From: a virus
Length of the DNA: 52,479 nt
Reading direction: 5' to 3' (one strand)
Virus record (IMG/VR): IMGVR_UViG_3300045988_166053
In this document: positions 1 through 52,479 of the stretch, in pieces
How positions within the stretch are numbered: position 1 is the first letter of the stretch
How the letters are laid out: each line of letters starts with the position of its first letter
The notes under the pieces: model-generated
What the model was told of the DNA's origin: nothing
The model's input: the letters and a program-made list of their open reading frames with translations, nothing else
Database searches by the model: none
Translations under genes and position numbers: made by a program

Positions 1-141
1 ATCAGAACGGATATGTCCCGCAAGAGGGCGATAACGATACCCTCGACGTGCTCAACAAACGAATCAAAGACGACATCGCATCCGGCAAGCTGAAGTTTGC
101 AGATGGATATGATCCCGCCGATGTTGACTGGCTGGACATCG
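1..141. repeat. 141-bp segment identical to 52339..52479. It marks a circular assembly overlap, a direct terminal repeat or circular permutation.
   Basis: Exact identity of the first 141 nt with the last 141 nt. The ORF starting at 51945 continues in frame into 1..947. Confidence 0.9.
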
Positions 142-947
142 CCATGGGCGATGCGTACTCGAATCCGTTCGCAAGCTACGGAACGAAGGATTACGATCGC
201 GATGGTATGACGTATACCAACCTGTCTGACGATGCGCAGAAGGCTAGGTCTGATTACCTGTATTCCTTGTACAACGATCCTGATCTTGCCAAGTATCTCG
301 GTGATACTTATCTCGGTGATAGCCGTGCGGCATGGGATCAATACTTCGATTCGACCATGAATGGCGACACCATGGCCGACGTGATCAACAACTTCGGCAC
401 CACCGGCCATCAGTACACCGGAGGAGACGATGCCATGGTGCAGGCTATGGTTGACCGCATCTTCGAGCAGAATGATCAGGGCGAGTCTCTTGCTGATTAC
501 ATCACCATTGACGGCACGCCGCTCTCCCACATGGAGCTCAGCAATGGTGCAGTAGACAACGAGGCCATGGAGGCCGCGATGCTCTACATGCTCGACCAGC
601 AGCTCGATGCTGTGAACTCGGGCGATGTTGATGTCGAGGATCTCGGCTACTCGATCTCCGACCTTAACAAGCTGGCCAGGGCTGAGAACTTGTTGTATAC
701 GCCTGGCACCGAGGAAGGCGCGAATACCAAGGACCATCGAGGTAACCCTGTTGAAGGCGCCGGCTTCGATGACGAATGGATCAAGCGTATCTCTGGTGAG
801 AACGGCAGGTATGGTGCCGGTAGGACCAACAGGGCAATCCCGGTCAAGAACTTTGCCGATGACATGTTCCAGGCCTATGACGGTCTTGGATACCTCGATT
901 ACGATGACGTCTCCGATGAGACCCGTAAGCGTTACGGAAGGGGATAA
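1..947 (+). CDS. 3' part of the junction-spanning gene begun at 51945. Acidic, Asp-rich protein.
   Basis: In-frame continuation; the stop at 945..947 overlaps the next start. Confidence 0.6.
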   Translation, partial: QNGYVPQEGDNDTLDVLNKRIKDDIASGKLKFADGYDPADVDWLDIAMGDAYSNPFASYGTKDYDRDGMTYTNLSDDAQKARSDYLYSLYNDPDLAKYLGDTYLGDSRAAWDQYFDSTMNGDTMADVINNFGTTGHQYTGGDDAMVQAMVDRIFEQNDQGESLADYITIDGTPLSHMELSNGAVDNEAMEAAMLYMLDQQLDAVNSGDVDVEDLGYSISDLNKLARAENLLYTPGTEEGANTKDHRGNPVEGAGFDDEWIKRISGENGRYGAGRTNRAIPVKNFADDMFQAYDGLGYLDYDDVSDETRKRYGRG

Positions 948-950
948 GCG

Positions 951-1553
951 ATGCGCAACGGTTACCGCATAGACGCCCCGAGGCCGAAGCCTAAGCGTCG
1001 CACGCTACAGAAGACATCCACGCGCGGCACGGTCTATGTGGCTGACGGCACAACGGCGAGCCTAGCCATACCGTGTTACTACATGGAGATACACAGGCCG
1101 ATTCCTGCTATGCCACACGACAGGATGCGCCACGATATGCTTGGTTGGCCTACGCCTGACAAGCCTGATTCGTGCTGCCAGGAATGGGACTTCGTCAACT
1201 CTTGCTGCCGACGTACTCCGCATATGGAGTGCTGCCCGCCTCACTGCGAGCACTTCATCGATATGCGCAGGCTGTTCCCGATTCACTTGAAGGACGAGGG
1301 CTACACGAGCTTTGAGGTCGAGATAGTCGATGCTCCGGAGGGCCTTGTGGCAACGGCCAGTCTTGATCCAGATGATGACTGGATTGTCCGTGTCAGCATA
1401 GAGTCGGATATAGGGGCCAAAAGTTTTTCGGACGCAATGATCGCCAGGCGATTTTCGGTGTTTGCGAAGACCGGAACAAACAAGCGTGACCTGGTATTCA
1501 ACGGCACCATAGTCGTCACGCCGACAGCGCACCTGGGAACCAGGAGGGAATAG
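951..1553 (+). CDS. Cys-rich hypothetical protein (CC-x8-CC-x7-CC-x2-HC-xH cluster); putative metal-binding virion or tail-associated protein.
   Basis: 200-aa ORF tightly coupled to its neighbours. Carries three CC doublets plus a His cluster (CCQEWDFVNSCCRRTPHMECCPPHCEH). Confidence 0.5.
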   Translation: MRNGYRIDAPRPKPKRRTLQKTSTRGTVYVADGTTASLAIPCYYMEIHRPIPAMPHDRMRHDMLGWPTPDKPDSCCQEWDFVNSCCRRTPHMECCPPHCEHFIDMRRLFPIHLKDEGYTSFEVEIVDAPEGLVATASLDPDDDWIVRVSIESDIGAKSFSDAMIARRFSVFAKTGTNKRDLVFNGTIVVTPTAHLGTRRE

Positions 1554-1557
1554 AAAC

Positions 1558-2604
1558 ATGCACGACCATCACATCAATCCGGACCGCTGCGCAGACTCCT
1601 GCGATGATCAGCTGCCAATGTTTTCCCGTGTCGGCAGGGGCATCAAGGGTGATTCTTGCAAGGTCGAGATTGCCAACGATTCCAAATGCGAGACTAAGCT
1701 GAAGGGCATGGTCTACGATGAGGCTACCAAGACCTGGTCCTCTGAATGGATCAGCCAGAACATCAACGGCGGATGTCTGAGCTATCAGTACAACCTGCGT
1801 CCCTTCACCATCCCGCAGACCTTCACGATCACCTTCATCTATCGCAGGCCCGGCCGTGACGAGTGGTCCTGGACTACGCCGGCAATCCCGTACATCTGGC
1901 AGACGGATGACGGCGGCAAGCCGACGGACCCCGATCACATGGTTGGCGCCGGTGTTGCTACGCTGTACATCAAGAAGACCACTGAGTCTGATTGGCATGA
2001 GAAGCTCGTGTATCCGGACGGCACTGGCCCGGATGACTTTAACACACCCCCTGCTAACGAGGCGTGGACGGTCAACCTGGCCTTTGGCATCGGTGGCGAT
2101 GTTGAGGTACCGAACATCGATGACTTCGCGAAGGTTCTCGGCATCACTGTCGAGGACATCAAGAAGATCATCAACGGCTCTCCGATTACCATCAACGGCC
2201 AGGTCGCTAAGAACCTCATCGATTACATCGATAAGCAGGATGACAATCATCTAAAGGATGCACTCGACCATCTCCATGCTGACCTGGGTTTCAACCAGAC
2301 TGGCCATGGTGAGAACTCGTTTGGCGGACAGCCTACTGTAAAGGCTTACATCGACGCCAAGAACAAAGACCTAGACAAGAAGATCGACGACAATATCGCC
2401 GATCTGAAGAAGTTCACCATTGCCGGCTTGGAAGCGATCATCGCCAAGATCTACCAGGGCGGTACGCTCAACCATGAGACGGGCGAGATTACCTGGCCCA
2501 ACACCGATAAGATCGCAATCGGCAACATGAACGTCTATGGCGGAGGTTCGGCCAACTGGATCAAGACCGATGCCGACGGTGAGAACGACGTGCAGGTGAA
2601 CTAG
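1558..2604 (+). CDS. Tail fibre/spike protein 1. Its N-terminal module is shared with the 3438..5246 gene.
   Basis: RBS AGGAGGG. N-terminus CDDQLPMFSRVGRG parallels CDDQLPAISTIGRG of the collagen fibre gene. Confidence 0.5.
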   Translation: MHDHHINPDRCADSCDDQLPMFSRVGRGIKGDSCKVEIANDSKCETKLKGMVYDEATKTWSSEWISQNINGGCLSYQYNLRPFTIPQTFTITFIYRRPGRDEWSWTTPAIPYIWQTDDGGKPTDPDHMVGAGVATLYIKKTTESDWHEKLVYPDGTGPDDFNTPPANEAWTVNLAFGIGGDVEVPNIDDFAKVLGITVEDIKKIINGSPITINGQVAKNLIDYIDKQDDNHLKDALDHLHADLGFNQTGHGENSFGGQPTVKAYIDAKNKDLDKKIDDNIADLKKFTIAGLEAIIAKIYQGGTLNHETGEITWPNTDKIAIGNMNVYGGGSANWIKTDADGENDVQVN

Positions 2605-2605
2605 C

Positions 2606-3427
2606 ATGGCGAAGTTAGTTGGATTCAAGAAAGTAAGGATCGACCAGGCGGGCGAGGATGAAGCGCATAACAGCGGTGCGGTTACCTGCTTCGCCCTGCC
2701 TGGCACCGCCGGCATCAGGCCGTCGATGTCGTCTGTTCATATGGACGTATTTGTCGCTGTGTATGACGACTATTCGGTATATGTCGGATTTAACGGTGAG
2801 ATTTCTGACCCCGTTATCGCTGCTATGTATGAGTCCGTCATGATCGTCAGCTCGTCCAACTTTTACTTTGCATGGCAAAACAGCAAAGTTGTAGCAGTCG
2901 GTAACAACACGAAAGGCGAGTTCCGCGAGAACGTCTCTGCGACCAACGGCTCTGCATCTAACGCACCGAGTTGGGCAGCCGGAAGGCCTGCTTGGTCGGC
3001 ATCCGGAACTCCTGGCTGGTATCGCTGGTTCTTCAGCTGCGGTGATCCTGGCCAAAGCTCTCCGGGGAACGGATACATCTACGTCGGCAAGATGCAGGAG
3101 TTTGGCGCAAGTGCGCAGGGACGCGACGGTACTCTGTATATCGGCGGTACCGGCGACTACGTAATGGCCAACCCGATTTATCCTTCGCCTCTGCCTATCA
3201 CGATCCCCGGCTTCATGGAGTTCCTCGACTACTTCCCGTTTGCTATCAGGAAGTCTGGAACCATGCAGTCCTGTAACCGTGACGGCGGCAGCGTGAAGAT
3301 CCGCAAATCTGGCTCTTGGCGCGACGTGAAAAACGTAGCCGTCGGTGACAGCTCAAAGAACAAGGCATTTGTGCGAAAATCCGATCAGTGGAAAGTTGCG
3401 CCAAAGATAGGCGCGAACGCCAAGTAA
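2606..3427 (+). CDS. Hypothetical tail-associated protein (Gly/Ser/Trp-rich).
   Basis: 273-aa ORF coupled to its neighbours and located between the two fibre genes. Confidence 0.4.
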   Translation: MAKLVGFKKVRIDQAGEDEAHNSGAVTCFALPGTAGIRPSMSSVHMDVFVAVYDDYSVYVGFNGEISDPVIAAMYESVMIVSSSNFYFAWQNSKVVAVGNNTKGEFRENVSATNGSASNAPSWAAGRPAWSASGTPGWYRWFFSCGDPGQSSPGNGYIYVGKMQEFGASAQGRDGTLYIGGTGDYVMANPIYPSPLPITIPGFMEFLDYFPFAIRKSGTMQSCNRDGGSVKIRKSGSWRDVKNVAVGDSSKNKAFVRKSDQWKVAPKIGANAK

Positions 3428-3437
3428 GGAGCGAGAC

Positions 3438-5246
3438 ATGATCCCACATGACCACACGGGTTGCATGGGCATCCCGGACCTCGTTAGCCACGGCAACTCC
3501 AGGCCGTATATAGAGCCGGACTTCACGGCAACAGAATGCGATGACCAGCTCCCGGCCATCTCGACGATCGGCCGAGGCCCGCGTGGTCGCGGTGTCATGA
3601 TTGCAGGCGTCGAGGTAGACGAGGATACCTTCAAGTTCTCCATCGTGGAGGACGAGAACGGCGAGACCGTCTACCAGACGCCTAACCTCTCGGCCGGCGT
3701 AATCAAGGTCTCCGCTAAGCCGGAGCGCCCTGTCGCCGGCGAGACTGTCGTCATGGACTTCACGGTCACCAGGGACGGTAAGTCCACGGTGACCCATATC
3801 CCGATCCCTGCCGGATCTACCGGCTCCAGGATCTTCATGTGTTCTATTGATCTCGGTAAGCCGATGGGCGAGGGTTATGCCTATCAGACGGACATCTCTA
3901 CGCTTATGCACTATGGGCGCAACAATTCCCAATGGAAGTCCATGCCGATCCCGCGCGTGAATGACGTCGTGATCTTCACGCTCAATGGCCGTCTGGCTTT
4001 CGGCACTATCGAAGCAGTCGAAGGCGGCAAGGTATTCTTCACGAGCCAGGTTGACTTCGATGTACTGCAATCCCTGGAGATCGATGACTCTGGTAACTGG
4101 GTAATCGGCGGTGTGCCGACGGGCAAGCCTGCCCGCGGCCCCAAGGGCGACAAGGGCGATCCTGGTGAGGATGGCCGTGATGGTGCTCCCGGTCCTCAGG
4201 GCAAAGACGGTCTGCGAGGACCGCAGGGTCCGCAGGGTGTTACTGGTGCTCCCGGTGAAGACGGCAAGCCTGCCATCATGGAGATCGGCAAGGTCGAGGA
4301 GACCAAGACCCCGACTGTCAAGATCACTCGCACCGATGCTATCGGCAACAAGTTTACCGTGGACTTCGGTCTACCCAGGGGCGCTGACGGTAAGTCCGTA
4401 GACATCCAGGGCGGTATCTATACCACCGACCAGCTGCCTGCGTTCGACGATACCCCGGTCAACCGAGCCTTCATCGTGAAGGACGACGACAATCAGTTCG
4501 ACTTGTACATCAGGGGATTCGAGCCGGTCATCGCTGAGGATGGCGGCCCGTGGACTGTGGTAGAGGATTGGCAGGGAGTCCAGGGCTTCTCTGTGCGCTA
4601 CCTTGTTTCGCTTACTATACCGTCTGAAGGTGTACTGAGGATCCCGGCTAACACGGCTACCACAGCCTTCCAGGATCCCCGTTTCATCATTGACGGAGAT
4701 CTAGCTATCGATAGAGCTGGCACGGTCGGTATCATCGGTTCGTCCGTCGACGACTCCGGCGACTATACGGTTACGAAGATCGGTATGCTCAGCGTTGGCT
4801 GGGATAACGTGCTGAATAAGCCGGCTAACATGATGTTGCATAATCGATCGACATCTGAGATTACCCATCTGGACGGTACTAAGATCGCAGGCATCTCTAT
4901 GTCATGGCTTTACGCCTCACAAGTCACTACGAGAGATCTGAACTTCAAAAACAACGACGGATCTCTTATCGGCTATATGGTCCAGACAGCCAATGTTGCT
5001 AATAAGATTCTCCCTGTCGTCGTAAAAGATAATGCTGTAATCGGCGTGCTCGATCTACCGATTGACACGACGCCCGGTCTGGTTGCGCCTGATAATCAGA
5101 CAATCGCTCTCACTGGCACGACAATAGGCGTCAAGCCTGGCTCGATCAGCAGGTCGCATCTGGATACAAATCTCACGGAAAAGATTGATAAAATAGAGGT
5201 TGCAACCGTAGAGGAGACAAAGGAATATCTCGGAATAGGAGCATGA
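3438..5246 (+). CDS. Tail fibre protein with a collagen-like (Gly-X-Y) segment and a shared N-terminal anchor module.
   Basis: [54 protein letters not shown] triplet repeats. The N-terminal motif is shared with 1558..2604. Confidence 0.7.
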   Translation: MIPHDHTGCMGIPDLVSHGNSRPYIEPDFTATECDDQLPAISTIGRGPRGRGVMIAGVEVDEDTFKFSIVEDENGETVYQTPNLSAGVIKVSAKPERPVAGETVVMDFTVTRDGKSTVTHIPIPAGSTGSRIFMCSIDLGKPMGEGYAYQTDISTLMHYGRNNSQWKSMPIPRVNDVVIFTLNGRLAFGTIEAVEGGKVFFTSQVDFDVLQSLEIDDSGNWVIGGVPTGKPARGPKGDKGDPGEDGRDGAPGPQGKDGLRGPQGPQGVTGAPGEDGKPAIMEIGKVEETKTPTVKITRTDAIGNKFTVDFGLPRGADGKSVDIQGGIYTTDQLPAFDDTPVNRAFIVKDDDNQFDLYIRGFEPVIAEDGGPWTVVEDWQGVQGFSVRYLVSLTIPSEGVLRIPANTATTAFQDPRFIIDGDLAIDRAGTVGIIGSSVDDSGDYTVTKIGMLSVGWDNVLNKPANMMLHNRSTSEITHLDGTKIAGISMSWLYASQVTTRDLNFKNNDGSLIGYMVQTANVANKILPVVVKDNAVIGVLDLPIDTTPGLVAPDNQTIALTGTTIGVKPGSISRSHLDTNLTEKIDKIEVATVEETKEYLGIGA

Positions 5247-5533
5247 GTATGGCTAAAGTTGAAGACAAGCTAGCCGATCTGAAGGACTTGAAAGCCCTTT
5301 CAGACGACACGGCTACCAAGCTCGGCGGCAAGCTGGCCGTTCCGCTGAACGAAGGCACAGCTGGTCAAGTGTTGACCGCTAATGGTGACGGGACTTCAGA
5401 GTGGAAAACTCCTCAGGTAACATCCGAAACGGTAGGAGCTGACATCCGCAGGATTGTCAATGAGCAGCTCGCTAAGACGAAGTACACCATCAACGATCAG
5501 GGTCACCTGATCATCGAGACTCCGGAGGCTTAA
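5243..5533 (+). CDS. Small fibre-associated protein (96 aa).
   Basis: Overlaps the fibre gene stop. Contains [17 protein letters not shown], a motif reminiscent of fibre N-termini. Confidence 0.4.
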
Positions 5534-5535
5534 AT

Positions 5536-6270
5536 ATGGCTATCATCGATGCAGGTTTGGTACGCGGTCCCCAGGGTCCGGCTGGCCCCACAGGCCCTGC
5601 TGGAGCCGCGGGTGCTAAGGGTGACCCTGGTAAGCAGGGTCCGCAGGGTCTCACTGGTCCTGTCGGTCCGGCAGGCCCGAAGGGTGACAAGGGTGACCCT
5701 GGTCTAACAGGCGAGCGTGGTCCCGAAGGCCCGCAGGGCAAGACTGGTCTGCAAGGCGAAGTCGGCCCCGTCGGTCCTCAGGGCCCTATTGGCCCGGCTG
5801 GCCCCAAGGGTCCTCAGGGCGAAAAGGGTGACCCCGGTCTCACCGGTCCCAAGGGTCCCCAGGGCGACAAGGGTGATACCGGTCTTACTGGCCCCAAGGG
5901 TCCTCAGGGCGAAAAGGGTGACCCCGGTCTCACCGGTCCCAAGGGTCCCCAGGGCGACAAGGGTGATACCGGTCTTACTGGCCCCAAGGGTCCTCAGGGC
6001 GAAAAGGGCGATACTGGTCTCACGGGTCCCGTCGGTCCTCAGGGCAAAAAGGGCGACACCGGCCTCACTGGTCCTCAGGGTCCCCGTGGCGAGGCTGGCC
6101 CTCAGGGTCCGCAGGGTCTCACCGGTCCCCAGGGCCCGGCCGGTCCTGCAAACGGAAACGTCGACGTTGTTCGCAAGACGGCCCATCAAACCGATTACAC
6201 GAAGGACACCTTGGAGTTCGTGACCGATTCGGCCGGCAAGGTGACCAACGCATACTTCATGAGTAAGTAG
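5536..6270 (+). CDS. Collagen-like repeat protein (about 190 aa of uninterrupted Gly-X-Y), a fibre shaft or decoration protein.
   Basis: [30 protein letters not shown]... runs through to a non-collagen C-terminal domain. Confidence 0.8.
5801..5980. repeat. Two exact 90-bp tandem copies (with a third, degenerate copy following) encoding 30-aa collagen units.
   Basis: 5801..5890 is identical to 5891..5980. The third unit diverges after about 28 nt. Confidence 0.9.
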
Positions 6271-6279
6271 GTGATATAA

Positions 6280-7158
6280 ATGGCGGGAGCTCCGCGTATC
6301 GGAATCGGAAACACCGAAGTCTTAAACGGTGCTGCCGCCACACCTCAAGGCAATCAACCCGTATCGGGCGGATGGCCTAGCGGTGGCGGTGGCTACGGCG
6401 GAGGTGGTGGCGGTGGCGGTGGTTCCACCGGCCCATCTGATGAGCAGAAGCGAGCCGGCGAAAACCTCGCCGGCATCACCGGTTACAACTACAAGACCAC
6501 GCTCGGAAACTACGAGGACACTATGTCCCTGCTGGATACTAGCGACCAGCAGAACAAGTTCCTCCGTGACACGCAGGTCACACAGGCCAAGAGGAAAGCT
6601 GGAAGCGAATGGTTCTCGCAGCACAAGAAGCTACAAGATACCGCCAGCCAGGCCAAAGATGCAGCCGGTGGTGCTATGCGCGGAAGCTTCCTCTATGACT
6701 ATTTCGACCTGCTCGCTGACCAAGATGACACGATCGACGAGGCTACCCTTCGCAACTTGCGTGAAAATATCAACTCGGTTGATAACAGCTACTTCGAGGC
6801 ACTTGCTCAGAATAACAACTCGCGCAACGAAGCAGCTATGAATGCCGAGCAGGGCTTCAGGGAGCTTGCAGCTGACTACATAGCTCAGCTCAACAACATT
6901 CATCCTGACCTCGCGAAGGACATGATCGACGGTGCCAACCACACCCTGAAGCCTCCGTCATGGCTTAACACTGACTTCTTCGATGCTCACAAGAAGGGGC
7001 CTGTGAAGCCCGATGACTTCTCGTTCATCAGGCCCGACATGGCCAACAAGAAAGCCAGTGGCCTGAATACCGGTGGCAGCAACACCTCACAGTCTGCCTC
7101 CGGTGACTATTGGCAGCGAATGGCTTCTGGTTATGATCAGCGAAAACGTCAGGCATAG
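6280..7158 (+). CDS. Hypothetical structural protein with a poly-Gly tract (GGGGYGGGGGGGGGS).
   Basis: 292-aa ORF with an RBS, located in the structural operon. Confidence 0.4.
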   Translation: MAGAPRIGIGNTEVLNGAAATPQGNQPVSGGWPSGGGGYGGGGGGGGGSTGPSDEQKRAGENLAGITGYNYKTTLGNYEDTMSLLDTSDQQNKFLRDTQVTQAKRKAGSEWFSQHKKLQDTASQAKDAAGGAMRGSFLYDYFDLLADQDDTIDEATLRNLRENINSVDNSYFEALAQNNNSRNEAAMNAEQGFRELAADYIAQLNNIHPDLAKDMIDGANHTLKPPSWLNTDFFDAHKKGPVKPDDFSFIRPDMANKKASGLNTGGSNTSQSASGDYWQRMASGYDQRKRQA

Positions 7159-7170
7159 GGGGTGATTTAT

Positions 7171-7212
7171 ATGGCGAAGTGCGGTAAGAAGGGCAAGAAG
7201 GGCGGTAAGTAA
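7171..7212 (+). CDS. Possible micro-ORF, MAKCGKKGKKGGK (13 aa, poly-Lys/Gly).
   Basis: ATG sits 7 nt downstream of AGGGGGTGA. Too short to call with confidence. Confidence 0.2.
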   Translation: MAKCGKKGKKGGK

Positions 7213-7232
7213 ACCGACCCACTGGTTGCACA

Positions 7233-7278
7233 GGTGCTTATCGGTCGATGTACAATCGGCTGGTAGGCACCTTTTTTC
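7233..7278 (+). terminator. Rho-independent terminator. An 8-bp GC stem with a long loop is followed by TTTTTT.
   Basis: ggtgctta...taggcacc followed by a T6 run, immediately upstream of a strong RBS. Confidence 0.5.
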
Positions 7279-7292
7279 TAAGGAGGAGACAA

Positions 7293-7538
7293 ATGTCTTT
7301 CATGGATGCCATGGCGAACGTTATGGGCGATACGGCCCCGATGCTCGGCAAGAAGAAGAAAAAGAACTTCCCGATGCCCGGTGGCGAACCGATGCCGGCA
7401 GGCAAGCCGAAGCCCAAGGGCAAGGGTAAGCCGAAGCCTAAGGGCAAGGGTAAAGGTAAACCGATGCCTAAGGGCAAAGGTAAGGTCAAGCTGATGCCCA
7501 AGGGCAAGAAGCCGTTCCCACCTAAGAACAGCAAGTAA
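7293..7538 (+). CDS. Small, very basic Lys/Pro/Gly-repeat protein (KPKGKG repeats); candidate DNA-binding or DNA-condensing virion protein.
   Basis: RBS AAGGAGGAG lies 6 nt upstream of ATG 7293. About one third of the protein is Lys. The underlying nucleotide repeats are aagggcaagggtaa-like. Confidence 0.55.
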   Translation: MSFMDAMANVMGDTAPMLGKKKKKNFPMPGGEPMPAGKPKPKGKGKPKPKGKGKGKPMPKGKGKVKLMPKGKKPFPPKNSK

Positions 7539-7547
7539 TAGGGCGTC

Positions 7548-7595
7548 GGGGACGAGACGATCGTCATGCGGTTGCGCAACCTTTGTCTCGTCCCC
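7548..7595 (+). promoter_or_regulatory. Long hairpin with an 11-bp perfect stem (ggggacgagac / gtctcgtcccc) and no T-tract; possible attenuator or RNA processing site.
   Basis: Perfect inverted repeat lying between the basic-protein gene and the next RBS. Confidence 0.3.
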
Positions 7596-7602
7596 ATAGA
7601 AG

Positions 7603-8430
7603 ATGAGGAGGATGACCATGAGGTCGATGACACTCGATGAGTTCGTCCAACAGGTGTACTACGCACAGGAAAAGGTCCTGCTCGATTTCGAGTTCACCGA
7701 CGACAAATATCGCGAAGTGATCATGGAGCTTCGTCTGGTTCTCCAGGAGCTCCAGAAAGAGGAAGACTGGCTCTGGCTCAGGGAGCGCCTGGTCCTCGGC
7801 ACCTGCGACGATTTCGGCAAGCCTGGCACTATACCGGAGTTCCGCTTGCCTGACTGGGTATACAAGCCCTCCGGCTTGCACGATGACGGCATTCGTATGT
7901 GCAGGCCTGATAGGTGCGGCAACCCGACGAACGACTTCTATACAGTTCCGTTCTCGTCGATGGGCGAGATGAACGGCGGCAGGCGAAGGTGGTATGGCGA
8001 GCACGGCCAGGTCAACTATGATGACAACAGGTTGAGTGCTGCTGTGATCGGTAGGATCGTCACGTTCAACAGGGTACTGTCTCCGAATGAACGCCACAGG
8101 ATTGCCGTGATGGACGTGCAGCGTGAGATCGAGATGCCTGATATCCCGCCGCGTGCCGACGAGTTTGAAAAGATGGACGCGGATAAACAGGCTGAGATCT
8201 CCGAGCAATACAAGCTCGACAAGTGGTTCGACGAGATTCCTGATCCGAACTATCTCGTCATGCGAGTCGCTGCCCTGCATTGCGTCGGTAGCCCTGTTGC
8301 CCAAATGCGTATGCAGGATCTCACCGACAATGCTCAGAAGCTGCTGTCCGCAATGCGCGAAGCAAACTCCATGGCCACTCAGCCGGACCATGTTGGATGG
8401 GATATCCCTGGTTGGTACGAGGTGGTGTAA
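7603..8430 (+). CDS. Hypothetical protein, possibly a tail adaptor (by position only).
   Basis: 275-aa ORF with RBS GAGGAGGA. The true start may be at 7612 or 7618. Confidence 0.35.
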   Translation: MRRMTMRSMTLDEFVQQVYYAQEKVLLDFEFTDDKYREVIMELRLVLQELQKEEDWLWLRERLVLGTCDDFGKPGTIPEFRLPDWVYKPSGLHDDGIRMCRPDRCGNPTNDFYTVPFSSMGEMNGGRRRWYGEHGQVNYDDNRLSAAVIGRIVTFNRVLSPNERHRIAVMDVQREIEMPDIPPRADEFEKMDADKQAEISEQYKLDKWFDEIPDPNYLVMRVAALHCVGSPVAQMRMQDLTDNAQKLLSAMREANSMATQPDHVGWDIPGWYEVV

Positions 8431-8433
8431 CCC

Positions 8434-10545
8434 ATGGCCAAGAAGAAGCAGTCCGCGACACAGGCAGCGATCTCGTCGAGCGAGCCACGCATTACAAGCC
8501 TGCGCCAATGGGCCGGCATAAACATCGACGAGAAGTCGCCCGGCTGGAACCCGGTTGCATCGCCGTTCAGCGATGGCCAGGCGGACCTGATGGACAACTT
8601 CCTGATGGTCCAGAACAACTGTTCGCTATCTCTGACGAAGGGCATCGAGACTCGAGACGATGATGAGCTCGTCGCCACCGCGCCGAAGGGCCTTCAGTTC
8701 ACAGGCGTTTCATGCCTACAGAAGAATAACCTGATATGCGCTTTCTCCGATGGATCCCTCTACGTACACAAGCTGGGCAACGATCCGTCCTCATGGACTC
8801 AGATACCCGTTGTTGACCACGATGGCTCCAGCACTGGCAAGGTGTGGACTGAGATCGCATACTATGCCTCCAAGCTCATCTGCTTCTCTGATGAGAGCGA
8901 GTGCTTCGTCGGCGATCTGGCGACCCTGACAAGCCAGGGGGTTAGAAGTTACAGGCTCGTCCCAGAGCCTACAGCTGCGCCGACTCTTACGAACAAAGGT
9001 TCGCTTACTGATGGCACGGTATCCCGCATCCAGGTTTGCTATGTGTATACGAACATCTTCGGATCAACGATGGGATCGCCGATCTCTGCGAAGATGGTAT
9101 CCGCATCACCGGTGGAATGGTCCGCTGCGCAGTACATGGAAGTGTCTGGCACAGCTCCGGCTGGCTACGATATCACTGGCGTCGACATCTATTTCACCAT
9201 GGATGACAACACTGAGTTCGCCTTCGCCGGCCATGTGAACCTGAATGACGGAGGAGAGTGGCGCTATGCGTGGCTCGGTGCCCTGGCCGACACAAGCCAG
9301 TGGACCAACGTCAGCCTTGAGATCCCAACGGAGAACACGACTAAAGGCGTCAATGCGAAGTACATGACGCATATCGATGGCCGCTTGTACTTCTGGGGCG
9401 GAGACCTGGAGTACCGCCTGTACATCGGTGGTAATCCTGGCAACGAGCTCTCCGTGGCACGAGGAGTCGGCGGCGCCTTTGTCGACATTGAACCTGGCAC
9501 CGGCATCACGATCTCCAATGTCCTGAAGCACAAGACTTACTCTGCATCTTCGATCGTCACCATCATGTGCGGTAACCCGAACACTGGACAGGTCAAGCGA
9601 TTCAATCTCTTGGAGACCAATGTCAGCGTCACGAACGAGATGTCCTCGAAGGGCTATATGACCGAAGAGGTCAGTAACGTCGTGGGCTGCAACTCTCGCT
9701 GGGGCTGCGGTGTATTCGATGATGGCCTGTACGCAGTGAGCCGTTATGGCTTGGCCCTCACGACGCACGCCATGGAATACAACAACCAGCTGCGCGTGAG
9801 CTATGTGTCTGACCAGCTCAAGCCGATCTTCACCGATCGTCTGGGCAACAGGCTTAACAATGCTCGACTGGTGTATATCGATGGCATCATCTACCTGGTG
9901 ATGGCAGAGACCGATGGCTCTGGGCTAGATAACGTCATCCTGTGCTACGACATCTCTGCGAAGGCATGGTGGACATACACCTATGACACCAGCCTCCGCA
10001 TCTTGCATATCATGTCGATCGATTCCCAGGATCACTGGGAAGGCCTTGGCGTTATCACGCCGGACAAGATCGATATGATTCCATGCACCATGCCGAAAGA
10101 GGACACCAAGCCGAACTTCGGTGGTGTGCTCCTCATGACAGGCGAGCTGTCCGCAAGGCAGCCGCCGAACGAATCGATATGGCTCGAGCAGCTTGAGTTT
10201 GATTTCGATTACTTCATCGGAGACTTGACGATCGATGTGACCGGTACGGATTACTATGGCCGAGAGTTTCATGTGAAACGCAACATGAATTATGACAAGC
10301 TCCAGGAGAACCATCAGGAATGGGTTCGCGTGGGCATGATTGTCCGCACCTATCGCATCCGAATGTCTGGCCCTGCCCGCTTCAGGATGTTCCAGATTCT
10401 CCAGAAGACCTACTCCCAGTCCGCCAAGATCGGCCTGGTATACGGCCTGGACACCTGGGCGCAGGTCAAGGGTCCGCATGGGACTGGCCTCGATAGGCAT
10501 GAGATCAATGATTACAACAACTTAAGGGATGTCATTATCCCGTAA
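8434..10545 (+). CDS. Large beta-rich structural protein (703 aa), possibly a tail tubular or nozzle protein.
   Basis: Last gene of the rightward structural arm. Repeated aromatic-Gly beta-strand motifs (YFWGGD, YLVMAETDG, LCYDIS) suggest a beta-propeller. Confidence 0.35.
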   Translation: MAKKKQSATQAAISSSEPRITSLRQWAGINIDEKSPGWNPVASPFSDGQADLMDNFLMVQNNCSLSLTKGIETRDDDELVATAPKGLQFTGVSCLQKNNLICAFSDGSLYVHKLGNDPSSWTQIPVVDHDGSSTGKVWTEIAYYASKLICFSDESECFVGDLATLTSQGVRSYRLVPEPTAAPTLTNKGSLTDGTVSRIQVCYVYTNIFGSTMGSPISAKMVSASPVEWSAAQYMEVSGTAPAGYDITGVDIYFTMDDNTEFAFAGHVNLNDGGEWRYAWLGALADTSQWTNVSLEIPTENTTKGVNAKYMTHIDGRLYFWGGDLEYRLYIGGNPGNELSVARGVGGAFVDIEPGTGITISNVLKHKTYSASSIVTIMCGNPNTGQVKRFNLLETNVSVTNEMSSKGYMTEEVSNVVGCNSRWGCGVFDDGLYAVSRYGLALTTHAMEYNNQLRVSYVSDQLKPIFTDRLGNRLNNARLVYIDGIIYLVMAETDGSGLDNVILCYDISAKAWWTYTYDTSLRILHIMSIDSQDHWEGLGVITPDKIDMIPCTMPKEDTKPNFGGVLLMTGELSARQPPNESIWLEQLEFDFDYFIGDLTIDVTGTDYYGREFHVKRNMNYDKLQENHQEWVRVGMIVRTYRIRMSGPARFRMFQILQKTYSQSAKIGLVYGLDTWAQVKGPHGTGLDRHEINDYNNLRDVIIP

Positions 10546-10730
10546 ACGGGAAGGAGGCACCGGGCCGAAGCTCGATGCCTCCTATAGTTGTCAGCCTATC
10601 ATCCGGGCGAAACCCGGAGTCCCGCGCTCACCTTCTTACCGTAGCTCAGGCTTGTTGCGCTCTCGCCAGCCCAGGGTTGCAACCCCTGTCTCCTATAAAC
10701 TGACGAGCGACTTTGACAGCCATTATACAT

Positions 10731-10777
10731 GAAAAACCCGCCTGCTGAACAGAGAGTAAAGAGCAGACGGGTTTCTC
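10731..10777. terminator. Bidirectional rho-independent terminator between the convergent arms.
   Basis: aaaaa-cccgcctgct...agcagacggg-tttctc. The A-run and T-run flank a 10-bp stem. Confidence 0.65.
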
Positions 10778-10815
10778 AGGGGAATGGCGTCGGGAAGACC
10801 ACATTCGAATAGATC

Positions 10816-11193
10816 TTAGCTTATATCCGGTTCCTTGTGAAGAGCACAAGTTGGAAACCTTGGAACATCGGCATCTGTCGCGGCGATATACATCTTCATG
10901 AACTCATCGAGATCCATGGTGACTTTCCACTTCTCACGATCCCTGCGGTGCATGACGACCGGAACATCATCGGTCCCCTCAGCATCAGTGCGGCTCTGCA
11001 CCATAGCTTTCTCGATAACGAGGTTCTGGACACGCTTGCATTCTATATGCACACCGGGCAGACCCATGACGTCTGGAGAATCTCCGCCGCCTTTGAACTG
11101 CTGGCCACGACGAGTATCGAAGCCATAGGTGCGCAGGATGCGGGCGAGCTCGAGCTCACCCTCTTTGCCCTTACGACGGCTATTCACCGCCAT
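10816..11193 (-). CDS. Hjc-like Holliday-junction resolvase (PD-(D/E)xK nuclease).
   Basis: RRKGKEGELELARILRTYGF...GGGDSPDVMG...HIECK matches the archaeal Hjc pattern (KG..E..L, PD..., E.K). Confidence 0.55.
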   Translation of the reverse strand: MAVNSRRKGKEGELELARILRTYGFDTRRGQQFKGGGDSPDVMGLPGVHIECKRVQNLVIEKAMVQSRTDAEGTDDVPVVMHRRDREKWKVTMDLDEFMKMYIAATDADVPRFPTCALHKEPDIS

Positions 11194-11505
11194 CTACATG
11201 CGCCCCCTGGCCTTGTTGCGATCAGCGCACTTGCGCATCTCGTCGCGCATGTCAGACACGCCAAGCGCTGCGAGCATGTTGGAACAGGCCTGCATGACAT
11301 CGGAGATTTCCTCAACCATGTCCATCTTAGCCTGCTCCATCTCAAGATAGCCGTTAGCATCTTTCGCCAGGCGATACCTCTCGAAGGCGGAGTGTACCTC
11401 ACACGCCTCCTCGACGATCTTCATGGCCTGTGCTTTATCGACTCGGACGTCTTTGAACGTTACTACCGCCGGCCACGTAACCGCTCCGATGCTGTTGTGT
11501 CCCAT
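11194..11505 (-). CDS. MazG-like nucleotide pyrophosphohydrolase. The start is uncertain and an alternative start lies at 11424.
   Basis: IVEEACEVHSAFE ... EEISDVMQA resembles the EExxE/D motifs of all-alpha NTP pyrophosphatases. Confidence 0.35.
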   Translation of the reverse strand: MGHNSIGAVTWPAVVTFKDVRVDKAQAMKIVEEACEVHSAFERYRLAKDANGYLEMEQAKMDMVEEISDVMQACSNMLAALGVSDMRDEMRKCADRNKARGRM

Positions 11506-11719
11506 AGTTCTCTCCCATTTTCTTCTCGGTGTCTATAAGCTCATCCAGATAATCGTGGCACTTCTCGAGATCGATAAGGCCATTCTTCTTCTTGTACCTC
11601 AGGATGTACTTGATGATGTTTCCCTGACAGAAGCCGGCATATCTCTCAGGTGACATGAACGCCTTCATCACGTCCTTCACCTGGATACCGCCGGTTCCGA
11701 TGTAATGATTAGGTATCAT
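11435..11719 (-). CDS. DUF3310-family protein.
   Basis: PNHYIGTGGIQVKDVMKAF...GFCQGNIIKYILRYKKKNG fits the remembered DUF3310 consensus (SHY..GG.E..D.I.A, GFC.GNAIKY). Confidence 0.5.
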   Translation of the reverse strand: MIPNHYIGTGGIQVKDVMKAFMSPERYAGFCQGNIIKYILRYKKKNGLIDLEKCHDYLDELIDTEKKMGENYGTQQHRSGYVAGGSNVQRRPSR

Positions 11720-11810
11720 CGCGGCTCTCCCTTATCGCTTGTGCAAATTGCGATTACAAGAAGAACGCCCAAGAGAAGAAGCGTGTATATCCTGTTCATC
11801 ATGGGTCCCA

Positions 11811-11996
11811 TTATTTCGGCTTCCTTTGCTTGCAGTTACCACCGAGCGTCTGTCCCTCACACCATGTATGGAACTGCTTTGAACATGGTGTATCGTAGAC
11901 CATGACCTTCTTGATCATGCAATCGCTCTTCCTACCTGGCTTGTTGAACTTGCAGTTTTCGCAATACATGCGAAGCATGTTGTCCATCACGCTCAT
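11811..11996 (-). CDS. Small Cys-rich protein, a putative zinc finger.
   Basis: CENCKF...C...C...C...C pattern across 61 aa. Confidence 0.35.
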   Translation of the reverse strand: MSVMDNMLRMYCENCKFNKPGRKSDCMIKKVMVYDTPCSKQFHTWCEGQTLGGNCKQRKPK

Positions 11997-12361
11997 TAGC
12001 TAAACTCCTCATCGGTATACTCGCGCCCATCAACTCCACGATGCGCACCGATGCCGATTCCAAGATGGCTCTTTCGCTCAGTCTCGATATCGTAATCGGT
12101 ATCCATGTGGTCAATGAACTGATCATAGGTGACAGCATTGTCGTATTCGTCGATGATCTCCCATTCGCCGGATTCGACTAGCGCTTTAATATCTGACACC
12201 CTGTCGACATACGGTCGGTTGACACCGACGTTATATCCATACGGCGCATCAGAATGATACGACTCGAACAGAGGTTTCCATCCACAGCTTCTCTTTCCGA
12301 TGTGGAACTCAGGCCTCACTTCGATTGGCTTGACTTTCCTGATGTAGTAGTTGGTGCCCAA
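11996..12361 (-). CDS. Hypothetical protein.
   Basis: 121-aa ORF coupled to its neighbours. Confidence 0.35.
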   Translation of the reverse strand: MGTNYYIRKVKPIEVRPEFHIGKRSCGWKPLFESYHSDAPYGYNVGVNRPYVDRVSDIKALVESGEWEIIDEYDNAVTYDQFIDHMDTDYDIETERKSHLGIGIGAHRGVDGREYTDEEFS

Positions 12362-12480
12362 GGAAACTCCTATCCATCTGGTTCAACATATGCCTGACAG
12401 CCATACTGACATGCAAATGATGGCGAATGGGATTACCAGTACAACGACGATGACCAGTATGATCATCGCAATAATATCTC

Positions 12481-12681
12481 TTACCACGAGATCGCCTGCC
12501 CGCACTTAGGGCAATAGCTCCAGGACGGATCCGCCTGGAACCCGCAAGTCGGGCAAGCGGCATAGCAGGTGTCTTCGAACAGACCCTTCCCGCTCTTGAT
12601 CTTCACGGGCATCGGCGTCTCTTTCGCAACGACTTCCTGGATACGACGCATGGCCACGTCAACACTTAGCTTTTCCTTCAT
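12481..12681 (-). CDS. Zinc-ribbon protein (CPTCG...CPKCG).
   Basis: Start at the internal ATG preceded by GGAGAGAA. Two CxxC pairs. Confidence 0.45.
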   Translation of the reverse strand: MKEKLSVDVAMRRIQEVVAKETPMPVKIKSGKGLFEDTCYAACPTCGFQADPSWSYCPKCGQAISW

Positions 12682-13234
12682 TGTTCTCTCCGTTCGGCAA
12701 AGACATCCAATCCGGCTCCTTGTACTCGATCGCCACGGTCGGTTTCGCCGGCTCATTGCGACGACCCTCGGTGCGGTCGAGTATCATCTGCACCGCCTTC
12801 TGCCTGTCTTTCCTCGCTTGCATGTTCATACCGGGATCGCTGTTCGCTATGCACACGGTAGCCTTCGCGAGAGCTATGATCGCCGGGTCATCGGGGAATA
12901 TCGTCAGGCGCTTGGCGTCCTCATAGTTTAGCACATCGTTGAGCGCATCTGAGAAGATAGAGCTGCATCCATCTGTACCCCCCTTCTCAGGTGCAGTGCC
13001 ATCGATGCGCTTCACGATCTCAGAGATCAGAGAGATGTCCATGTCGAACACAGCGCTGAAGAACAGGTTCATGACGAAGAAGGTCTTCGTCGTTCCAGCC
13101 ATATCACGGCCGGCCACGACTTGCCCAATCGTCCGGAACAGAGAGACATTAGCCATGTAGTCGTCCATGGACTCAGACGTCGGCATGGGCTTTGCCTTGA
13201 CGATCTCAGTGCTTTCGGTCTTTGTATCGCTCAT
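12659..13234 (-). CDS. Hypothetical protein downstream of the terminase.
   Basis: 191-aa ORF. Confidence 0.4.
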   Translation of the reverse strand: MSDTKTESTEIVKAKPMPTSESMDDYMANVSLFRTIGQVVAGRDMAGTTKTFFVMNLFFSAVFDMDISLISEIVKRIDGTAPEKGGTDGCSSIFSDALNDVLNYEDAKRLTIFPDDPAIIALAKATVCIANSDPGMNMQARKDRQKAVQMILDRTEGRRNEPAKPTVAIEYKEPDWMSLPNGENNEGKAKC

Positions 13235-13835
13235 TGTAACGACGCTTCGCCTCCTCGCTCCTGCGCTTCATGTTCGCATCGGTGTTAGGATTCCTGGCGT
13301 GCCCTGGTAGAAGCACATTGGCCTCATGACAGTGCATAGTCCTCTCGTCAGGCCTGACACCGTTCTCGGCCATCCAGGGTATCCTGAGCCTTACAGAATA
13401 AGGAGGACGCTTGAGCCTCTTAGGCGAGATCGTATAGATAGTCTTGCTATAGGTCCTGCCGTTAATCGAGCCTCCCTTTTGCACGCGAGAGGAGTAGTAG
13501 CGGAACAGGTTGGTCCACATGCGTATCTCCTTGGCGTGCTTCTTCTGCTCATAGTCATCACCGGTGACCATCTTGAACAGCATGGAGAACGTGTACTTGC
13601 GGCGCTTGATAACCCGTTTCCAGCCTGGGATCTCGGACATCTTGGTTATCCAGTCTCTCAGCATGGTCTCGGCTTTAGCGAGCGCTTCATCCTCGTAGTT
13701 CTCCCAGAGACCAGGCTCAGCTAGGAACGATTCCGCATGGCCTACTATCATCCTCTTGGGATCATGAGAGAGGACTTGCTTCTCTCGCTTCTTGAGGAGA
13801 TCAAAACCATCCGTAGGTATTTGCTCCATTTCCAT
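13206..13835 (-). CDS. Basic hypothetical protein with a possible HNH-like His cluster (HCHEAN...GH).
   Basis: RBS GGAAGGAG. The His/Asn motif is only suggestive of an HNH fold. Confidence 0.35.
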   Translation of the reverse strand: MEMEQIPTDGFDLLKKREKQVLSHDPKRMIVGHAESFLAEPGLWENYEDEALAKAETMLRDWITKMSEIPGWKRVIKRRKYTFSMLFKMVTGDDYEQKKHAKEIRMWTNLFRYYSSRVQKGGSINGRTYSKTIYTISPKRLKRPPYSVRLRIPWMAENGVRPDERTMHCHEANVLLPGHARNPNTDANMKRRSEEAKRRYNERYKDRKH

Positions 13836-15348
13836 GAAGGAACTCCTTCCTTTCCTTTTCGGTCATGTAGGTTATCGGCTTCGATGGCGGCCTATCATTC
13901 GATTCACCGAAGAACTCGTAGTTAGTCGGCACCTCTATCGGACGACCAGTTGAGTTGATGTTCAGGTAATCCATCTCACGGATACCCATGGCGGCATACC
14001 TCAGTGCATCCATGCCATGACTTGCCCAGTTGTGGATGGGCAAGGCAGACCAGTCATCCTGCTTCTCGAGACGCTTGTACTCATAAGCATCGAAGGCGTC
14101 GTTGAGCCTCGAGCACTTATCGGAATTGATCCACATGTTTGGCATGAGCTCACGCACCAGGTTGATACCTCGGTCAACTCGCTCTTTATCCAAGGCGTGC
14201 CAAATGACCGATGGGAACATACGTGTCACTTCCTCAATCGGCGTCTCGGAAGATGCAGATCTCTCAGAGTCCCAGGGCAAGAATCCAACCCTGACATACT
14301 TCCACCATTCAGCATGAGCCAGGGTGGCCACAACCTGAGCGAGAGACTGGCCACGCTCCTCGATGTAATCGCAGATCATCATGCGACCGCCGATAAATTG
14401 GAACACGATTCCGGCCGTGGCGTCGGTCATCTTGCCCTTCGAGGAAATATCGAATGCAACATAGACCGGCTCACGGTCATTGATGTTAAAGCGGCAGTAG
14501 CGTCCCTCGTCGCGCAGCTTCTCAATGCCTCTGTACACCAGGCCCGAGTTGACTGTCGAGAACTTGCAATAGAACTCTTGCCAGAACAGTTCCTCCAAGC
14601 CTTGCCTGATGTACTTGTCATGAATGGCATCAATGTCGTCCTGTGTGTACAGGCGCACCCATTCATGCTTCTCCTCGTCCCATCGCATGGCATCCTCGAT
14701 GGTGACAACGTCCACATACGATCGATAGCGACCGCGCACATTGTGTGGTCCAGGGAAGTCCATTGGATCCATGACACCGGTGTAGTTCTGGATTATCTTC
14801 GTATACACGTTATTCATACCACGAGGCGTGCCGTTCATATAGACGGCCAGGTCCTCGCCATTGGCGAGCTTGTTCTCCCAGATCGGCTCGATGAATTGGA
14901 AAGCATTCGGTCCATACAGACTGGCTTCCGATATCACAAAGCGATCGTAGGAAGAACCGATAAGCGCTGCGTCGTTCTGGAAACCGATGAACTTAATACG
15001 CGCTTCTGCCTTGTCTTCTGGGTGATTGGCAAACGTGACTTCCTTCGCAGTGTCTTTCACCACGATATGCTCTTGAGGGAAGTCGTCCCAGAACCTTCTG
15101 CCATCGATGTACTTGTTGAAGATGTTCTCGTTCACCCATTTGTTATCGAGGCCGATGTATGCGGTCCTCGTGCCAGGATGGCGCCATGAGTAATCGAGTG
15201 CATTCTCGATGTCATCGGTATCCTTGCCGAGCTGTCGGCCCCAGATCTTGAAATAGAAGTTATCTTGGCCAGTCCTTCTGCGCATCCAGCAAGCCTGCTG
15301 ATATGGCCTCGGCTTGTAATACTTTGGGACGGTAACTAACTCCGTCAT
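13801..15348 (-). CDS. terL: Terminase large subunit.
   Basis: N-terminal ATPase motifs (YKPRPYQQACW, IWGRQLGKDT as Walker A-like, ISEASLYGP). The C-terminal RNaseH-like nuclease has acidic residues (VAFDISSKG, HGMDALRYAAMG). Confidence 0.8.
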   Translation of the reverse strand: MTELVTVPKYYKPRPYQQACWMRRRTGQDNFYFKIWGRQLGKDTDDIENALDYSWRHPGTRTAYIGLDNKWVNENIFNKYIDGRRFWDDFPQEHIVVKDTAKEVTFANHPEDKAEARIKFIGFQNDAALIGSSYDRFVISEASLYGPNAFQFIEPIWENKLANGEDLAVYMNGTPRGMNNVYTKIIQNYTGVMDPMDFPGPHNVRGRYRSYVDVVTIEDAMRWDEEKHEWVRLYTQDDIDAIHDKYIRQGLEELFWQEFYCKFSTVNSGLVYRGIEKLRDEGRYCRFNINDREPVYVAFDISSKGKMTDATAGIVFQFIGGRMMICDYIEERGQSLAQVVATLAHAEWWKYVRVGFLPWDSERSASSETPIEEVTRMFPSVIWHALDKERVDRGINLVRELMPNMWINSDKCSRLNDAFDAYEYKRLEKQDDWSALPIHNWASHGMDALRYAAMGIREMDYLNINSTGRPIEVPTNYEFFGESNDRPPSKPITYMTEKERKEFLHGNGANTYGWF

Positions 15349-15561
15349 CTATGCCACCTCGGCCGTCGGCATCGAGTCTGCGTTGTCGGCAAGCCAACCA
15401 ACAAGATCATCGATGCTATCGAATATCGGCGTACACTCACCGTCATAGGCGAATCCGTCACCGCCTGGTACGCATTCCTGTGTGTACCATCCTTTTCTTA
15501 CTCGACCGTCTTCGACGATCAAGACCTCTACTGGTTTATAAAACACCCTGGGTTTACCCAT
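15349..15561 (-). CDS. Hypothetical small protein.
   Basis: 70-aa ORF directly abutting terL. Confidence 0.35.
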   Translation of the reverse strand: MGKPRVFYKPVEVLIVEDGRVRKGWYTQECVPGGDGFAYDGECTPIFDSIDDLVGWLADNADSMPTAEVA

Positions 15562-15634
15562 GACGCCTCCTAAGAAAAGGGGGGCCGGGGCTTACGCCTC
15601 GACCCCCGCTGGACCTATTAGATCCCTTGGACTA

Positions 15635-16096
15635 TTAGCCCTCGCACTTGGCATCGCAAGAGCACTTGGTGCCTTCCTCCATCTCGGAGATAAGGCGAGC
15701 ACGGATCTGCTCGATACCGTTGCCGGCCGCAGCAGCAGCCTCGTGCAGGAGCGCCTGGTGGAACACATCCTCCCACGACTTTGGATCATTGAACTCGACG
15801 ACCTCGTCAATGGGGTTCTTGAACTCGCAGTCAGTGTCGCCCAGGGCCATGGCACCAAAGCCCGTGTTCTTCACGATGTTAAGGGTGCTCTCATACATGG
15901 CCGCAGCTTCGTCGGCTGCCTTGAGAACCTTATCGAAATCAGTGAGATCCTCACCCGTGACGGCGTGATAAATGCGCTTGATATCGAGCAGCTTGTTCCA
16001 CGCATGAGCATGACTCTTGGCCATCTCAAGATTGGCGATGAGTCCGGCCTTCTGCCTGTTGAAAATCTTCTCGATCTTCTGCTGCATCTTATCCAT
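15635..16096 (-). CDS. Hypothetical protein with a Cys-rich C-terminus.
   Basis: 153-aa ORF. Confidence 0.4.
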   Translation of the reverse strand: MDKMQQKIEKIFNRQKAGLIANLEMAKSHAHAWNKLLDIKRIYHAVTGEDLTDFDKVLKAADEAAAMYESTLNIVKNTGFGAMALGDTDCEFKNPIDEVVEFNDPKSWEDVFHQALLHEAAAAAGNGIEQIRARLISEMEEGTKCSCDAKCEG

Positions 16097-16107
16097 TTCT
16101 TTCTCCT

Positions 16108-17100
16108 TTACTTGTTCTGCTGACGGAGTCGTAGCATAGCTTCCTCAAGAGTTTGAGGTTCGCGCTTCATCTTACCATTACCCCCACTGCCATGGGACCT
16201 CATATCCAAAGAAGGCTGACGAGTTCCTTCATTGGCAGGCTTCGTCGTCTTCGTGCGACGCTTTGACGGCTTGGCTTTGGAGAAGCGCGAAGCCAGGCGC
16301 TCGGCCTTCGATGCCATCTTATCGAGGTCACAGTTGTATCCGACGACATTGCCGTTGGAATCCAGGACTTCATAGCCCTCGATCAGATCATCGAACATCT
16401 CGCGCACAGCGTTGTCCATGGCGTCATAGGACGGGGCAAAGTCCATGAGCCTGAGCGACGGGAGAATAGAACCCGCATCCTCGTTCCTGATCTCCAGGGC
16501 CCTGCGCTTAAGCTCGTTCCTTACCTGCCCGTTGAACGAGTCGATCCAGGACTGAGCTTCCATGCGAGACGAGAACGGGCGGTTCGGATCATCCGGGTTG
16601 TGATAGATCACACGTCCATCGGAGGTACGCTCATACAAGTCGTTCATCTGGAACTCACGGATCTTAGCATCCCTGAACTCCTTGGCCGCCTTAGCGATGG
16701 CAGACTTGTTGAGATTCTCGATCAGGCCTCGTTTGACAGCAGAGTAATCAATCTCTCCAGGCAGAGCTGAAGATCCTCGATCGTCGTCAACGTCTCCGTC
16801 TTCATCCTCGGGATCCTCTTCTCCATCCTGGTCATCGGAGTCCCCTTCAGAATCTTCGCCTCGATCGTCCACTGAGTCCTCAGGATCCTTTTTGTCCATG
16901 CCCTGCACACGCTTAAAAGCAGCAGCGAGATCCTCAGGCCCATTGTCTTCCTCCTCGCCTTCCTCGTCGTCGTCCTCGTCTTCGTCGTCCTCCTCGGTCC
17001 ACGGTTCGTCATCGGGATCGACGTCCTCATCATCAATCTCGAGATCCTCGGGATCGATACCGTCGAGGGCTTCGTCGTTATCTTTACCTGGGATGTACAT
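16108..17100 (-). CDS. Highly acidic protein. The N-terminal ~130 aa is almost pure Asp/Glu. Candidate DNA mimic or scaffold-like protein.
   Basis: Start at the internal ATG that overlaps the upstream stop (TGATG) and follows GGAGG. Contains the DDEDEDDDEEGEEED run. Confidence 0.5.
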   Translation of the reverse strand: MYIPGKDNDEALDGIDPEDLEIDDEDVDPDDEPWTEEDDEDEDDDEEGEEEDNGPEDLAAAFKRVQGMDKKDPEDSVDDRGEDSEGDSDDQDGEEDPEDEDGDVDDDRGSSALPGEIDYSAVKRGLIENLNKSAIAKAAKEFRDAKIREFQMNDLYERTSDGRVIYHNPDDPNRPFSSRMEAQSWIDSFNGQVRNELKRRALEIRNEDAGSILPSLRLMDFAPSYDAMDNAVREMFDDLIEGYEVLDSNGNVVGYNCDLDKMASKAERLASRFSKAKPSKRRTKTTKPANEGTRQPSLDMRSHGSGGNGKMKREPQTLEEAMLRLRQQNK

Positions 17101-17513
17101 CAATAACCTCCGTTTATCTCTTCCATGAGCATGTCGATTATTCCTATGGCTTGGCGCAGCCAATCAACCTTCAGGCTGTTGTAGACCATATCAATCCTGT
17201 TGGATGGATAGACATCGGATTTGGCCAACTGGTCCTCGAACCAGGCGCGAAGGCTCTCAAGGCTATCTCGCCTATCCATAACCATCGCCTTCTTAGAACC
17301 AACGAACTTCCTGAATTGCTGATAGATCTTCGCGTACTCCGACATCCTCTCGGTATCCGTAAGCTCGTCGGAGAACTCGAACGACTTATACTTCATGGCT
17401 ATCGTGGAATAGAAGTCGAAGTATGGCGGCGTATCGAACGCCACTAAAAGAGCCTTCTCGACATCGGGCTTACCGCCCTCGATGTAATTAGCCATCCTCT
17501 GTCCTCCAATCAC
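17100..17513 (-). CDS. Hypothetical protein.
   Basis: 137-aa ORF, translationally coupled. Confidence 0.4.
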   Translation of the reverse strand: MIGGQRMANYIEGGKPDVEKALLVAFDTPPYFDFYSTIAMKYKSFEFSDELTDTERMSEYAKIYQQFRKFVGSKKAMVMDRRDSLESLRAWFEDQLAKSDVYPSNRIDMVYNSLKVDWLRQAIGIIDMLMEEINGGY

Positions 17514-17694
17514 TTGCGAATAAATCGGCCTGCTGCACGGAATATGGCCAGGTTGCTATGTCGTCGTGATACAAGAGGCATTGCTGCTTGCCGTGCATAC
17601 CAACCGAGAGCCAGACGTTCTCGGGCCACGACGACCTGTAAGCTATCTCACCCGGATAATTCATTATCCGGTTTAACATGCTAGAGAATCTCAT
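17488..17694 (-). CDS. Possible small ORF.
   Basis: 68 aa; overlaps its neighbours. Confidence 0.25.
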   Translation of the reverse strand: MRFSSMLNRIMNYPGEIAYRSSWPENVWLSVGMHGKQQCLLYHDDIATWPYSVQQADLFASDWRTEDG

Positions 17695-18517
17695 CCTCGC
17701 CAGCCTTAGCGCGACGGCGTAGCTCCTTCACGATTCGCTGCATGGTCTCGTCAGTAAAGCTGATGTCTACGCAGATCAAACCACCGAGGTAGAACTTCGC
17801 ACCATGCCTCTTGTCCCAGAGCTCATGGAACTCCTCATACACGCCCATCTGCTGAAGCAGAGACTTCACGTTAGGAAGGCGCTGATGGGTCCACAGATAA
17901 CCCCTGTGGCCCTGGAACTCAGCGACAGCACACAAGTCCTTGGTCGGCCTGTAGGTCAACAGGCAGCTATACTTCGGCATAGTCGACTCAGCGTTTACCG
18001 GACGACCGGTATCCTTGACGTCATAGTCGACAACCTTGGTACCGCTCTCGTTCGGGCCAAACGGGCTGAGCTTGCCGACATCGAGGCTGCGCTCAGTTGT
18101 GATCTTCTGAGTGCCGACCTCCTCGTAATACTTGCCAGGCTGCTGCGGAGTCGGCTTCTGCTCAGGAGAAGCAATAAGCACGACGCGGTCGTAATCCTCG
18201 ATAGTCGGCTCAACGACATTCACGCCAAGCTCGCATACCACAGGTACCTGAGGAACAGCCTTGGCCTGCTCCTTTGCCTCGGCCAGCTCACGCTTCAGCT
18301 CGGCGATCTCCTTCTCACGAGCATCGTCAACAACAGTGGACTCGCGCTCGGGTTCAGGCTCCGGCTCAGGCTTCACCACCGCCGCCATCTTTTCTTTCTC
18401 TGCACGCCTGGCTTCGGCGATTGCCTTCTGTTGCTCTGGCCATGAGAGTCCTTCGAGCGATACGCCCAACCTATCGGCCTCCACGGCGATTGTCTCCTTG
18501 CTAAGAAAGCCTGCCAT
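17681..18517 (-). CDS. Hypothetical protein with a PEPEPE linker and a coiled-coil.
   Basis: 278-aa ORF. Confidence 0.45.
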   Translation of the reverse strand: MAGFLSKETIAVEADRLGVSLEGLSWPEQQKAIAEARRAEKEKMAAVVKPEPEPEPERESTVVDDAREKEIAELKRELAEAKEQAKAVPQVPVVCELGVNVVEPTIEDYDRVVLIASPEQKPTPQQPGKYYEEVGTQKITTERSLDVGKLSPFGPNESGTKVVDYDVKDTGRPVNAESTMPKYSCLLTYRPTKDLCAVAEFQGHRGYLWTHQRLPNVKSLLQQMGVYEEFHELWDKRHGAKFYLGGLICVDISFTDETMQRIVKELRRRAKAGEDEIL

Positions 18518-18583
18518 TCAGTTCTCCTTTCCATGACAGTATGCCTACAATGAGACCATAGCAGGATAACGCCATTACCACAA

Positions 18584-18622
18584 GAAAAAAAGGGCCACAC
18601 CACCCAGAGGTGGCATGGCCCT
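18584..18622 (-). terminator. Rho-independent terminator acting on the leftward transcript.
   Basis: Read on the minus strand: gggccatgccacc-tctg-ggtggtgtggccc followed by TTTTTTT. Confidence 0.6.
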
Positions 18623-18632
18623 GACAACAGGA

Positions 18633-19133
18633 TTACTCCTCGATAAGCTCTTCAATAGCATCCATAAGACGAGTGAAGCGCTTGAGAATCTTATACGGCG
18701 TGGAGTTGTTGCCAAGGAAGTCAGCGGCAGCCAGCTCGAGAACAAGCGCGGCGTTCATGTTGAACGTGCGCTCATCATCAGGATCAACTCCGTGATTGAT
18801 GAGAACTCCCCTGACGATGTTAGTCACGAGATCTGCGAGATCATTCGGCTTGATCTCTCCGCACACCCCGACGCCTCCATCGGATGCAATGACGATGTGC
18901 TTCTTGAACGGAAACACAAGATCAGTATCGCCATCGTCGATCAAGATGCGCGCGATGCTGGCGTCATTCTCTTTGGCCTTCTTGATGACTTCCTCGTTAC
19001 GGGCTGCCATCTTGTCCTTAATCTCCTCAGAAGTTCCGGACAGAACGTTGGAAACGTTCTCGTCGCCATACGCCTTGCGGACGTTATCTTCGATCGTCTC
19101 GCTACGATTCTTCTTGCTATCGTTCTCAGGCAT
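18633..19133 (-). CDS. Hypothetical protein.
   Basis: 166-aa ORF. Confidence 0.45.
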   Translation of the reverse strand: MPENDSKKNRSETIEDNVRKAYGDENVSNVLSGTSEEIKDKMAARNEEVIKKAKENDASIARILIDDGDTDLVFPFKKHIVIASDGGVGVCGEIKPNDLADLVTNIVRGVLINHGVDPDDERTFNMNAALVLELAAADFLGNNSTPYKILKRFTRLMDAIEELIEE

Positions 19134-19134
19134 G

Positions 19135-19464
19135 TTAGTTCCTTTCGATCTCGACTGTCACATCAGACAGCCATTTGGTAAATACATCCTTCAGCATGGC
19201 AGGAGCTTCTTTCAGATCTTCGATCTCCAGCTCCATCTCATCCTCAGAATCGTTCATCATCAAATCAAGCATGGACTTGAGTCCCTGATCCCATGTCGAT
19301 GGATACCTATCGCATGGGACAAACTCTGATTTGATTGGCTTCCCGTTCTTCGGATTCACCTTGGACAACGGTGACTTATCAATGGCGAGGCAGAGGCCAT
19401 TGGAGTATGGCCTCAGCCTCCAGCGCCTGCCGTTGTTAGGATTGGTGATGATGATCTTCATCAT
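19135..19464 (-). CDS. Hypothetical protein.
   Basis: 109-aa ORF. Confidence 0.4.
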   Translation of the reverse strand: MMKIIITNPNNGRRWRLRPYSNGLCLAIDKSPLSKVNPKNGKPIKSEFVPCDRYPSTWDQGLKSMLDLMMNDSEDEMELEIEDLKEAPAMLKDVFTKWLSDVTVEIERN

Positions 19465-19469
19465 TCTCC

Positions 19470-19697
19470 CTACAGTTCAGACGACAACTTACGCATCTTG
19501 TTGCGGACCTTTTTGCTTTTAGCCATGTAGGAACAGTGACGTTCCTGCACTACATCAAGAGCGAAGTCCAGATCATCGAGTGCTTCATTCGACTTGGCGA
19601 GTTCATCAGACAAGCTCATGACAGACTCTTCAATCTCGTTGATTCGCTCTGCTTTGCAAACACGTCCGTTGTTTTCAATCGGTTGGATAGACGTCAT
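19470..19697 (-). CDS. Hypothetical small protein.
   Basis: 75-aa ORF. Confidence 0.35.
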   Translation of the reverse strand: MTSIQPIENNGRVCKAERINEIEESVMSLSDELAKSNEALDDLDFALDVVQERHCSYMAKSKKVRNKMRKLSSEL

Positions 19698-19704
19698 ACG
19701 ACAC

Positions 19705-19941
19705 CTACTTCGTGACGTAGACGGTATCGCCTCGGGTGATAACCTTGACGTTCACGTTCAGCTTATCAGCTGCCTTACGGATAGACGCCGCCTTGTTGCT
19801 TGCGATCTTAAGATCGAACTTCTTCATCATGGCAGTAGCGGACTCGTCTGCCATGAAAGCCTCGAGCAGCTTCTCCCAATCATTCTCCTTTGTCGGAAGC
19901 TCGTCGATCTTCTCGAAACCGAAGTCAGTAATCTTAGGCAT
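19705..19941 (-). CDS. Hypothetical small protein.
   Basis: 78-aa ORF. Confidence 0.35.
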   Translation of the reverse strand: MPKITDFGFEKIDELPTKENDWEKLLEAFMADESATAMMKKFDLKIASNKAASIRKAADKLNVNVKVITRGDTVYVTK

Positions 19942-19957
19942 TGTGCCTCTCCTTTCG

Positions 19958-20761
19958 TTAAATGCTTAGCGCATTGTTTACCTTGAGATAATCAGAGTAG
20001 ATCTGATCTTCTGAGATGATTGTGTCTTTCGTTGTGGGCATCATGACGCAGTCCATGTACTCGGTGTACTGGTCCCACATCTTTGCGATGTCCATGACAA
20101 TATCGATCTCATCGATAAGATCTGCTCTGTCATATTGCTTTGAGAACTCCAGGCCGCACTGCGGCAGATAGAACATGATAGTTCCCGTCTTGATGGTGTA
20201 GCACACAGCCATCGCCGTAGCGATTTGCCAACGCTCCTCAAGCGGTTCATCACGCCCGATCATCGAGAGTCTCTGGAATGCCTGGCCTGCCTCGTAGCTC
20301 TTGATCTCCAAGATTTCATTCGGACCAGGATTGACATCGCCATTCTTATCGACAAGCTCGTCATCAAGATTGACGACCATCTTGGTACCAGGAAGCTGAG
20401 GGATATCCATGGCATCTGGCGAGAATCCAACGATGCCTCGCGTGATCAACTTGTCATCCCACTGATAGAACTCAGTGCCGTTGATTCTGTTGTACTCCTC
20501 GACGGCATAAGGTTCCATGATGTGACCGCGGGCCATCGGACCGAAGGATGACGTGTCGATATCACAGTTCATCTTCGAGCCATAGACCTTGGCAAACTGC
20601 AACGCATTGGGCAGTTTGATCTTGCCGGCTTTGATTCTCTTGTAATCGGTGATGAGGTTCTTTACCTCTGATGCCATGAGATGCTCTCGTCTTGCTGCTA
20701 ACCAGAGCTCACCCACGTTGTGCGACCAACTGCGTTTCTCGCAGAAGTTGGTCTTCTTCAT
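19958..20761 (-). CDS. YqaJ/lambda-Exo-like recombination exonuclease (PD-(D/E)xK).
   Basis: ARGHIMEPYAVEEY ... LEIKSYE (D...E.K). Confidence 0.45.
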   Translation of the reverse strand: MKKTNFCEKRSWSHNVGELWLAARREHLMASEVKNLITDYKRIKAGKIKLPNALQFAKVYGSKMNCDIDTSSFGPMARGHIMEPYAVEEYNRINGTEFYQWDDKLITRGIVGFSPDAMDIPQLPGTKMVVNLDDELVDKNGDVNPGPNEILEIKSYEAGQAFQRLSMIGRDEPLEERWQIATAMAVCYTIKTGTIMFYLPQCGLEFSKQYDRADLIDEIDIVMDIAKMWDQYTEYMDCVMMPTTKDTIISEDQIYSDYLKVNNALSI

Positions 20762-20833
20762 ATCAGATCTCCGTTCTTAAATAGTTATCCCAGTAAGCCG
20801 GGGACCTTTCGATCCCCGGCTCTGGGAACTAGG

Positions 20834-21307
20834 TTAGTCCAGGTAAGAGGCGATCTCTTCGATCAGCTCTTCCGGATCAACACTGAGGATGTTGCCGATC
20901 TCGAGAGTGTCGACACGGACAACCTTGGAGCCCTCGACGAAGCGCTCAACCTTGAACCACTCGAAGGCATCCTCGAAGTCAGAGATGACATCGTTGATCT
21001 TCTCGGACTTATCGAGCTCACGGATCTCACTGAGGATCTGCTTACCCTCAGCGACCTTCTTATCGAGGGTCGGAGTGTCAGCCTTGACAGTCGGCACCAT
21101 GCGAATGGACTTGCGCACGAAGCCGTCGAGGCTACGCTCGGACGTCGGCTCGGGCTGCTCGTCCAGGTACATCAGCTTCTGGACGCAGGTCTCCAGATCA
21201 TTGATCTGCTCGGCCACACCGTCAGGAAGCGCGACGACGTTGTCGTCATTGTCGATCAGATAACCATCGACGAACTTGAGATCGGACTTGAGATACATCT
21301 TAGCCAT
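20834..21307 (-). CDS. Acidic hypothetical protein.
   Basis: 157-aa ORF. Confidence 0.4.
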   Translation of the reverse strand: MAKMYLKSDLKFVDGYLIDNDDNVVALPDGVAEQINDLETCVQKLMYLDEQPEPTSERSLDGFVRKSIRMVPTVKADTPTLDKKVAEGKQILSEIRELDKSEKINDVISDFEDAFEWFKVERFVEGSKVVRVDTLEIGNILSVDPEELIEEIASYLD

Positions 21308-21337
21308 GGTATGTTCCTTTCTTTATGGCTTGGTTTT

Positions 21338-22099
21338 CTAGAAGGGAATGTCCTCGTCGTAAACCTCTACAGGGACTTGCGCTCTTTGCGCAACCTGAGG
21401 ATTCTGAGCCGGCGCTGCATACTGAACTGTTGCTCCGGGAAACTGCTGCTGCATGACAGCTGCCTGCTGCTGTGGCGTCATCACCGCCTGCTGCTGAGGC
21501 ATCATCGGCTGCGGCATAGCCTGCTGCGGAACTGGCGCCTGCATGGCTGGAGCCGGACGAGCAGCCTGCTGCGCCTGATACTCCTGCTGAACTTGCTGCT
21601 GATTGCGCTGCATAGATGCGGCAGAGTCAGTCACCTCATAGCCGAAGCCCTCGACTCGCGGCATCTTCTCGCCAATCTGGACAGACCAGGGACGAGGGTT
21701 AGACGCCGAGTAGCCGAAGCCTTGCGGCGGCTGCTGCGTAGTCACCGTGATGTGGTAACCCATGCAATCCGCAATGCTGGTAGCATTCGGATTGACAGCA
21801 AGGATAGCCTGCATCACCTGGTTGAACGCAGAGGTCGGACGCTTCTTGGAAATCGAGAAGGTCCAGTCGAAGCAGTTGCCCGCAGTATCGGCCACGGTGA
21901 ACTTGATGTTGCGCACGGGATTGCCGTCATCCCAGAACTTCGGCGCACCCTGCTTGCCATCCTGCGAGAAGTTGTGTGCGATCGGCGTGTCGATCCCGAC
22001 TACCTGTCCATCAAGGACCAACGAGTAGCCATCCTTCTCAGGACTGTGATAGTTCCAGGAGTTGCCGGAACCACCGCCGTTGAAGTCTAATACACCCAT
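21338..22099 (-). CDS. SSB-like protein. It has a Q/P-rich linker and a C-terminal DEDIPF tail; the N-terminal domain is atypical.
   Basis: The C-terminus ...VEVYDEDIPF mimics the bacterial SSB tail DDDIPF, with a long Gln/Pro-rich disordered region before it. Confidence 0.45.
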   Translation of the reverse strand: MGVLDFNGGGSGNSWNYHSPEKDGYSLVLDGQVVGIDTPIAHNFSQDGKQGAPKFWDDGNPVRNIKFTVADTAGNCFDWTFSISKKRPTSAFNQVMQAILAVNPNATSIADCMGYHITVTTQQPPQGFGYSASNPRPWSVQIGEKMPRVEGFGYEVTDSAASMQRNQQQVQQEYQAQQAARPAPAMQAPVPQQAMPQPMMPQQQAVMTPQQQAAVMQQQFPGATVQYAAPAQNPQVAQRAQVPVEVYDEDIPF

Positions 22100-22114
22100 G
22101 AGACATTCCTCTCT

Positions 22115-22429
22115 CTAGTCGTTGAATGCGTAGTTCAACGCATCCTCTTCACTACCATCAGGACCCCACAAGGGGAGATAGTTGAATACGGTTTTAATTT
22201 TATCATTGAAGTAGTCCTCGTCATAACGAGTCTCATCAATCGAGATCGTCTTGTCAGCGATCTTATCCTCAAGCAGCCTGCCTACGTTTTGCTGGAACTC
22301 CTCCTCATCGCAAGCTCCGTACTTGACCCAGGCCCAAATGCAGAAGTTGACCGCATCACAGTTGCGGGAACCTTTGCACATGAAGTCATGGTCCTTGAAG
22401 TAGTTCTTAAAGAACTTATCAGAATCCAT
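22115..22429 (-). CDS. Hypothetical protein.
   Basis: 104-aa ORF. Confidence 0.35.
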   Translation of the reverse strand: MDSDKFFKNYFKDHDFMCKGSRNCDAVNFCIWAWVKYGACDEEEFQQNVGRLLEDKIADKTISIDETRYDEDYFNDKIKTVFNYLPLWGPDGSEEDALNYAFND

Positions 22430-23217
22430 TACTCATGCTCCTTAATCCAATTGTCGATTGTAGATGCGAGTGCCGAGTAGTCCTCGACGAATGCGTCGTA
22501 TGCCTGACCGTAGTTCTCGGTCTTGAACATCTTGCCATTGTCGATTGTCTTGTCGATCATCATCTTGTAAAACTTAGCAAGCGGCAGCATGTCATACCCT
22601 CGGCTGGCATACTTGAGCACGCGCTCCCACTGACGCAGGTAACGAGCGACCTCCCAGGTGGCATAGTTGTAATAGCGGAACTGGTTTGGGATCGCCGTCA
22701 TCGGATCAGACTCCGACACACCGAGCACGTCGACCATGTCCTTTCGGACTATCTGCTGCTCACGCATATCCAGATAGTTCCCGGACAGGATGTCGTAGCC
22801 CTTCATGATGATGCTCATATCAAACGTGCCGAGTACCGCACCGACGGTATTGCACAGCTGACCACGATGATTCTTAGTGGAGACGTTTACAATCACGTCG
22901 TCATCATCGCTTCCGAACTTCAGAGTGATCAGCTTGCCACGACCATAACCACCATGGAGCAGGGAACCAATCTTGGATTCTTCGCCGGCCGTGAACTCCG
23001 GACGATCTCCCTTCGGCACGAGATTCATCTTGTTCATAAGGTAGCCCACTGCATAGCACTGAGCCTCACGGCTGTAGCAGAACACATCGATGTCGGGCTT
23101 GGTATCCCAGTTGTCGAAGTCGGTGATCTCACCGAACAGACTTCCGGTTATGCAACCATCGATGTCAGATTCTACGAGCTGCTGGAAACGCTTCCAGATG
23201 TCGTCTTTGAAAGACAT
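22429..23217 (-). CDS. Pol-beta-superfamily nucleotidyltransferase-like protein.
   Basis: GS...DFD/DID motif (CITGSLFGEITDFDNWDTKPDIDVF). The spacing is slightly off canonical. Confidence 0.35.
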   Translation of the reverse strand: MSFKDDIWKRFQQLVESDIDGCITGSLFGEITDFDNWDTKPDIDVFCYSREAQCYAVGYLMNKMNLVPKGDRPEFTAGEESKIGSLLHGGYGRGKLITLKFGSDDDDVIVNVSTKNHRGQLCNTVGAVLGTFDMSIIMKGYDILSGNYLDMREQQIVRKDMVDVLGVSESDPMTAIPNQFRYYNYATWEVARYLRQWERVLKYASRGYDMLPLAKFYKMMIDKTIDNGKMFKTENYGQAYDAFVEDYSALASTIDNWIKEHE

Positions 23218-23244
23218 TGTTCTCTCCGTTCATCAGTCTTTCGT

Positions 23245-23403
23245 CTATTCGTCGAGGTGCTCGTATCCACCTGCGGCTGCGAGCTCCTTAAGAGCCTTCT
23301 CCTTTTCCTCTTCGGAGTAATCATCGCTGTGCATGATCTCTCCGAATTGGGACTTGGTCATGCGCTTGTAAGCCATGGCCTTCATGAAATCGAGCAGGTT
23401 CAT
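23245..23403 (-). CDS. Small acidic protein (52 aa).
   Basis: Starts at the ATG overlapping the PrimPol stop (ATGA) after RBS GAGGAGGAAGGG. Confidence 0.35.
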   Translation of the reverse strand: MNLLDFMKAMAYKRMTKSQFGEIMHSDDYSEEEKEKALKELAAAGGYEHLDE

Positions 23404-24203
23404 CCCTTCCTCCTCTCGATGTAATCGAGCATGTAGTTCCATATCTCGTCCGTCATAGGTGACGGCTTGAGACCGTTGTAGATCTTGTTCTTGCAATGGC
23501 GCAGCGAGTTCGCCGTGTTGCCCACGATATCTATGTGAGCCTCGGGAAAGTGCATCGTCGGGATCAGCCTGTCTACCGAGAAGATCAGGTGATAGCTAGT
23601 CGGCAGAGCTAAGAGCTTGAGGTCATACGAATCAGGGCTCACATGATCGAGCACTATATCTCGTTTATAGAAGGACGCTGTTAGGTCCATGAGCGGAGCA
23701 AAGGCTTCGATGACATCGATGTCAAGCTCGCCCTCATGGTCACCGTCTACGTCTATCGCGATGAGCTTAGTGCCCTTGAGATTCTCTGATACGTATTTTG
23801 ACTTGACGACTTTCCCTCGGAAGATCCTCGAGAAATGCTGAGCATCAGCCAGGCTCATGCAACCGAGTGACCAACGGATCATCGGTCGCATGTTCTTATC
23901 CATCGGCACCCACCTGTTTGCAATCTCCGGCTGATTGAGATACGGATGAATCGGATAATCCGAATACGGAATAGTCTTCGACCTGAGCTCGCTCGGTATC
24001 ATGAGGGCAGACTGAGAACCTTGTTGGTACAGCTGCCTGTTATGCACGCCGTTCCAGAAGTTCTGTTCGTCTTTGCCTCTGATGAAATGGCCATTGGCAT
24101 AGACCTCGGATACTACATCCTCGATCTTTCTACCCTTCAGTCCTTGACGGTACATCCAGGTATAGATCGATCCTTCTTTCGGAGGGCACGGATCCTCTGT
24201 CAT
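23400..24203 (-). CDS. Archaeo-eukaryotic-primase-type primase-polymerase (PrimPol).
   Basis: Motif I LIAIDVDGDH (DxD) and motif II YHLIFSVD (sxH). Confidence 0.5.
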   Translation of the reverse strand: MTEDPCPPKEGSIYTWMYRQGLKGRKIEDVVSEVYANGHFIRGKDEQNFWNGVHNRQLYQQGSQSALMIPSELRSKTIPYSDYPIHPYLNQPEIANRWVPMDKNMRPMIRWSLGCMSLADAQHFSRIFRGKVVKSKYVSENLKGTKLIAIDVDGDHEGELDIDVIEAFAPLMDLTASFYKRDIVLDHVSPDSYDLKLLALPTSYHLIFSVDRLIPTMHFPEAHIDIVGNTANSLRHCKNKIYNGLKPSPMTDEIWNYMLDYIERRKG

Positions 24204-24206
24204 GTG

Positions 24207-25334
24207 TTACTCCTTCATGCACTTGGCCCAGCCAGTCTTGTATTCCTTCTCGCAGTTAGGCGAGCAGACATCTACCCACTGGGTAAAGCCAGTGCGATCC
24301 TTTGCGTACACGTGATAGCACCAGAGCTTGCCTACGCTCGGCGGATTCTCTTTGACGGCAGTGTTAATCACGTCATCATATCCGCTCCAGGGCGCATCGT
24401 AATCTCCAAAGGAGATAACGTTATCGAAGCTCCTGCCGCAGACATGCTCCTTGATGATCTTGCTGAACTCTTGGGCCTCCTGCCCACGAGGACACATTCT
24501 GCGTAGCTTGCTAGGCGAGGGCAGCTTGTCGCCCTTGGCAAACCACACGCTGTGCGCAGCATGTACGATGAGGTCAGCGTTGGCCTGCTCCCTCATGGTG
24601 TCTACCATCTTGAGAAGCGTGTCGGCTACGCCCCACGGGATTGATGCAGAGACATCCAGGATCAGCAGGTTCGATGACGGCAGTTCATTATCGAAGTTAC
24701 CGACGCAGCATCCGAGCTTCTTGTTATAAGAATCACGGAACCTTAGCGACTGCATGATGTTGTAGCGGATGTTGTCCTCGATCTCACCCAGGAACTTAGG
24801 CATAAGCCCCATCTCTGAGATGATCTCGGGATCAACCTTAGACAGACTGCTACCAAGGAAGTCTTCGATGCTGATGTTCTCTTCCTGCTTCGGCGAAGCG
24901 TCGCCACCACACCTGCGAAGAACATTCGCAGAGTCAGTTTGCACTTCGTCAAAGTCCTCGTCGACATCTTGACCAACTGGATCGAACTCATCACTGTCGA
25001 CAAGCTCAAGACTAGTGACGCTTCCGTTATTGATGTTCCATTCGCTGTCCTTCTCAACGGCATAGCCCACTGGCGGCGGAGTGATGACGGTGACTTCCCT
25101 GATCTTGCCACGCTTGATGCGGCACATCCTGTCCCAATCAACGCCAGGCATTGCCTTTTCCAACACAGGCAGCATGATGGAAAGGATCAGGTCAGTATCA
25201 GTTCCATAGAACCATTTGATGTATGGGATGCCAGAAGTGCGACAAGTGTCGACAGCTTCCTGATTCTGGCAGACATACACCTCGGGCAACGCAAGGTTAC
25301 CGAGTTTGAGCCTGTGCATCTTGATCATGTTCAT
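24207..25334 (-). CDS. vWA-domain protein with a MIDAS motif in its C-terminal half.
   Basis: LLILDVSASIP (DxSxS), followed by a helix and then the beta strand ADLIVHAAHS. Confidence 0.45.
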   Translation of the reverse strand: MNMIKMHRLKLGNLALPEVYVCQNQEAVDTCRTSGIPYIKWFYGTDTDLILSIMLPVLEKAMPGVDWDRMCRIKRGKIREVTVITPPPVGYAVEKDSEWNINNGSVTSLELVDSDEFDPVGQDVDEDFDEVQTDSANVLRRCGGDASPKQEENISIEDFLGSSLSKVDPEIISEMGLMPKFLGEIEDNIRYNIMQSLRFRDSYNKKLGCCVGNFDNELPSSNLLILDVSASIPWGVADTLLKMVDTMREQANADLIVHAAHSVWFAKGDKLPSPSKLRRMCPRGQEAQEFSKIIKEHVCGRSFDNVISFGDYDAPWSGYDDVINTAVKENPPSVGKLWCYHVYAKDRTGFTQWVDVCSPNCEKEYKTGWAKCMKE

Positions 25335-25344
25335 GTCCTCTCTT

Positions 25345-26274
25345 CTAGAGCTTCACTGACTCGAGCATCGGCTTGATGACATCGTCCCATTCATCCATGC
25401 TCATAAGCATGTTCATGAGGGTAGATGTATCAGACGTCTTTCCACTTGCAAGTCTATTGATCTCGCTGAGTACAACGATGTTCTCATCTTCTGTATCGCT
25501 TATGCCCTTGATGACTGCTTCAACTTTCTCAGTGAACTTGCTCATGCTGCTCGCCGAGACTCCCTTTGCAGACATGATGAGAGACTTGACGAGCCTGCTA
25601 TTGATGTGTGCATCCAACAGGAACTCTTCGAGACACTCGTCATCGATATTGTTCCTGATGAATGTGCAGAGCTTGGTCACTGTTCTCGGTGTCTGTGAGT
25701 TCCAACCTGCGACAGTGGTATCACAAGCATCGATCTCATTCTGCATACTGTCTTCGATGATGATGTTCTGGCTATCTCTCATGTACTGTTTCCACTCGGC
25801 AAAGCTGAACTGCATACCGATGAACAGGAACCTGTCACGGATAGCAGCAGGCAGCTGGCTCGGATTAGCCAATGGATTTGCGGCAGCCACGATCATGACA
25901 TCAGGCAAGGGCTTATCACTCATGAGCCTTCGCTCTTGGATCAGAGTAAGGCAGGCAGAAAGAACCTGCTGCTGACCCTGAAGCAGCTCATCGAAGAACA
26001 GGATGTCTCCGTCTTTCAGTGATGACAGACGAACGTGATCATAGACCGTCATGCCGCCGGCCTCCTTGTCAGGCATAGTGATGCCAGACACCTCGGACGG
26101 AAGGATCTGCGAGGCAATGATATGCACTACCTTCTTGCCTCGGTCCTTTGCATAGCGCTCGATCTCATGGGTCTTACCGATACCAGGACAACCCATGAAG
26201 CACGGCACGATCTGATCACGCACACCGTCTTTGTCGATCATCTCCAAGAAATGGTAGATGTCTTTTGTTTTCAT
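25345..26274 (-). CDS. AAA+ ATPase (MoxR/ChlI-like), partner of the vWA protein.
   Basis: Walker A GCPGIGKT, Walker B ILFFDEL, sensor-1 AAANP. Confidence 0.6.
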   Translation of the reverse strand: MKTKDIYHFLEMIDKDGVRDQIVPCFMGCPGIGKTHEIERYAKDRGKKVVHIIASQILPSEVSGITMPDKEAGGMTVYDHVRLSSLKDGDILFFDELLQGQQQVLSACLTLIQERRLMSDKPLPDVMIVAAANPLANPSQLPAAIRDRFLFIGMQFSFAEWKQYMRDSQNIIIEDSMQNEIDACDTTVAGWNSQTPRTVTKLCTFIRNNIDDECLEEFLLDAHINSRLVKSLIMSAKGVSASSMSKFTEKVEAVIKGISDTEDENIVVLSEINRLASGKTSDTSTLMNMLMSMDEWDDVIKPMLESVKL

Positions 26275-26289
26275 TCTTCTCTCCGTTCT

Positions 26290-26781
26290 TTAGTACCTTT
26301 GGCAAGGCTCGTCGGTCTCAGCGACTATCTTGCTAACGATTTTCTTAGCTTTCTCTGTGAAGCGTACTGTTGTACTCACCTCCTTAATTGCAACGATGTT
26401 GTCACCGTGCAATTCGAGGTACTCGTAGTTGATAGTCTCGACAGCTAACAGGAATCTCATCATCGTTCTGGCTAGATAGTCATCAGTAAAGCGGAAGCTT
26501 AGGATCTTGCCGACTGTCTTATGGAAACAACCTTCGAACTTGATGTGCCTGTCGTGGTCTTCATAGCGATTCGAATCGATATATTGGACCTCGTCTCTCA
26601 TGCTTAACGTGAAGTCCACGTCATCATCCGTGTCGTGGCCTGCAATGAGACTCGTAATGGTGCAATAGGACATCGGTATCACAACGCTATGACCTATTGC
26701 TTCATCGCCAGCATACAAATAGATCGAATTATCTTCGATGACTATTTGTATTCTTGTGGAGACAAGTTTAATGTCCATCAC
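26290..26781 (-). CDS. Hypothetical protein; paralog B of a tandem pair.
   Basis: Shares YLYAGDEAIGHSVVIPMSYC, NYEYLELHGDN and EKAKKIVSK with the upstream gene. Confidence 0.5.
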   Translation of the reverse strand: MMDIKLVSTRIQIVIEDNSIYLYAGDEAIGHSVVIPMSYCTITSLIAGHDTDDDVDFTLSMRDEVQYIDSNRYEDHDRHIKFEGCFHKTVGKILSFRFTDDYLARTMMRFLLAVETINYEYLELHGDNIVAIKEVSTTVRFTEKAKKIVSKIVAETDEPCQRY

Positions 26782-27277
26782 TTTTCTCCGTTCTGAGCTT
26801 CTTGCTAACGATTCTCTTAGCCTTCTTCACGGCGTTTATCGTCGTGCTTATCTCTTTGATCACAGTGGTGTCTCCACTATGTGACCTTAGGTATTCATAG
26901 TTGAGGTTCTCGATGGTATCCAAGAACTTCATCAGTATCTCGGCTAAGTCATTATCGATGAAGTAGCTGTTCATGATGTTGTCGATTGTCTTATGGATAC
27001 AGTACGGAAACCTGATGTTTCGATCACTAGGGAATCTGATACGTCGATTAGCAGCAGTCTGCTCCTCGAGATATGCACGCTCGCCAGCACGCTTCAGGCC
27101 CAAAGTAAATGTTATACCGTCGTCCGGATACGTACCGTCATCGATGTCCACGATAGAACAATAGGACAAAGGTATTACGACGCCTTCGCTATCATCACCT
27201 TCGACGGTGTACAGGGCAATCATGTTAGCCTCGATCTCTACGTTGAGCTTCGAGGCAATGAGTCTGACTTTCTTCAT
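26768..27277 (-). CDS. Hypothetical protein; paralog A of the tandem pair.
   Basis: Start at the internal ATG with RBS GGAGAGAA. Homologous blocks ALYTVEGDDSEGVVIPLSYC, NYEYLRSHSGD and KKAKRIVSK. Confidence 0.5.
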   Translation of the reverse strand: MKKVRLIASKLNVEIEANMIALYTVEGDDSEGVVIPLSYCSIVDIDDGTYPDDGITFTLGLKRAGERAYLEEQTAANRRIRFPSDRNIRFPYCIHKTIDNIMNSYFIDNDLAEILMKFLDTIENLNYEYLRSHSGDTTVIKEISTTINAVKKAKRIVSKKLRTEKSDGH

Positions 27278-27333
27278 TTCTCTCCGTTCATAGAAACAAG
27301 GGGGACGAGACGAACCTGCCTCCCTTTTGGTTA

Positions 27334-27633
27334 CTAACCGAACAGGCCATACCTGCTGATATCTTGCAGCAGGAACAAGCCCATGGCGATGCCTTCGATC
27401 ACGATGATCCAGAGGACGAACTTGATGATGATCTTGAGCACGAGCTTCACGACCTCGCCGGCAGTCATGTGCTTGAACCTGACAGACCAAGGTAGCTCAT
27501 CCATCCGCATGGCGTGCTTCGGCGAGATCAGCTCCGGATACTGCTGGTCCATATAGGATTCATAGCCAGCCATGCCAGCATTCTTACGATCGTGATACTG
27601 TGCCAGCTTTGCAGTCTTATCGGTATTGTTCAT
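27334..27633 (-). CDS. Small membrane protein with a C-terminal transmembrane helix.
   Basis: Start at the internal ATG with RBS GGAG. Hydrophobic stretch VVKLVLKIIIKFVLWIIVIEGIAMGLFLL. Confidence 0.45.
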   Translation of the reverse strand: MNNTDKTAKLAQYHDRKNAGMAGYESYMDQQYPELISPKHAMRMDELPWSVRFKHMTAGEVVKLVLKIIIKFVLWIIVIEGIAMGLFLLQDISRYGLFG

Positions 27634-27637
27634 TTGG

Positions 27638-28030
27638 TTATGCTCCAATCTGATTGTTAGGATGTTCAACTGTCCATTCGGAGAACTCGTCGACGAACAT
27701 CTCGGACATTGCTTCTTCCCAGCATTTCATTGACCTCTGCACTTTGCAAAGCGTGGATACAGAGACATCCTCACCGTGCAAGATGCACAGGAATCGAGAC
27801 GTATCGATGACCACGCGACGCACGCCGATCTGCATATCGAGTAAGCGTTGAGCGTAATCAGGGTCGAGAGAGATTTCGATCTTCGATAGCTCATTGAACT
27901 TGTCAGGACGATTGTCCATGATGCACGCAGACTTGAGAGACGCGATGGCACACGTGAAGTCCATCATGATATTGATGTGCGTGATGCCGTCTTCACGGTT
28001 GATGATTCGATTGGCGAACTTGTCTTTCAT
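27638..28030 (-). CDS. Hypothetical early protein.
   Basis: 130-aa ORF. Confidence 0.45.
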   Translation of the reverse strand: MKDKFANRIINREDGITHINIMMDFTCAIASLKSACIMDNRPDKFNELSKIEISLDPDYAQRLLDMQIGVRRVVIDTSRFLCILHGEDVSVSTLCKVQRSMKCWEEAMSEMFVDEFSEWTVEHPNNQIGA

Positions 28031-28251
28031 GATTCACTCCGTTCTTCCGGATTCACCGGATAAAGAAAACAAACGATTTTGTATTTGCACACGCGATGAC
28101 CAATGCACGCCCATTAACAGCTGTACGCCTGCGATCTCGGACAAGCCGCAACCGGCTAGGGCCGGTTGTCCGCACACCGACAGCCATGGGCTGCATCGCG
28201 TGAAAAAAATAACCCTGACGGCCGGATCCGAAGATCCGACCGCCCTGGTTT

Positions 28252-28551
28252 CTAGATGCACAGCTGAGCTAGCTCATTGACGTGCTTCTTGGCATCGTCA
28301 TCCAGATCCGGATAGCTGACGCCATAGATGCCTTTGGCCAGATTAGCGTAGGCTGTTGCCAAGCGTTCTGACTTGTCATCAGGATTAGCCCTGCGATCGT
28401 TCTCGATCTTTTCGGCACGAGCTTGCTCCTTGACGACTTCTGCCATTGCAATGTTGATAGGGTCTTCACGGTCTGCCTTGACCATGAACTTGTAGGCGAT
28501 CATCGCCTGAGGTGACATGTTGTTCAGATCCTCCGGTTTGACGCTGATCAT
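28252..28551 (-). CDS. First gene of the leftward operon; hypothetical.
   Basis: RBS AAAGGAG. An AT-rich putative promoter region lies upstream. Confidence 0.5.
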   Translation of the reverse strand: MISVKPEDLNNMSPQAMIAYKFMVKADREDPINIAMAEVVKEQARAEKIENDRRANPDDKSERLATAYANLAKGIYGVSYPDLDDDAKKHVNELAQLCI

Positions 28552-29470
28552 TTTGATCTCCTTTCGTCAGGATTTATCTTGCGTAATTTACACACTTGAT
28601 TGTTTGGTTGCTTGGTTATTAGGGCTGTTGTCTTATCAGCCACACCAGATAACCAGTTTATCCATCACAAAATACACACATTTACCTAAGAAACCAGGGA
28701 TATAGGGGGTTAGTATATATTAGGATTATTAGGATTTTTTGTTTTCTTTATATCTACCCGCGCTAATTTTTCCAGCTCTCATAAGAACCCTGGATACCAT
28801 GCTCACAGGAAAACCGGACGGACGAACCCTTCCAAGCGGCCAGGGTTTCCCGACTCTCCACGGCCTATCAAGTTTGTCTTATTTATCTTTGTTTATCTGA
28901 TTTCAAATGCTTGTATAGATGGCGGGGGAGGGTAACTGAGATCGGCACCCCACCATTCGCCGCCATCTAACCATACTTGTTGCCCGATCCCCCGTGACCT
29001 CAAAGGGTAACTGCAAATCCGCTGTCGCGGATTCTGCTGCACGTCTTACTGAGATCATCATGGCCAACAGGCATAGCTCCGCCTATGGTACGTAATCCCC
29101 TTATTCAGCTTTTCTAGGCTGCCTTGCTACCACGTCCTCCAAGGAACATAAGGTTAAGGTCTGTCCATGACCGGTATCCGCCCTCCCGTTTTGCCTGCGG
29201 GGAAGGGCTCCCCGTGCGCGCCCGGCGATAAGGCGCGCCTTGAGATCATGGACCTCATCGGCATCCCCACGGCTTAGCCTCGGCTCTCGCTTTATGTCCA
29301 TGCGTACACAGACGGGTTCATTCCGTGGGGAACTTCAATCCTCGGTTATTCAGACTCACTGGCCTCTTTTAAGCCGACCGGGAACGGACGCTATAGTCGC
29401 CATGGAGGAGTTCCGCCTCCAAGTGATGAGTTCATTTTACCATCGCCCTGTCACCGACAATCCGAGTCCT

Positions 29471-29492
29471 ATTATTCTTTTTCGAGAATAAT
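29471..29492. repeat. 22-bp element attattctttttcgagaataat, the left copy of an inverted pair.
   Basis: Its reverse complement equals 29624..29645 apart from one mismatch. The element is also internally palindromic (7-8-7). Confidence 0.8.
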
Positions 29493-29576
29493 GACATTCA
29501 AAGCAGTCGGTGTTATCATTTCTCCTGTGGGGATACGGTCGACCGGGAACTAGACTGCGATCCTTGCAGACACGGT

Positions 29577-29616
29577 GGCCCTCGGAGGAGTTGATCCTTC
29601 GGGGGCCTTTCCTTTG
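29577..29616 (+). terminator. Terminator-like hairpin with a 12-bp stem (ggccctcggagg/ccttcgggggcc) followed by tttccttt, lying inside the inverted-repeat-bounded segment.
   Basis: The stem contains two G-U pairs and is followed by a T-rich tail. Confidence 0.4.
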
Positions 29617-29623
29617 CGTCATG

Positions 29624-29645
29624 ATTATTCTCGAGAAAGAATAAT
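29624..29645. repeat. 22-bp element attattctcgagaaagaataat, the right, inverted copy.
   Basis: Reverse complement of the left copy with one mismatch. The flanking inner sequences are also partly similar. Confidence 0.8.
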
Positions 29646-29958
29646 GCACCCAAGCATCAGAGGTGGTAAGATATCCAAGACGCCCGGATACGGGCACCTA
29701 GATGAGTACGGCGGTCCTTTGCCCTTTTTCCGCTAGCTTGTCCTGGTGACCGATCTGGGCGTCCATCTACATCGGGAGGACTGGATACCATTTAGCAAAC
29801 CCCATTTAGCAACCTTGATGGTGTCAACGAACGTTGCGAACGTCGGAGCAGTTAGCGTCAGTCCTCCCGGCCATTTCGGCGCCTTATCCATTTGAGAAAA
29901 AAAGAATAACGACTTAGACTCTTTGATAGACATGTAGATCGCATTCTAAGGACGACGT

Positions 29959-30618
29959 ATGATAGAGAGCCTTTTGTATCCGAAGAAGCTAACGGAGCCG
30001 CCGCAACTTCTTGTAGATGTAGAGTCGCTGTTTCACAAGGGCGGCAATATGAATACAAGCCTAGTAAGTTTTGTTTACTATTCGTCTAGGAACAAGGCAG
30101 TGAATTATCGACTTATCAGTGTCGGTGAAGATGGCCCGGATACCTTTAGGGTTGGCTTCGTAGCAGACGTAACTGGCATAACTCGTTCAGGCGCTGTGAT
30201 GGCTACCCTAGCGGTACCATTCCAGGACCTAGAAACCGAGATCATGTTGGTCAAGTGTCACGGATGGAGTACGGGGGGGGCCGCCATAATGGGTACGCCA
30301 GATAAGACCGTTGAGAAATCATCGGCATCGATGATAAACCCACCTGAGGTCCTCCCGGCTCCAATGGGTATGCCAGATGGGCATGAATACCTTTTCAAGA
30401 TGAAGGGCTCCGAACTTGAAGGTGGGAAACAGTTCTCATCTTCTGGATCGGGCTACAGCATTTACTTCGACTACATGAACTCCAGGGGTGATATTGGTAC
30501 TGAGTTCCCCGAGATATTTGACCATTATGCTACTGTAGCTCTTGAGGTTATCGTCAAGGTCAAAGTCTACCACTCTAATCTTATGTCTGGATTTCGTCTT
30601 GGTATCGCGCAACTCTAG
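29959..30618 (+). CDS. Hypothetical early protein; intact paralog. It contains a G8 tract at 30273..30280.
   Basis: RBS AAGGA. 219 aa. Homologous across its whole length to the corrected reading of 30641..31295. Confidence 0.55.
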   Translation: MIESLLYPKKLTEPPQLLVDVESLFHKGGNMNTSLVSFVYYSSRNKAVNYRLISVGEDGPDTFRVGFVADVTGITRSGAVMATLAVPFQDLETEIMLVKCHGWSTGGAAIMGTPDKTVEKSSASMINPPEVLPAPMGMPDGHEYLFKMKGSELEGGKQFSSSGSGYSIYFDYMNSRGDIGTEFPEIFDHYATVALEVIVKVKVYHSNLMSGFRLGIAQL

Positions 30619-30640
30619 TTCTCTAAGGATGTGACGACAG

Positions 30641-31295
30641 GTGATAGAGAATCTTTTATGGCCAAAGAAATTAACAGCTCCTCCGCAACTTCTTGTAGAT
30701 GTAGCTGCACTGTTCAGAGGAAAGTTTGGTAATTTCACCATACCTCTAGTCGGTTTTGATGTCTTCTCAGGCACAGAAGTAAACTATCGACTTATTGACG
30801 TCAGCTCGGATGGCTCGAATACCTTCAGGATCGGCTTAATAAATAAGCTAATAAGAAGCAATGGCAGGTCAGTTATGCGCATAGCAATACCGTTCCAGAG
30901 CATTGCAGCCCAGATTGATGAAATCAGGTGCCATGGATGGGACACCCCCCCCCGCCAGCTTATTGAGTACGCCGAGCAAGACTGAAATAAGAAAAAGTTC
31001 GAGCCATATTCAGCCTACGTTAAATCAAATTCGGTTCCGTTTAGATGGGCATAGCTCTCTGTTCAAAATGAAGAGCGACGAGTTTGAAGGTGATGGCTCC
31101 GGGAAACAGTTCCAATCGGCAGGATTGTACAGCGGTCTTGAGTATGGAATTAGCAATAATATCGTCGCTGCCGGACAAGAGTTTACCGAAATGTTCGATA
31201 ACTACTCTGATAAGACGATGGCTCTTGAGGTTATCGTCATGATAAAAGTCTACTCAGGCACTTATCCCTCTGGATTCCAAGTCGGCATCGTGTAG
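30641..31295 (+). pseudogene. Frameshifted paralog of 29959..30618. The frame breaks inside a C9 tract (30945..30953); a C8 tract would give an intact gene of about 218 aa.
   Basis: ORFs 30641..30985 and 30903..31295 both align to the upstream paralog (MIENLLWPKKLTAPPQLLVDV..CHGW / ..LFKMKSDEFEG..ALEVIVMIKVY). The switch between them occurs exactly at the homopolymer. Confidence 0.6.
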
Positions 31296-31411
31296 CCCAA
31301 TTCTCCCTGGCTAGGCTATTGACAGCCTAAAAAGCCGCAGTGCTATCCTAGTCTTCAGAAGGCCCCGGGTCTGCCGAGTCCCCGGGGCCTTCCCTTATAT
31401 CTGGGAGGAAT

Positions 31412-31918
31412 ATGGCGCGTAGCTACGACATAGCCGAGATCATGACGAGTGACGGCGGCCTCAATGAGCAGGTCCGCCGTAAGATCAACCTGAACTTCAG
31501 GCGCGTCGTCGAGATCGCCACGCGCGAGAAATCCGCTTCCGACGGAGCAATGCTGGGAAGCAAGATCCAAGATACAGTTGAATCCTACATCGAGTCGATA
31601 CTCCCTGACCTTATCAAAGAGATCGAGGATAGCTCATTCGATCGCATGTATCCAATAGGATGCGTCATCGTGACACACACGTCGTCGGATCCAAGGTTGA
31701 CTCGCGGCAAGTGGGAAGCTGTCACGTCAGGTAAATACGTTCTCACCGCCGGCTCTGGATATCCAGTCGGATCGACTGGTGGAAGCAATATGATTGAAGC
31801 CGGGAATCTCCCGAATAACGCTAACTCTCTCAGCGTCGATAGTGGCACATCTGAATCTGAGCAGAAGCCATTCATGCCAGAATACATCGCACTTCTTTTT
31901 TACAGGAGGATATCGTAA
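31412..31918 (+). CDS. Hypothetical protein.
   Basis: 168-aa ORF with RBS GGGAGGAA. Confidence 0.45.
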   Translation: MARSYDIAEIMTSDGGLNEQVRRKINLNFRRVVEIATREKSASDGAMLGSKIQDTVESYIESILPDLIKEIEDSSFDRMYPIGCVIVTHTSSDPRLTRGKWEAVTSGKYVLTAGSGYPVGSTGGSNMIEAGNLPNNANSLSVDSGTSESEQKPFMPEYIALLFYRRIS

Positions 31919-32238
31919 TGGATTTTGACCAGCTGATGGCATCCGGGTCGCTGTTGATCGCATTCGCAACCCTCGTCTCGACAACCATCATACGAATCAA
32001 GTCTGACGCCAAGGACGAAAGGTCCCTGTCCATGAAGATGGATTTCCAAACGCAGATTCTCGAAGAGACAAGAGATTGCGTGAAGTCCATCGAGGGTCGC
32101 GTGAATGACATGGATACTAGGATTGCCAAGCTGGAAAGCTCCAGCGAGACTTTGTTTCACAAGGTGGACCGCAACTCCGAGAGGATCGATAAGATCGAGG
32201 ATAGGTTCATCGTGCAGAACATGGGTGGAACTGATTAG
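31918..32238 (+). CDS. Membrane-anchored coiled-coil protein, holin-like or lysis-associated.
   Basis: N-terminal transmembrane segment LLIAFATLVSTTIIRI followed by heptad-like repeats. Sits directly upstream of the holin and lysin. Confidence 0.4.
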   Translation: MDFDQLMASGSLLIAFATLVSTTIIRIKSDAKDERSLSMKMDFQTQILEETRDCVKSIEGRVNDMDTRIAKLESSSETLFHKVDRNSERIDKIEDRFIVQNMGGTD

Positions 32239-32250
32239 AAAGGAAAGCGT

Positions 32251-32496
32251 ATGCTCGACAAGTTCCTAAATGACGACAGCACCGAGATGAGGCTGGCAAG
32301 GACGACCGTGCAGGGCCTTGTGTCTGTCGCAATCGTAGCCGTGCCGATCGCTGTATCCAGCACCATCAAGGATCCCACGGTCGCCTCTCTGGCCACCGCC
32401 GCCATCATGTGCATCCTGTCGCCGGTCATGTCTATGTTTCGCACCGGCAACCCGGAAGATGGGGTAGTCGAGGCTGACAAGGGTAAGGAGGACTAA
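32251..32496 (+). CDS. Holin with two transmembrane helices and a charged C-terminus.
   Basis: GLVSVAIVAVPIAVSS and LATAAIMCILSPVMSMF, followed by EDGVVEADKGKED. Confidence 0.55.
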   Translation: MLDKFLNDDSTEMRLARTTVQGLVSVAIVAVPIAVSSTIKDPTVASLATAAIMCILSPVMSMFRTGNPEDGVVEADKGKED

Positions 32497-32596
32497 TGGC
32501 TGAAGAGATCAAGACTATGTTCGATGAGCCCGCAGACGGCGAGCAGGAACCTGAGAACTCTGCGATGGGCTCCAAGGTAGAGGAGGCATCTGAGTA

Positions 32597-33781
32597 ATGG
32601 CAGGCATTCTCCCCACCATCGTCGACGTATCCGAATGGCAGGGTAACATCGATTGGGCGGCCGTGAAGCCCAACATTCACTTCGCCATCCTGCGCGTCCA
32701 GGACGGCACGTACCTCGATTCCAAGATCTCGCGCAACATCTCTGAATGCGAGCGCCTGGGTATCCCGTACTACTGCTATGGCTTCTATCGCAACGGTGGT
32801 GCCGTCGAGGCGTCCAGGCTCGTCTCGCGCGCCAGGGCTGCCGGTGCCAGGAACTGTCGAGGATTCGTGCTCGACGTCGAGGTCGGCGGTCAGTCTGTCG
32901 CCGGCATCGTATCCGCGGGCAACACGCTCGCCAAGTCCGCAGGCGACAACGGTGTCTATATCGCCAACCATCTGTATGGCCAGTATGCCTCGGTCGTCTC
33001 GCAGCCCTGGGTCAAGTGGACCTGGATCCCGACCTATGGCGTGAACGACGGCCACGCGCACACGCCTCCCAGCCACTATTGCGATCTGTGGCAGTTCACC
33101 TCCGTCGGCCGTGTGCCCGGCATCGCTGGCAGCACTGACTGCAACGCCCTGAACGGCAAACGTGACCTGGCATCGTTCACCTCCGGCACGAAGCCCGTGG
33201 TACCCATGACACCTGAGAAAGCTGATTCGTCCCTGCCGCTGCACGTCCTGGTCGGCAATACGATCCTGGGCATGTACGGAAACGGTGACGCTCGCAAGGC
33301 GAACCTTGGCTCCCGATATGCTGAGGTGCAGAACGCCGTCAACCACATCTGCTCCGCCAAGACGTCCGTCCTCGCTGACGAGACCCAGGCTGGCAAGTGG
33401 GGCAACGGTGACGAGCGCAAGCGTGCCCTCGGTACTCGTTATGACGAGGTTCAGGCTGAGATCAACCGACGTGCTGGCCTCAGCAAGAAGTCCGTTGATA
33501 CCATTGCCGCCGAGGTTATCGCAGGTGCCTGGGGTAACGGTCAGGACCGCCGCAACAAGCTCTCCGCTGCCGGCTATGATCCTGATGCTGTCCAGGCCAA
33601 GGTCAATGCGAAGCTCGGCGTGCAGCCCACCGGTAACCGCTGTTATATCGTCAAGTCCGGTGACACGCTGTCCGGCATCGCACAGAAGGTCGGTTGGGGC
33701 GGCAACTACATCGGCCTTGCCAATAAGAACGGCATCGCCAACCCGAACGTGATCTTCGCGGGTCAGAAGATCTACTACTAG
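32597..33781 (+). CDS. Endolysin: GH25 muramidase + 3 x CW_7 (Cpl-7-type) repeats + C-terminal LysM.
   Basis: DVSEWQGNIDW GH25 signature. Three GxWGNGxxRxxxLGxxYDxVQxxVN repeats (nt ~33239..33617). LysM motif YIVKSGDTLSGIAQK... Confidence 0.85.
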   Translation: MAGILPTIVDVSEWQGNIDWAAVKPNIHFAILRVQDGTYLDSKISRNISECERLGIPYYCYGFYRNGGAVEASRLVSRARAAGARNCRGFVLDVEVGGQSVAGIVSAGNTLAKSAGDNGVYIANHLYGQYASVVSQPWVKWTWIPTYGVNDGHAHTPPSHYCDLWQFTSVGRVPGIAGSTDCNALNGKRDLASFTSGTKPVVPMTPEKADSSLPLHVLVGNTILGMYGNGDARKANLGSRYAEVQNAVNHICSAKTSVLADETQAGKWGNGDERKRALGTRYDEVQAEINRRAGLSKKSVDTIAAEVIAGAWGNGQDRRNKLSAAGYDPDAVQAKVNAKLGVQPTGNRCYIVKSGDTLSGIAQKVGWGGNYIGLANKNGIANPNVIFAGQKIYY

Positions 33782-33811
33782 CACCAGGATGACAAACTCA
33801 TCCCATGAGAC

Positions 33812-33849
33812 GGAAGCTCCAGTGTTGATCGCTGGGGCTTCCTTTTTTC
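33812..33849 (+). terminator. Rho-independent terminator after the endolysin.
   Basis: ggaagc...gcttcc stem followed by TTTTTT. Confidence 0.6.
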
Positions 33850-33910
33850 ATGGGCGATATACGACATTCTCGCCGACATGATATCCCCCGTGTGGTACTA
33901 TCTCATCAAC

Positions 33911-33986
33911 GCCTCCGTAGCTCAGAGGATAGAGCACCGCTCTCCTAAAGCGGGTGTCGACGGTTCGAGTCCGCCTGGGGGCACCA
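33911..33986 (+). tRNA. tRNA-Arg (anticodon CCU), with an encoded CCA.
   Basis: Cloverleaf folded by hand. Acceptor stem gcctccg/tgggggc with two G-U pairs, D arm tagctcagaggatagagc, anticodon loop ctCCTaa, T loop ttcgagt. Confidence 0.8.
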
Positions 33987-34032
33987 TCGCCGGGTAGGGG
34001 GAAGTGATCCGCCCCCCTAACCTGGCGGCCAT

Positions 34033-34107
34033 TCCCTCGTAGCACAAAGGTAAGGGCAGTCGATTTATAATCGTCAGACCTGGGTTCGATTCCCAGCGGG
34101 GGTACCA
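34033..34107 (+). tRNA. tRNA-like gene, probably tRNA-Ile (anticodon UAU), with an encoded CCA. It has three stem mismatches and may be degenerate.
   Basis: Canonical T arm ctggg-TTCGATT-cccag, U8 A9, D loop with GG, anticodon loop ttTATaa (U33, A37). Mismatches at 1-72, 12-23 and 28-42. Confidence 0.45.
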
Positions 34108-34127
34108 TAGACATCCCCTCTCTCGAA

Positions 34128-34169
34128 AGGGCCGCTCCTGTTGACATGCCGGGAGCGGCCCTCCTTTTC
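34128..34169 (+). terminator. Rho-independent terminator after the tRNAs.
   Basis: agggccgctcc...ggagcggccct, a perfect 11-bp stem followed by ccttttc. Confidence 0.6.
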
Positions 34170-34221
34170 ACCTGCTACAATCAATTCTCAGAAGCACATC
34201 CTCGTAAGACGGAGGAACGAT

Positions 34222-37200
34222 ATGGCATTGGACAAATACGCCTTCTCTAAGATCGCCAGGGGCGAGAACCCCACGGCTGGCGCACAGGGAGGCGGCAATA
34301 AGTTCAACGCGAGGGAATACCTCGGTGGTGGCGCTGATTCCGGCATGTCCGAGAACTTCATGTCCATGAGGCAGAAGATCGCCGATGAATCCGACGCCCG
34401 AAGGGCCGCGGCTGAGCCTCCTGCTGGCAGGAAGAAGGCCGATGGACGAGACTATCTAGCCGCCACAATGGGCAAGATCGGCGAGAACATCATGGGTCTC
34501 GCTGGAGCTGAGGAAGCTGCGAAGACCGAGTCGAAGCTCGATGACGTCGGCTCCTTCCTCTTGGGCCTGCCGCTCGGAACCATTTCCGCACCGTTTACCG
34601 GCGCGTCCCAGCTTTACGAAGCGGCCTCTGGCCACAGGGCCACTGAGATGGACGATGCTGGCTATATCCCGAGCCAGGACCTCGATCTCGGACAGAGGCT
34701 TGCCACCGGTGCGTCCGGTGCCATTAACGCAGTCGGCCCGTTCTTCGGCGGCTCTGCTGGCATGTTGAGGGGCGCAAAGAACGCCGCTCTCATGGGAGGC
34801 GCCAAGGCTGCTGGCCTCATGGGTGCCGAAGATGCCGCAAAGAAGATGGCTGGCAGGGCTATTGAGTCCTCCGCAAAGTCTCTTGCCAAAGAAGAGGCGA
34901 AGGGCTGGGTCGGCAGGCTTGCATCCGAGGCCGCAGAGGAAGGCCTCGAAGAGTTTGTCCAGTCGCCGCTCGATGAGATCCGTGACGGCACTCTTGATGA
35001 CGGCTGGTTCAACAGGGCTGTCGAGGCTGGCGCGATGGGCGCTCTCGGCGGCAGCATCATGTCCGGCGCCGGAATGGCTCTCGATAGGACGTTTGGCAAG
35101 ATGGCCAATCCGTCCAACCAGTCCTCAAACAGGATGCCTCCGCTTTCACCTGACACTAAGACTATCAAGGAGCGCAGGGGCTTCAGTACCGATGCGACAT
35201 CCATGGTGTCCGATGCAAAGGACAGCATCAGGGACACACTCGCTGAGCAACAGAAGGTGCCCGGTGCGGCCTCCGCACTCCAGGTATCTTCTGGGTTGCG
35301 CAACCATGGTCTCGATGACGGAACCGTTGGCTCTGGTCTAGTCGAGAAGATCTTCTACTATCCTGATCGCAGGGATATGGAGACCGGCGAGATCCAGAGC
35401 TCCGCAAAGACAATTGCAGACTGGTTCGGTGTCACGACTGATGACATGCACAGGATTCTGTCTGGACCGAACAAGACTGCTGAGCTTAACCAGCTCGTGC
35501 AGAACATGAAGGCCAACGGTCAGTCCACAAGGCTGCTCGTCGGTCGAAACCCTGATACCAACAGGGGCCTCTATTGGATTGACGTGGACGAGATCGTCGA
35601 TTCCGACTACATCGATCTGAACCCGTTGACGTATTCCTACGTGAAGTCCGATATCGATGGCGATAAGGCGCAGCTCTACTTCGACCGTAACAACCAGGCA
35701 TCTCTCGGCTATGTATCCGAGAACATCGTTGCTCCCGAGGCCATGGACCAGAAGACGGGCCAGCCCGCCTCGAACGTCGATATCTCCGACTACGGATTCA
35801 TGCCTGCGACCATCGGTGATAAGAGCACGGCTCAGCTGACCAAGGATGACGTCAGGCGCATCTTCACTGAGGCTATCGATGAGACCGTCGGTACAAACTC
35901 CGGCATTGATGCCGTCTCCTATGCCGACAGGTGGGCCGATGAAGTCGCCTCCAGCAAGGATTCCAATAAGGCGAACTTCCTCAATGAGATCAACGCCGCC
36001 ATCAAGAACTATCTCGCCAACGGTGGTCAGCTGCTCCCCGGTGCGCACCCTGGCACCGCTGTATCGAAGATCATCGGTAAGATGCAGGCAGACACTTCCG
36101 CCGGCTTCTCTCGTGCCATGGATGCAGCTGCGGCCGATGTCAGGCGTGCAAATGAGATCGTCAGGCAAATGGTCGACATGATCCCTGGAGTCCTGGCTGA
36201 GTCCAATGAGGGTCGAGGTATGTCGTCCAAGGGCGACCTTGGTGGCATTCGATCTTATGCTGAGGCTGCCACCGACATGCTGAACGCCGCGTATGCGAAA
36301 TACAACAAGGCTGCAACGAACGTCGGCTTCCGCCAGGACGGCAGGTTTATCCTGGAGGCCCAGTCCAAGCTGCTTCAGTCGATCGACTATACGCTCCGCA
36401 ACCTCCAGACCGCCATGTCCAAGTCGGGTTTGGGCGTATCTGAATCTGTGTATCAGATGCTCGTTGACATCTGCGTGAGGCAGGTTGAGCGCGGAGGCGA
36501 CGTCACCACGACGATCTCCGGCCTGTTTGACGCAGCTCTCGCGAATGGCTCGATGACTCGCTTCAGGAATGAAGTCGGGCACACGAAGATCCAGAATGGC
36601 GAAGACCTCGAAGTCCTCAAGCGCGTGTTCAGGGATGAGTACGCAAAGCTGTACGATGCATACGAGAAGGCAATCCTCACCGACAACACGGCCAACGAGA
36701 ATGGCATGAAGCTGCCCGGTGAGATGGATAAGCCTGAGCTTCTCGAGTCTGACGGCGATGCTGCTCTCGCAAGGTACTTCAAGCGTGCCTTTGGGTCTCA
36801 GTACGGCGAGGACATGGTCGAAGGCTGGCCGAAGCACTTCGAGGGCAAGACCTGGAACGAAGCTGTGAGGATCGTCTCCCAGGATGCAAGCTATGACAGG
36901 ACGCAGTTCGTCGATCTCGATAATGGATTCCAGCAGCTTTTCAACATGATGCTGGCTGACGAGGGCAGGCAGTCTAGGCAGGTATCCATAAGGATCAACA
37001 GCGAAGTCGAAGCATCCGTACGTATGTTCGCTGATCTCCGTTCTAAGTGGGAAGCCAATGGCAAGAAGCTCCACGGAGCCGATTTCGCCATGGCAGAACA
37101 GCTTGTCACAAAGGTAAGGAGCATCATCGGCCAGAGGTCCGCCGATAAGATTGGCCTGGTCTCCGTCGATTCGTTCTTCGATTCTGGCTGGGGTGAGATG

Positions 37201-40200
37201 CTGTCCTCTGGAAACCAGGAGCTCGCCATGAAGGCCATCTGCGAGATGGCAGTAAGCGCGAAGTATGACGGCGTCATCGCAAAGCTGGATCAGGCTCTAA
37301 AAGAGAAAGACGGCCTTGTGGCCGACAAATACAGGATGGCCGCGCTGAACATGCTTGGCGATCTTGTTGATACATCCAGGGTCGATGACTACATCATCTC
37401 CGAGATAGCAGACGCCGCAAGCAGCATGGATGCCCTGAAGAATGCGGAGACGTTCTCCAGGCTCTATGACGCCATAACGAGTGATGATCCGCGCCTGACG
37501 TTCGGTGTGATCTCGAGCACCTGGGATGCAGGTAACGGAGATAACGCAAGCGTGTTCCTGACCGACGTGCTTACGACGCCCGGCTCCACGTTCTCCAATG
37601 CAGATCTTTCGAGCAGGATGAACAGGGCCGCCTCGAGCCAGCGTACCGCTGACCAAATCAACAACGAGATGAACATCGAGAGGTGGAACGCTGTATTCAG
37701 CGCGGCCACTGATGCCGGACAGCAGGAGCGCTATGCCAGCGCGATAGACGACTTGCTCAATGACCGCACCTATGAGGTCGGCAATGATGCGATCGGATCC
37801 GCAGTCTACGCTGCAACCACGATCGCAAACTCCTACAAGGAAAAGGGTGTCGTCCCGAGGTCCGCTCAGATCATGTACGCCATCTCCGAGATCTCCAGGC
37901 ACGGAGCCCTATACGCATGGTCCGATAAGCTGTTCGGTCTCTCGCAGGGCAGGATCACCAAGAGGCAGTTCCTCGATAACCCCACGCTTATCGCGAGGCT
38001 CATGGTCGATCCGAAGTTCTCGATCACCATTACCGACTGGGAAAGCGGTCAGTTCAACAACTTCAGCCGTGACGATCTGATCAGGGATGTCATCCCCGAT
38101 TGGAACGGTGGCCCGATCACCCTTAATGTCTACAACAAGATATTCACCAAGTATCCCCAGCTCATCTCCATCATCGCCCCGCTGTCGATGTCGGTCGGCG
38201 TGAACGAGAACTCTGAGTCCACTGTCACCAAGACAACGACAGACTCCGTAGACAAGGCACTCCTCAACCGTGTCAGGGAAGTCATGGACATCAACGAGGA
38301 TGCCGATAACATCACCAAACATGGGTCTGAGGCTAGGAAGCGCGTGATGCGCAGGACCAAGCTGTTGCTCATGGATCACGTCGAGTTCATTCCTGAACTC
38401 TGCCGAATGATGGGTGATGTCGACGGAAGGCTCACGCTGAGCGAAGCGACCAAGAGGTCGAGCAAGCTCGTCGATGATATGTGCAACTACTTCATCGATC
38501 TCGCGATGTCCGGCGAGGGGACCAAGTATGTCGACATGCTTGCAGAGTCTTCTGCCGATACATTCAACTCCGTCATGGGGACAATCAGTGAATCCTTCCG
38601 CGCTGCGATGGAGATAGCTTCGCTCGAAGGCGAGGTGCTCGATAGGGCCGATGACAGGAGCCTGTCCAGTCGAGATGCGCATATCAAGCACATGTCTGAG
38701 AGCATCGTGAGCAGCACGATAAACAAGTTTGCTGCTGATAATACGGCCGGTCTCACGTCACTTTTCAACAAGGCGTCAAAGAAGTTCTTCGACGAGATGA
38801 ACGGCGTCGACCAAAGGTTCGATGAATACATGCACGACCTCGACGAGCTCGAGACGATCATGAGCACCGTATTCGACCTGTATGTCGACAACAGCACCAC
38901 CAGGGCACAGATAGTCGACGAGATCAATCAGGGCCTGGATACCCAGCTCAAGATGATCGATGACAACCTGCTTGTCGATACCGAGGGCAAGACCGAAGCT
39001 CAGATCAAGGCCGAGGCAGACAACGTCCGAGAAGCGATCAAGAATGAGCTGACCGTCGATAATATCGACAGCCAGGTCACCGCGATAGCCAACAGCTTGC
39101 CGACGGCCGGCGGCATACTGAATCCTGATGACAAGCTCACCGGGTTCATCACGATAGACGACTTTGGCAATGGCACCGACGGCGCAAGGAACCTCGTCAA
39201 AGAGAAGATCTCCGAGATCTCCAGGAGCTCGAACTTCAACCTTGGAGACGGAGAGCTGTCCGTCGATGAGACCATGGATAAGATCGATGCCATCTGCGAC
39301 GAGATCGTGAAGAACGACGGAGTGCTCAACGAGGAGATCAAGAACAAAATCAAGACAGCAATGTCTTTCTGGAACTCCGTCGCTATGCGCGATTGGATGA
39401 TGGACAAGAACCTTCGAAGCGGCACCATCCAAAACGTCAACATCTTCAACGCTGTGGACAGGCACAACCAGTTCGTCCTCGACATGCGCGATGCCATCAG
39501 GTCTGACATGATTGATAGGGGAGTCGATCCGAACCTCGTCGACCTGACCGGCGAGAGGCCGCACTACCCGCATCAGGACTTCTCTGATCCCACGCTCGAC
39601 CTCATGGCGAACAGGGCGATTGTGAACTCCACGAGGGGCGGCGCCTCTACCAACGTCGGACTCAACGGTGCAAAGACTCGCGCGTATGCCGGATTCGACT
39701 TCATCCCGAGGGACTACCGCTCGCCGGTTGCTCCTATCGAGCTTGATTATAACGGGCTGATGGACCTCGTTAAGCAGGATGGAAGCTCTACTGGATCTGC
39801 CGGATATAACAGGTTCATCGGTGCAAAGACGTGCATCGGTGGTCCGTGGACCCAGAGCCCTGATCAAAATGGCCAGTGGGGCTGGGAACTTGGCACGTTC
39901 ACCGAGCGAGATCTCAGTGACATGCAGGCTGATCCGACCAAGAAGGTTCTCATCTTCGACCCGATCATGTCTCCCAACGGTATCGATATCAACTGCACGC
40001 ATGACGCATACAATGCCAACGGCTGCGATTTCCAGATGACCTTGGCCATGGTTGGACGACTCCTCGATGGTACGCAGGAGGGCATGGCGCTCAAAACCGC
40101 CAAGACGATCGGCAACGTGAATCACATGTCCCAGGACGAGCTGAAGATCGACGGACTTGATTACGGTTCCAACTCTACTGATATGTCCGCGCTCAATAGG

Positions 40201-43200
40201 TACAAGGCCGGGTCGCCGGATTGGGATAAGGCTCTGGTCGTCCTCAGGAACAAGGCCCGTGAAAACCTTATCGGCTACCGAGATAAATGGCGCAAGAACC
40301 TCAACGCGATATTCTCCGATGACGCCAACAAGGTGCTCGGCATGGGTGATGCTGAGGCTCTGCATTTCTCGCAGCTGATCACGCCGTTCGTCGAGGTCGA
40401 GGTTGAAACTATCGATGCTTCCGGTGAGGTCGTCGGCACGAGGACTGAACTCATCGACTCCATCGATCTGTTTGCCACGAATGATATAAGCGGGTTCAGA
40501 CAGGCCGTTGCCTCCATGACGACTGATGAGTCGAGGGTCTCCAGGATCATTCCGGTCGCTGTGAATCCTGAGGAGATCTCGATGAAGATCCAGCGGGAAG
40601 TAGCGGCAGCCATCCGTCAGGGCGGCAAGAAGAATAGGCAGAGGATAGCCCTCGATGCAGCTACGCATTGGCGAGGCAGCTACTCCAAGACGCTAAGCGT
40701 CGGCGATGTCCTTGCCGACTTCTCGCCGGTCAAGCCGTCCTCTTTCGAGTTTGCCATCGGAGATGACCGCACCTCTCCGCTCGGAAAGTTCCTGGATGAG
40801 CTCTATGGATCCAAGGCGCTGGAGATCCCTGGAAGCTCTCGCTCCAGGATGGACTACGCTGCTATTCCTAATGGGACGATCAACGCGGCATATTCGGCCA
40901 TGAAGGGTGCTACGACGCTCGGACTGAGCCCTCGAAAGTTCGAAGTCGATAACAGCTTGTCGTATGCCACGAGCGGCCGCCTGTCGGTGAATGGTATGCC
41001 ATTGCCGGTGAAGGCATTCTGCAAGGATAGGGACAAGCTGGGCTCCGGCGTCTCTGGAATCGACTCCGTGTCCAAGCTGTTCGAGCCGCTCAAGGATACA
41101 AAGGAAAACCAGTGCCAGCCTCCCAAGGCCGGAAATAACCCGGAGACTGCCGGCATTGTTTTCTCCGATGCTGAGTTCCTATCGGCGCTTACCTGGGCGA
41201 TGAAGTACCAGCAGCTCCTCTATGTCCCCGAGAAGTATGTGAGCCCTGGCCTTGTATCCCCGTATCCTATCGTCGGAGATCCGGTGCTAATCGGAGGCGA
41301 GAAGTTCAACATCATCGCCCCGTATAAAAATGACGCCCTCAGGCGTGCCAGCTTGAGGCGTGGCAAAGCTGCCGTCATGGACTTTGATCCGGCCAACGTG
41401 GCCGTCAGTGTCGCCGGCGGATTCACGGTGACCATGGGCGATGGTGCGAGCTATGTAAACTCTGAGACCATCGGCAGGCGCGGCCTCACGTTGCAGAACA
41501 ACCACAAGAAGATGGACGTTCTCAGCGACCTGCTCTCTGATGGCAAGGGATCGAACAGGAACGTCAAGAGTTACTCGCTCTGCACGATTCGGGATATGGC
41601 CGAGCTTGCATCGCTGACTGACGAGAACCTTGAGAAGAGCATGGTGTTCGGACGTCAGTATTCCAAGACTTCCGGCTCTGACATTGACCAGACGAAGGCC
41701 ATGATCGATATTCGTGATGCCGTGAACTATATGGCAAACAACGGTGTCAGCAAGCGTGACTCTGCATCGAGGGGAGACGTTCTCGCCTTTGCAAAGATTG
41801 AGTACCTCGATGGATCTGTCTCCTATGCACCGATTACACTCGGAACCGGAGCGCCGTCGAAGATGCTCAAGATCAACGTCACGCAGGACGGCAGCGCCAT
41901 CAAGATCGACTTCGACGCTATTGTGTCCATCAAGGACGAGAGCGATAGGGAGTTCGCGCTGAAGTACGCGATCCACTCGAAGAGCTACAAGACTATGGCC
42001 ACTGTGCTCGACAAGTTCAAGATGCCCATGCTTGGCGTCAGGTACACGGATACACAGGGCAAGACCGTAGATGCTCTTAGGGCTGACATCATCTACAACA
42101 GCACCACCGATGAGAACCGAAACAGCGATGCCTGGCTTAACATCATGAAGTCGAACCTCATGTACTGGGTACACGCTAAGTCCGGCGGAAGTCTGCTGTA
42201 CAAGAGGGTCAACGGCGGAAACTACGAAGTGAACCCCTGGCTCGAAAAGTGCGGCCTGTCTCCGCTTGAGATCAAGTCGCTTCTCGAGGGAACCGATATC
42301 CGCGTGTGGAGGAAGATCGTCAATCAGAAGATCAACCTCGTTGATCCTGCTACCGTTCCGACTGACTCCACGGTGAACGATGTCATCAGGCACGTCATCG
42401 CGAACAACATCAGGGATGGCATTCCCAACACGTATTTCTTCTCCGCTATAACCAAGGAGTCCCTTGGCGGCAAGACTCCCAAGCTGCGCGGAAAGATGTT
42501 CAGCTTCTCCTCGATTGACCAGCTCAACAGGAAGCAAACTCTCGAGCTGTTCAATGCCATGGATGACAAGTGCTGCCCTCCGGGACTCGTACATAAGTTC
42601 GATGAAAACGGTAAGCTGGCCGATAAGAAGTCGGTCATCTCCACCACGTTCGACGAGTACGGCAGGATGATGCAGTACATCGGAAAGGGTGATAACGGCA
42701 AGCCTGTATACATGGCCGTCGATGTGTCCGTTGGAGATGCCATGACGCTCGGCGTCGGAACCACGATGGACCGCGTGTCCGCCTCCGCTGCTTACAGCCT
42801 CCAGCACTCCGAGAGGCAGGGCTTGTCCAGGGCGCTGACTGAGCGCGAGCTCGATGCTGTCACCAAGGACACCATGCTGCAAATCGGAGACTACGGTGCA
42901 TTCAATGACCAAAGCCTTCGTGGCGATGGATCCACGATGGCTCGCGAGGGCATCGGCGCCTCTGCATATCAGTCCGACATCGCCGCGTATGTGGAAGCCG
43001 CAGACCGTGGTTCCAAGCCAATCATGGCCAGGGATCTCCATGAGTTCGAGGCTAGGAAACGCATCGCAGAGAGCAGCAAGATGTTCACTGAGAGGCTGCC
43101 TATCGTCCTGGCTGATGATAGAAAGTTCTTTGGAGCTGTGGACAGCATGGCCACCGTCAAGGAGAACGACCCTGATTACGCGAGGAAGCAGTCCTTGCAC

Positions 43201-46200
43201 GACAGCTACACCATGGTCAGGGATGCTCTTGGCATGGGCGACGGAGGCAAATGGCTGACATGGGACCGCTTCATGATGCTCGTCAAGCGTGATTGCGGAA
43301 TCACCTATAACGACGGCAAGGGAACGTTCCAGATCACCGTTGATCAGATCCACGAGTCCGCCCTGCGCATCAAGAGGAACATCGAGAAGACCGGCCTACC
43401 GATTGTCGCCGCTAACAACAACGATGGCTATTCAAGCAGGTACTCGCTGCCGATGCTACTGCCGTCCGAGAAGTCCTACTTCTGGCAGTTCGAGAACATC
43501 CGCAACGAGAACGGCGGAGATTTCTCGAAGTTCGAGGAGAACATTCTCGCTGAAGGCGACAGGGCTATCGAGCTCATCACGAGGATCCCGGCTACCCAAA
43601 AGAGTGCCGGCCGTGGTGAGAGCGTTGTATCCAAGAAGAAAAGGAACGCGCTTCTCGCAGCGTGTGACTGGATGTACACGGAGAACGGATACGCAACCAA
43701 GTCCGGAAGGATCTATGGCGATACCTATTCCTCTGACATGATCAGGGATTCCAATGCCTTCTTCGAGGCCCTGTTCGACAATGAGTCTCAGCAGGAATGG
43801 AAAGAGCTCCTCATGGAGACGACCGATGAGGTCGCCCAGAAGCTCAAGGACTACAGGTCTCTGTACAACGCTAAGTACACGATCACCACGCTCGATGACT
43901 CCGGAAGGACCATCGTCAAGGTCAAGGCGAACGATCAAGCTACGATAGACAAGATCCTTAACTTTGCGACTACGACGTCGCAGATGATGGGCGTCATGTC
44001 TCCGTCTGTGCTGTTTGCCAACTATGCAGACAAGGCGCTGTCCACCAATGCCATGAAGCTGGCCATGAAGATCGGCAGGGATTACGGTATCGGATCCTAT
44101 GCGACCGATGTCGACGTGAACCAGGATCTCGTCAAGCAGTTCTCGCGTGACCCGCTCGTGCTGCGATTCTGGAATGCCATGCGCGATGCCGCCATTGACG
44201 GAGACGAACAACTGTTCTTGGCTACCGTGAACGACGAAGCTGATCTCACCACCTGGATCGAGACCCGAGGCAATCGCAGGAACAAGATCTCTGACATGGT
44301 GTTCAGGGGCATCAACGGAGGCAATTCCTTCGCCAGTGTCCAGATCGAGAACTTCATGAACTACTTCCTCACGCTCGAAGCAAAGGATGGTCACAACTAC
44401 TGGTTCCAGCCTGTCAACGATTCGAACGGCCCGACGGAGATGCGCATCGAGCAGATCATGGCGAGCGACAATGCGTTCAGGCTGTTCGTTGACATCTTCG
44501 GAGGCGGCGTCTCCTTCTCGCTTGATAACGCGATGGTCGCCCAGAACAACGCGCTTAGGGGCGACATGGCGCAAAGGTCTGTCCCCTCGATGCTCTACAA
44601 TGACTTCGTCAGGCAGCATGGCTCCGCCGCAAAGTTCTTCTCGACCACGTTCGTCTCCAGGTTCATGCAGGCCCGCATCAACCAGGGCAGCAGGATGCTC
44701 AACTGGGTTCTCCCTATGTCCACGCTTCACCATGCGACCATTGAGTTCCTGACCTCTGAGGGCATGGCTGATACCAAGATTGGCCAGAGGGCTCAGCTCC
44801 TGCACATCGAGGACGCCAGGACATTTAAGAACTTCAAGATGGCCCTGGCGAGCGATGCTCTCCATATGGCGCCGGCTGTCCTCGCCGCAGTTCTTATGGC
44901 TATCCCCGGTGCCATCGAGCCTCCTGAGGACGATGACAAATGGGGCAACCCGACGGACTGGCTGTTCTTTGGCCACAGGGTCTATCCTGACTGGGAGCTT
45001 GAGTCGATCATGGGCATGGCGCTCCCGGCGGCCGCCTTCTGGAAGTCTTGCGCCCTTGGCAGGCCTAGGGTCGACCTGCTGACCAATGGCGCAGCCTCCG
45101 TGTTCTACAACAACCCGATGGCCAGGATGTCTGACCTTCTCGCCATGATCACCGGCGATCCTGAGTCCTCGATCCTCTCTGATTACGAGAGGGACGTTGA
45201 GACCTATGCCGACGCTAAGAACGGATCTCCGGACCTGTCTCGCTGGCTCATGGGTCAGTTCCAGGGTTCCATGCTCACATGGGCCGGCCAGTTCTGGTGC
45301 CCGCAGATCTTCAAGGAGCTGTTCTCGACGAGCCTCGAGCATAGCTACAACAAGGTTTATGAGGAGACCTCGACTGGCGCTCTGACAGAGGCCGGAGCCA
45401 ACGGCAAGACCATGAAGACGACCTACGAGGATGCCATGCTTCGCAAGGTCGCCAGGAGGAACCCGGTTACCGCAACGCTGCTCGACATCACTCTCCGCCC
45501 GAACACCGGGTACCTGGAGAGCGAGATGCCTCTCGTCGTCATTCCTGATCAGGCACAGATGGATTCCCAGAAATACTGGAGCCTCTACGACGATGCGGGC
45601 AACCCGCTTCCTGAGTCGGTCAGGCAGGAGAAGATCATCGAGATCATCTCCCTCATGCAACAGACCGATGACATGGAGGATCTGTACAAGGCTGGCTTCT
45701 ATCTCGATTCGAAGACCAGGTTCGATGTCGGTGACACGATCTGGCAGATCTGCTCGAACCTCACGGATGCCTATTACGAGATGGAAGCCAATGGCGACCT
45801 GAATCCGTATGTCCTTGGTGGTGGCGATTACTACAAGGGCAAGGCACTGGCTACCCAGATCTCCAATGCCTACTATGACGAGCTCGATTATTGGAAGTCC
45901 TTCTACTACGACAAGCTGGAAAGCGAGCCGATGCGTAGGGGCATGGTCATGTACAACAGGTACAAGACCACCTATGCACAGGACGACAATGGCGATGTCT
46001 ACGCCACCGGCATCATGGCAGACACCTCTGGCCTGAAGTCTCTGTCCCCGGTTAAGATCGCTCCCGACTCCTTGACGGAGAAGACGATCACGATGGGCTA
46101 TGAGGGTGACTTCATGACTCCGTCCGCTGTTACCGGTGAGAGCACCGGCATGAGGGCACTCATCCCCGTCGAACAGGGCTATGAGAACGTGATTCCCTTT

Positions 46201-46518
46201 GAGTCTCATGACCCGGAGAATCAGTCTGGATCCGGTGATGACAACGGTAACGGCAGCGGGAACAACAAGTCCAAGTCCAACGGCAATGGTTCCAAGTCCT
46301 ATGGCAGCAGGTCTTATGGCTACCGCAAGGGCGGCGGCGGTGGCGGTGGCGGCCGTGGTGGTTCCGCACCGAACTTGTATTCCAGGCTTCCCAAGGCATA
46401 TAACCCATCACCGAAGACCATGTACGGCGAGAGGCTGTATGATACGAAGTACGACTACCTGCGGCCCGGCTTCGAGACGAAGGGCAGCCGCGAGGCCTAC
46501 AAGAGGAGCGACATCTAA
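34222..46518 (+). CDS. Giant virion-associated protein (4,098 aa). It has an Ala/Gly-zipper N-terminal region, a DIDGD motif and a Gly/Ser/Asn-rich basic C-terminus. Putative multidomain internal or ejection protein, possibly carrying an RNAP-like double-psi beta-barrel.
   Basis: A single uninterrupted ORF with RBS GGAGG 8 nt upstream of ATG 34222. Its stop overlaps the portal-like start (TAATG). GC3-rich codon usage matches the capsid genes. Confidence 0.7.
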   Translation: MALDKYAFSKIARGENPTAGAQGGGNKFNAREYLGGGADSGMSENFMSMRQKIADESDARRAAAEPPAGRKKADGRDYLAATMGKIGENIMGLAGAEEAAKTESKLDDVGSFLLGLPLGTISAPFTGASQLYEAASGHRATEMDDAGYIPSQDLDLGQRLATGASGAINAVGPFFGGSAGMLRGAKNAALMGGAKAAGLMGAEDAAKKMAGRAIESSAKSLAKEEAKGWVGRLASEAAEEGLEEFVQSPLDEIRDGTLDDGWFNRAVEAGAMGALGGSIMSGAGMALDRTFGKMANPSNQSSNRMPPLSPDTKTIKERRGFSTDATSMVSDAKDSIRDTLAEQQKVPGAASALQVSSGLRNHGLDDGTVGSGLVEKIFYYPDRRDMETGEIQSSAKTIADWFGVTTDDMHRILSGPNKTAELNQLVQNMKANGQSTRLLVGRNPDTNRGLYWIDVDEIVDSDYIDLNPLTYSYVKSDIDGDKAQLYFDRNNQASLGYVSENIVAPEAMDQKTGQPASNVDISDYGFMPATIGDKSTAQLTKDDVRRIFTEAIDETVGTNSGIDAVSYADRWADEVASSKDSNKANFLNEINAAIKNYLANGGQLLPGAHPGTAVSKIIGKMQADTSAGFSRAMDAAAADVRRANEIVRQMVDMIPGVLAESNEGRGMSSKGDLGGIRSYAEAATDMLNAAYAKYNKAATNVGFRQDGRFILEAQSKLLQSIDYTLRNLQTAMSKSGLGVSESVYQMLVDICVRQVERGGDVTTTISGLFDAALANGSMTRFRNEVGHTKIQNGEDLEVLKRVFRDEYAKLYDAYEKAILTDNTANENGMKLPGEMDKPELLESDGDAALARYFKRAFGSQYGEDMVEGWPKHFEGKTWNEAVRIVSQDASYDRTQFVDLDNGFQQLFNMMLADEGRQSRQVSIRINSEVEASVRMFADLRSKWEANGKKLHGADFAMAEQLVTKVRSIIGQRSADKIGLVSVDSFFDSGWGEMLSSGNQELAMKAICEMAVSAKYDGVIAKLDQALKEKDGLVADKYRMAALNMLGDLVDTSRVDDYIISEIADAASSMDALKNAETFSRLYDAITSDDPRLTFGVISSTWDAGNGDNASVFLTDVLTTPGSTFSNADLSSRMNRAASSQRTADQINNEMNIERWNAVFSAATDAGQQERYASAIDDLLNDRTYEVGNDAIGSAVYAATTIANSYKEKGVVPRSAQIMYAISEISRHGALYAWSDKLFGLSQGRITKRQFLDNPTLIARLMVDPKFSITITDWESGQFNNFSRDDLIRDVIPDWNGGPITLNVYNKIFTKYPQLISIIAPLSMSVGVNENSESTVTKTTTDSVDKALLNRVREVMDINEDADNITKHGSEARKRVMRRTKLLLMDHVEFIPELCRMMGDVDGRLTLSEATKRSSKLVDDMCNYFIDLAMSGEGTKYVDMLAESSADTFNSVMGTISESFRAAMEIASLEGEVLDRADDRSLSSRDAHIKHMSESIVSSTINKFAADNTAGLTSLFNKASKKFFDEMNGVDQRFDEYMHDLDELETIMSTVFDLYVDNSTTRAQIVDEINQGLDTQLKMIDDNLLVDTEGKTEAQIKAEADNVREAIKNELTVDNIDSQVTAIANSLPTAGGILNPDDKLTGFITIDDFGNGTDGARNLVKEKISEISRSSNFNLGDGELSVDETMDKIDAICDEIVKNDGVLNEEIKNKIKTAMSFWNSVAMRDWMMDKNLRSGTIQNVNIFNAVDRHNQFVLDMRDAIRSDMIDRGVDPNLVDLTGERPHYPHQDFSDPTLDLMANRAIVNSTRGGASTNVGLNGAKTRAYAGFDFIPRDYRSPVAPIELDYNGLMDLVKQDGSSTGSAGYNRFIGAKTCIGGPWTQSPDQNGQWGWELGTFTERDLSDMQADPTKKVLIFDPIMSPNGIDINCTHDAYNANGCDFQMTLAMVGRLLDGTQEGMALKTAKTIGNVNHMSQDELKIDGLDYGSNSTDMSALNRYKAGSPDWDKALVVLRNKARENLIGYRDKWRKNLNAIFSDDANKVLGMGDAEALHFSQLITPFVEVEVETIDASGEVVGTRTELIDSIDLFATNDISGFRQAVASMTTDESRVSRIIPVAVNPEEISMKIQREVAAAIRQGGKKNRQRIALDAATHWRGSYSKTLSVGDVLADFSPVKPSSFEFAIGDDRTSPLGKFLDELYGSKALEIPGSSRSRMDYAAIPNGTINAAYSAMKGATTLGLSPRKFEVDNSLSYATSGRLSVNGMPLPVKAFCKDRDKLGSGVSGIDSVSKLFEPLKDTKENQCQPPKAGNNPETAGIVFSDAEFLSALTWAMKYQQLLYVPEKYVSPGLVSPYPIVGDPVLIGGEKFNIIAPYKNDALRRASLRRGKAAVMDFDPANVAVSVAGGFTVTMGDGASYVNSETIGRRGLTLQNNHKKMDVLSDLLSDGKGSNRNVKSYSLCTIRDMAELASLTDENLEKSMVFGRQYSKTSGSDIDQTKAMIDIRDAVNYMANNGVSKRDSASRGDVLAFAKIEYLDGSVSYAPITLGTGAPSKMLKINVTQDGSAIKIDFDAIVSIKDESDREFALKYAIHSKSYKTMATVLDKFKMPMLGVRYTDTQGKTVDALRADIIYNSTTDENRNSDAWLNIMKSNLMYWVHAKSGGSLLYKRVNGGNYEVNPWLEKCGLSPLEIKSLLEGTDIRVWRKIVNQKINLVDPATVPTDSTVNDVIRHVIANNIRDGIPNTYFFSAITKESLGGKTPKLRGKMFSFSSIDQLNRKQTLELFNAMDDKCCPPGLVHKFDENGKLADKKSVISTTFDEYGRMMQYIGKGDNGKPVYMAVDVSVGDAMTLGVGTTMDRVSASAAYSLQHSERQGLSRALTERELDAVTKDTMLQIGDYGAFNDQSLRGDGSTMAREGIGASAYQSDIAAYVEAADRGSKPIMARDLHEFEARKRIAESSKMFTERLPIVLADDRKFFGAVDSMATVKENDPDYARKQSLHDSYTMVRDALGMGDGGKWLTWDRFMMLVKRDCGITYNDGKGTFQITVDQIHESALRIKRNIEKTGLPIVAANNNDGYSSRYSLPMLLPSEKSYFWQFENIRNENGGDFSKFEENILAEGDRAIELITRIPATQKSAGRGESVVSKKKRNALLAACDWMYTENGYATKSGRIYGDTYSSDMIRDSNAFFEALFDNESQQEWKELLMETTDEVAQKLKDYRSLYNAKYTITTLDDSGRTIVKVKANDQATIDKILNFATTTSQMMGVMSPSVLFANYADKALSTNAMKLAMKIGRDYGIGSYATDVDVNQDLVKQFSRDPLVLRFWNAMRDAAIDGDEQLFLATVNDEADLTTWIETRGNRRNKISDMVFRGINGGNSFASVQIENFMNYFLTLEAKDGHNYWFQPVNDSNGPTEMRIEQIMASDNAFRLFVDIFGGGVSFSLDNAMVAQNNALRGDMAQRSVPSMLYNDFVRQHGSAAKFFSTTFVSRFMQARINQGSRMLNWVLPMSTLHHATIEFLTSEGMADTKIGQRAQLLHIEDARTFKNFKMALASDALHMAPAVLAAVLMAIPGAIEPPEDDDKWGNPTDWLFFGHRVYPDWELESIMGMALPAAAFWKSCALGRPRVDLLTNGAASVFYNNPMARMSDLLAMITGDPESSILSDYERDVETYADAKNGSPDLSRWLMGQFQGSMLTWAGQFWCPQIFKELFSTSLEHSYNKVYEETSTGALTEAGANGKTMKTTYEDAMLRKVARRNPVTATLLDITLRPNTGYLESEMPLVVIPDQAQMDSQKYWSLYDDAGNPLPESVRQEKIIEIISLMQQTDDMEDLYKAGFYLDSKTRFDVGDTIWQICSNLTDAYYEMEANGDLNPYVLGGGDYYKGKALATQISNAYYDELDYWKSFYYDKLESEPMRRGMVMYNRYKTTYAQDDNGDVYATGIMADTSGLKSLSPVKIAPDSLTEKTITMGYEGDFMTPSAVTGESTGMRALIPVEQGYENVIPFESHDPENQSGSGDDNGNGSGNNKSKSNGNGSKSYGSRSYGYRKGGGGGGGGRGGSAPNLYSRLPKAYNPSPKTMYGERLYDTKYDYLRPGFETKGSREAYKRSDI

Positions 46519-48554
46519 TGGCAGACTTCGACATCAAGCCAGAAGACATCAAGGATACGAGCGGTCTCGGTGACAAGATCAGCGAGATGTACAACCGCTC
46601 CAAGGCGACAATGGATCTTCGAACGAACAACTTCGAGCTGTTCACGAAGATCTCCCACAACATGAACCTCTACGAGAAGCGTAGAAACACGGAGTTCTCC
46701 GAGGGAACCACGCAGGCCCTGAAGCGCAAGCTCAGGGCCCAGACCCTGCAAAGGGTCCCCGATGGTGAGATCACCACCCAGTTTGACAAGAACTCGATCG
46801 AGCAAGTTGAGACCGAGTTCCTGTTTGATACGAAGATCGTACGCTCGGAGTTTGACGGCAAGGACATGATGAAGAACCTCTGGCGTGCCTTCAACACGTC
46901 TTATGACTACGGGTTCGCCTGCATCCGCACCGGCTTCGAGCGTGACCTCGATGGAGATCTCAGGATCTCCTGGAAGCAGATCGGCTGGAATGATGTGTAT
47001 CCGGCGCCTGACTGTGACTTCATCGAGGAGGCTGAGTGGTACGTTATCCGTGAGTACATCAGCCGCGCGGAGATCAAGTCGCTCATTGATTGGGATACCG
47101 AGACCGTCAAGGATAAGACGTACTTCGAGGACACCGTGAAGTTCCTCTCTGACTGGGAGCCCAGCGAAGGCCCTGAGTATGACTCCATCCCGCTGGCGGA
47201 TAAGAAGAAAGGCGTGACAAAAGTCGAGAGCGTAGAGGTACTCACGCTCTACAAGCGCGGTGCTGACGAGTTTTACTCGTATGTCCCGAGCTGTCACGCC
47301 ATGCTCAGGATGGTCAAGAACGAGGATCCCAGGAAGGATGTACCGATCCACTTCCTGATCCTCGAGCCTGATCCCGAGTTCCCGCTTGGATGCTCGTCTG
47401 TCATGTGGACTTTGGCCCAGCAGCAGTTTGCCGACGCCTTCCAGACCTCTGCCTACCAGACGCTCCTACTTGCCACCAAGCCGCCCATCATGGCTACCGG
47501 CAACCTCATGAACGCAAAGATCAGGATGGAGCCGGCAGCCTTCTGGGATCTTGGTAACAACCCGAACAACAAGATCGAGAAGTTCCCAGTCGAGACTACG
47601 ACCATCACGCAGTATGGCTCCATCCTGGAGAACATCGGTGCGAACATGATGAAGAACCTGAATGTCACGGATCAAACGATTGCATCCGATGCAAACGTGG
47701 CTCGATATTCAGGAACCGCTCCGGGCGTGCATGAGCAGGCCAAGGACAAGACGATCACGATTAACCAGTACGCCAAGAGGATCGAGATATTCTTCTGCGA
47801 GTGGGCGAACCATGCCCTGCGAAGCTATATCGCATCCATGGGTGGAAAGATCAAGATGACCGTCGATGAACCGACGCGCCGTCGAATCTGGGACATCGAG
47901 ATGGCTCGAGACCAGAGGCGCAAGCAAAGCGGTGAAAAGCCTGGCGAGTCCATCATTGATGGCGACAAGATCGAGATCGACTTTGACAACCTGTCTACCG
48001 ATCTCCTCTCCTTCTCCGTGCGTGCTGGATCGCTCATCGAGACCCGCGAGGAAGAGGAGCGCAGGAACATCCAAGAGATGTTGATCCCTGTTTCGCAGAT
48101 GCTTGGCAATGTCTCCGAGAAGAACAGGGGCGCCTTCGAGCAGAACATCATGCAGATGATGGCTCGCCTGTTCGACCTGTCTAACATCGATGTCTCTGCG
48201 CAGACCTCTCAGCGTATTGATGACCAACTTCTTCTCGAAGCCCAACGTGCAACGATGGATCAGGTTATGGCTCAGCAGCAGCAGATCAACCAGATTGCCC
48301 AGCAGCTCATGCCGAACCAGGGCCAGCAGCAGCCTGGAGCTACGCCGAACCAGGGTCCGCAGGGACAGCAGCAGCCTAGCCTCGCACAGCCTCAGGGTCC
48401 TCAGGATCAACAGCAGCCCGGCCTTATGCCGAATCAAGAGCCGCTGGAGACCATACGAGCACCTCAGCCTGATAATCCTGGGTTGACACCGGAATTACAG
48501 CAGGGTGTACCATCCGATATGAACCAAATCTCGGCACAAGGTAACCTACAGTAA
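46518..48554 (+). CDS. Portal-like protein (678 aa) with a Gln-rich C-terminal tail.
   Basis: Lies immediately upstream of the capsid gene. Acidic, with the size and style of podovirus portals. C-terminal PNQGxQQQP degenerate repeats. Confidence 0.45.
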   Translation: MADFDIKPEDIKDTSGLGDKISEMYNRSKATMDLRTNNFELFTKISHNMNLYEKRRNTEFSEGTTQALKRKLRAQTLQRVPDGEITTQFDKNSIEQVETEFLFDTKIVRSEFDGKDMMKNLWRAFNTSYDYGFACIRTGFERDLDGDLRISWKQIGWNDVYPAPDCDFIEEAEWYVIREYISRAEIKSLIDWDTETVKDKTYFEDTVKFLSDWEPSEGPEYDSIPLADKKKGVTKVESVEVLTLYKRGADEFYSYVPSCHAMLRMVKNEDPRKDVPIHFLILEPDPEFPLGCSSVMWTLAQQQFADAFQTSAYQTLLLATKPPIMATGNLMNAKIRMEPAAFWDLGNNPNNKIEKFPVETTTITQYGSILENIGANMMKNLNVTDQTIASDANVARYSGTAPGVHEQAKDKTITINQYAKRIEIFFCEWANHALRSYIASMGGKIKMTVDEPTRRRIWDIEMARDQRRKQSGEKPGESIIDGDKIEIDFDNLSTDLLSFSVRAGSLIETREEEERRNIQEMLIPVSQMLGNVSEKNRGAFEQNIMQMMARLFDLSNIDVSAQTSQRIDDQLLLEAQRATMDQVMAQQQQINQIAQQLMPNQGQQQPGATPNQGPQGQQQPSLAQPQGPQDQQQPGLMPNQEPLETIRAPQPDNPGLTPELQQGVPSDMNQISAQGNLQ

Positions 48555-48563
48555 GGAGTAGCT

Positions 48564-50324
48564 ATGGCACAGGTTATCGCCCCCGAGGTCTGGCAGGAGG
48601 GCATCGACGACAATCGTTTGCTTCCTGGTCGTGTGACCGCAGGCCTCTTCCAGGGCTCTTTGGCCCCCAACGCCAAGATCGCAAACAATGGCGGCGCTCT
48701 TCGCGTTTGGGATATGGCAATCACTGACTACATCACCGATTACGATGACCGTCGTCTGAACGGCCTCGCCGGCACTAACACCGATGGCCATGACGGCTGG
48801 GGTGCTTCCGCTTACGGCGTGTTCCAGGACGTCCGCTTCGACTCCCGTGTGTACACGATGTCTCGCCACCGCTCTGTTGCATTCCGCATCTTCGATGAGC
48901 AGCAGTATTCCGGCGGCATCGGCGAGTGGGGCGACGCTACCCATTCCAACGTGATCACTCCGGGCCAGTCCCTCATGAACACCGCTGCGATCCTGAACAA
49001 GACAAAGACCCTGTGGCAGGAGTCCGTGCTTAACCCGGACATCGACCGCTACAACATCTTCTGCGCTGTCAATGGCCACATGAACGGCCGTTGGGTCCAG
49101 AACAATCCGTCTGAGATCTTCAACGACGAGGGCCAGTGGGTCGCCACTCCCGGCACCACTCAGGGCAACGCTATTGAGCCCAGCTTCGCCGCCATCCATG
49201 CAGTCGAGTGGGACAATGACAACATCCCGCTGCTTCTCAAGAATATCGATGTCGTCTGGTCTTCCCTGCGCATCCCGCAGGATTCTCGCTGCCTGATGCT
49301 CGATCCGTTCTATGAGTACGACTTCATGGCTGCTCTGACCGGCAAGGGCATTGTTGCCACCGACTCCGCGTTCAACATGCTCCAGGATGGCCACGTGACC
49401 AAGCTCATGGGCTGGGAGCTGTGCTTCGACATCCCGTCTGAGTATTGGCCGCACATCTACGTCGATGACAACCTGAATGTCGTTCACTCCAAGGACGGCA
49501 AGGCGCCTTACGACAAGTACATCAACTCTGTCGCCTACACCGACACTGGCCGTGAGCTCATGCTCTCTATGGCTGCCAGCGATCGTATGACCCGCCCGAA
49601 CTTCATCCGTACTGAGTGGGACAACGACACCAAGTCCTTCAAGAAGGTCCTGACCAACTACCCGCTCGGTATGCCGTCCGCTGCTCCGTACTTCGGTGAT
49701 CCGGTCAAGCTCGATCCCGCTGACTTCGGCAAGCCGACCGATTACCCGTTCACCGCGCCCGGCGCAGGCTACGGTCTGAAGACGCCGTCCGGTCCCCAGG
49801 GTGCGATCAAGCGTCGCCAGACCATCGGCATGTTCCTGTATAAGAAGGCTGTCCAGACCTCCCAGGAGTACAGCTCCATGGTCACGGATACCGGCATGAC
49901 GCGCGGCAAGTTTACCGAGATGTGCTTCGACGTGAAGTACGACTGCTGGGTCATTGAGTCCCTGTCCCAGGGCATCATCCCCATCATCGACGCCGTCGAG
50001 AACACCGGCACCTTTGCTATCCCCGTCCAGGTTATCGAGCCTGATACCTCTGACGCCAAGGTTGTCAGTGTGACTGCCGATCCCGCCACCTTGTCTCTCA
50101 AGGTTGGCCAGGAGGCCTATGTGACCGTCAAGGTCGAGGGCACCGGCGCCTTCGATAAGGGTTGGTCCGCCTTCTCCTCCGATGCGACCAAGGCTGAGGT
50201 CATGCCTGACGGCAAGGTCCGCGGTATTGCTACTGGCGCTGCGACCATCACGTTCCGTTCTCTCGGTGATCCCACCAAGACTGATACGGTAACCGTGAAC
50301 GTCTCTGCCAATCCCGGAGCCTAG
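48564..50324 (+). CDS. Major capsid protein (HK97-like) with a C-terminal Big_2 Ig-like domain.
   Basis: RBS AAGGAG. Strongly biased GC3 codon usage. C-terminal Big_2-like segment VTADPATLSLKVGQEAYVTVKVEG...ATITFRSLGDPTKTDTVTVNV. A strong terminator follows. Confidence 0.6.
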   Translation: MAQVIAPEVWQEGIDDNRLLPGRVTAGLFQGSLAPNAKIANNGGALRVWDMAITDYITDYDDRRLNGLAGTNTDGHDGWGASAYGVFQDVRFDSRVYTMSRHRSVAFRIFDEQQYSGGIGEWGDATHSNVITPGQSLMNTAAILNKTKTLWQESVLNPDIDRYNIFCAVNGHMNGRWVQNNPSEIFNDEGQWVATPGTTQGNAIEPSFAAIHAVEWDNDNIPLLLKNIDVVWSSLRIPQDSRCLMLDPFYEYDFMAALTGKGIVATDSAFNMLQDGHVTKLMGWELCFDIPSEYWPHIYVDDNLNVVHSKDGKAPYDKYINSVAYTDTGRELMLSMAASDRMTRPNFIRTEWDNDTKSFKKVLTNYPLGMPSAAPYFGDPVKLDPADFGKPTDYPFTAPGAGYGLKTPSGPQGAIKRRQTIGMFLYKKAVQTSQEYSSMVTDTGMTRGKFTEMCFDVKYDCWVIESLSQGIIPIIDAVENTGTFAIPVQVIEPDTSDAKVVSVTADPATLSLKVGQEAYVTVKVEGTGAFDKGWSAFSSDATKAEVMPDGKVRGIATGAATITFRSLGDPTKTDTVTVNVSANPGA

Positions 50325-50348
50325 GCTAAGCAACAGACTTAACGGCAA

Positions 50349-50390
50349 GGGCCGTCGGTGCCTCCACTGGCCCGGCGGCCCTTTTCTTTT
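50349..50390 (+). terminator. Strong rho-independent terminator after the capsid gene.
   Basis: gggccgtcgg...ccggcggccc stem followed by ttttctttt. Confidence 0.7.
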
Positions 50391-50400
50391 AGGAGATCAA

Positions 50401-51945
50401 ATGGCGGGTAAATCCCTTGCTCACCTCAGCGGGCAGATAAAGCCCAAGGAGGCGCAAAACATAAAGAAAGACAAGGCCTCTCAGGACTTTGTTGAGAAGG
50501 CGTCGTCTCAGAAGAACACGGCGAAAGGCGATGCTGCCAAATGGCAACACGCAGTCAACCTTGCCCGTGAGGACTTCGGTGAGAATGCCGACACTGATGA
50601 CCGAAAGTTCTTGGAGCGAGCCGAGAGCTATTACGCCACGATGAACCCAGAGTCCACGGCTGACCAGGTTCGCGGCAAGAATGCGTTCACCTCTGCGGTT
50701 GAAGACGTGGCACACGGCATCGATGGCGTGAATGACTTTCTGGGTGACGGCGTGAAAGGAGCATGGGATCTCCTTGCCGGCGGCGGTGCTGAGGCTCTCG
50801 GTGGTCTTGCTGGCATGTTGACCGGCGACGAGAACACCGCTTCCGATTGGCGCAACTTCACAGAGGGGGTCATTGATGACAAGACGGCAGACGCTCTGGC
50901 ATCCATTGGCACGAGCCTTGCCGTATCGGCGATCCCTGGCTTTGGCGTGCCAGCATCCATCGCGCTTGCCGGTTTGCAGAATGCAGACAACATAAACGAA
51001 GCGCTGACTGGCAGGGACTCCGTGACGCTCCAGCAGCTCGATGATAACGAGCGAACCGGCAGGGCCATCAATGCAGCGCTTGATCTCGGTCTGTCCGCAT
51101 TGCCTGGTATCGGCAAGCTGGACGAGGGAATCGATGCAGCACGCGCCGCAGGAAAGATCGCTCCGCTTGCTGACGATGCCAGTAGGGCCACCAAGATCCT
51201 TGATAAGGTCAATCCTGTCAACCAGGCAAAGGTACTTGCCAATGACATTGGCAGGATGAAGAGTGGATTCAATGCGGCCAAGGAGTCTGCAATAAAGAAC
51301 GCCGCCGCAGAGCCGTATCTTGCGGCAGACCTTGCGGCGAAATATGCACCTGGCACCGGCTACCATAACCCGATCGATCAGCTTGTCGACATCGCCAAGA
51401 CCAAGACGTCTGGCCTGAAGCAGTACGCAGATGACGCGCTCGATGCGCACCGTGGCGCAAGGTATACGCAGCCTGTCGCAAAGGAAGTTGGCGAGAAGGC
51501 AGTAAAGGAAACTGCGAAAGGAGCTGCTAAGGAAGCCGGCAAAAAGACTGTTGCCGGAAAGGCAAAGAGTCTCGGCAAGGCAGCTCTAAATGTGGCCAAG
51601 AAAGCCGGTGGATCGCAGATAGTCACGAACCCTGTGATGTCGTTGGCAGTGAATACTGCAAGCAGCATCCCGAATGCCATGGAAGCCGGGATGTCCGGCG
51701 ATCCTGATGCGACGGCCAACGCGATCTTCCCCAACGATCCGCAGACTGCAATCCGAAATATCATCCTCTCGCTGGCACCTGGCAGCAAGAAGATGTCCAG
51801 GGGTCTTGGTCTGAATCCCAACATCGCTAGGTTTGCAACGAGCAACAAGGCGTTCCGAGATGCCAAGCATCAAGGACCGGCGTATGATGAGATGAACACC
51901 GAAGATCTGTCCAAGCGCATGGACGATTATTACGAGGAGGACTGA
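50401..51945 (+). CDS. Internal virion/ejection-type protein (514 aa) with Gly/Ala-zipper hydrophobic segments and a Lys/Ala-rich region.
   Basis: RBS AGGAG. Segments AWDLLAGGGAEALGGLAGML and SLAVSAIPGFGVPASIALAGL resemble those at the N-terminus of the giant protein. Confidence 0.5.
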   Translation: MAGKSLAHLSGQIKPKEAQNIKKDKASQDFVEKASSQKNTAKGDAAKWQHAVNLAREDFGENADTDDRKFLERAESYYATMNPESTADQVRGKNAFTSAVEDVAHGIDGVNDFLGDGVKGAWDLLAGGGAEALGGLAGMLTGDENTASDWRNFTEGVIDDKTADALASIGTSLAVSAIPGFGVPASIALAGLQNADNINEALTGRDSVTLQQLDDNERTGRAINAALDLGLSALPGIGKLDEGIDAARAAGKIAPLADDASRATKILDKVNPVNQAKVLANDIGRMKSGFNAAKESAIKNAAAEPYLAADLAAKYAPGTGYHNPIDQLVDIAKTKTSGLKQYADDALDAHRGARYTQPVAKEVGEKAVKETAKGAAKEAGKKTVAGKAKSLGKAALNVAKKAGGSQIVTNPVMSLAVNTASSIPNAMEAGMSGDPDATANAIFPNDPQTAIRNIILSLAPGSKKMSRGLGLNPNIARFATSNKAFRDAKHQGPAYDEMNTEDLSKRMDDYYEED

Positions 51946-52479
51946 TGTTCAACGCTATAGGCAATGCGGTGGGCAATGTGCTCGCAAAGATATTTCCTGA
52001 CTCTATCGCCGGAGGCAAGAAGCCGTCCGGTGGTAACAAGAGCCAGGGCAAAAAGGGAGGCGGCAACCCTCAGAGGGGAGGCGGAAATCCCAACCAGGGA
52101 ACGAAGTCTCGAAGGGTGCAAGCAGCCTCCGCACCTGCCGGCGCCCGAGCAAGGGAGATGAGCCAGAAAACCACCGGAAGGCTTGGCTCATATATCGAAC
52201 CCACCAGCCTTACTGCAAGGCAAGAGATCGTAAACGGTGGCAAGCAAGGCAAATCCGCTATCCAGAAGCGCGGAGCCGATGGTCGCACGGAAGGCGAGAA
52301 GGCCGCCGATGCAGCAACCATGAGCTCTGAGGCTTATGATCAGAACGGATATGTCCCGCAAGAGGGCGATAACGATACCCTCGACGTGCTCAACAAACGA
52401 ATCAAAGACGACATCGCATCCGGCAAGCTGAAGTTTGCAGATGGATATGATCCCGCCGATGTTGACTGGCTGGACATCG
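51945..52479 (+). CDS. 5' part of the junction-spanning gene (about 494 aa in total, continuing at 1..947). Gly/Lys-rich N-terminus; putative internal virion or ejection protein.
   Basis: ATG at 51945 overlaps the upstream stop (TGATG) and follows RBS GAGGAGGA. The reading frame stays open to the window end and matches the frame of ORF 48..947 across the 141-bp repeat. Confidence 0.6.
   Translation, partial: MFNAIGNAVGNVLAKIFPDSIAGGKKPSGGNKSQGKKGGGNPQRGGGNPNQGTKSRRVQAASAPAGARAREMSQKTTGRLGSYIEPTSLTARQEIVNGGKQGKSAIQKRGADGRTEGEKAADAATMSSEAYDQNGYVPQEGDNDTLDVLNKRIKDDIASGKLKFADGYDPADVDWLDI
52339..52479. repeat. Second copy of the 141-bp terminal overlap.
   Basis: Identical to 1..141. Confidence 0.9.

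Follow-up and report, generated by a model that had tools for sequence, protein, structure and literature searches.

A candidate large structured non-coding RNA in the divergent control region of a family of uncultivated human-gut phages

The window analyzed here, which is the whole stretch of 52,479 nucleotides of the IMG/VR virus record IMGVR_UViG_3300045988_166053, carries a gene-free region (28552..29958) between a minus-strand gene on its left (28252..28551) and a plus-strand gene on its right (29959..30618). As the original prediction held, no conserved open reading frame (ORF) is present in this region, and the longest ORF within it encodes only 86 aa. The AT-rich block at 28690..28760 is present as well, with a GC content of 0.32 (0.20 in 28712..28757) against 0.54 for the genome, while the remaining ~1.2 kb, which had been called GC-rich, has a GC content of 0.52, slightly under the genome mean. 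The inverted repeats that had been pointed out were all found, namely gatggcgg...ccgccatc (28916-28933/28952-28969), GCGCGCC with GGCGCGC (29216-29222/29232-29238), and CCCCACGG with CCGTGGGG (29265-29272/29324-29331). The leftmost part, 28552..28704 (minus strand), was assigned by sequence inspection to the upstream region and 5' untranslated region of a 99-aa gene, with a ribosome-binding site, GAAAGGAG, at ~28558-28565 (minus strand), and its conservation is patchier than that of the core described below. Chromosomal homologues of this first early gene adjoin type I-E cas operons, and the DNA shared with them begins at 28586 and extends leftward only. Downstream of the rightward promoter lie holin-like (XhlA match in relatives) and endolysin genes. 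The region had been likened to RNAs that phages carry near tRNAs; the tRNA-Arg and tRNA-Ile genes (33911-34107) are ~4.5 kb away, with the lysis genes between.

Searches of the neighboring proteins against Pfam and PHROG gave no match except a MoxR-type ATPase, and most of the phage proteins are unannotated. A scan covering 39 different proteins recognized no polymerase, primase or initiator, and no antiterminator or Q-like protein either. A 4125-aa ORF was considered as an N4- or crAss-like virion RNA polymerase, which would have suggested hairpin DNA promoters, and was dropped with no match in Pfam, PHROGs or PDB sequences. INPHARED holds no cultured relative of the phage among its records, as neither DNA searches with the region and with the surrounding 7.8 kb nor a protein search with a 375-aa neighbor gave a match. 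A host search, in which GTDB genomes were scanned with the 99-aa family, returned no relative, and none was obtained via the 219-aa right-hand gene, which sits in a variable cassette. The close relatives, denoted here, like the distant ones, by L numbers, comprise at least 25 distinct sequences from human-gut assemblies, most of which are 94-99% identical.

The conserved core of the region spans ~28630..29430 and is conserved above the synonymous sites of the neighboring genes. For instance, the non-coding stretches of L001 and L002 are 93.7% and 95.2% identical to the window, against 74-90% at the third codon positions of nine neighbor genes, and in L013 the non-coding stretch is 96% identical, against 77% for the 99-aa protein. 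Comparison with relatives shows that ~650 nt of the minus strand has evidently been under strong purifying selection. Protein-coding readings were rejected: no ORF is conserved (a 66-aa ORF has lost its frame or its start, or gained a stop, in L007, L012, L014 and L019), the variable columns, which number 58, 78 and 61 by position modulo 3, have no codon periodicity, and the indels of the RNA region (1, 4, 5, 28 and 37 nt) are not multiples of three. In L011, L012 and L019, a gene is called on the strand of the RNA just past the block, and the block is therefore more than a spacer between divergent promoters; the genes of L012 and L019 are homologous to each other, while the ORF of L011 is without any match and perhaps spurious. 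Gene callers also place spurious ORFs on the block itself, such as the 83- and 96-aa 'genes' of L013 and L015.

A large structured non-coding RNA of ~650 nt was delineated on the minus strand (28770..29427) from the consensus fold and the relatives, with ends that are inferred, and its direction is the same as that of the early arm. The consensus fold has 192 pairs in 31 helices, with 99.0% of the cells paired. The original prediction expected conserved, covarying structure in related phages, and such structure was found across 25 relatives: both sides have changed in 14 pairs, against 4.7 ± 1.5 in shuffles (0 of 500 reached this count) and 0-3 in slid controls. Many helices, including all long-range ones, are invariant because the close clade is shallow (mostly 94-99% identical). 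The folding energy of the minus strand is -243.9 kcal/mol, against -230.8 ± 9.3 for shuffles (z = -1.4), and the plus strand gives z = -0.7. Structure beyond chance is thus indicated weakly by folding energy and clearly by comparison with relatives, which shows a predicted multi-domain fold whose ~30 helices include hairpins capped by UNCG and GNRA loops and whose pairing is kept by compensatory and G·U-mediated changes.

Several comparisons assign this fold to the minus strand. Its consensus fold surpasses that of the plus strand (-480.6 vs -446.5), with 271 vs 250 pairs and 24 vs 18 covarying pairs, and its minimum free energy is lower by 29 kcal/mol. The same pairs are 99.0% paired on the minus and 82.8% on the plus strand, although the derivation of the fold itself favors the minus strand. 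Where pairs are polymorphic, G·U cells outnumber A·C cells by 284 to 17, in a test which shares one minus-favoring derivation with the fold; the G·U asymmetry shrinks to 40 vs 22 when the helices counted are those predicted for both strands. UACG and GAGA/GAAA tetraloops occur on the minus strand only, and since both the G·U pairs and the tetraloops are strand-specific, the hairpins are those of RNA, not of DNA. A plus-strand RNA, running from a promoter in the AT-rich block to a terminator at 29607, was initially acceptable by RNAalifold and was then ruled out, as the best-covarying helix is missing from it, its score is lower and the G·U pairs become mismatches. A large structured non-coding RNA, as originally proposed for the whole 1.4 kb, therefore remains the best reading of the hairpin-dense part, but on the minus strand and for ~28770..29427 only.

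Toward the 5' end of the fold lies a multi-junction domain, M1 (29254..29408, minus strand), which was defined by covariation and comprises motif A and two tetraloop hairpins; seven of its 42 pairs have changed on both sides, and one of 420 cells is broken. No other part of the RNA is conserved as widely as the motif A domain (GUCCGUUCCCGGUCGGC ... AACCGAGGA, 29332..29393, minus strand), delimited by the covariance model R2, and its helix P4 (29377-29386/29336-29346, minus strand), recognized by covariation, occurs in distant relatives in four Watson-Crick versions, each with 6 of 6 pairs formed. A UACG (UNCG) tetraloop hairpin follows (29296..29313, minus strand), the stem of which reads GUCUGUG/CAUGGAC in the window, GUUCAUG/CAUGGAC in L001 and GCCCGUG/CACGGGC in L019. 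All of these variants pair on the minus strand via G·U/A-U/G-C exchanges, while the window copy, read as plus strand, contains two C·A mismatches side by side. The second hairpin (29283..29290, minus strand) carries a GNRA tetraloop, GAGA in 22 sequences and GAAA in two; its outer pair, not the loop-closing one, is changed from G-C to C-G in L011 and L012, and L059 likewise has CC-GAGA-GG. Both hairpins are enclosed by a 9-bp helix (29323-29331/29264-29272, minus strand), the ccccacgg/ccgtgggg of the original prediction, in which two pairs are doubly changed (CG to AU and AU to GC) and 11 cells hold a minus-strand G·U that a plus-strand reading turns into C·A. The central and 3' domains would be closed by long-range helices (29201-29214/28819-28833 and 29193-29200/28858-28864, minus strand), which are predicted, not proven; they appear in both minus-strand folds, are 100% paired and have invariant G·U pairs and zero double changes. 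Within them, a variable-tip hairpin (28917..28968, minus strand), which had been noted as gatggcgg...ccgccatc, was recognized in the alignment; its stem base is conserved, whereas its tip has been exchanged for other sequence that still pairs, with 4-5 nt gained or lost.

Covariance models showed that domains of the RNA recur at equal position and orientation in phages which share ~30% protein identity. The model R1 matched L059 (6197-6290, E = 0.002) with many compensatory changes; this was the sole match with default filters, and a search of four distant loci with the filters off added only a weak match in L057 (E = 0.45). The model R2 was trained on five distant relatives only, and its single match in the window at E <= 1 is 29393-29332 on the minus strand (18.2 bits, E = 0.04). 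R2 also matches L011, L012, L020, L050 (E = 7.5e-9) and L055 (E = 0.0025), and the matches in the window, L050 and L055 all lie at the syntenic place. In an alignment by sequence only, L059 keeps 58% of the pairs, against ~40% in slid controls. The matches in distant phages are partial and do not cover the whole RNA; in distant loci, plain nhmmer picked up nothing beyond the F/G block and scattered motifs, and a descriptor search for the sub-domain of the UACG and GNRA hairpins found L059 only. Judged by these matches, the predicted RNA recurs across the whole group of related phages.

Both arms had been thought to fire outward from this region, which agrees with two back-to-back promoters at 29434..29519, not with a start at the AT-rich block. 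P_L (29434..29442, minus strand) is an extended -10 promoter (TG-g-TAAAAT), from which a start site at ~29427 can be inferred, and with it the 5' end of the large RNA. ATGGTA[A/G]AATG is invariant in all relatives that cover P_L, while the sequence upstream varies, and counterparts are TGCTAGAAT at the aligned position of L059 and TGATACAAT in L055, 823 nt upstream of the F block of that phage. P_R (29491..29519, plus strand) lies 50-80 bp further on and has canonical -35 and -10 elements (ATGACA, a 17-nt spacer and TG-t-TATCAT), which score 10 of 12 plus the TG in a consensus scan; TGACA and TGnTAT[C/G]AT show no variation among 14 sequences, whereas the spacer changes in sequence but keeps its length. 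A 22-bp palindrome, ATTATTCTTTTTCGAGAATAAT (29471..29492), lies between the promoters and touches the -35 element of P_R, a second copy, ATTATTCTCGAGAAAGAATAAT (29624..29645), lies after the terminator-like site described below, and a partial third is at 29899-29909. The half-sites TTCT.../...GAA are kept in divergent relatives, and the palindrome may be an operator-like site that binds a protein.

P_R and the terminator-like site predict a short rightward RNA of ~90 nt (29526..29615, plus strand), and a transcript is presumably made from this unit. The terminator-like site consists of a hairpin (29577-29607; 13 pairs, nine of them G-C) followed by TTTCCTTT, which extends to 29615, and a strong hairpin of different sequence occupies this position in L011, L012, L019 and L020. 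The two modules of ~175 bp noted in the original prediction are a real degenerate duplication, with CGACCGGGAAC (29375 and 29540), GGAGGAGTT (first copy at ~29404) and the 22-bp palindrome each occurring twice, and a fourth motif, GTGGGGA (29326 and 29527), repeated in the same order. Since the short-RNA unit carries GTGGGGA, CGACCGGGAAC and GGAGGAGTT, the short RNA is complementary and collinear to 29412-29323 of the large RNA in blocks of 7, 11 and 9 nt, with ACCGGGAA/UUCCCGGU as a candidate pairing between the short RNA and the 5' domain of the large RNA (29427-29320). Matching variants occur in both repeat copies of L001 (GGGTAC) and L012 (GGGCGAGT). The duplex energy of the two RNAs is uninformative as a test of pairing, as shuffles score equally, and the complementarity could be a relic of the tandem duplication. 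In L012 and L019 (and in L011 by an unconfirmed ORF call), the next gene after the short-RNA unit has the opposite orientation, so that in L012 and L019 it cannot serve late genes, which suggests a short RNA with a role of its own.

On the minus strand of the window, no terminator-like site was found from 29427 to 28552. The 3' end of the RNA would lie in or past the hairpin of the F block, at ~28757-28790. The F block (28757..28790, minus strand), probably the 3' end region of the RNA, contains the 3' strand of a hairpin (28809-28818/28771-28780), GGAAAAAUU and then GCGCGGG. In L052, an equivalent hairpin with a GGAAA(A) loop is followed by a U-run and was called terminator-like, and F-block-like sequences are also present in L051, L054, L062, L064 and L046. 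Beyond an A-rich spacer (28736-28756, minus strand) lies the G block, in which two copies of ATCCTAATA (28718-28735) are followed by TATACTAA and CCCCC (28705-28717, minus strand), ~150 nt upstream of the first early gene. Found by nhmmer in 15 distant loci, the F/G block is conserved more widely than any other sequence of the family; 28705..28756 is nearly invariant in 25 of 25 close relatives, and the tandem 9-mers and the CCCC run are recognizable in distant relatives. The G block is a candidate early promoter, regulator site or origin core. A sigma-70 reading of it was rejected, as hexamers and spacing misfit and distant relatives do not share the candidate -10.

On the opposite side, the leader of the rightward arm (29646..29958, plus strand) was defined by alignment with relatives. 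Its first part, 29646-29790, is conserved in the close clade only, with 94-99% identity, which falls to 35-86% over the variable 29790-29958, and L001 is without 29790-31301. The tandem CCATTTAGCAA that had been noted is real and lies in this variable part (29788..29812); its second copy is absent in the three IMG/VR relatives aligned there. A weak promoter-like site is also present in the leader (29892-29920).

Taken together, we consider it probable that the region combines several control elements around the gene for a large structured non-coding RNA, which is most likely a new large structured phage RNA. Host RNA polymerase would make the large RNA before any other product of the leftward (early) arm, and by analogy to GOLLD and ROOL this RNA may act as a folded particle itself, in the trans-acting role of an 'ornate RNA', rather than as a DNA site or mRNA. 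A regulator binding the palindromes would tip transcription toward the leftward or the rightward arm, the short rightward RNA might pair through its three complementary blocks with the 5' domain of the large RNA and modulate it, and read-through of the terminator could feed the lysis and structural genes. A bolder version, which we regard as doubtful but conceivable, is that the large and the short RNA form a switch undescribed in phages. This would be either an antisense-controlled, RNA-II-like pre-primer, which would fire a host-dependent origin at the AT-rich F/G block, or a gated ornate particle, possibly multimeric like ROOL and GOLLD and gated by the small RNA and the palindrome-binding regulator.

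As the clade of the window has no terminator before the 99-aa gene, the RNA could also be a leader and not a free RNA. The early operon would then begin with it as a long 5' untranslated region that acts in cis and not in trans, setting the expression of the 99-aa gene and of those following it through processive antitermination, control of translation or stability. The RNA is located immediately upstream of this gene on the same strand, its promoter stands directly before the structured part, and genes such as this one, whose homologues lie beside type I-E cas operons, are often tightly controlled. However, ~650 nt and about 30 helices are far above known bacterial and phage leaders, the RNA of the sister clade is followed by a hairpin and a U-run, the family-wide G block before the gene then resembles a separate start region, and the RNA is better conserved than the gene it is supposed to control, all of which makes the leader reading rather unlikely. 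The same terminator-like hairpin of the sister clade, which precedes the AT-rich block, speaks against an RNA-primed origin analogous to ColE1 RNA II/RNA I, in which the large transcript would form a persistent hybrid in the F/G block and prime DNA synthesis under control of the short RNA. The promoter ~650 nt upstream of an AT-rich block with tandem 9-mers, the GCGCGGG and A-run ahead of that block, the wide conservation of the F/G block, and the complementarity of a small RNA to the 5' part of the large RNA, with the matching variants of L001 and L012, would suit such an origin, as would, weakly in view of the many unannotated proteins, the lack of a recognized polymerase, primase or initiator. 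A cumulative GC-skew minimum at 29-30 kb also agrees with it, but the change of gene orientation accounts for this minimum just as well. Moreover, the small RNA is not an overlapping antisense RNA and shares only short repeats with its partner, and tetraloops and conserved junctions over 650 nt go beyond the known needs of a pre-primer; we hold this origin to be quite improbable.

Very little weight can be given to a purely DNA-based element with no functional RNA, be it an iteron-type origin, as the original prediction had offered, a packaging site or a cruciform-rich regulatory spacer. An iteron origin calls for an AT-rich unwinding element adjoined by an array of 3-4 or more direct repeats, each ~17-22 bp long. 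The AT-rich block is indeed present and is accompanied by phased TTTATCT-like repeats (28873-28900), but the direct repeats are two exact tandem 9-bp copies of TATTAGGAT with a degenerate third and 2.9 copies of the 8-bp CTTGGTTG, and no Rep-like gene was found among the scanned proteins. Several public contigs end within 28710-28941, a pattern biased by the search, in which all contigs had to carry the adjacent gene. The palindromes do suit protein binding; on the other hand, stems which accept G·U and not A·C have a property of a single strand, UNCG and GNRA loops are RNA motifs, and promoter-like elements frame the structured part. Finally, a divergent member of GOLLD, ROOL, HEARO, OLE or the group I or II introns, or a decayed or recoded protein gene, is hardly credible: phage context and size resemble GOLLD and ROOL, but in the whole window Rfam 15 cmscan found only the two tRNAs at gathering score, and neither ORF conservation nor codon periodicity is present.

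To our knowledge, very few bacterial and phage non-coding RNAs exceed ~500 nt and have a complex conserved fold, and each one that we know of (ribosomal RNA, RNase P, group II introns, OLE, GOLLD and ROOL) has turned out to be biochemically unusual. The locus adds a candidate new RNA class, which occurs in a family of ~52-kb uncultivated human-gut phages from dozens of independent metagenomes. Its defined setting, as the first unit of the early arm with a promoter/operator switch and a small complementary RNA, offers concrete experiments of a kind long missing for GOLLD and ROOL. The annotation is also corrected, in that the ORFs placed on the RNA stretch by gene callers are spurious.

Compared with known systems, the RNA shows the general traits of 'ornate' RNAs, since it is non-coding, has covarying helices on one strand and is structurally conserved across divergent genomes. 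Like GOLLD and ROOL, it is phage-borne and several hundred nt long, with many helices, multi-stem junctions and conserved unpaired nucleotides. The specific likeness to GOLLD (RF01998), ROOL (RF03087) or HEARO (RF02033) that had been proposed did not hold, as none of these covariance models matched; cmscan of 28300-30200 at E <= 10 with permissive filters returned only His_leader (19.6 bits) and Mu-gpT-DE (16.6 bits), both at chance level with thresholds of 49. Unlike GOLLD and ROOL, moreover, the RNA is not adjacent to tRNAs and heads the early arm within a promoter/operator switch. GOLLD, ROOL and OLE were revealed by cryo-EM to be RNA-only homo-oligomers (PMC12286853). Catalogues of phage structured RNAs contain motifs of 30-151 nt only, among which no counterpart of the large RNA could be mapped (PMC10690425), and the Aca/5'-UTR motifs are small hairpins which are not comparable with it (PMC13551039).

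The short-RNA unit resembles the late control of lambda (pR', tR', 6S and Q) in having a promoter and an intrinsic terminator within ~90 nt, upstream of lysis and structural genes. In contrast to lambda, no Q-like protein was identified in the 39 proteins scanned, and in L012 and L019 the unit precedes an opposite-strand gene. The ColE1 RNA II/RNA I system is known from enterobacterial plasmids, not phages. It is similar in its structured RNA of ~550-700 nt (RNA II) from a promoter upstream of an AT-rich site, its G-rich stretch and A-run near the presumed 3' end, and its small RNA of ~100 nt (RNA I) complementary to the 5' part of the large one. However, the short unit of the window (29526-29615) lies outside the large RNA, whose 5' end would be at ~29427, and full antisense overlap is thus absent. 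In the immunity systems of P4 (CI RNA, seqA/seqC) and P1/P7 (c4 RNA, a2/b2), short RNA blocks are collinear and complementary to the early leader transcript, and the small RNA is processed out of the transcript of its own target. The short phage RNA predicted here, with its several collinear complementary blocks, is similar to these; unlike them, it would have its own divergent promoter and terminator, and its target would be a structured RNA of 650 nt.

The non-coding region at 28552-29958 is best accounted for as the gene for a new, large and highly structured RNA read from the minus strand, which would be set in a back-to-back promoter/operator switch and accompanied by a short RNA, transcribed the other way and complementary to the large one in part. 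Selection, lack of coding, structure, strand, recurrence throughout the phage family and sequence signatures resembling promoters and terminators are shown; expression, the ends of the RNA, binding at the operator, pairing between the two RNAs and function are inferred. The region was claimed to be gene-free, and its longest ORF is indeed only 86 aa; every feature listed in the original prediction was found at or near its expected position. The AT-rich block was borne out (GC 0.20 at 28712-28757), but the remainder is not GC-rich (0.52 vs. 0.54 for the genome), and the CCATTTAGCAA tandem, although present, falls in a variable segment, its second copy being absent in three aligned IMG/VR relatives. 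Thermodynamic folding by itself does not make the region outstanding (z-scores of -1.4 and -0.7 for the minus and plus strand, respectively), and the case was therefore built on comparison with relatives, which were gathered with the adjacent 99-aa gene as anchor and gave 25 distinct versions of the region with 81-99% identity to the window.

Across the non-coding stretch, identity to the window is 93.7% for the phage contig L001 and 95.2% for L002, while the third codon positions of nine neighbouring genes are 74-90% identical in the same comparison, a difference that indicates purifying selection comparable to that on first and second codon positions. The conserved core spans about 28630-29430; rightward of about 29430 the sequence becomes progressively less conserved, until no conservation is left beyond 29790, where paralogous cassette genes have been gained, lost or inverted among relatives. 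The stretch is not coding: several relatives have its only sizeable ORF frameshifted, cut short or deprived of its start, substitutions lack three-base periodicity, and the indels measure 1, 4, 5, 28 and 37 nt. A cryptic gene is poorly supported as an explanation. Public gene callers place 36-96-aa 'genes' inside the conserved stretch (L013 4661-4912; L015 3121-3411; L033, L037, L038 and L040 1775-1885), most likely ORFs called spuriously where the sequence encodes structured RNA or a leader.

The best-supported helix in a strand-neutral search for covarying stems, 29264-29272 / 29323-29331, carries two double changes, and in 11 cells an A·C mismatch of the plus strand corresponds to a G·U pair of the minus strand. 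RNAalifold favoured the minus strand over the plus strand (-480.6 vs. -446.5, 271 vs. 250 pairs and 24 vs. 18 covarying pairs). The minus-strand consensus from a 24-sequence alignment contains 31 helices and 192 pairs, with 99.0% of cells paired (82.8% only when the same pairs are read on the plus strand); both sides have changed in 14 pairs, compared with 4.7 +/- 1.5 in column shuffles (0/500 as high) and 0-3 in a control with partners slid by 1-3 columns. Polymorphic pairs comprise 284 G·U against 17 A·C cells, a partly circular test, given that the fold came from the minus strand itself, and for helices predicted on both strands the counts are 40 vs. 22 only. A UACG tetraloop hairpin (29296-29313) occurs on the minus strand only, with stem versions GUCUGUG/CAUGGAC, GUUCAUG/CAUGGAC and GCCCGUG/CACGGGC, all exchanged via G·U intermediates, as does a GAGA (or GAAA) tetraloop hairpin (29283-29290), in whose two-pair stem the outer pair flips from G-C to C-G. 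These motifs lend independent support for the strand; neither DNA cruciforms nor a plus-strand RNA accounts for them.

The structured part is closely preceded by ATGGTA[A/G]AATG, which does not vary among the relatives covering the site while its flanks drift (the aligned position in the distant locus L059 reads TGCTAGAAT), and this was predicted to be the extended -10 promoter of the large RNA (29442-29434, minus strand), from which the RNA would start near 29427. A promoter scan placed a rightward promoter, ATGACA-17-TATCAT with an upstream TG, 50-80 bp further right in the opposite direction; TGACA and TGnTAT[C/G]AT are invariant in 14 sequences, with a spacer that is rewritten at a constant 17 nt, a pattern typical of a real promoter. 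The rightward transcript would begin near 29526 and run into a 13-bp GC-rich hairpin with TTTCCTTT at 29577-29615. A 22-bp palindrome lies between the two promoters, touching the rightward -35, and a second copy lies past the terminator, a placement suggestive of an operator. On its 3' side, the large RNA enters the F block (28757-28790), a hairpin with GGAAAAAUU and GCGCGGG after its 3' strand; after an A-rich spacer comes the G block (28705-28735), ATCCTAATA twice and then TATACTAACCCCC, about 150 nt ahead of the 99-aa gene. The G block does not fit a sigma-70 promoter; its tandem 9-mers are candidates for a regulator site, an origin core or a promoter read by an unidentified factor. A sister clade has a U-run after the equivalent hairpin, which was scored terminator-like in L052 and suggests a discrete RNA; the F-block hairpin of the window clade lacks the U-run, so read-through from the large RNA into the early genes is possible there.

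The proposed two modules were recovered, as GTGGGGA, CGACCGGGAAC, GGAGGAGTT and the palindrome recur in identical order at 29326-29492, within or next to the sequence encoding the 5' part of the large RNA, with the palindrome just upstream of the RNA start, and at 29527-29645, in the short rightward unit. Because the two RNAs are read from opposite strands, each block of the short RNA would be complementary to its counterpart within 29412-29323 of the large one, with the blocks in collinear order. Neither copy of ACCGGGAA varies in any clade, and variants are matched between copies (GGGTAC in both in L001, GGGCGAGT in both in L012), a correspondence that could stem either from selected RNA pairing or from gene conversion between duplication relics; duplex energies did not discriminate between the two. 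In L012 and L019 an opposite-strand gene follows the short unit, which therefore cannot simply be a late-operon leader there; a 161-aa ORF placed likewise in L011 matches nothing and may be spurious.

Distant phages were reached via a 375-aa neighbour gene with protein identity of only 28-35%. A sequence profile recognised only the F/G block, beside the early gene, in 15 distant loci and always in equal orientation. The covariance model R1, built from the 155-nt 5' domain (29254-29408), matched L059 at the syntenic position (E = 0.002), where the UACG hairpin, the GAGA hairpin and the enclosing helix are all rebuilt with different sequence; a sequence-only alignment retained 58% of pairs in L059, and running R1 with filters off on four distant loci added only a weak match in L057. 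The helix P4 of motif A (29377-29386 / 29336-29346) is 100% paired in five distant loci, as CCCUGA/UCAGGG, CCUCGA/UCGAGG, CCCCGA/UCGGGG and CCCGGA/UCCGGG, and the covariation score of the 12-pair motif in the distant loci was equalled by 1/500 shuffles. A second model, R2, trained on these five loci alone, gave a single match in the 52-kb window at E <= 1, 29393-29332 (minus strand); it detected the corresponding site in L011, L012 and L020 too, and located new ones in L050 and L055. These matches indicate that the large RNA is a family-level feature of the phage group, beyond one clade, with partial agreement in the distant loci.

At about 52.3 kb, the window represents a complete phage genome, and its ends carry an exact 141-nt repeat (1-141 = 52339-52479), which a circular or circularly permuted assembly would be expected to show. 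Its genes form three blocks, 48-10545 (plus), 10816-28551 (minus) and 29959 onward (plus), the last with lysis genes, two tRNAs and a 4125-aa ORF. No similar DNA or protein was found in 50,697 deposited phage records; every close relative is a metagenomic contig, about 50-53 kb long, and comes from human gut wherever the source is labelled. The 4125-aa ORF (34141-46518, plus; about 4100 aa in relatives) is preceded by tRNA genes Arg-CCT and Ile-TAT (33911-34107) and had no match in Pfam, PHROGs or PDB sequences. The structural arm has tandem-repeat coding sequence at 3438-5246, 5536-6270 (5798-6083) and 7371-7508, in 45- and 90-nt GXY-type repeats that are partly collagen-like (Pfam Collagen match), and these genes probably encode fibre proteins. 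At 24207-26274 (minus), a MoxR-type AAA ATPase (309 aa) and the conserved 375-aa protein of unknown function form a gene pair syntenic throughout the phage family.

The 99-aa first early gene (28252-28551, minus) has 132-aa homologues in L004-L006 and L009, apparent bacterial chromosome contigs (cas operons, cation-efflux gene, HicA), where they adjoin ADP-ribosylglycohydrolase genes and type I-E CRISPR-Cas operons (Cse2, Cas7, Cas5, Cas6, Cas1, Cas2 with an RNase_T domain, and Cas3 HD). DNA identity to these homologues is 81-84%, confined to 28400-28586, and the gene may be an anti-defence gene or reflect recent host/phage exchange. It is followed by a 94-96% conserved gap of 221 nt (28031-28251) with a terminator-like hairpin at 28217-28244 (minus), GGCGGTCGGATCTTCGGATCCGGCCGTC then a T-poor tail, and thus may be its own short transcription unit. 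To the right, the variable segment 29790-31300, compared in L001, L003, L012, L013, L015, L019 and L020, looks like a shuffled or inverted host-range cassette: its paralogues have the N-terminus MI/ENL(L/I)YPKKL... in common and divergent C-termini (219 aa and a frameshifted 114+130-aa copy), there are none in L001, one in L003 and opposite-strand ones in L012 and L019, and 29884-29938 matches L012 in inverted orientation. A 168-aa protein (31412-31918, plus) with a weak match to tail protein phrog_6465 combines about 90% conservation of its first 41 residues among relatives with a swapped C-terminus (variants of 143-197 aa), a pattern typical of a receptor-binding protein. Many public contigs of the phage group break within the non-coding region (28710-28941, 29023, 29258; L010, L017, L018, L021, L028, L024 and L008), mostly at AT-rich repeats or the 28917-28968 hairpin, a sample biased because contigs were retrieved via the adjacent 99-aa gene or, for L024, a DNA pattern inside the region; the breaks may stem from assembly or mark a physical DNA end.

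As to what the large RNA would do, the window clade has no intervening terminator, which makes a cis-acting early leader plausible there. The alternative, a pre-primer comparable to RNA II that would fire an origin located in the AT-rich F/G block, fits the GC-skew minimum and would reconcile the two ideas of the original prediction, origin and structured RNA; however, GC skew tracks gene orientation too, and the small RNA is not a truly overlapping antisense. An iteron-type origin acting purely at the DNA level is poorly supported.

Equally, a known RNA family is poorly supported. The suggestion of a GOLLD/ROOL-like RNA held as to a new minus-strand structured RNA, but no Rfam family matched it, the test for membership of GOLLD or ROOL failed, and it could not be matched in the published phage RNA catalogues compared. 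The feature is real and represents a new 'large structured phage RNA'. Few RNAs of this type are known, which makes it of high interest to RNA biology; its regulatory context is defined and its partners can be tested, and it resembles GOLLD and ROOL in size, complexity, conserved loops and phage context.

Follow-up and report, generated by a model that had tools for sequence, protein, structure and literature searches.

Promoter-associated palindromes flank a predicted small-RNA gene in the control region of a human-gut phage

Results

Two dyads in a divergent gap

The two 22-bp palindromes in the control region of this human-gut phage are a non-random pair and represent ordinary promoter-associated dyad sites. 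The first, O1, occupies positions 29471-29492 and the second, O2, positions 29624-29645 of the window, the term used here for the whole stretch of viral DNA that was analyzed (52,479 nucleotides). Both lie, with no strand assigned to either, in a 1.4-kb ORF-free gap (28552-29958) between divergent gene blocks. A repeat search returned them as an inverted pair of 22 nt each, 95% complementary with one mismatch and 131 nt apart, bearing out the near-perfect inverted pair described in an initial annotation of the sequence. The pair ranked top among the short-range inverted repeats of the 52-kb window.

Each copy had been described as a 7-8-7 palindrome. The palindromy was confirmed, but the division into arms and core was not, the symmetry being slightly better as 8-6-8, that is, ATTATTCT-N6-AGAATAAT, with arms that are exact in both copies. 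Allowing up to three mismatches, this pattern was found at two sites in the whole window, both of them the known 22-mers. The chance expectation for the pattern is 0.14 matches, and none of 100 shuffles held two. O1 reads ATTATTCT-TTTTCG-AGAATAAT and O2 reads ATTATTCT-CGAGAA-AGAATAAT, the core of O2 being flipped relative to that of O1. Because the arms are self-complementary, the pair is inverted by its core only, and these six nucleotides alone set whether the copies are termed inverted or direct. The dyad consensus is ATTRTTCT-N6-AGRATRAT, and the 22-mer is A+T at 17 of 22 positions (77%) within a region of ~55% G+C.

The phage and its cultured relatives

The window is essentially one ~52-kb human-gut phage genome, and contigs of 52.1-52.6 kb carrying the same genes were found in many human-gut assemblies. 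The gap has on its left a leftward gene block that begins with a 99-aa ORF, and on its right a rightward block. Recognizable genes encode a GH25/CW_7/LysM endolysin, an XhlA-like protein, two tRNAs, a YqaJ exonuclease, a MoxR-type AAA ATPase, collagen-like tail fibers, and a portal, while a 4098-aa ORF had no match in Pfam, PHROGs, or the PDB. The gap itself had no blastn match among 50,697 phage records, and a search of IMG/VR with a neighboring 219-aa protein found nothing. One contig of the phage was binned with a Slackia MAG, a weak hint as to the host.

The lineage is related to the giant-gene podoviruses of Microbacterium. Its portal is 28% identical to those of the Burro/Araxxi group, and it shares with the Cluster EK phages and Burro (Burrovirus) a leftward early block, a divergent gap, and a giant virion gene of >12 kb (>13 kb in the Burro/Araxxi group) followed by the portal, as well as the genome size of 52-54 kb (PMC7302621). 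The Microbacterium podoviruses of this group are lytic and have neither a repressor nor an integrase (PMC7302621). The present phage, unlike these relatives, comes from the human gut, and their control regions are without nucleotide similarity to its own; Araxxi instead has a gap of 900 bp packed with GGTAACG iterons.

A predicted small-RNA gene between the dyads

Each dyad is followed by a promoter-like sequence. P1 (29491-29519, + strand) is of the sigma-70/sigma-A type, with a -35 box ATGACA (29491-29496), a 17-nt spacer, and an extended -10 element TGtTATCAT (29511-29519). It was the best promoter-like site of the region, scoring 10/12 plus the TG in a consensus scan, and its start would fall at ~29526. 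The final 2 bp of O1 are the first 2 bp of the P1 -35 box. The motifs RTGACA and TGnTATCAT are retained in all clades while the intervening 14 nt are almost wholly replaced; preservation of the boxes alongside divergence of the spacer is the signature of a working promoter, although the start is a predicted one.

The segment between the dyads reads as a small-RNA gene, composed of this promoter with its predicted start, a stem-loop, and an intrinsic terminator. The predicted sRNA (29526-29616, + strand) is ~90 nt long and comprises a stem-loop, SL1 (29526-29568), with a 12-nt apical loop, GACCGGGAACUA, at 29541-29552, followed by a terminator stem (29577-29607) and a T-tract extending to 29616. 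The hairpin and T-tract previously marked at 29577-29616 were thereby upheld, the stem having 13 pairs, 9 of them G-C, before TTTCCTTTG. The 91-nt fold has an energy of -43.6 kcal/mol (z = -3.75), a value reached by none of 200 shuffles.

The two-hairpin shape was found in every clade despite ~40% sequence divergence. Stem sequences vary between clades, and the only stretch of the sRNA conserved across them is the loop ACCGGGNAMUA. A hairpin of different sequence stands at the terminator position in the relatives L022, L024, L025, and L036, the T-tract being weak in L022 and L025. The genes downstream in the latter two are convergent, pointing toward the terminator, so P1 there would serve the sRNA alone. 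A MAFFT alignment of the sRNA was out of structural register, and SL1 is therefore presented with no formal covariation statistic.

A diverged tandem duplication

The promoter beside O2, P2 (29644-29672, + strand), was read from the sequence. It has a weak -35 box ATGCAC (29644-29649), which O2 abuts, a 17-nt spacer, and an extended -10 element TGgTAAGAT (29664-29672), with a probable start at ~29679. The register of O2 to P2 is that of O1 to P1, each dyad spanning about -55 to -34 of its promoter when counted from the predicted starts. The P2 element TGGTAGGAT is retained in L036 and L024. A short second transcript (29679-29733, + strand) may follow, ending in a weak terminator-like stem (29710-29723) and CTTTTTCC, with a fold z of only -1.5.

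When unit 1 (29471-29623) was aligned directly with unit 2 (29624-29790), the score was 49, compared to 22 ± 4.2 for shuffles (maximum 36). As judged from this alignment, the two units are a diverged tandem duplication of ~153 bp, each with a dyad, a promoter, and a short RNA. Both units are present in L036, the most distant relative, so the duplication is older than the split from it; one clade subsequently lost the second unit by deletion. Such a duplication would account for there being two dyad copies, and the flip of the O2 core in the present clade would make the pair mimic inverted repeats bracketing a cassette. The core is flipped in the main clade and not in L036, indicating that its orientation is unconstrained, which is the expectation for a symmetric binding site. 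The flip may represent a known mutational outcome at quasi-palindromes. The O1-O2 spacing among relatives is 153, 151, or 144 bp, so that helical phase is not constant and cooperative looping is not indicated.

Conservation of the locus in relatives

Thirty-one versions of the locus were compared, namely the window and 30 contigs obtained by exact protein matches to the 99-aa gene and to graded homologues (95% to 62% identity) and by scans with conserved 21-23-mers. Order and orientation of the leader anchor, the -10 element of the putative leftward promoter PL, O1, P1, the sRNA loop, and O2 were identical in 31/31 versions, all consensus assemblies, and the offsets were constant to ±1 nt even where the intervening sequence was scrambled. 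O1 was at its fixed offset (±1 nt) in 30 of the 31. O1 is thus kept among relatives, but the pair, as an inverted pair, is not.

A clade consisting of L017, L022, L025, and L034 has the first palindrome only (the L017 contig ends before the O2 position). L024 is without both dyads and keeps the promoters, the inner RNA, and the terminator. In L036, O1 (ATTGTTCTTTTTCGAGAATAAT) and O2 (ATTGTTCTTTTCCGAGGATAAT) are direct repeats that are identical at 20 of 22 positions, each preceding its own promoter. Arms in the distant clades match at 6-7 of 8 positions, and the 6-bp O1 core is itself conserved. O1 persists amid scrambled flanks, with arm variants ATTGTTCT..AGAATAAT, ATTGTTCT..AGAATGAT, and ATCGTTCT..GGAATGAT among the relatives, and matching arm positions change together (T3>C with A20>G).

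The initial annotation had likened the arrangement to an invertible promoter or terminator switch and to a MITE-like element. A switch would require a site-specific recombinase flipping 29493-29623 between the 22-bp repeats, and a near-perfect inverted pair enclosing a promoter and a terminator is what such a system would look like; the resemblance to fimS, hin/gin, and the Bacteroides invertons, inverted repeats around a promoter segment, is nevertheless confined to this clade. All 31 versions have the same orientation, and the inverted junction had 0 exact matches in metagenome and viral collections, a result of low power as each holds only four contigs of the phage. The annotation had also remarked on the lack of a recombinase and of a target-site duplication, and in this it was correct: no recombinase or transposase domain was detected by Pfam and PHROGs among ~70 window ORFs scanned, and inspection of the outer flanks, CCT and GCA, which vary freely in relatives, revealed no duplication. 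In addition, L036 has the repeats in direct orientation, one clade has a single one, and L024 has none; the closest cultured relatives are lytic podoviruses lacking an integrase (PMC7302621). We regard inversion as extremely improbable.

A 175-bp MITE-like element with 22-bp terminal inverted repeats has a probability close to nil in our estimation. Terminal inverted repeats do surround a short non-coding segment, but the target-site duplication is lacking, the window holds a single copy of the element with no third copy of the 22-mer, and no empty site was seen among relatives. The inner segment, moreover, occurs without one or both repeats in L022, L025, and L024, and the flanking unit is a tandem duplicate.

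A putative leftward promoter and a predicted structured RNA

Left of O1 the gap is occupied by a conserved, ORF-free block of ~875 nt (28552-29427, - strand), which ends at the first gene of the leftward operon, the 99-aa ORF with its start at 28551. Identity of the block in relatives is 87%, against 73-80% for the DNA of their flanking genes, and conservation reaches ~29445. A coding reading of the gap was rejected, the relatives' indels being of 1, 4, and 5 nt and the substitutions falling in paired columns.

Block conservation stops just right of a candidate -10 element, which we have designated PL (29434-29442, - strand). The motif ATGGTA-AATG is invariant in 20 sequences and gives, as the reverse complement of 29434-29442, the - strand extended -10 TGGTARAAT; the element is TGGTAAAAT in the window and TGGTAGAAT in distant clades. 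A simple promoter scan did not call PL, which has no match to a -35 box. Since conservation ends beside an invariant - strand extended -10, we propose a leftward promoter starting near 29427, from which would be transcribed either an ~875-nt structured leader of the leftward early operon or a separate ncRNA.

The structure and its strand came from comparative analysis, as single-sequence folding of the block was uninformative (z = -1.1 and -1.8). A consensus structure for 29088-29451 on the - strand has 92 pairs, with 99.8% of 1840 cells paired and 9 compensatory pairs. These values were matched by 0 of 500 column shuffles, and slid controls were 35-52% paired. The hairpin at 29404-29420 occurs as GGAGG/CCTCC, GGGCG/CGCCC, or GGGGG/CCCCC, three versions that covary. 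There were 152 G.U cells on the - strand versus 1 in the mirrored + strand reading, a figure that leans toward the - strand because the structure was derived on it. In a less biased count, with helices predicted independently on both strands, the + strand reading gave 22 A.C versus 3 G.T.

Searches for a known RNA family were negative. At gathering thresholds, Rfam returned for the whole window two tRNAs only, with no match for the block or the sRNA, and at E <= 10 the segment 28400-30100 gave chance-level matches only, with no C4 or other curated RNA family. A leader profile searched by nhmmer against Microbacterium phage Araxxi revealed no homology.

These features appear to place O1 in the middle of a back-to-back promoter region of rigid spacing, PL being putative. 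O1 lies ~30 bp beyond the PL -10 element, and its center would be ~54 bp upstream of the PL start and ~44 bp upstream of the P1 start, both starts being predicted.

Possible functions of the dyads

We incline, with moderate confidence, to the view that the dyads are sites of a putative dimeric DNA-binding protein, of phage or host origin, that governs the sRNA promoters and possibly PL. The sites have the attributes of operators, with dyad symmetry of the extent expected (~16-22 bp), a fixed position with a 2-bp overlap with the -35 box, and conservation in relatives. Regulator binding is favored because two unique exact dyads stand against an expectation of 0.14 and have an identical register to their promoters, and because the arms change at matching positions while core inversion is tolerated. 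The joint loss of both dyads from L024, with the promoters and sRNA kept, is as expected if a single trans factor acts on them. The case is weakened because some of the apparent symmetry could be due to the 22-mer being conserved in its entirety, and because an element of 77% A+T occupies the exact position of an UP element.

The simplest reading in the initial annotation had been that of paired operators at divergent promoters. The placement agrees with it much better than with a switch or a MITE, given the overlap with the -35 box and the location of O1 between P1 and the putative PL, but no cognate protein was recognized. Neither a helix-turn-helix, a ribbon-helix-helix, nor any other DNA-binding domain was detected by Pfam and PHROGs in the ~70 ORFs scanned. 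Comparison of gene presence and absence with the dyad-less L024 showed no neighboring gene to be missing and yielded no regulator candidate.

UP elements of the rrnB P1 type are A+T-rich and extend from about -38 to -59. The 22-mers might likewise be contacted by the C-terminal domains of the RNA polymerase alpha subunit, or act as bent DNA, with no dedicated regulator; P1 and P2 would then be boosted, and O1 would serve both divergent promoters. The dyads, 17/22 A+T and immediately ahead of the -35 box (about -55 to -34), lie in the UP window, and the UP windows of PL and P1, as placed from their predicted starts, coincide on O1. L024 retains a T-tract there though the arms are lost, and the flip of the O2 core is tolerated. 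On the other hand, an exact 8+8 dyad, present twice, exceeds the need of an UP element, and P1 already has a near-consensus -35 box and an extended -10. Changes in the distant clades lower the A+T content (13/22 in ATCGTTCTTTTCAGGGAATGAT) yet strike matching positions of both arms, and the dyads further differ from UP elements in their conserved G/C-containing core. We consider an UP-element function unlikely.

Function at the level of RNA, for example as processing or stability hairpins in a + strand transcript, appears improbable. All changes in the O1 arms do keep + strand pairing by way of G.U (9 G.T versus 0 A.C cells), but the pattern comes down to no more than about four substitutions. 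At -8.6 and -5.4 kcal/mol the stems are weak, O1 is upstream of the P1 start, and the conserved block on its left side is assigned to the opposite strand.

Extruded hairpins or cruciforms might also serve, in the style of phage N4, as promoters for a virion-carried RNA polymerase, which would here be the 4098-aa virion protein. A+T-rich perfect palindromes extrude easily, they occur here in tandem at the head of short transcripts, and the phage does encode a giant protein of no assigned function. We nonetheless find this very improbable. The -35 and extended -10 elements are conserved and properly spaced, which suggests transcription by the host polymerase, and L024 keeps its promoters without either palindrome. 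The giant protein lacks a Pfam, PHROG, or PDB match, and its counterparts in the Microbacterium phages have no N4 polymerase motifs (PMC7302621).

Binding of a dimeric protein to the dyads, the function toward which we lean, would tune the sRNA promoters and possibly the leftward promoter as well. The closest parallels are the operators at back-to-back phage promoters, such as lambda OR between PRM and PR and those of P22 and 186. As in those systems, there is more than one short dyad, with overlap of a -35 box, and the sites lie where two gene blocks with divergent promoters meet. In the present phage, by contrast, no recognizable gene for a repressor or Cro-type helix-turn-helix protein is adjacent, and the relatives are lytic. 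The second site, rather than part of a cooperative array, belongs to the duplicated promoter, and the product is a small RNA.

Complementarity between the sRNA loop and the leader

Within the 52-kb window there are exactly two copies of the 11-mer CGACCGGGAAC, at 29375 and at 29540, both on the + strand, and the leftward leader consequently holds the window's sole perfect complement of the sRNA apical loop. This site (29375-29385, - strand), GUUCCCGGUCG in the - strand RNA, would lie ~45 nt from the predicted 5' end of the leader. It is almost invariant; only one position, ACCGGG[N]AC, varies, in 3 of 20 relatives. At this single variable position of loop and target, L027 is changed in both copies, L028 would form U.G, and L029 has a mismatch. 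The match between loop and leader is 8-10 nt in the distant clades. Duplex prediction with the full-length sRNA and leader gave energies no better than those of shuffles, so the idea that the two pair derives from the loop match alone. The match of loop and target stems from internal duplication.

Discussion

The arrangement is suggestive of an RNA control module, a proposal that we put forward tentatively and hold to be possible rather than probable. The GACCGGGAACUA loop of the ~90-nt sRNA would pair with its unique site in the ~875-nt leader of the early/replication operon, and the dyads would act as a valve, operated by a protein, that balances sRNA against leader transcription at the back-to-back promoters. 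The leader would then represent a large structured phage RNA of a new class, and might also serve as a replication-primer or origin transcript, comparable to ColE1 RNA II. Such a module would be of a new kind, found in gut actinobacterial phages.

The c4 RNA of phages P1 and P7 and the CI RNA of P4 are trans-acting antisense RNAs in which a loop matches a repeated target in a leader, and RNA I of ColE1 controls a long structured RNA, RNA II, by loop-loop contact. The present sRNA resembles these as a stem-loop RNA with its own promoter, terminator, and conserved loop, the loop being the complement of a site close to the 5' terminus of a long leader in the same control region. The resemblance would be functional only, as there is no relationship to them in sequence or in Rfam; here the sRNA does not overlap its putative target, and the match comes from internal duplication.

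With the dyads accounted for as promoter-associated sites, a phase-variation reading of the locus can be dropped. The control region is now mapped for an uncultured, widespread lineage of ~52-kb human-gut phages in which almost no gene is annotated. The greater interest lies in the surrounding RNA module, with its conserved sRNA gene and long leftward RNA, rather than in the palindromes. The ~875-nt block is a candidate new large structured RNA, having covariation support, no known family, and conservation above that of the neighboring genes. The promoters, operator, sRNA, and leader provide testable handles on regulation in phages of Coriobacteriia-like hosts.

Conserved ORF-free block ahead of the early operon

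The ORF-free block of ~875 nt that precedes the leftward early operon (28552-29445, - strand) was 87% identical among relatives of the phage, whereas the flanking genes were 73-80% identical. Compensatory base-pair changes were found in the block, with the G.U pairs falling on the - strand, and no Rfam family matched it. This block is a candidate for a new large structured phage RNA, which would act either as the leader of the early operon or as a separate noncoding RNA.

Within the block lies a near-invariant A+T-rich stretch of ~100 nt (28690-28800), retained as such by every relative down to the most distant one. This stretch, which may represent an origin or a promoter of a special kind, holds two tandem copies of ATTAGGATT (28720-28737) enclosed by the inverted repeat GGGGGTTAGTATATA / TATATCTACCC. 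In the cultured relative Araxxi, a Microbacterium phage, the divergent gap carries a resembling motif, TATATAGGGGGGTATAT (L035 19505-19525). Araxxi also has, within its leftward block, a 900-bp ORF-free gap (L035 18280-19178) dense in GGTAACG/CGTTACC iterons in both orientations; it is comparable in position to the conserved block of our phage, and looks like a replication origin. At ~28871, where the conserved block is A+T-rich, and adjoining the run TTGTCTTATTTATCTTTGTTTATCT, the related contigs L009, L026, L027, and L029 have a 27-30-nt insertion of additional TTATCT/CCTATTT-like repeats.

Sequences shared by the small RNA and the putative leader

The 11-mer CGACCGGGAAC was found at only two sites in the window, one in the leader region (29375-29385) and the other in the apical loop of the small-RNA gene that lies between the two palindromes (29540-29550), which suggests that the small RNA may pair with the leader. 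Positions 29406 and 29584 have the 9-mer GGAGGAGTT in common, the sharing of which is restricted to the main clade.

Genes bordering the divergent gap

On the rightward side of the gap, the direct repeat CCATTTAGCAA is present as two copies 14 nt apart (29788-29812), and as a single copy in the relatives L008-L011 and L019-L021. The rightward genes begin with a paralogous pair on the + strand (29959-30618 and 30641-31295) that share 78% identity across 68 nt at their starts. In the window, the second gene is broken into two ORFs (30641-30985 and 30903-31295) and is therefore probably frameshifted. This paralogue cassette is the part of the locus varying most among relatives, which have one to three genes of 83-239 aa, or none.

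On the leftward side, the first early protein (28252-28551) has a 132-aa homologue with 65% identity encoded on a bacterial contig (L014 5001-5399). The homologue is located ~1 kb downstream of a type I-E cas operon (cas1, cas2-DnaQ), with one gene in between, and has an ADP-ribosylglycohydrolase gene in its vicinity; it may be an anti-defence gene.

Giant gene, tRNAs, and possible host

A giant ORF (34141-46518; 4098-4125 aa) occupies 24% of the genome and had no match in Pfam, PHROG, or PDB. It immediately precedes the portal gene, an arrangement shared with the Cluster EK and Burro phages of Microbacterium, in which the giant product of >4,400 aa is associated with the virion and has no known role (PMC7302621). 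Between the genes for the endolysin and the giant protein are two tRNA genes, tRNA-Arg(CCT) (33911-33986) and tRNA-Ile(TAT) (34033-34107). The portal and endolysin are actinophage-like, and binning assigned an 8.9-kb contig of a phage relative (L034, CAUWMI010000104.1) to the MAG of an uncultured Slackia; together these observations hint at a host among the Coriobacteriia.

Follow-up and report, generated by a model that had tools for sequence, protein, structure and literature searches.

Organization of the gene pair

The stretch of DNA analysed here (the window; 52,479 bases) is essentially the whole genome of an uncultured phage of ~52.5 kb, and contains two tandem paralogous genes whose coordinates are listed with those of the associated features in Table 1. 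The original prediction had located both genes and a homopolymeric tract within each of them, and all of these coordinates proved correct. Read from its start codon, gene 2 gives 114 aa before a stop codon at 30985, the remaining part of the paralogue being encoded in the +1 frame as far as 31295. Removal of one C from the C9 tract yields a 217-aa ORF that aligns end to end with gene 1 (46% identity, blastp E = 9e-59), in agreement with the ~218-aa product predicted for a C8 allele, and an intact 217-aa version of gene 2 (P0079, 99% identity) is present in other samples. The predicted duplication of the ribosome binding site (RBS) was also recovered, as the RBS and the first 80 bases are duplicated at a spacing of 682 bases; the direct repeat D1 (29951-30032 and 30633-30714) has 77% identity.

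Table 1. Features of the gene pair (positions are those of the window)
Feature	Position	Strand	Remarks
Sigma-70-like promoter match, TTGAGA-17-TAGACT	29892..29920	+	Upstream of gene 1; consensus match only
Gene 1 RBS, TAAGGA	29947..29952	+	Read from the sequence; within the duplicated 5' module
Gene 1	29959..30618	+	ATG start; 219 aa, intact, ON in the window (ORF list)
CHGW codons of gene 1	30256..30267	+	Near-invariant motif, directly 5' of the tract
G8 tract, gene 1	30273..30280	+	In frame; near-identical genomes have G7, G9 or G10, all frame-breaking
TAATG	30287..30291	+	TAA ends the N-terminal ORF of the G7/G10 frame and overlaps the ATG of Met111, which is in frame
Gene 2 RBS, TAAGGA	30624..30629	+	Duplicate of the gene 1 RBS
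Gene 2	30641..31295	+	Paralogue of gene 1; GTG start; frameshifted in the window (OFF)
C9 tract, gene 2	30945..30953	+	Out of frame; related genomes have C8 (in frame) or an interrupted CGCCCCCC
G+C-rich 12-bp hairpin after gene 2	31357..31392	+	Terminator-like, with a weak U tract

Promoter-like matches are no more numerous in the gene-pair region than expected from shuffled sequence. The segment containing the hairpin downstream of gene 2 (31296..31411) folds with a predicted energy of -49.8 kcal/mol (z = -3.8); a terminator scan did not report this hairpin, and its presence suggests that the pair forms a transcription unit of its own. The G+C content of the pair is 0.43-0.50, compared with 0.54 for the genome. 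A search of the region from 27500 to 31500 against Rfam identified no RNA family.

The gene pair heads a rightward block that runs on into a tail-like gene and a lysis cassette. The downstream genes encode a 168-aa tail-like protein (with a weak match to Gp10_C / phrog_6465), an XhlA-like protein, an unannotated 81-aa product whose position among the lysis genes makes it a putative holin, a 33-aa ORF, and a GH25-CW_7-LysM endolysin; these are followed by a 4125-aa ORF and then by structural genes. The host is probably Gram-positive, as judged from the endolysin and the XhlA-like gene, and from their labels the samples appear to be human-gut metagenomes. No match was found in a phage database of 50,697 records by megablast and tblastn, and scans of IMG/VR by protein and by DNA pattern revealed no relative. 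A scan of JGI metagenomes gave a single distant locus (L008). No prophage copy was present in GTDB genomes, and we therefore make no host assignment.

Position and rarity of the homopolymeric tracts

When the two genes are aligned, both tracts fall in a single 12-mer located two codons after the CHGW motif (ACG GGG GGG GCC in gene 1 and ACC CCC CCC GCC in gene 2 with C8), and the equivalence of position noted in the original prediction is thus exact. They are the sole homopolymers of at least 8 bases in the window, for which a first-order Markov model predicts ~0.5 such runs of G and ~0.4 of C, and the probability that a second tract would lie no more than one codon away from the homologous position is of the order of 1e-4. 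Because there are no other runs of this length in the window, we conclude that the placement of the tracts at homologous codons is not due to chance.

The tract site corresponds to a loop immediately following a near-invariant C-H-G, and its sequence varies freely across the protein family (STGGAA, STAGAA, SKAGAA, DTPPAS, DTTNAN, and others). Any change in tract length that is not a multiple of three truncates the protein within 4-12 codons. Gene 1 products are 219 aa with G8, 109 aa with G7, 110 aa with G10, and 115 aa with G9, and gene 2 products are 217 aa with C8 and 114 aa with C9; the truncated proteins end in GGPP (G7 and G10), GGGRHNGYAR (G9), or PPRQLIEYAEQD (C9), in each case directly before the stop codon. 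Gene callers report 109/110-aa and 109-aa ORFs at loci with the G7/G10 frame (L006, L009-L011, and L013), where the two meet at the TAATG overlap. We treat this overlap as a coincidence, because AAIMG is conserved in orthologues that have no tract.

Tract lengths differ among near-identical phages

Tract lengths are contig consensus values, read directly from the DNA of regions retrieved by exact-protein look-ups, and the ON or OFF state of each gene was scored from DNA alone and not from database gene calls. Short gene calls in the databases (listed as '75-aa' and similar) were rejected as indicators of broken genes, since several of them sit on intact 217-aa GTG-start ORFs. The original prediction had proposed a comparison of tract lengths in related phages, and near-identical genomes do carry G7, G8, G9, or G10 together with C8 or C9, such that the five closest haplotypes represent five tract genotypes (Table 2).

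Table 2. Tract genotypes of the five closest haplotypes
Haplotype	Tracts (gene 1/gene 2)	Gene 1	Gene 2	Assemblies
A	G8/C9	ON	OFF	Window, ERZ27272107, SRR3992977, SAMN05414893
B	G7/C8	OFF	ON	ERZ1744021 (coverage 184), SRR3993010, SAMN05414896
E	G9/C8	OFF	ON	ERZ27272123, ERZ1743997 (coverage 30)
C	G10/C8	OFF	ON	SAMN05414898, SRR3993032, ERZ27272112
F	G8/C8	ON	ON	ERZ1744010 (L024; coverage 6.8; contig end cuts the 5' end of gene 1)

A single tract genotype characterizes each SNP haplotype, with concordance in 13 of 13 assemblies from four pipelines (megahit, SPAdes at coverages of 184 and 30, Logan, and curated scaffolds); several assemblies of a haplotype may come from the same read sets, and the sample and run numbering suggests a single cohort re-assembled by up to four pipelines. 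Haplotypes A and C are distinguished by two SNPs and by both tract lengths over ~4.5 kb (99.89% identity). No other coding indels occur across the 4-5.5 kb compared among near-identical haplotypes, and one further indel, at 28923, lies within a noncoding G5/G6 run. Near-identical genomes thus show heritable differences in tract length, much more frequently than they show any other change, and both runs are hot spots of mutation. The original prediction was of a contingency locus with switching of the second copy; the length polymorphism is as that proposal would have it, but variation affects both copies, and in three of the five closest haplotypes (B, E, and C) it is gene 1 that is out of frame. 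The two tracts are mutual inverted repeats, and inversion between them was considered and ruled out, since all relatives are colinear.

An alternative explanation, and the one offered against switching at the outset, is that the homopolymers have been miscalled during sequencing or assembly and that all of the genomes are truly G8 and C8. Runs of 8-11 G or C bases are error-prone on some Illumina chemistries, all of the data are short-read metagenome assemblies, and the ON/ON contig L024 has a coverage of only 6.8x. However, the haplotypes do not differ in sequence context, so that a systematic homopolymer error cannot give four different lengths, and the lengths co-segregate with the SNP haplotypes, with agreement between independent assemblers. 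The C9 state moreover recurs in a different lineage that was recovered in a different study. We conclude that C9 is not an assembly error, and consider the chance that miscalling accounts for the tract genotypes to be negligible.

Tract and gene states in wider relatives

Many of the relatives are contigs of 51-53 kb. A second lineage with ~89-91% amino acid identity, from another study, includes both the C8 and the C9 states: L037 is G8/C8 with both genes intact, and L032 is G8/C9. Gene 2 of L032 has a nonsense codon at Q16 in addition to C9, and this looks like decay and not switching. Among the sister lineages, L028 and L029 have both 12-mers interrupted by one base, with gene 1 reading ACGGCGGGGGCC and gene 2 ACGCCCCCC, and both genes are intact; L031 combines G8 with ACGCCCCCC in gene 2, again with both genes intact. 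In L004 and L005, a G8 gene 1 is accompanied by another gene 2 allele that lacks a tract. Perfect tracts are found only in the closest lineages (~88% amino acid identity or more), and more distant homologues have no run at the tract site. The suggestion that two different homopolymers have been kept at the same site thus holds for the close lineages but does not extend to sister lineages, where they are interrupted, or to distant members of the family, where they are absent. The tracts are young. The more distant homologue L025 has a G11 run at another glycine-rich site (EFAGGGG, near residue 152) and is frameshifted there.

Gene copy number also varies, with L027 and L021 each having a single copy. 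The single gene of L027 has a gene-2-like body and a gene-1-like 5' end (MIESLL), an arrangement that unequal crossing-over between the two copies of the 5' module would be expected to produce.

The original prediction also raised the possibility of programmed recoding, in which the C9 gene is expressed by +1 ribosomal frameshifting on CCC-CCC-C or by transcriptional slippage, such that the frameshifted state is the functional wild type. Runs of proline codons (CCC-C) are known +1-slippery sites and runs of at least 9 bases can cause slippage of RNA polymerase, and the frame downstream of the tract is open to the normal stop codon. The out-of-frame state is not conserved, however: the closest relatives have an in-frame C8, the sister lineages an in-frame, interrupted C6, and the distant members no tract. 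Gene 1 behaves alike, with three out-of-frame lengths in two different frames, and in the C9 genome L032 the nonsense codon lies upstream of the tract. These observations argue against recoding, which we consider very improbable.

The two genes are ON/ON in five of ten lineages, ON/OFF in two, and OFF/ON in three, and none is OFF/OFF. The absence of double-OFF genomes is suggestive only, as ~0.7 would be expected and the deficit is not significant at n = 10. Among the six lineages with two perfect tracts, two are ON/OFF, three OFF/ON, and one ON/ON (at low coverage), with no OFF/OFF; a seventh, L037, is ON/ON. Mutual exclusivity of the two copies was rejected, being not significant in the ten lineages and contradicted by the ON/ON states of L024 and L037.

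The protein family and its evolution

Searches with gene 1 identified 78 homologues, mostly of 210-240 aa, and the family contains more than 120 distinct full-length homologues (210-240 aa) with identities down to 35%, all of them unannotated and from metagenomic phage contigs. An exhaustive profile search of 1.84 billion representatives gave 29 hits of 36-257 aa, all stand-alone and without domain fusions. Neither protein was assigned to a family in Pfam, PHROGs, or NCBIfam, and there was no match in a profile search against PDB sequences or in a BFVD fold search. An AlphaFold2 model for gene 1 built from an 83-sequence alignment is a confident all-beta structure (pLDDT 90.7, pTM 0.86) forming a beta-sandwich, and weakly resembles the beta-sandwiches of carbohydrate-binding modules (CBMs) and adhesins (CBM3 and a Gram-positive adhesin were compared). 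Residues C100, H101, and G102 are nearly invariant across the family, but conservation is densest in residues 1-20 (M1, E3, L5, L6, P8, K10, and P14-D20), which lie outside the globular fold in the model (pLDDT 54-80) and may constitute a conserved docking peptide.

Selection was examined with Nei-Gojobori counts for genes 1 and 2 and for five flanking genes (the 168-aa tail-like gene, the XhlA-like gene, the holin, the endolysin, and an upstream 130-aa gene) against the same genomes. For gene 2, comparison of the window with L031 gives 32.5 nonsynonymous and 2.5 synonymous changes (dN 0.067, dS 0.018, dN/dS 3.7; binomial P = 0.01 against neutrality), and comparison with L028 gives a dN/dS of 3.8 (P = 0.008); the intact genes of L031 and L028 differ from each other by 13 nonsynonymous and 1 synonymous changes. 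The flanking genes have dN of 0.000-0.012, dS of 0.05-0.27, and dN/dS of 0.02-0.2, and gene 2 differs strongly from them (Fisher P = 2e-17). Gene 1 has a dN/dS of ~1 (range 0.7-1.8), which is equally what relaxed constraint gives. Both proteins are thus under diversifying or relaxed selection, and not purifying selection. The low dS of gene 2 relative to the flanking genes, together with the mosaic haplotypes, points to recombinational exchange of the gene-pair cassette between lineages.

Substitutions involve each of the four bases and each codon position, with clusters in gene 2 at codons 76, 124-129, and 164-169. Mutagenesis by a diversity-generating retroelement was considered and rejected, as the substitutions are not adenine-specific, and a search for a template repeat between 27900 and 31400 found none, the only repeats being the paralogues themselves.

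These patterns bear on a further explanation, that a mutational hot spot combined with gene decay accounts for the tract genotypes without adaptive switching. The pair would be redundant or dispensable, the homopolymers would have arisen by chance in a tolerant surface loop, and a frameshift at the tract would be the commonest death of a weakly selected copy. The nonsense codon in L032, independent of its C9, is consistent with this, as are the dN/dS of ~1 for gene 1, the variation in copy number, the fixation of one tract genotype within each haplotype, and the low G+C content of the pair. On the other hand, the dN/dS of gene 2 is significantly greater than 1, which is not simple neutrality, and the frame downstream of the tract is intact in all OFF alleles except L032. 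Three tract lengths (G7, G9, and G10) turn gene 1 off, each alongside a gene 2 that is in frame with C8, and the two genomes with gene 2 off both have gene 1 in frame with G8; the lack of double-OFF genomes points in the same direction, although without significance in ten lineages. Decay also sits poorly with the parallel appearance of two perfect tracts at one codon of both paralogues, and with the persistence of full-length proteins in the family over deep divergence. Overall, we consider decay alone to be an unlikely explanation, but a more serious contender than recoding or miscalling.

A model for tract-mediated variation

In its favour as a contingency locus, the gene pair has a simple repeat within each ORF, the length of the repeat moves the gene into and out of frame, and the repeats are polymorphic beyond the level of other mutations. 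We think it likely that G8 and C9 are real hypermutable ON/OFF tracts, and the best reading of these comparisons is slipped-strand ON/OFF variation of two interchangeable host-interaction proteins. Slipped-strand mispairing during replication of the phage DNA would add or remove one G or C, and the resulting shift of frame two codons after CHGW would end the protein within a few codons. A phage population could then hold variants making protein 1 only (G8/C9), protein 2 only (G7, G9, or G10 with C8), or both (G8/C8). The model supposes that these changes are frequent and reversible within a lineage, that the two proteins act as interchangeable host-interaction modules, and that the variation may be useful as bet-hedging.

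Two roles can be suggested for the proteins. We tentatively prefer a virion-attached, carbohydrate-binding-like beta-sandwich that docks through the conserved N-terminal 20-residue peptide, a role favoured by that peptide in combination with a variable body, by the CBM/adhesin-type fold, by the adjacent tail-like gene, and by the variation in copy number and alleles. Somewhat less probable is a role inside the cell, in which the protein would either act against a host defence or be sensed by it, a suggestion that derives from the moron-like layout of the pair, with its promoter-like site, the strong hairpin after gene 2, and the low G+C content. A more elaborate version of the model would couple the two genes, by way of their complementary G and C tracts, as a toggle: each virion lineage would be held to the expression of just one of two alternative host-recognition modules, either by selection or by a slippage bias between strands. 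We regard such coupling as improbable; if true, it would parallel, in a phage, the mutually exclusive expression of surface antigens, and would set host range in a Gram-positive gut phage.

Relationship to known phase-variable systems

The closest parallel is with the Fletchervirus phages of Campylobacter, for which hypermutable polyG tracts are described (Sorensen et al. 2021, Cell Rep 35:109214, also cited in PMC10877375), giving 'phase variable RBP expression' in the words of PMC10579305. The two systems share G/C tracts within genes, changes in tract length that switch genes ON and OFF to give phage subpopulations, and more than one tract-bearing gene per phage. The likeness is in mechanism only, as the proteins are unrelated (the gene pair has no match among the 50,697 phage records and no PHROG family). 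The host here is probably Gram-positive, the tracts share a codon position in two tandem paralogues, with one G and one C on the coding strand, and our evidence is comparative.

In phages T2 and T4, simple-sequence repeats within ORFs of all functional classes undergo reversible +/-1 frameshifts by polymerase slippage and are interpreted as bet-hedging; these are poly-A repeats of 6-9 bases in AT-rich coliphages, and the evidence for them comes from mutant frequencies in the reads and from assays of reversion (Gomez, Barrick & Waters, bioRxiv 10.1101/2025.10.21.683753). The gene pair likewise has simple-sequence repeats inside phage ORFs and frame shifts by +/-1, but the repeats are G8-10 and C8-9, the genome is that of a gut phage with 54% G+C, and the differences are fixed between natural strains. 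Homopolymeric tracts in surface genes also form the contingency loci of Neisseria, Haemophilus, Campylobacter, and Bordetella (PMC2831843, PMC1891110). Common to these and to the gene pair are a G/C homopolymer within the ORF, ON/OFF frameshifting, independent switching of paralogues, products that evolve fast, and stabilised alleles in which the tract is interrupted. The replicon here is a virus, however, and switching would act across burst progeny and not along a cell lineage.

Other phage systems that diversify host range include diversity-generating retroelements, as in Bordetella phage BPP-1, and the invertible tail-fibre segments of Mu and P1 (Gin/Cin). The outcome that we propose is similar, in that a single population of phages would hold alternative forms of a host-interaction protein, but the gene pair has neither the adenine-specific substitutions nor the nearby template repeat of the BPP-1 system, and its relatives show no inversion of the Gin/Cin type. 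To our knowledge, Campylobacter phages and, as described in a 2025 preprint, T-even coliphages are the only phages for which experiments have demonstrated phase variation driven by homopolymers. Systems of this kind are therefore already known, and what is new is the protein family, the probable Gram-positive gut phage, the pairing of G and C tracts in tandem paralogues, and the documentation in natural populations.

One practical consequence is that a gene that seems 'frameshifted' at a G/C run in a viral metagenome assembly may be a genuine allele, and that such genes are best left without automatic correction or removal. The phages described here provide a natural test case for which the reads are public: near-identical strains of wild phages, apparently from the human gut, each have in different samples their own ON/OFF combination of two fast-evolving paralogues. 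An orphan protein family is thereby flagged by two independent signals, hypermutable switches and a dN/dS of 1 or more, as a probable determinant of host interaction.

Origin of the homopolymer tracts

Reverse-complementing the inner nine bases of the 12-mer at the G8 tract of gene 1 (30272..30283, A CGGGGGGGG CC) yields the 12-mer at the gene 2 tract (30944..30955) in its C8 form (A CCCCCCCCG CC). This relation may be a coincidence or may reflect a small template-switch inversion. A more distant family member, contig L025 (logan ERR11029215), has a G11 run at 886..896, the length being uncertain because it comes from a single short-read assembly, and is frameshifted there. The run lies at a glycine-rich site (EFAGGGG) near residue 152, which is not the site of the gene 1 and gene 2 tracts, and a tract with a frameshift at another site suggests that members of this protein family gain tracts repeatedly.

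In several contigs whose DNA contains an intact 217-aa gene 2 ORF, starting with GTG in L010 and L017 and with ATG in L028 and L031, the public gene tables show no more of gene 2 than a C-terminal ORF of 75 aa (88 aa in L031). Protein lengths taken from the databases therefore over-report 'broken' copies.

Features of the surrounding region

The coordinates of additional features are listed in the table below.

Features in and around the gene pair
Feature	Coordinates	Strand	Remarks
Inverted repeat, 22 nt	29471-29492 / 29624-29645		Arms 95% complementary, spacing 131 nt
Terminator-like hairpin, 13 bp	29577..29607		Inside the region upstream of gene 1
Window coordinates listed with short C-terminal gene 2 calls	31068..31295		Gene tables of L010/L017, L028 and L031
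Single 4125-aa ORF	34141..46518	+	Immediately after the lysis cassette

About 1.9 kb (28031..29958) without an ORF of at least 100 aa separate gene 1 from the leftward gene block. Identity to relatives across this region is 92-95%, with many small gaps, and the coding flanks of the same relatives have a dS of about 0.2. No match to the region was found in Rfam; it may be an origin or a regulatory region. At noncoding position 28923, haplotype B, the near-identical genomes with G7 and C8 tracts, has G6 vs G5 in the window (GGCGGGGGAGG), and this indel, also in a G run, is the sole one besides the tracts among near-identical genomes.

Just 3' of the pair, the tail-like gene (31412..31918) occurs in relatives as two alleles, of 168 aa and 196 aa. 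Relatives that differ in this allele have identical XhlA-like proteins (those listed are L022, L025, L026, L032 and L037), and the tail-like gene is another variable element in the neighbourhood of the pair. Counterparts of the 4125-aa ORF are called as approximately 4098-4100 aa in relatives, and Pfam gave no match for the ORF.

Variation and exchange of the gene pair

Codon 76 of gene 2 (30866..30868) is AGG, CGT, ATG, AGC or AAC (R/R/M/S/N) across otherwise near-identical genomes, and multi-base codon replacements form two further clusters at codons 124-129 and 164-169. Together these positions are a candidate ligand-contact site.

Some relatives have a single copy, as at L027 2501..3154 (logan SRR26919797) and in L021. 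The sole gene of L027 is gene-2-like (85% aa) with a gene-1-like N-terminus, MIESLL, an arrangement that fits loss of gene 1 by unequal crossing-over involving the duplicated RBS and 5' modules. The G+C content of the pair (29800..31300) is 0.43-0.50, lower than that of the genome (0.54) and of the neighbouring endolysin (0.57-0.62), and synonymous divergence of gene 2 is approximately 10-fold below that of its flanks; both observations fit a cassette that is exchanged between lineages.
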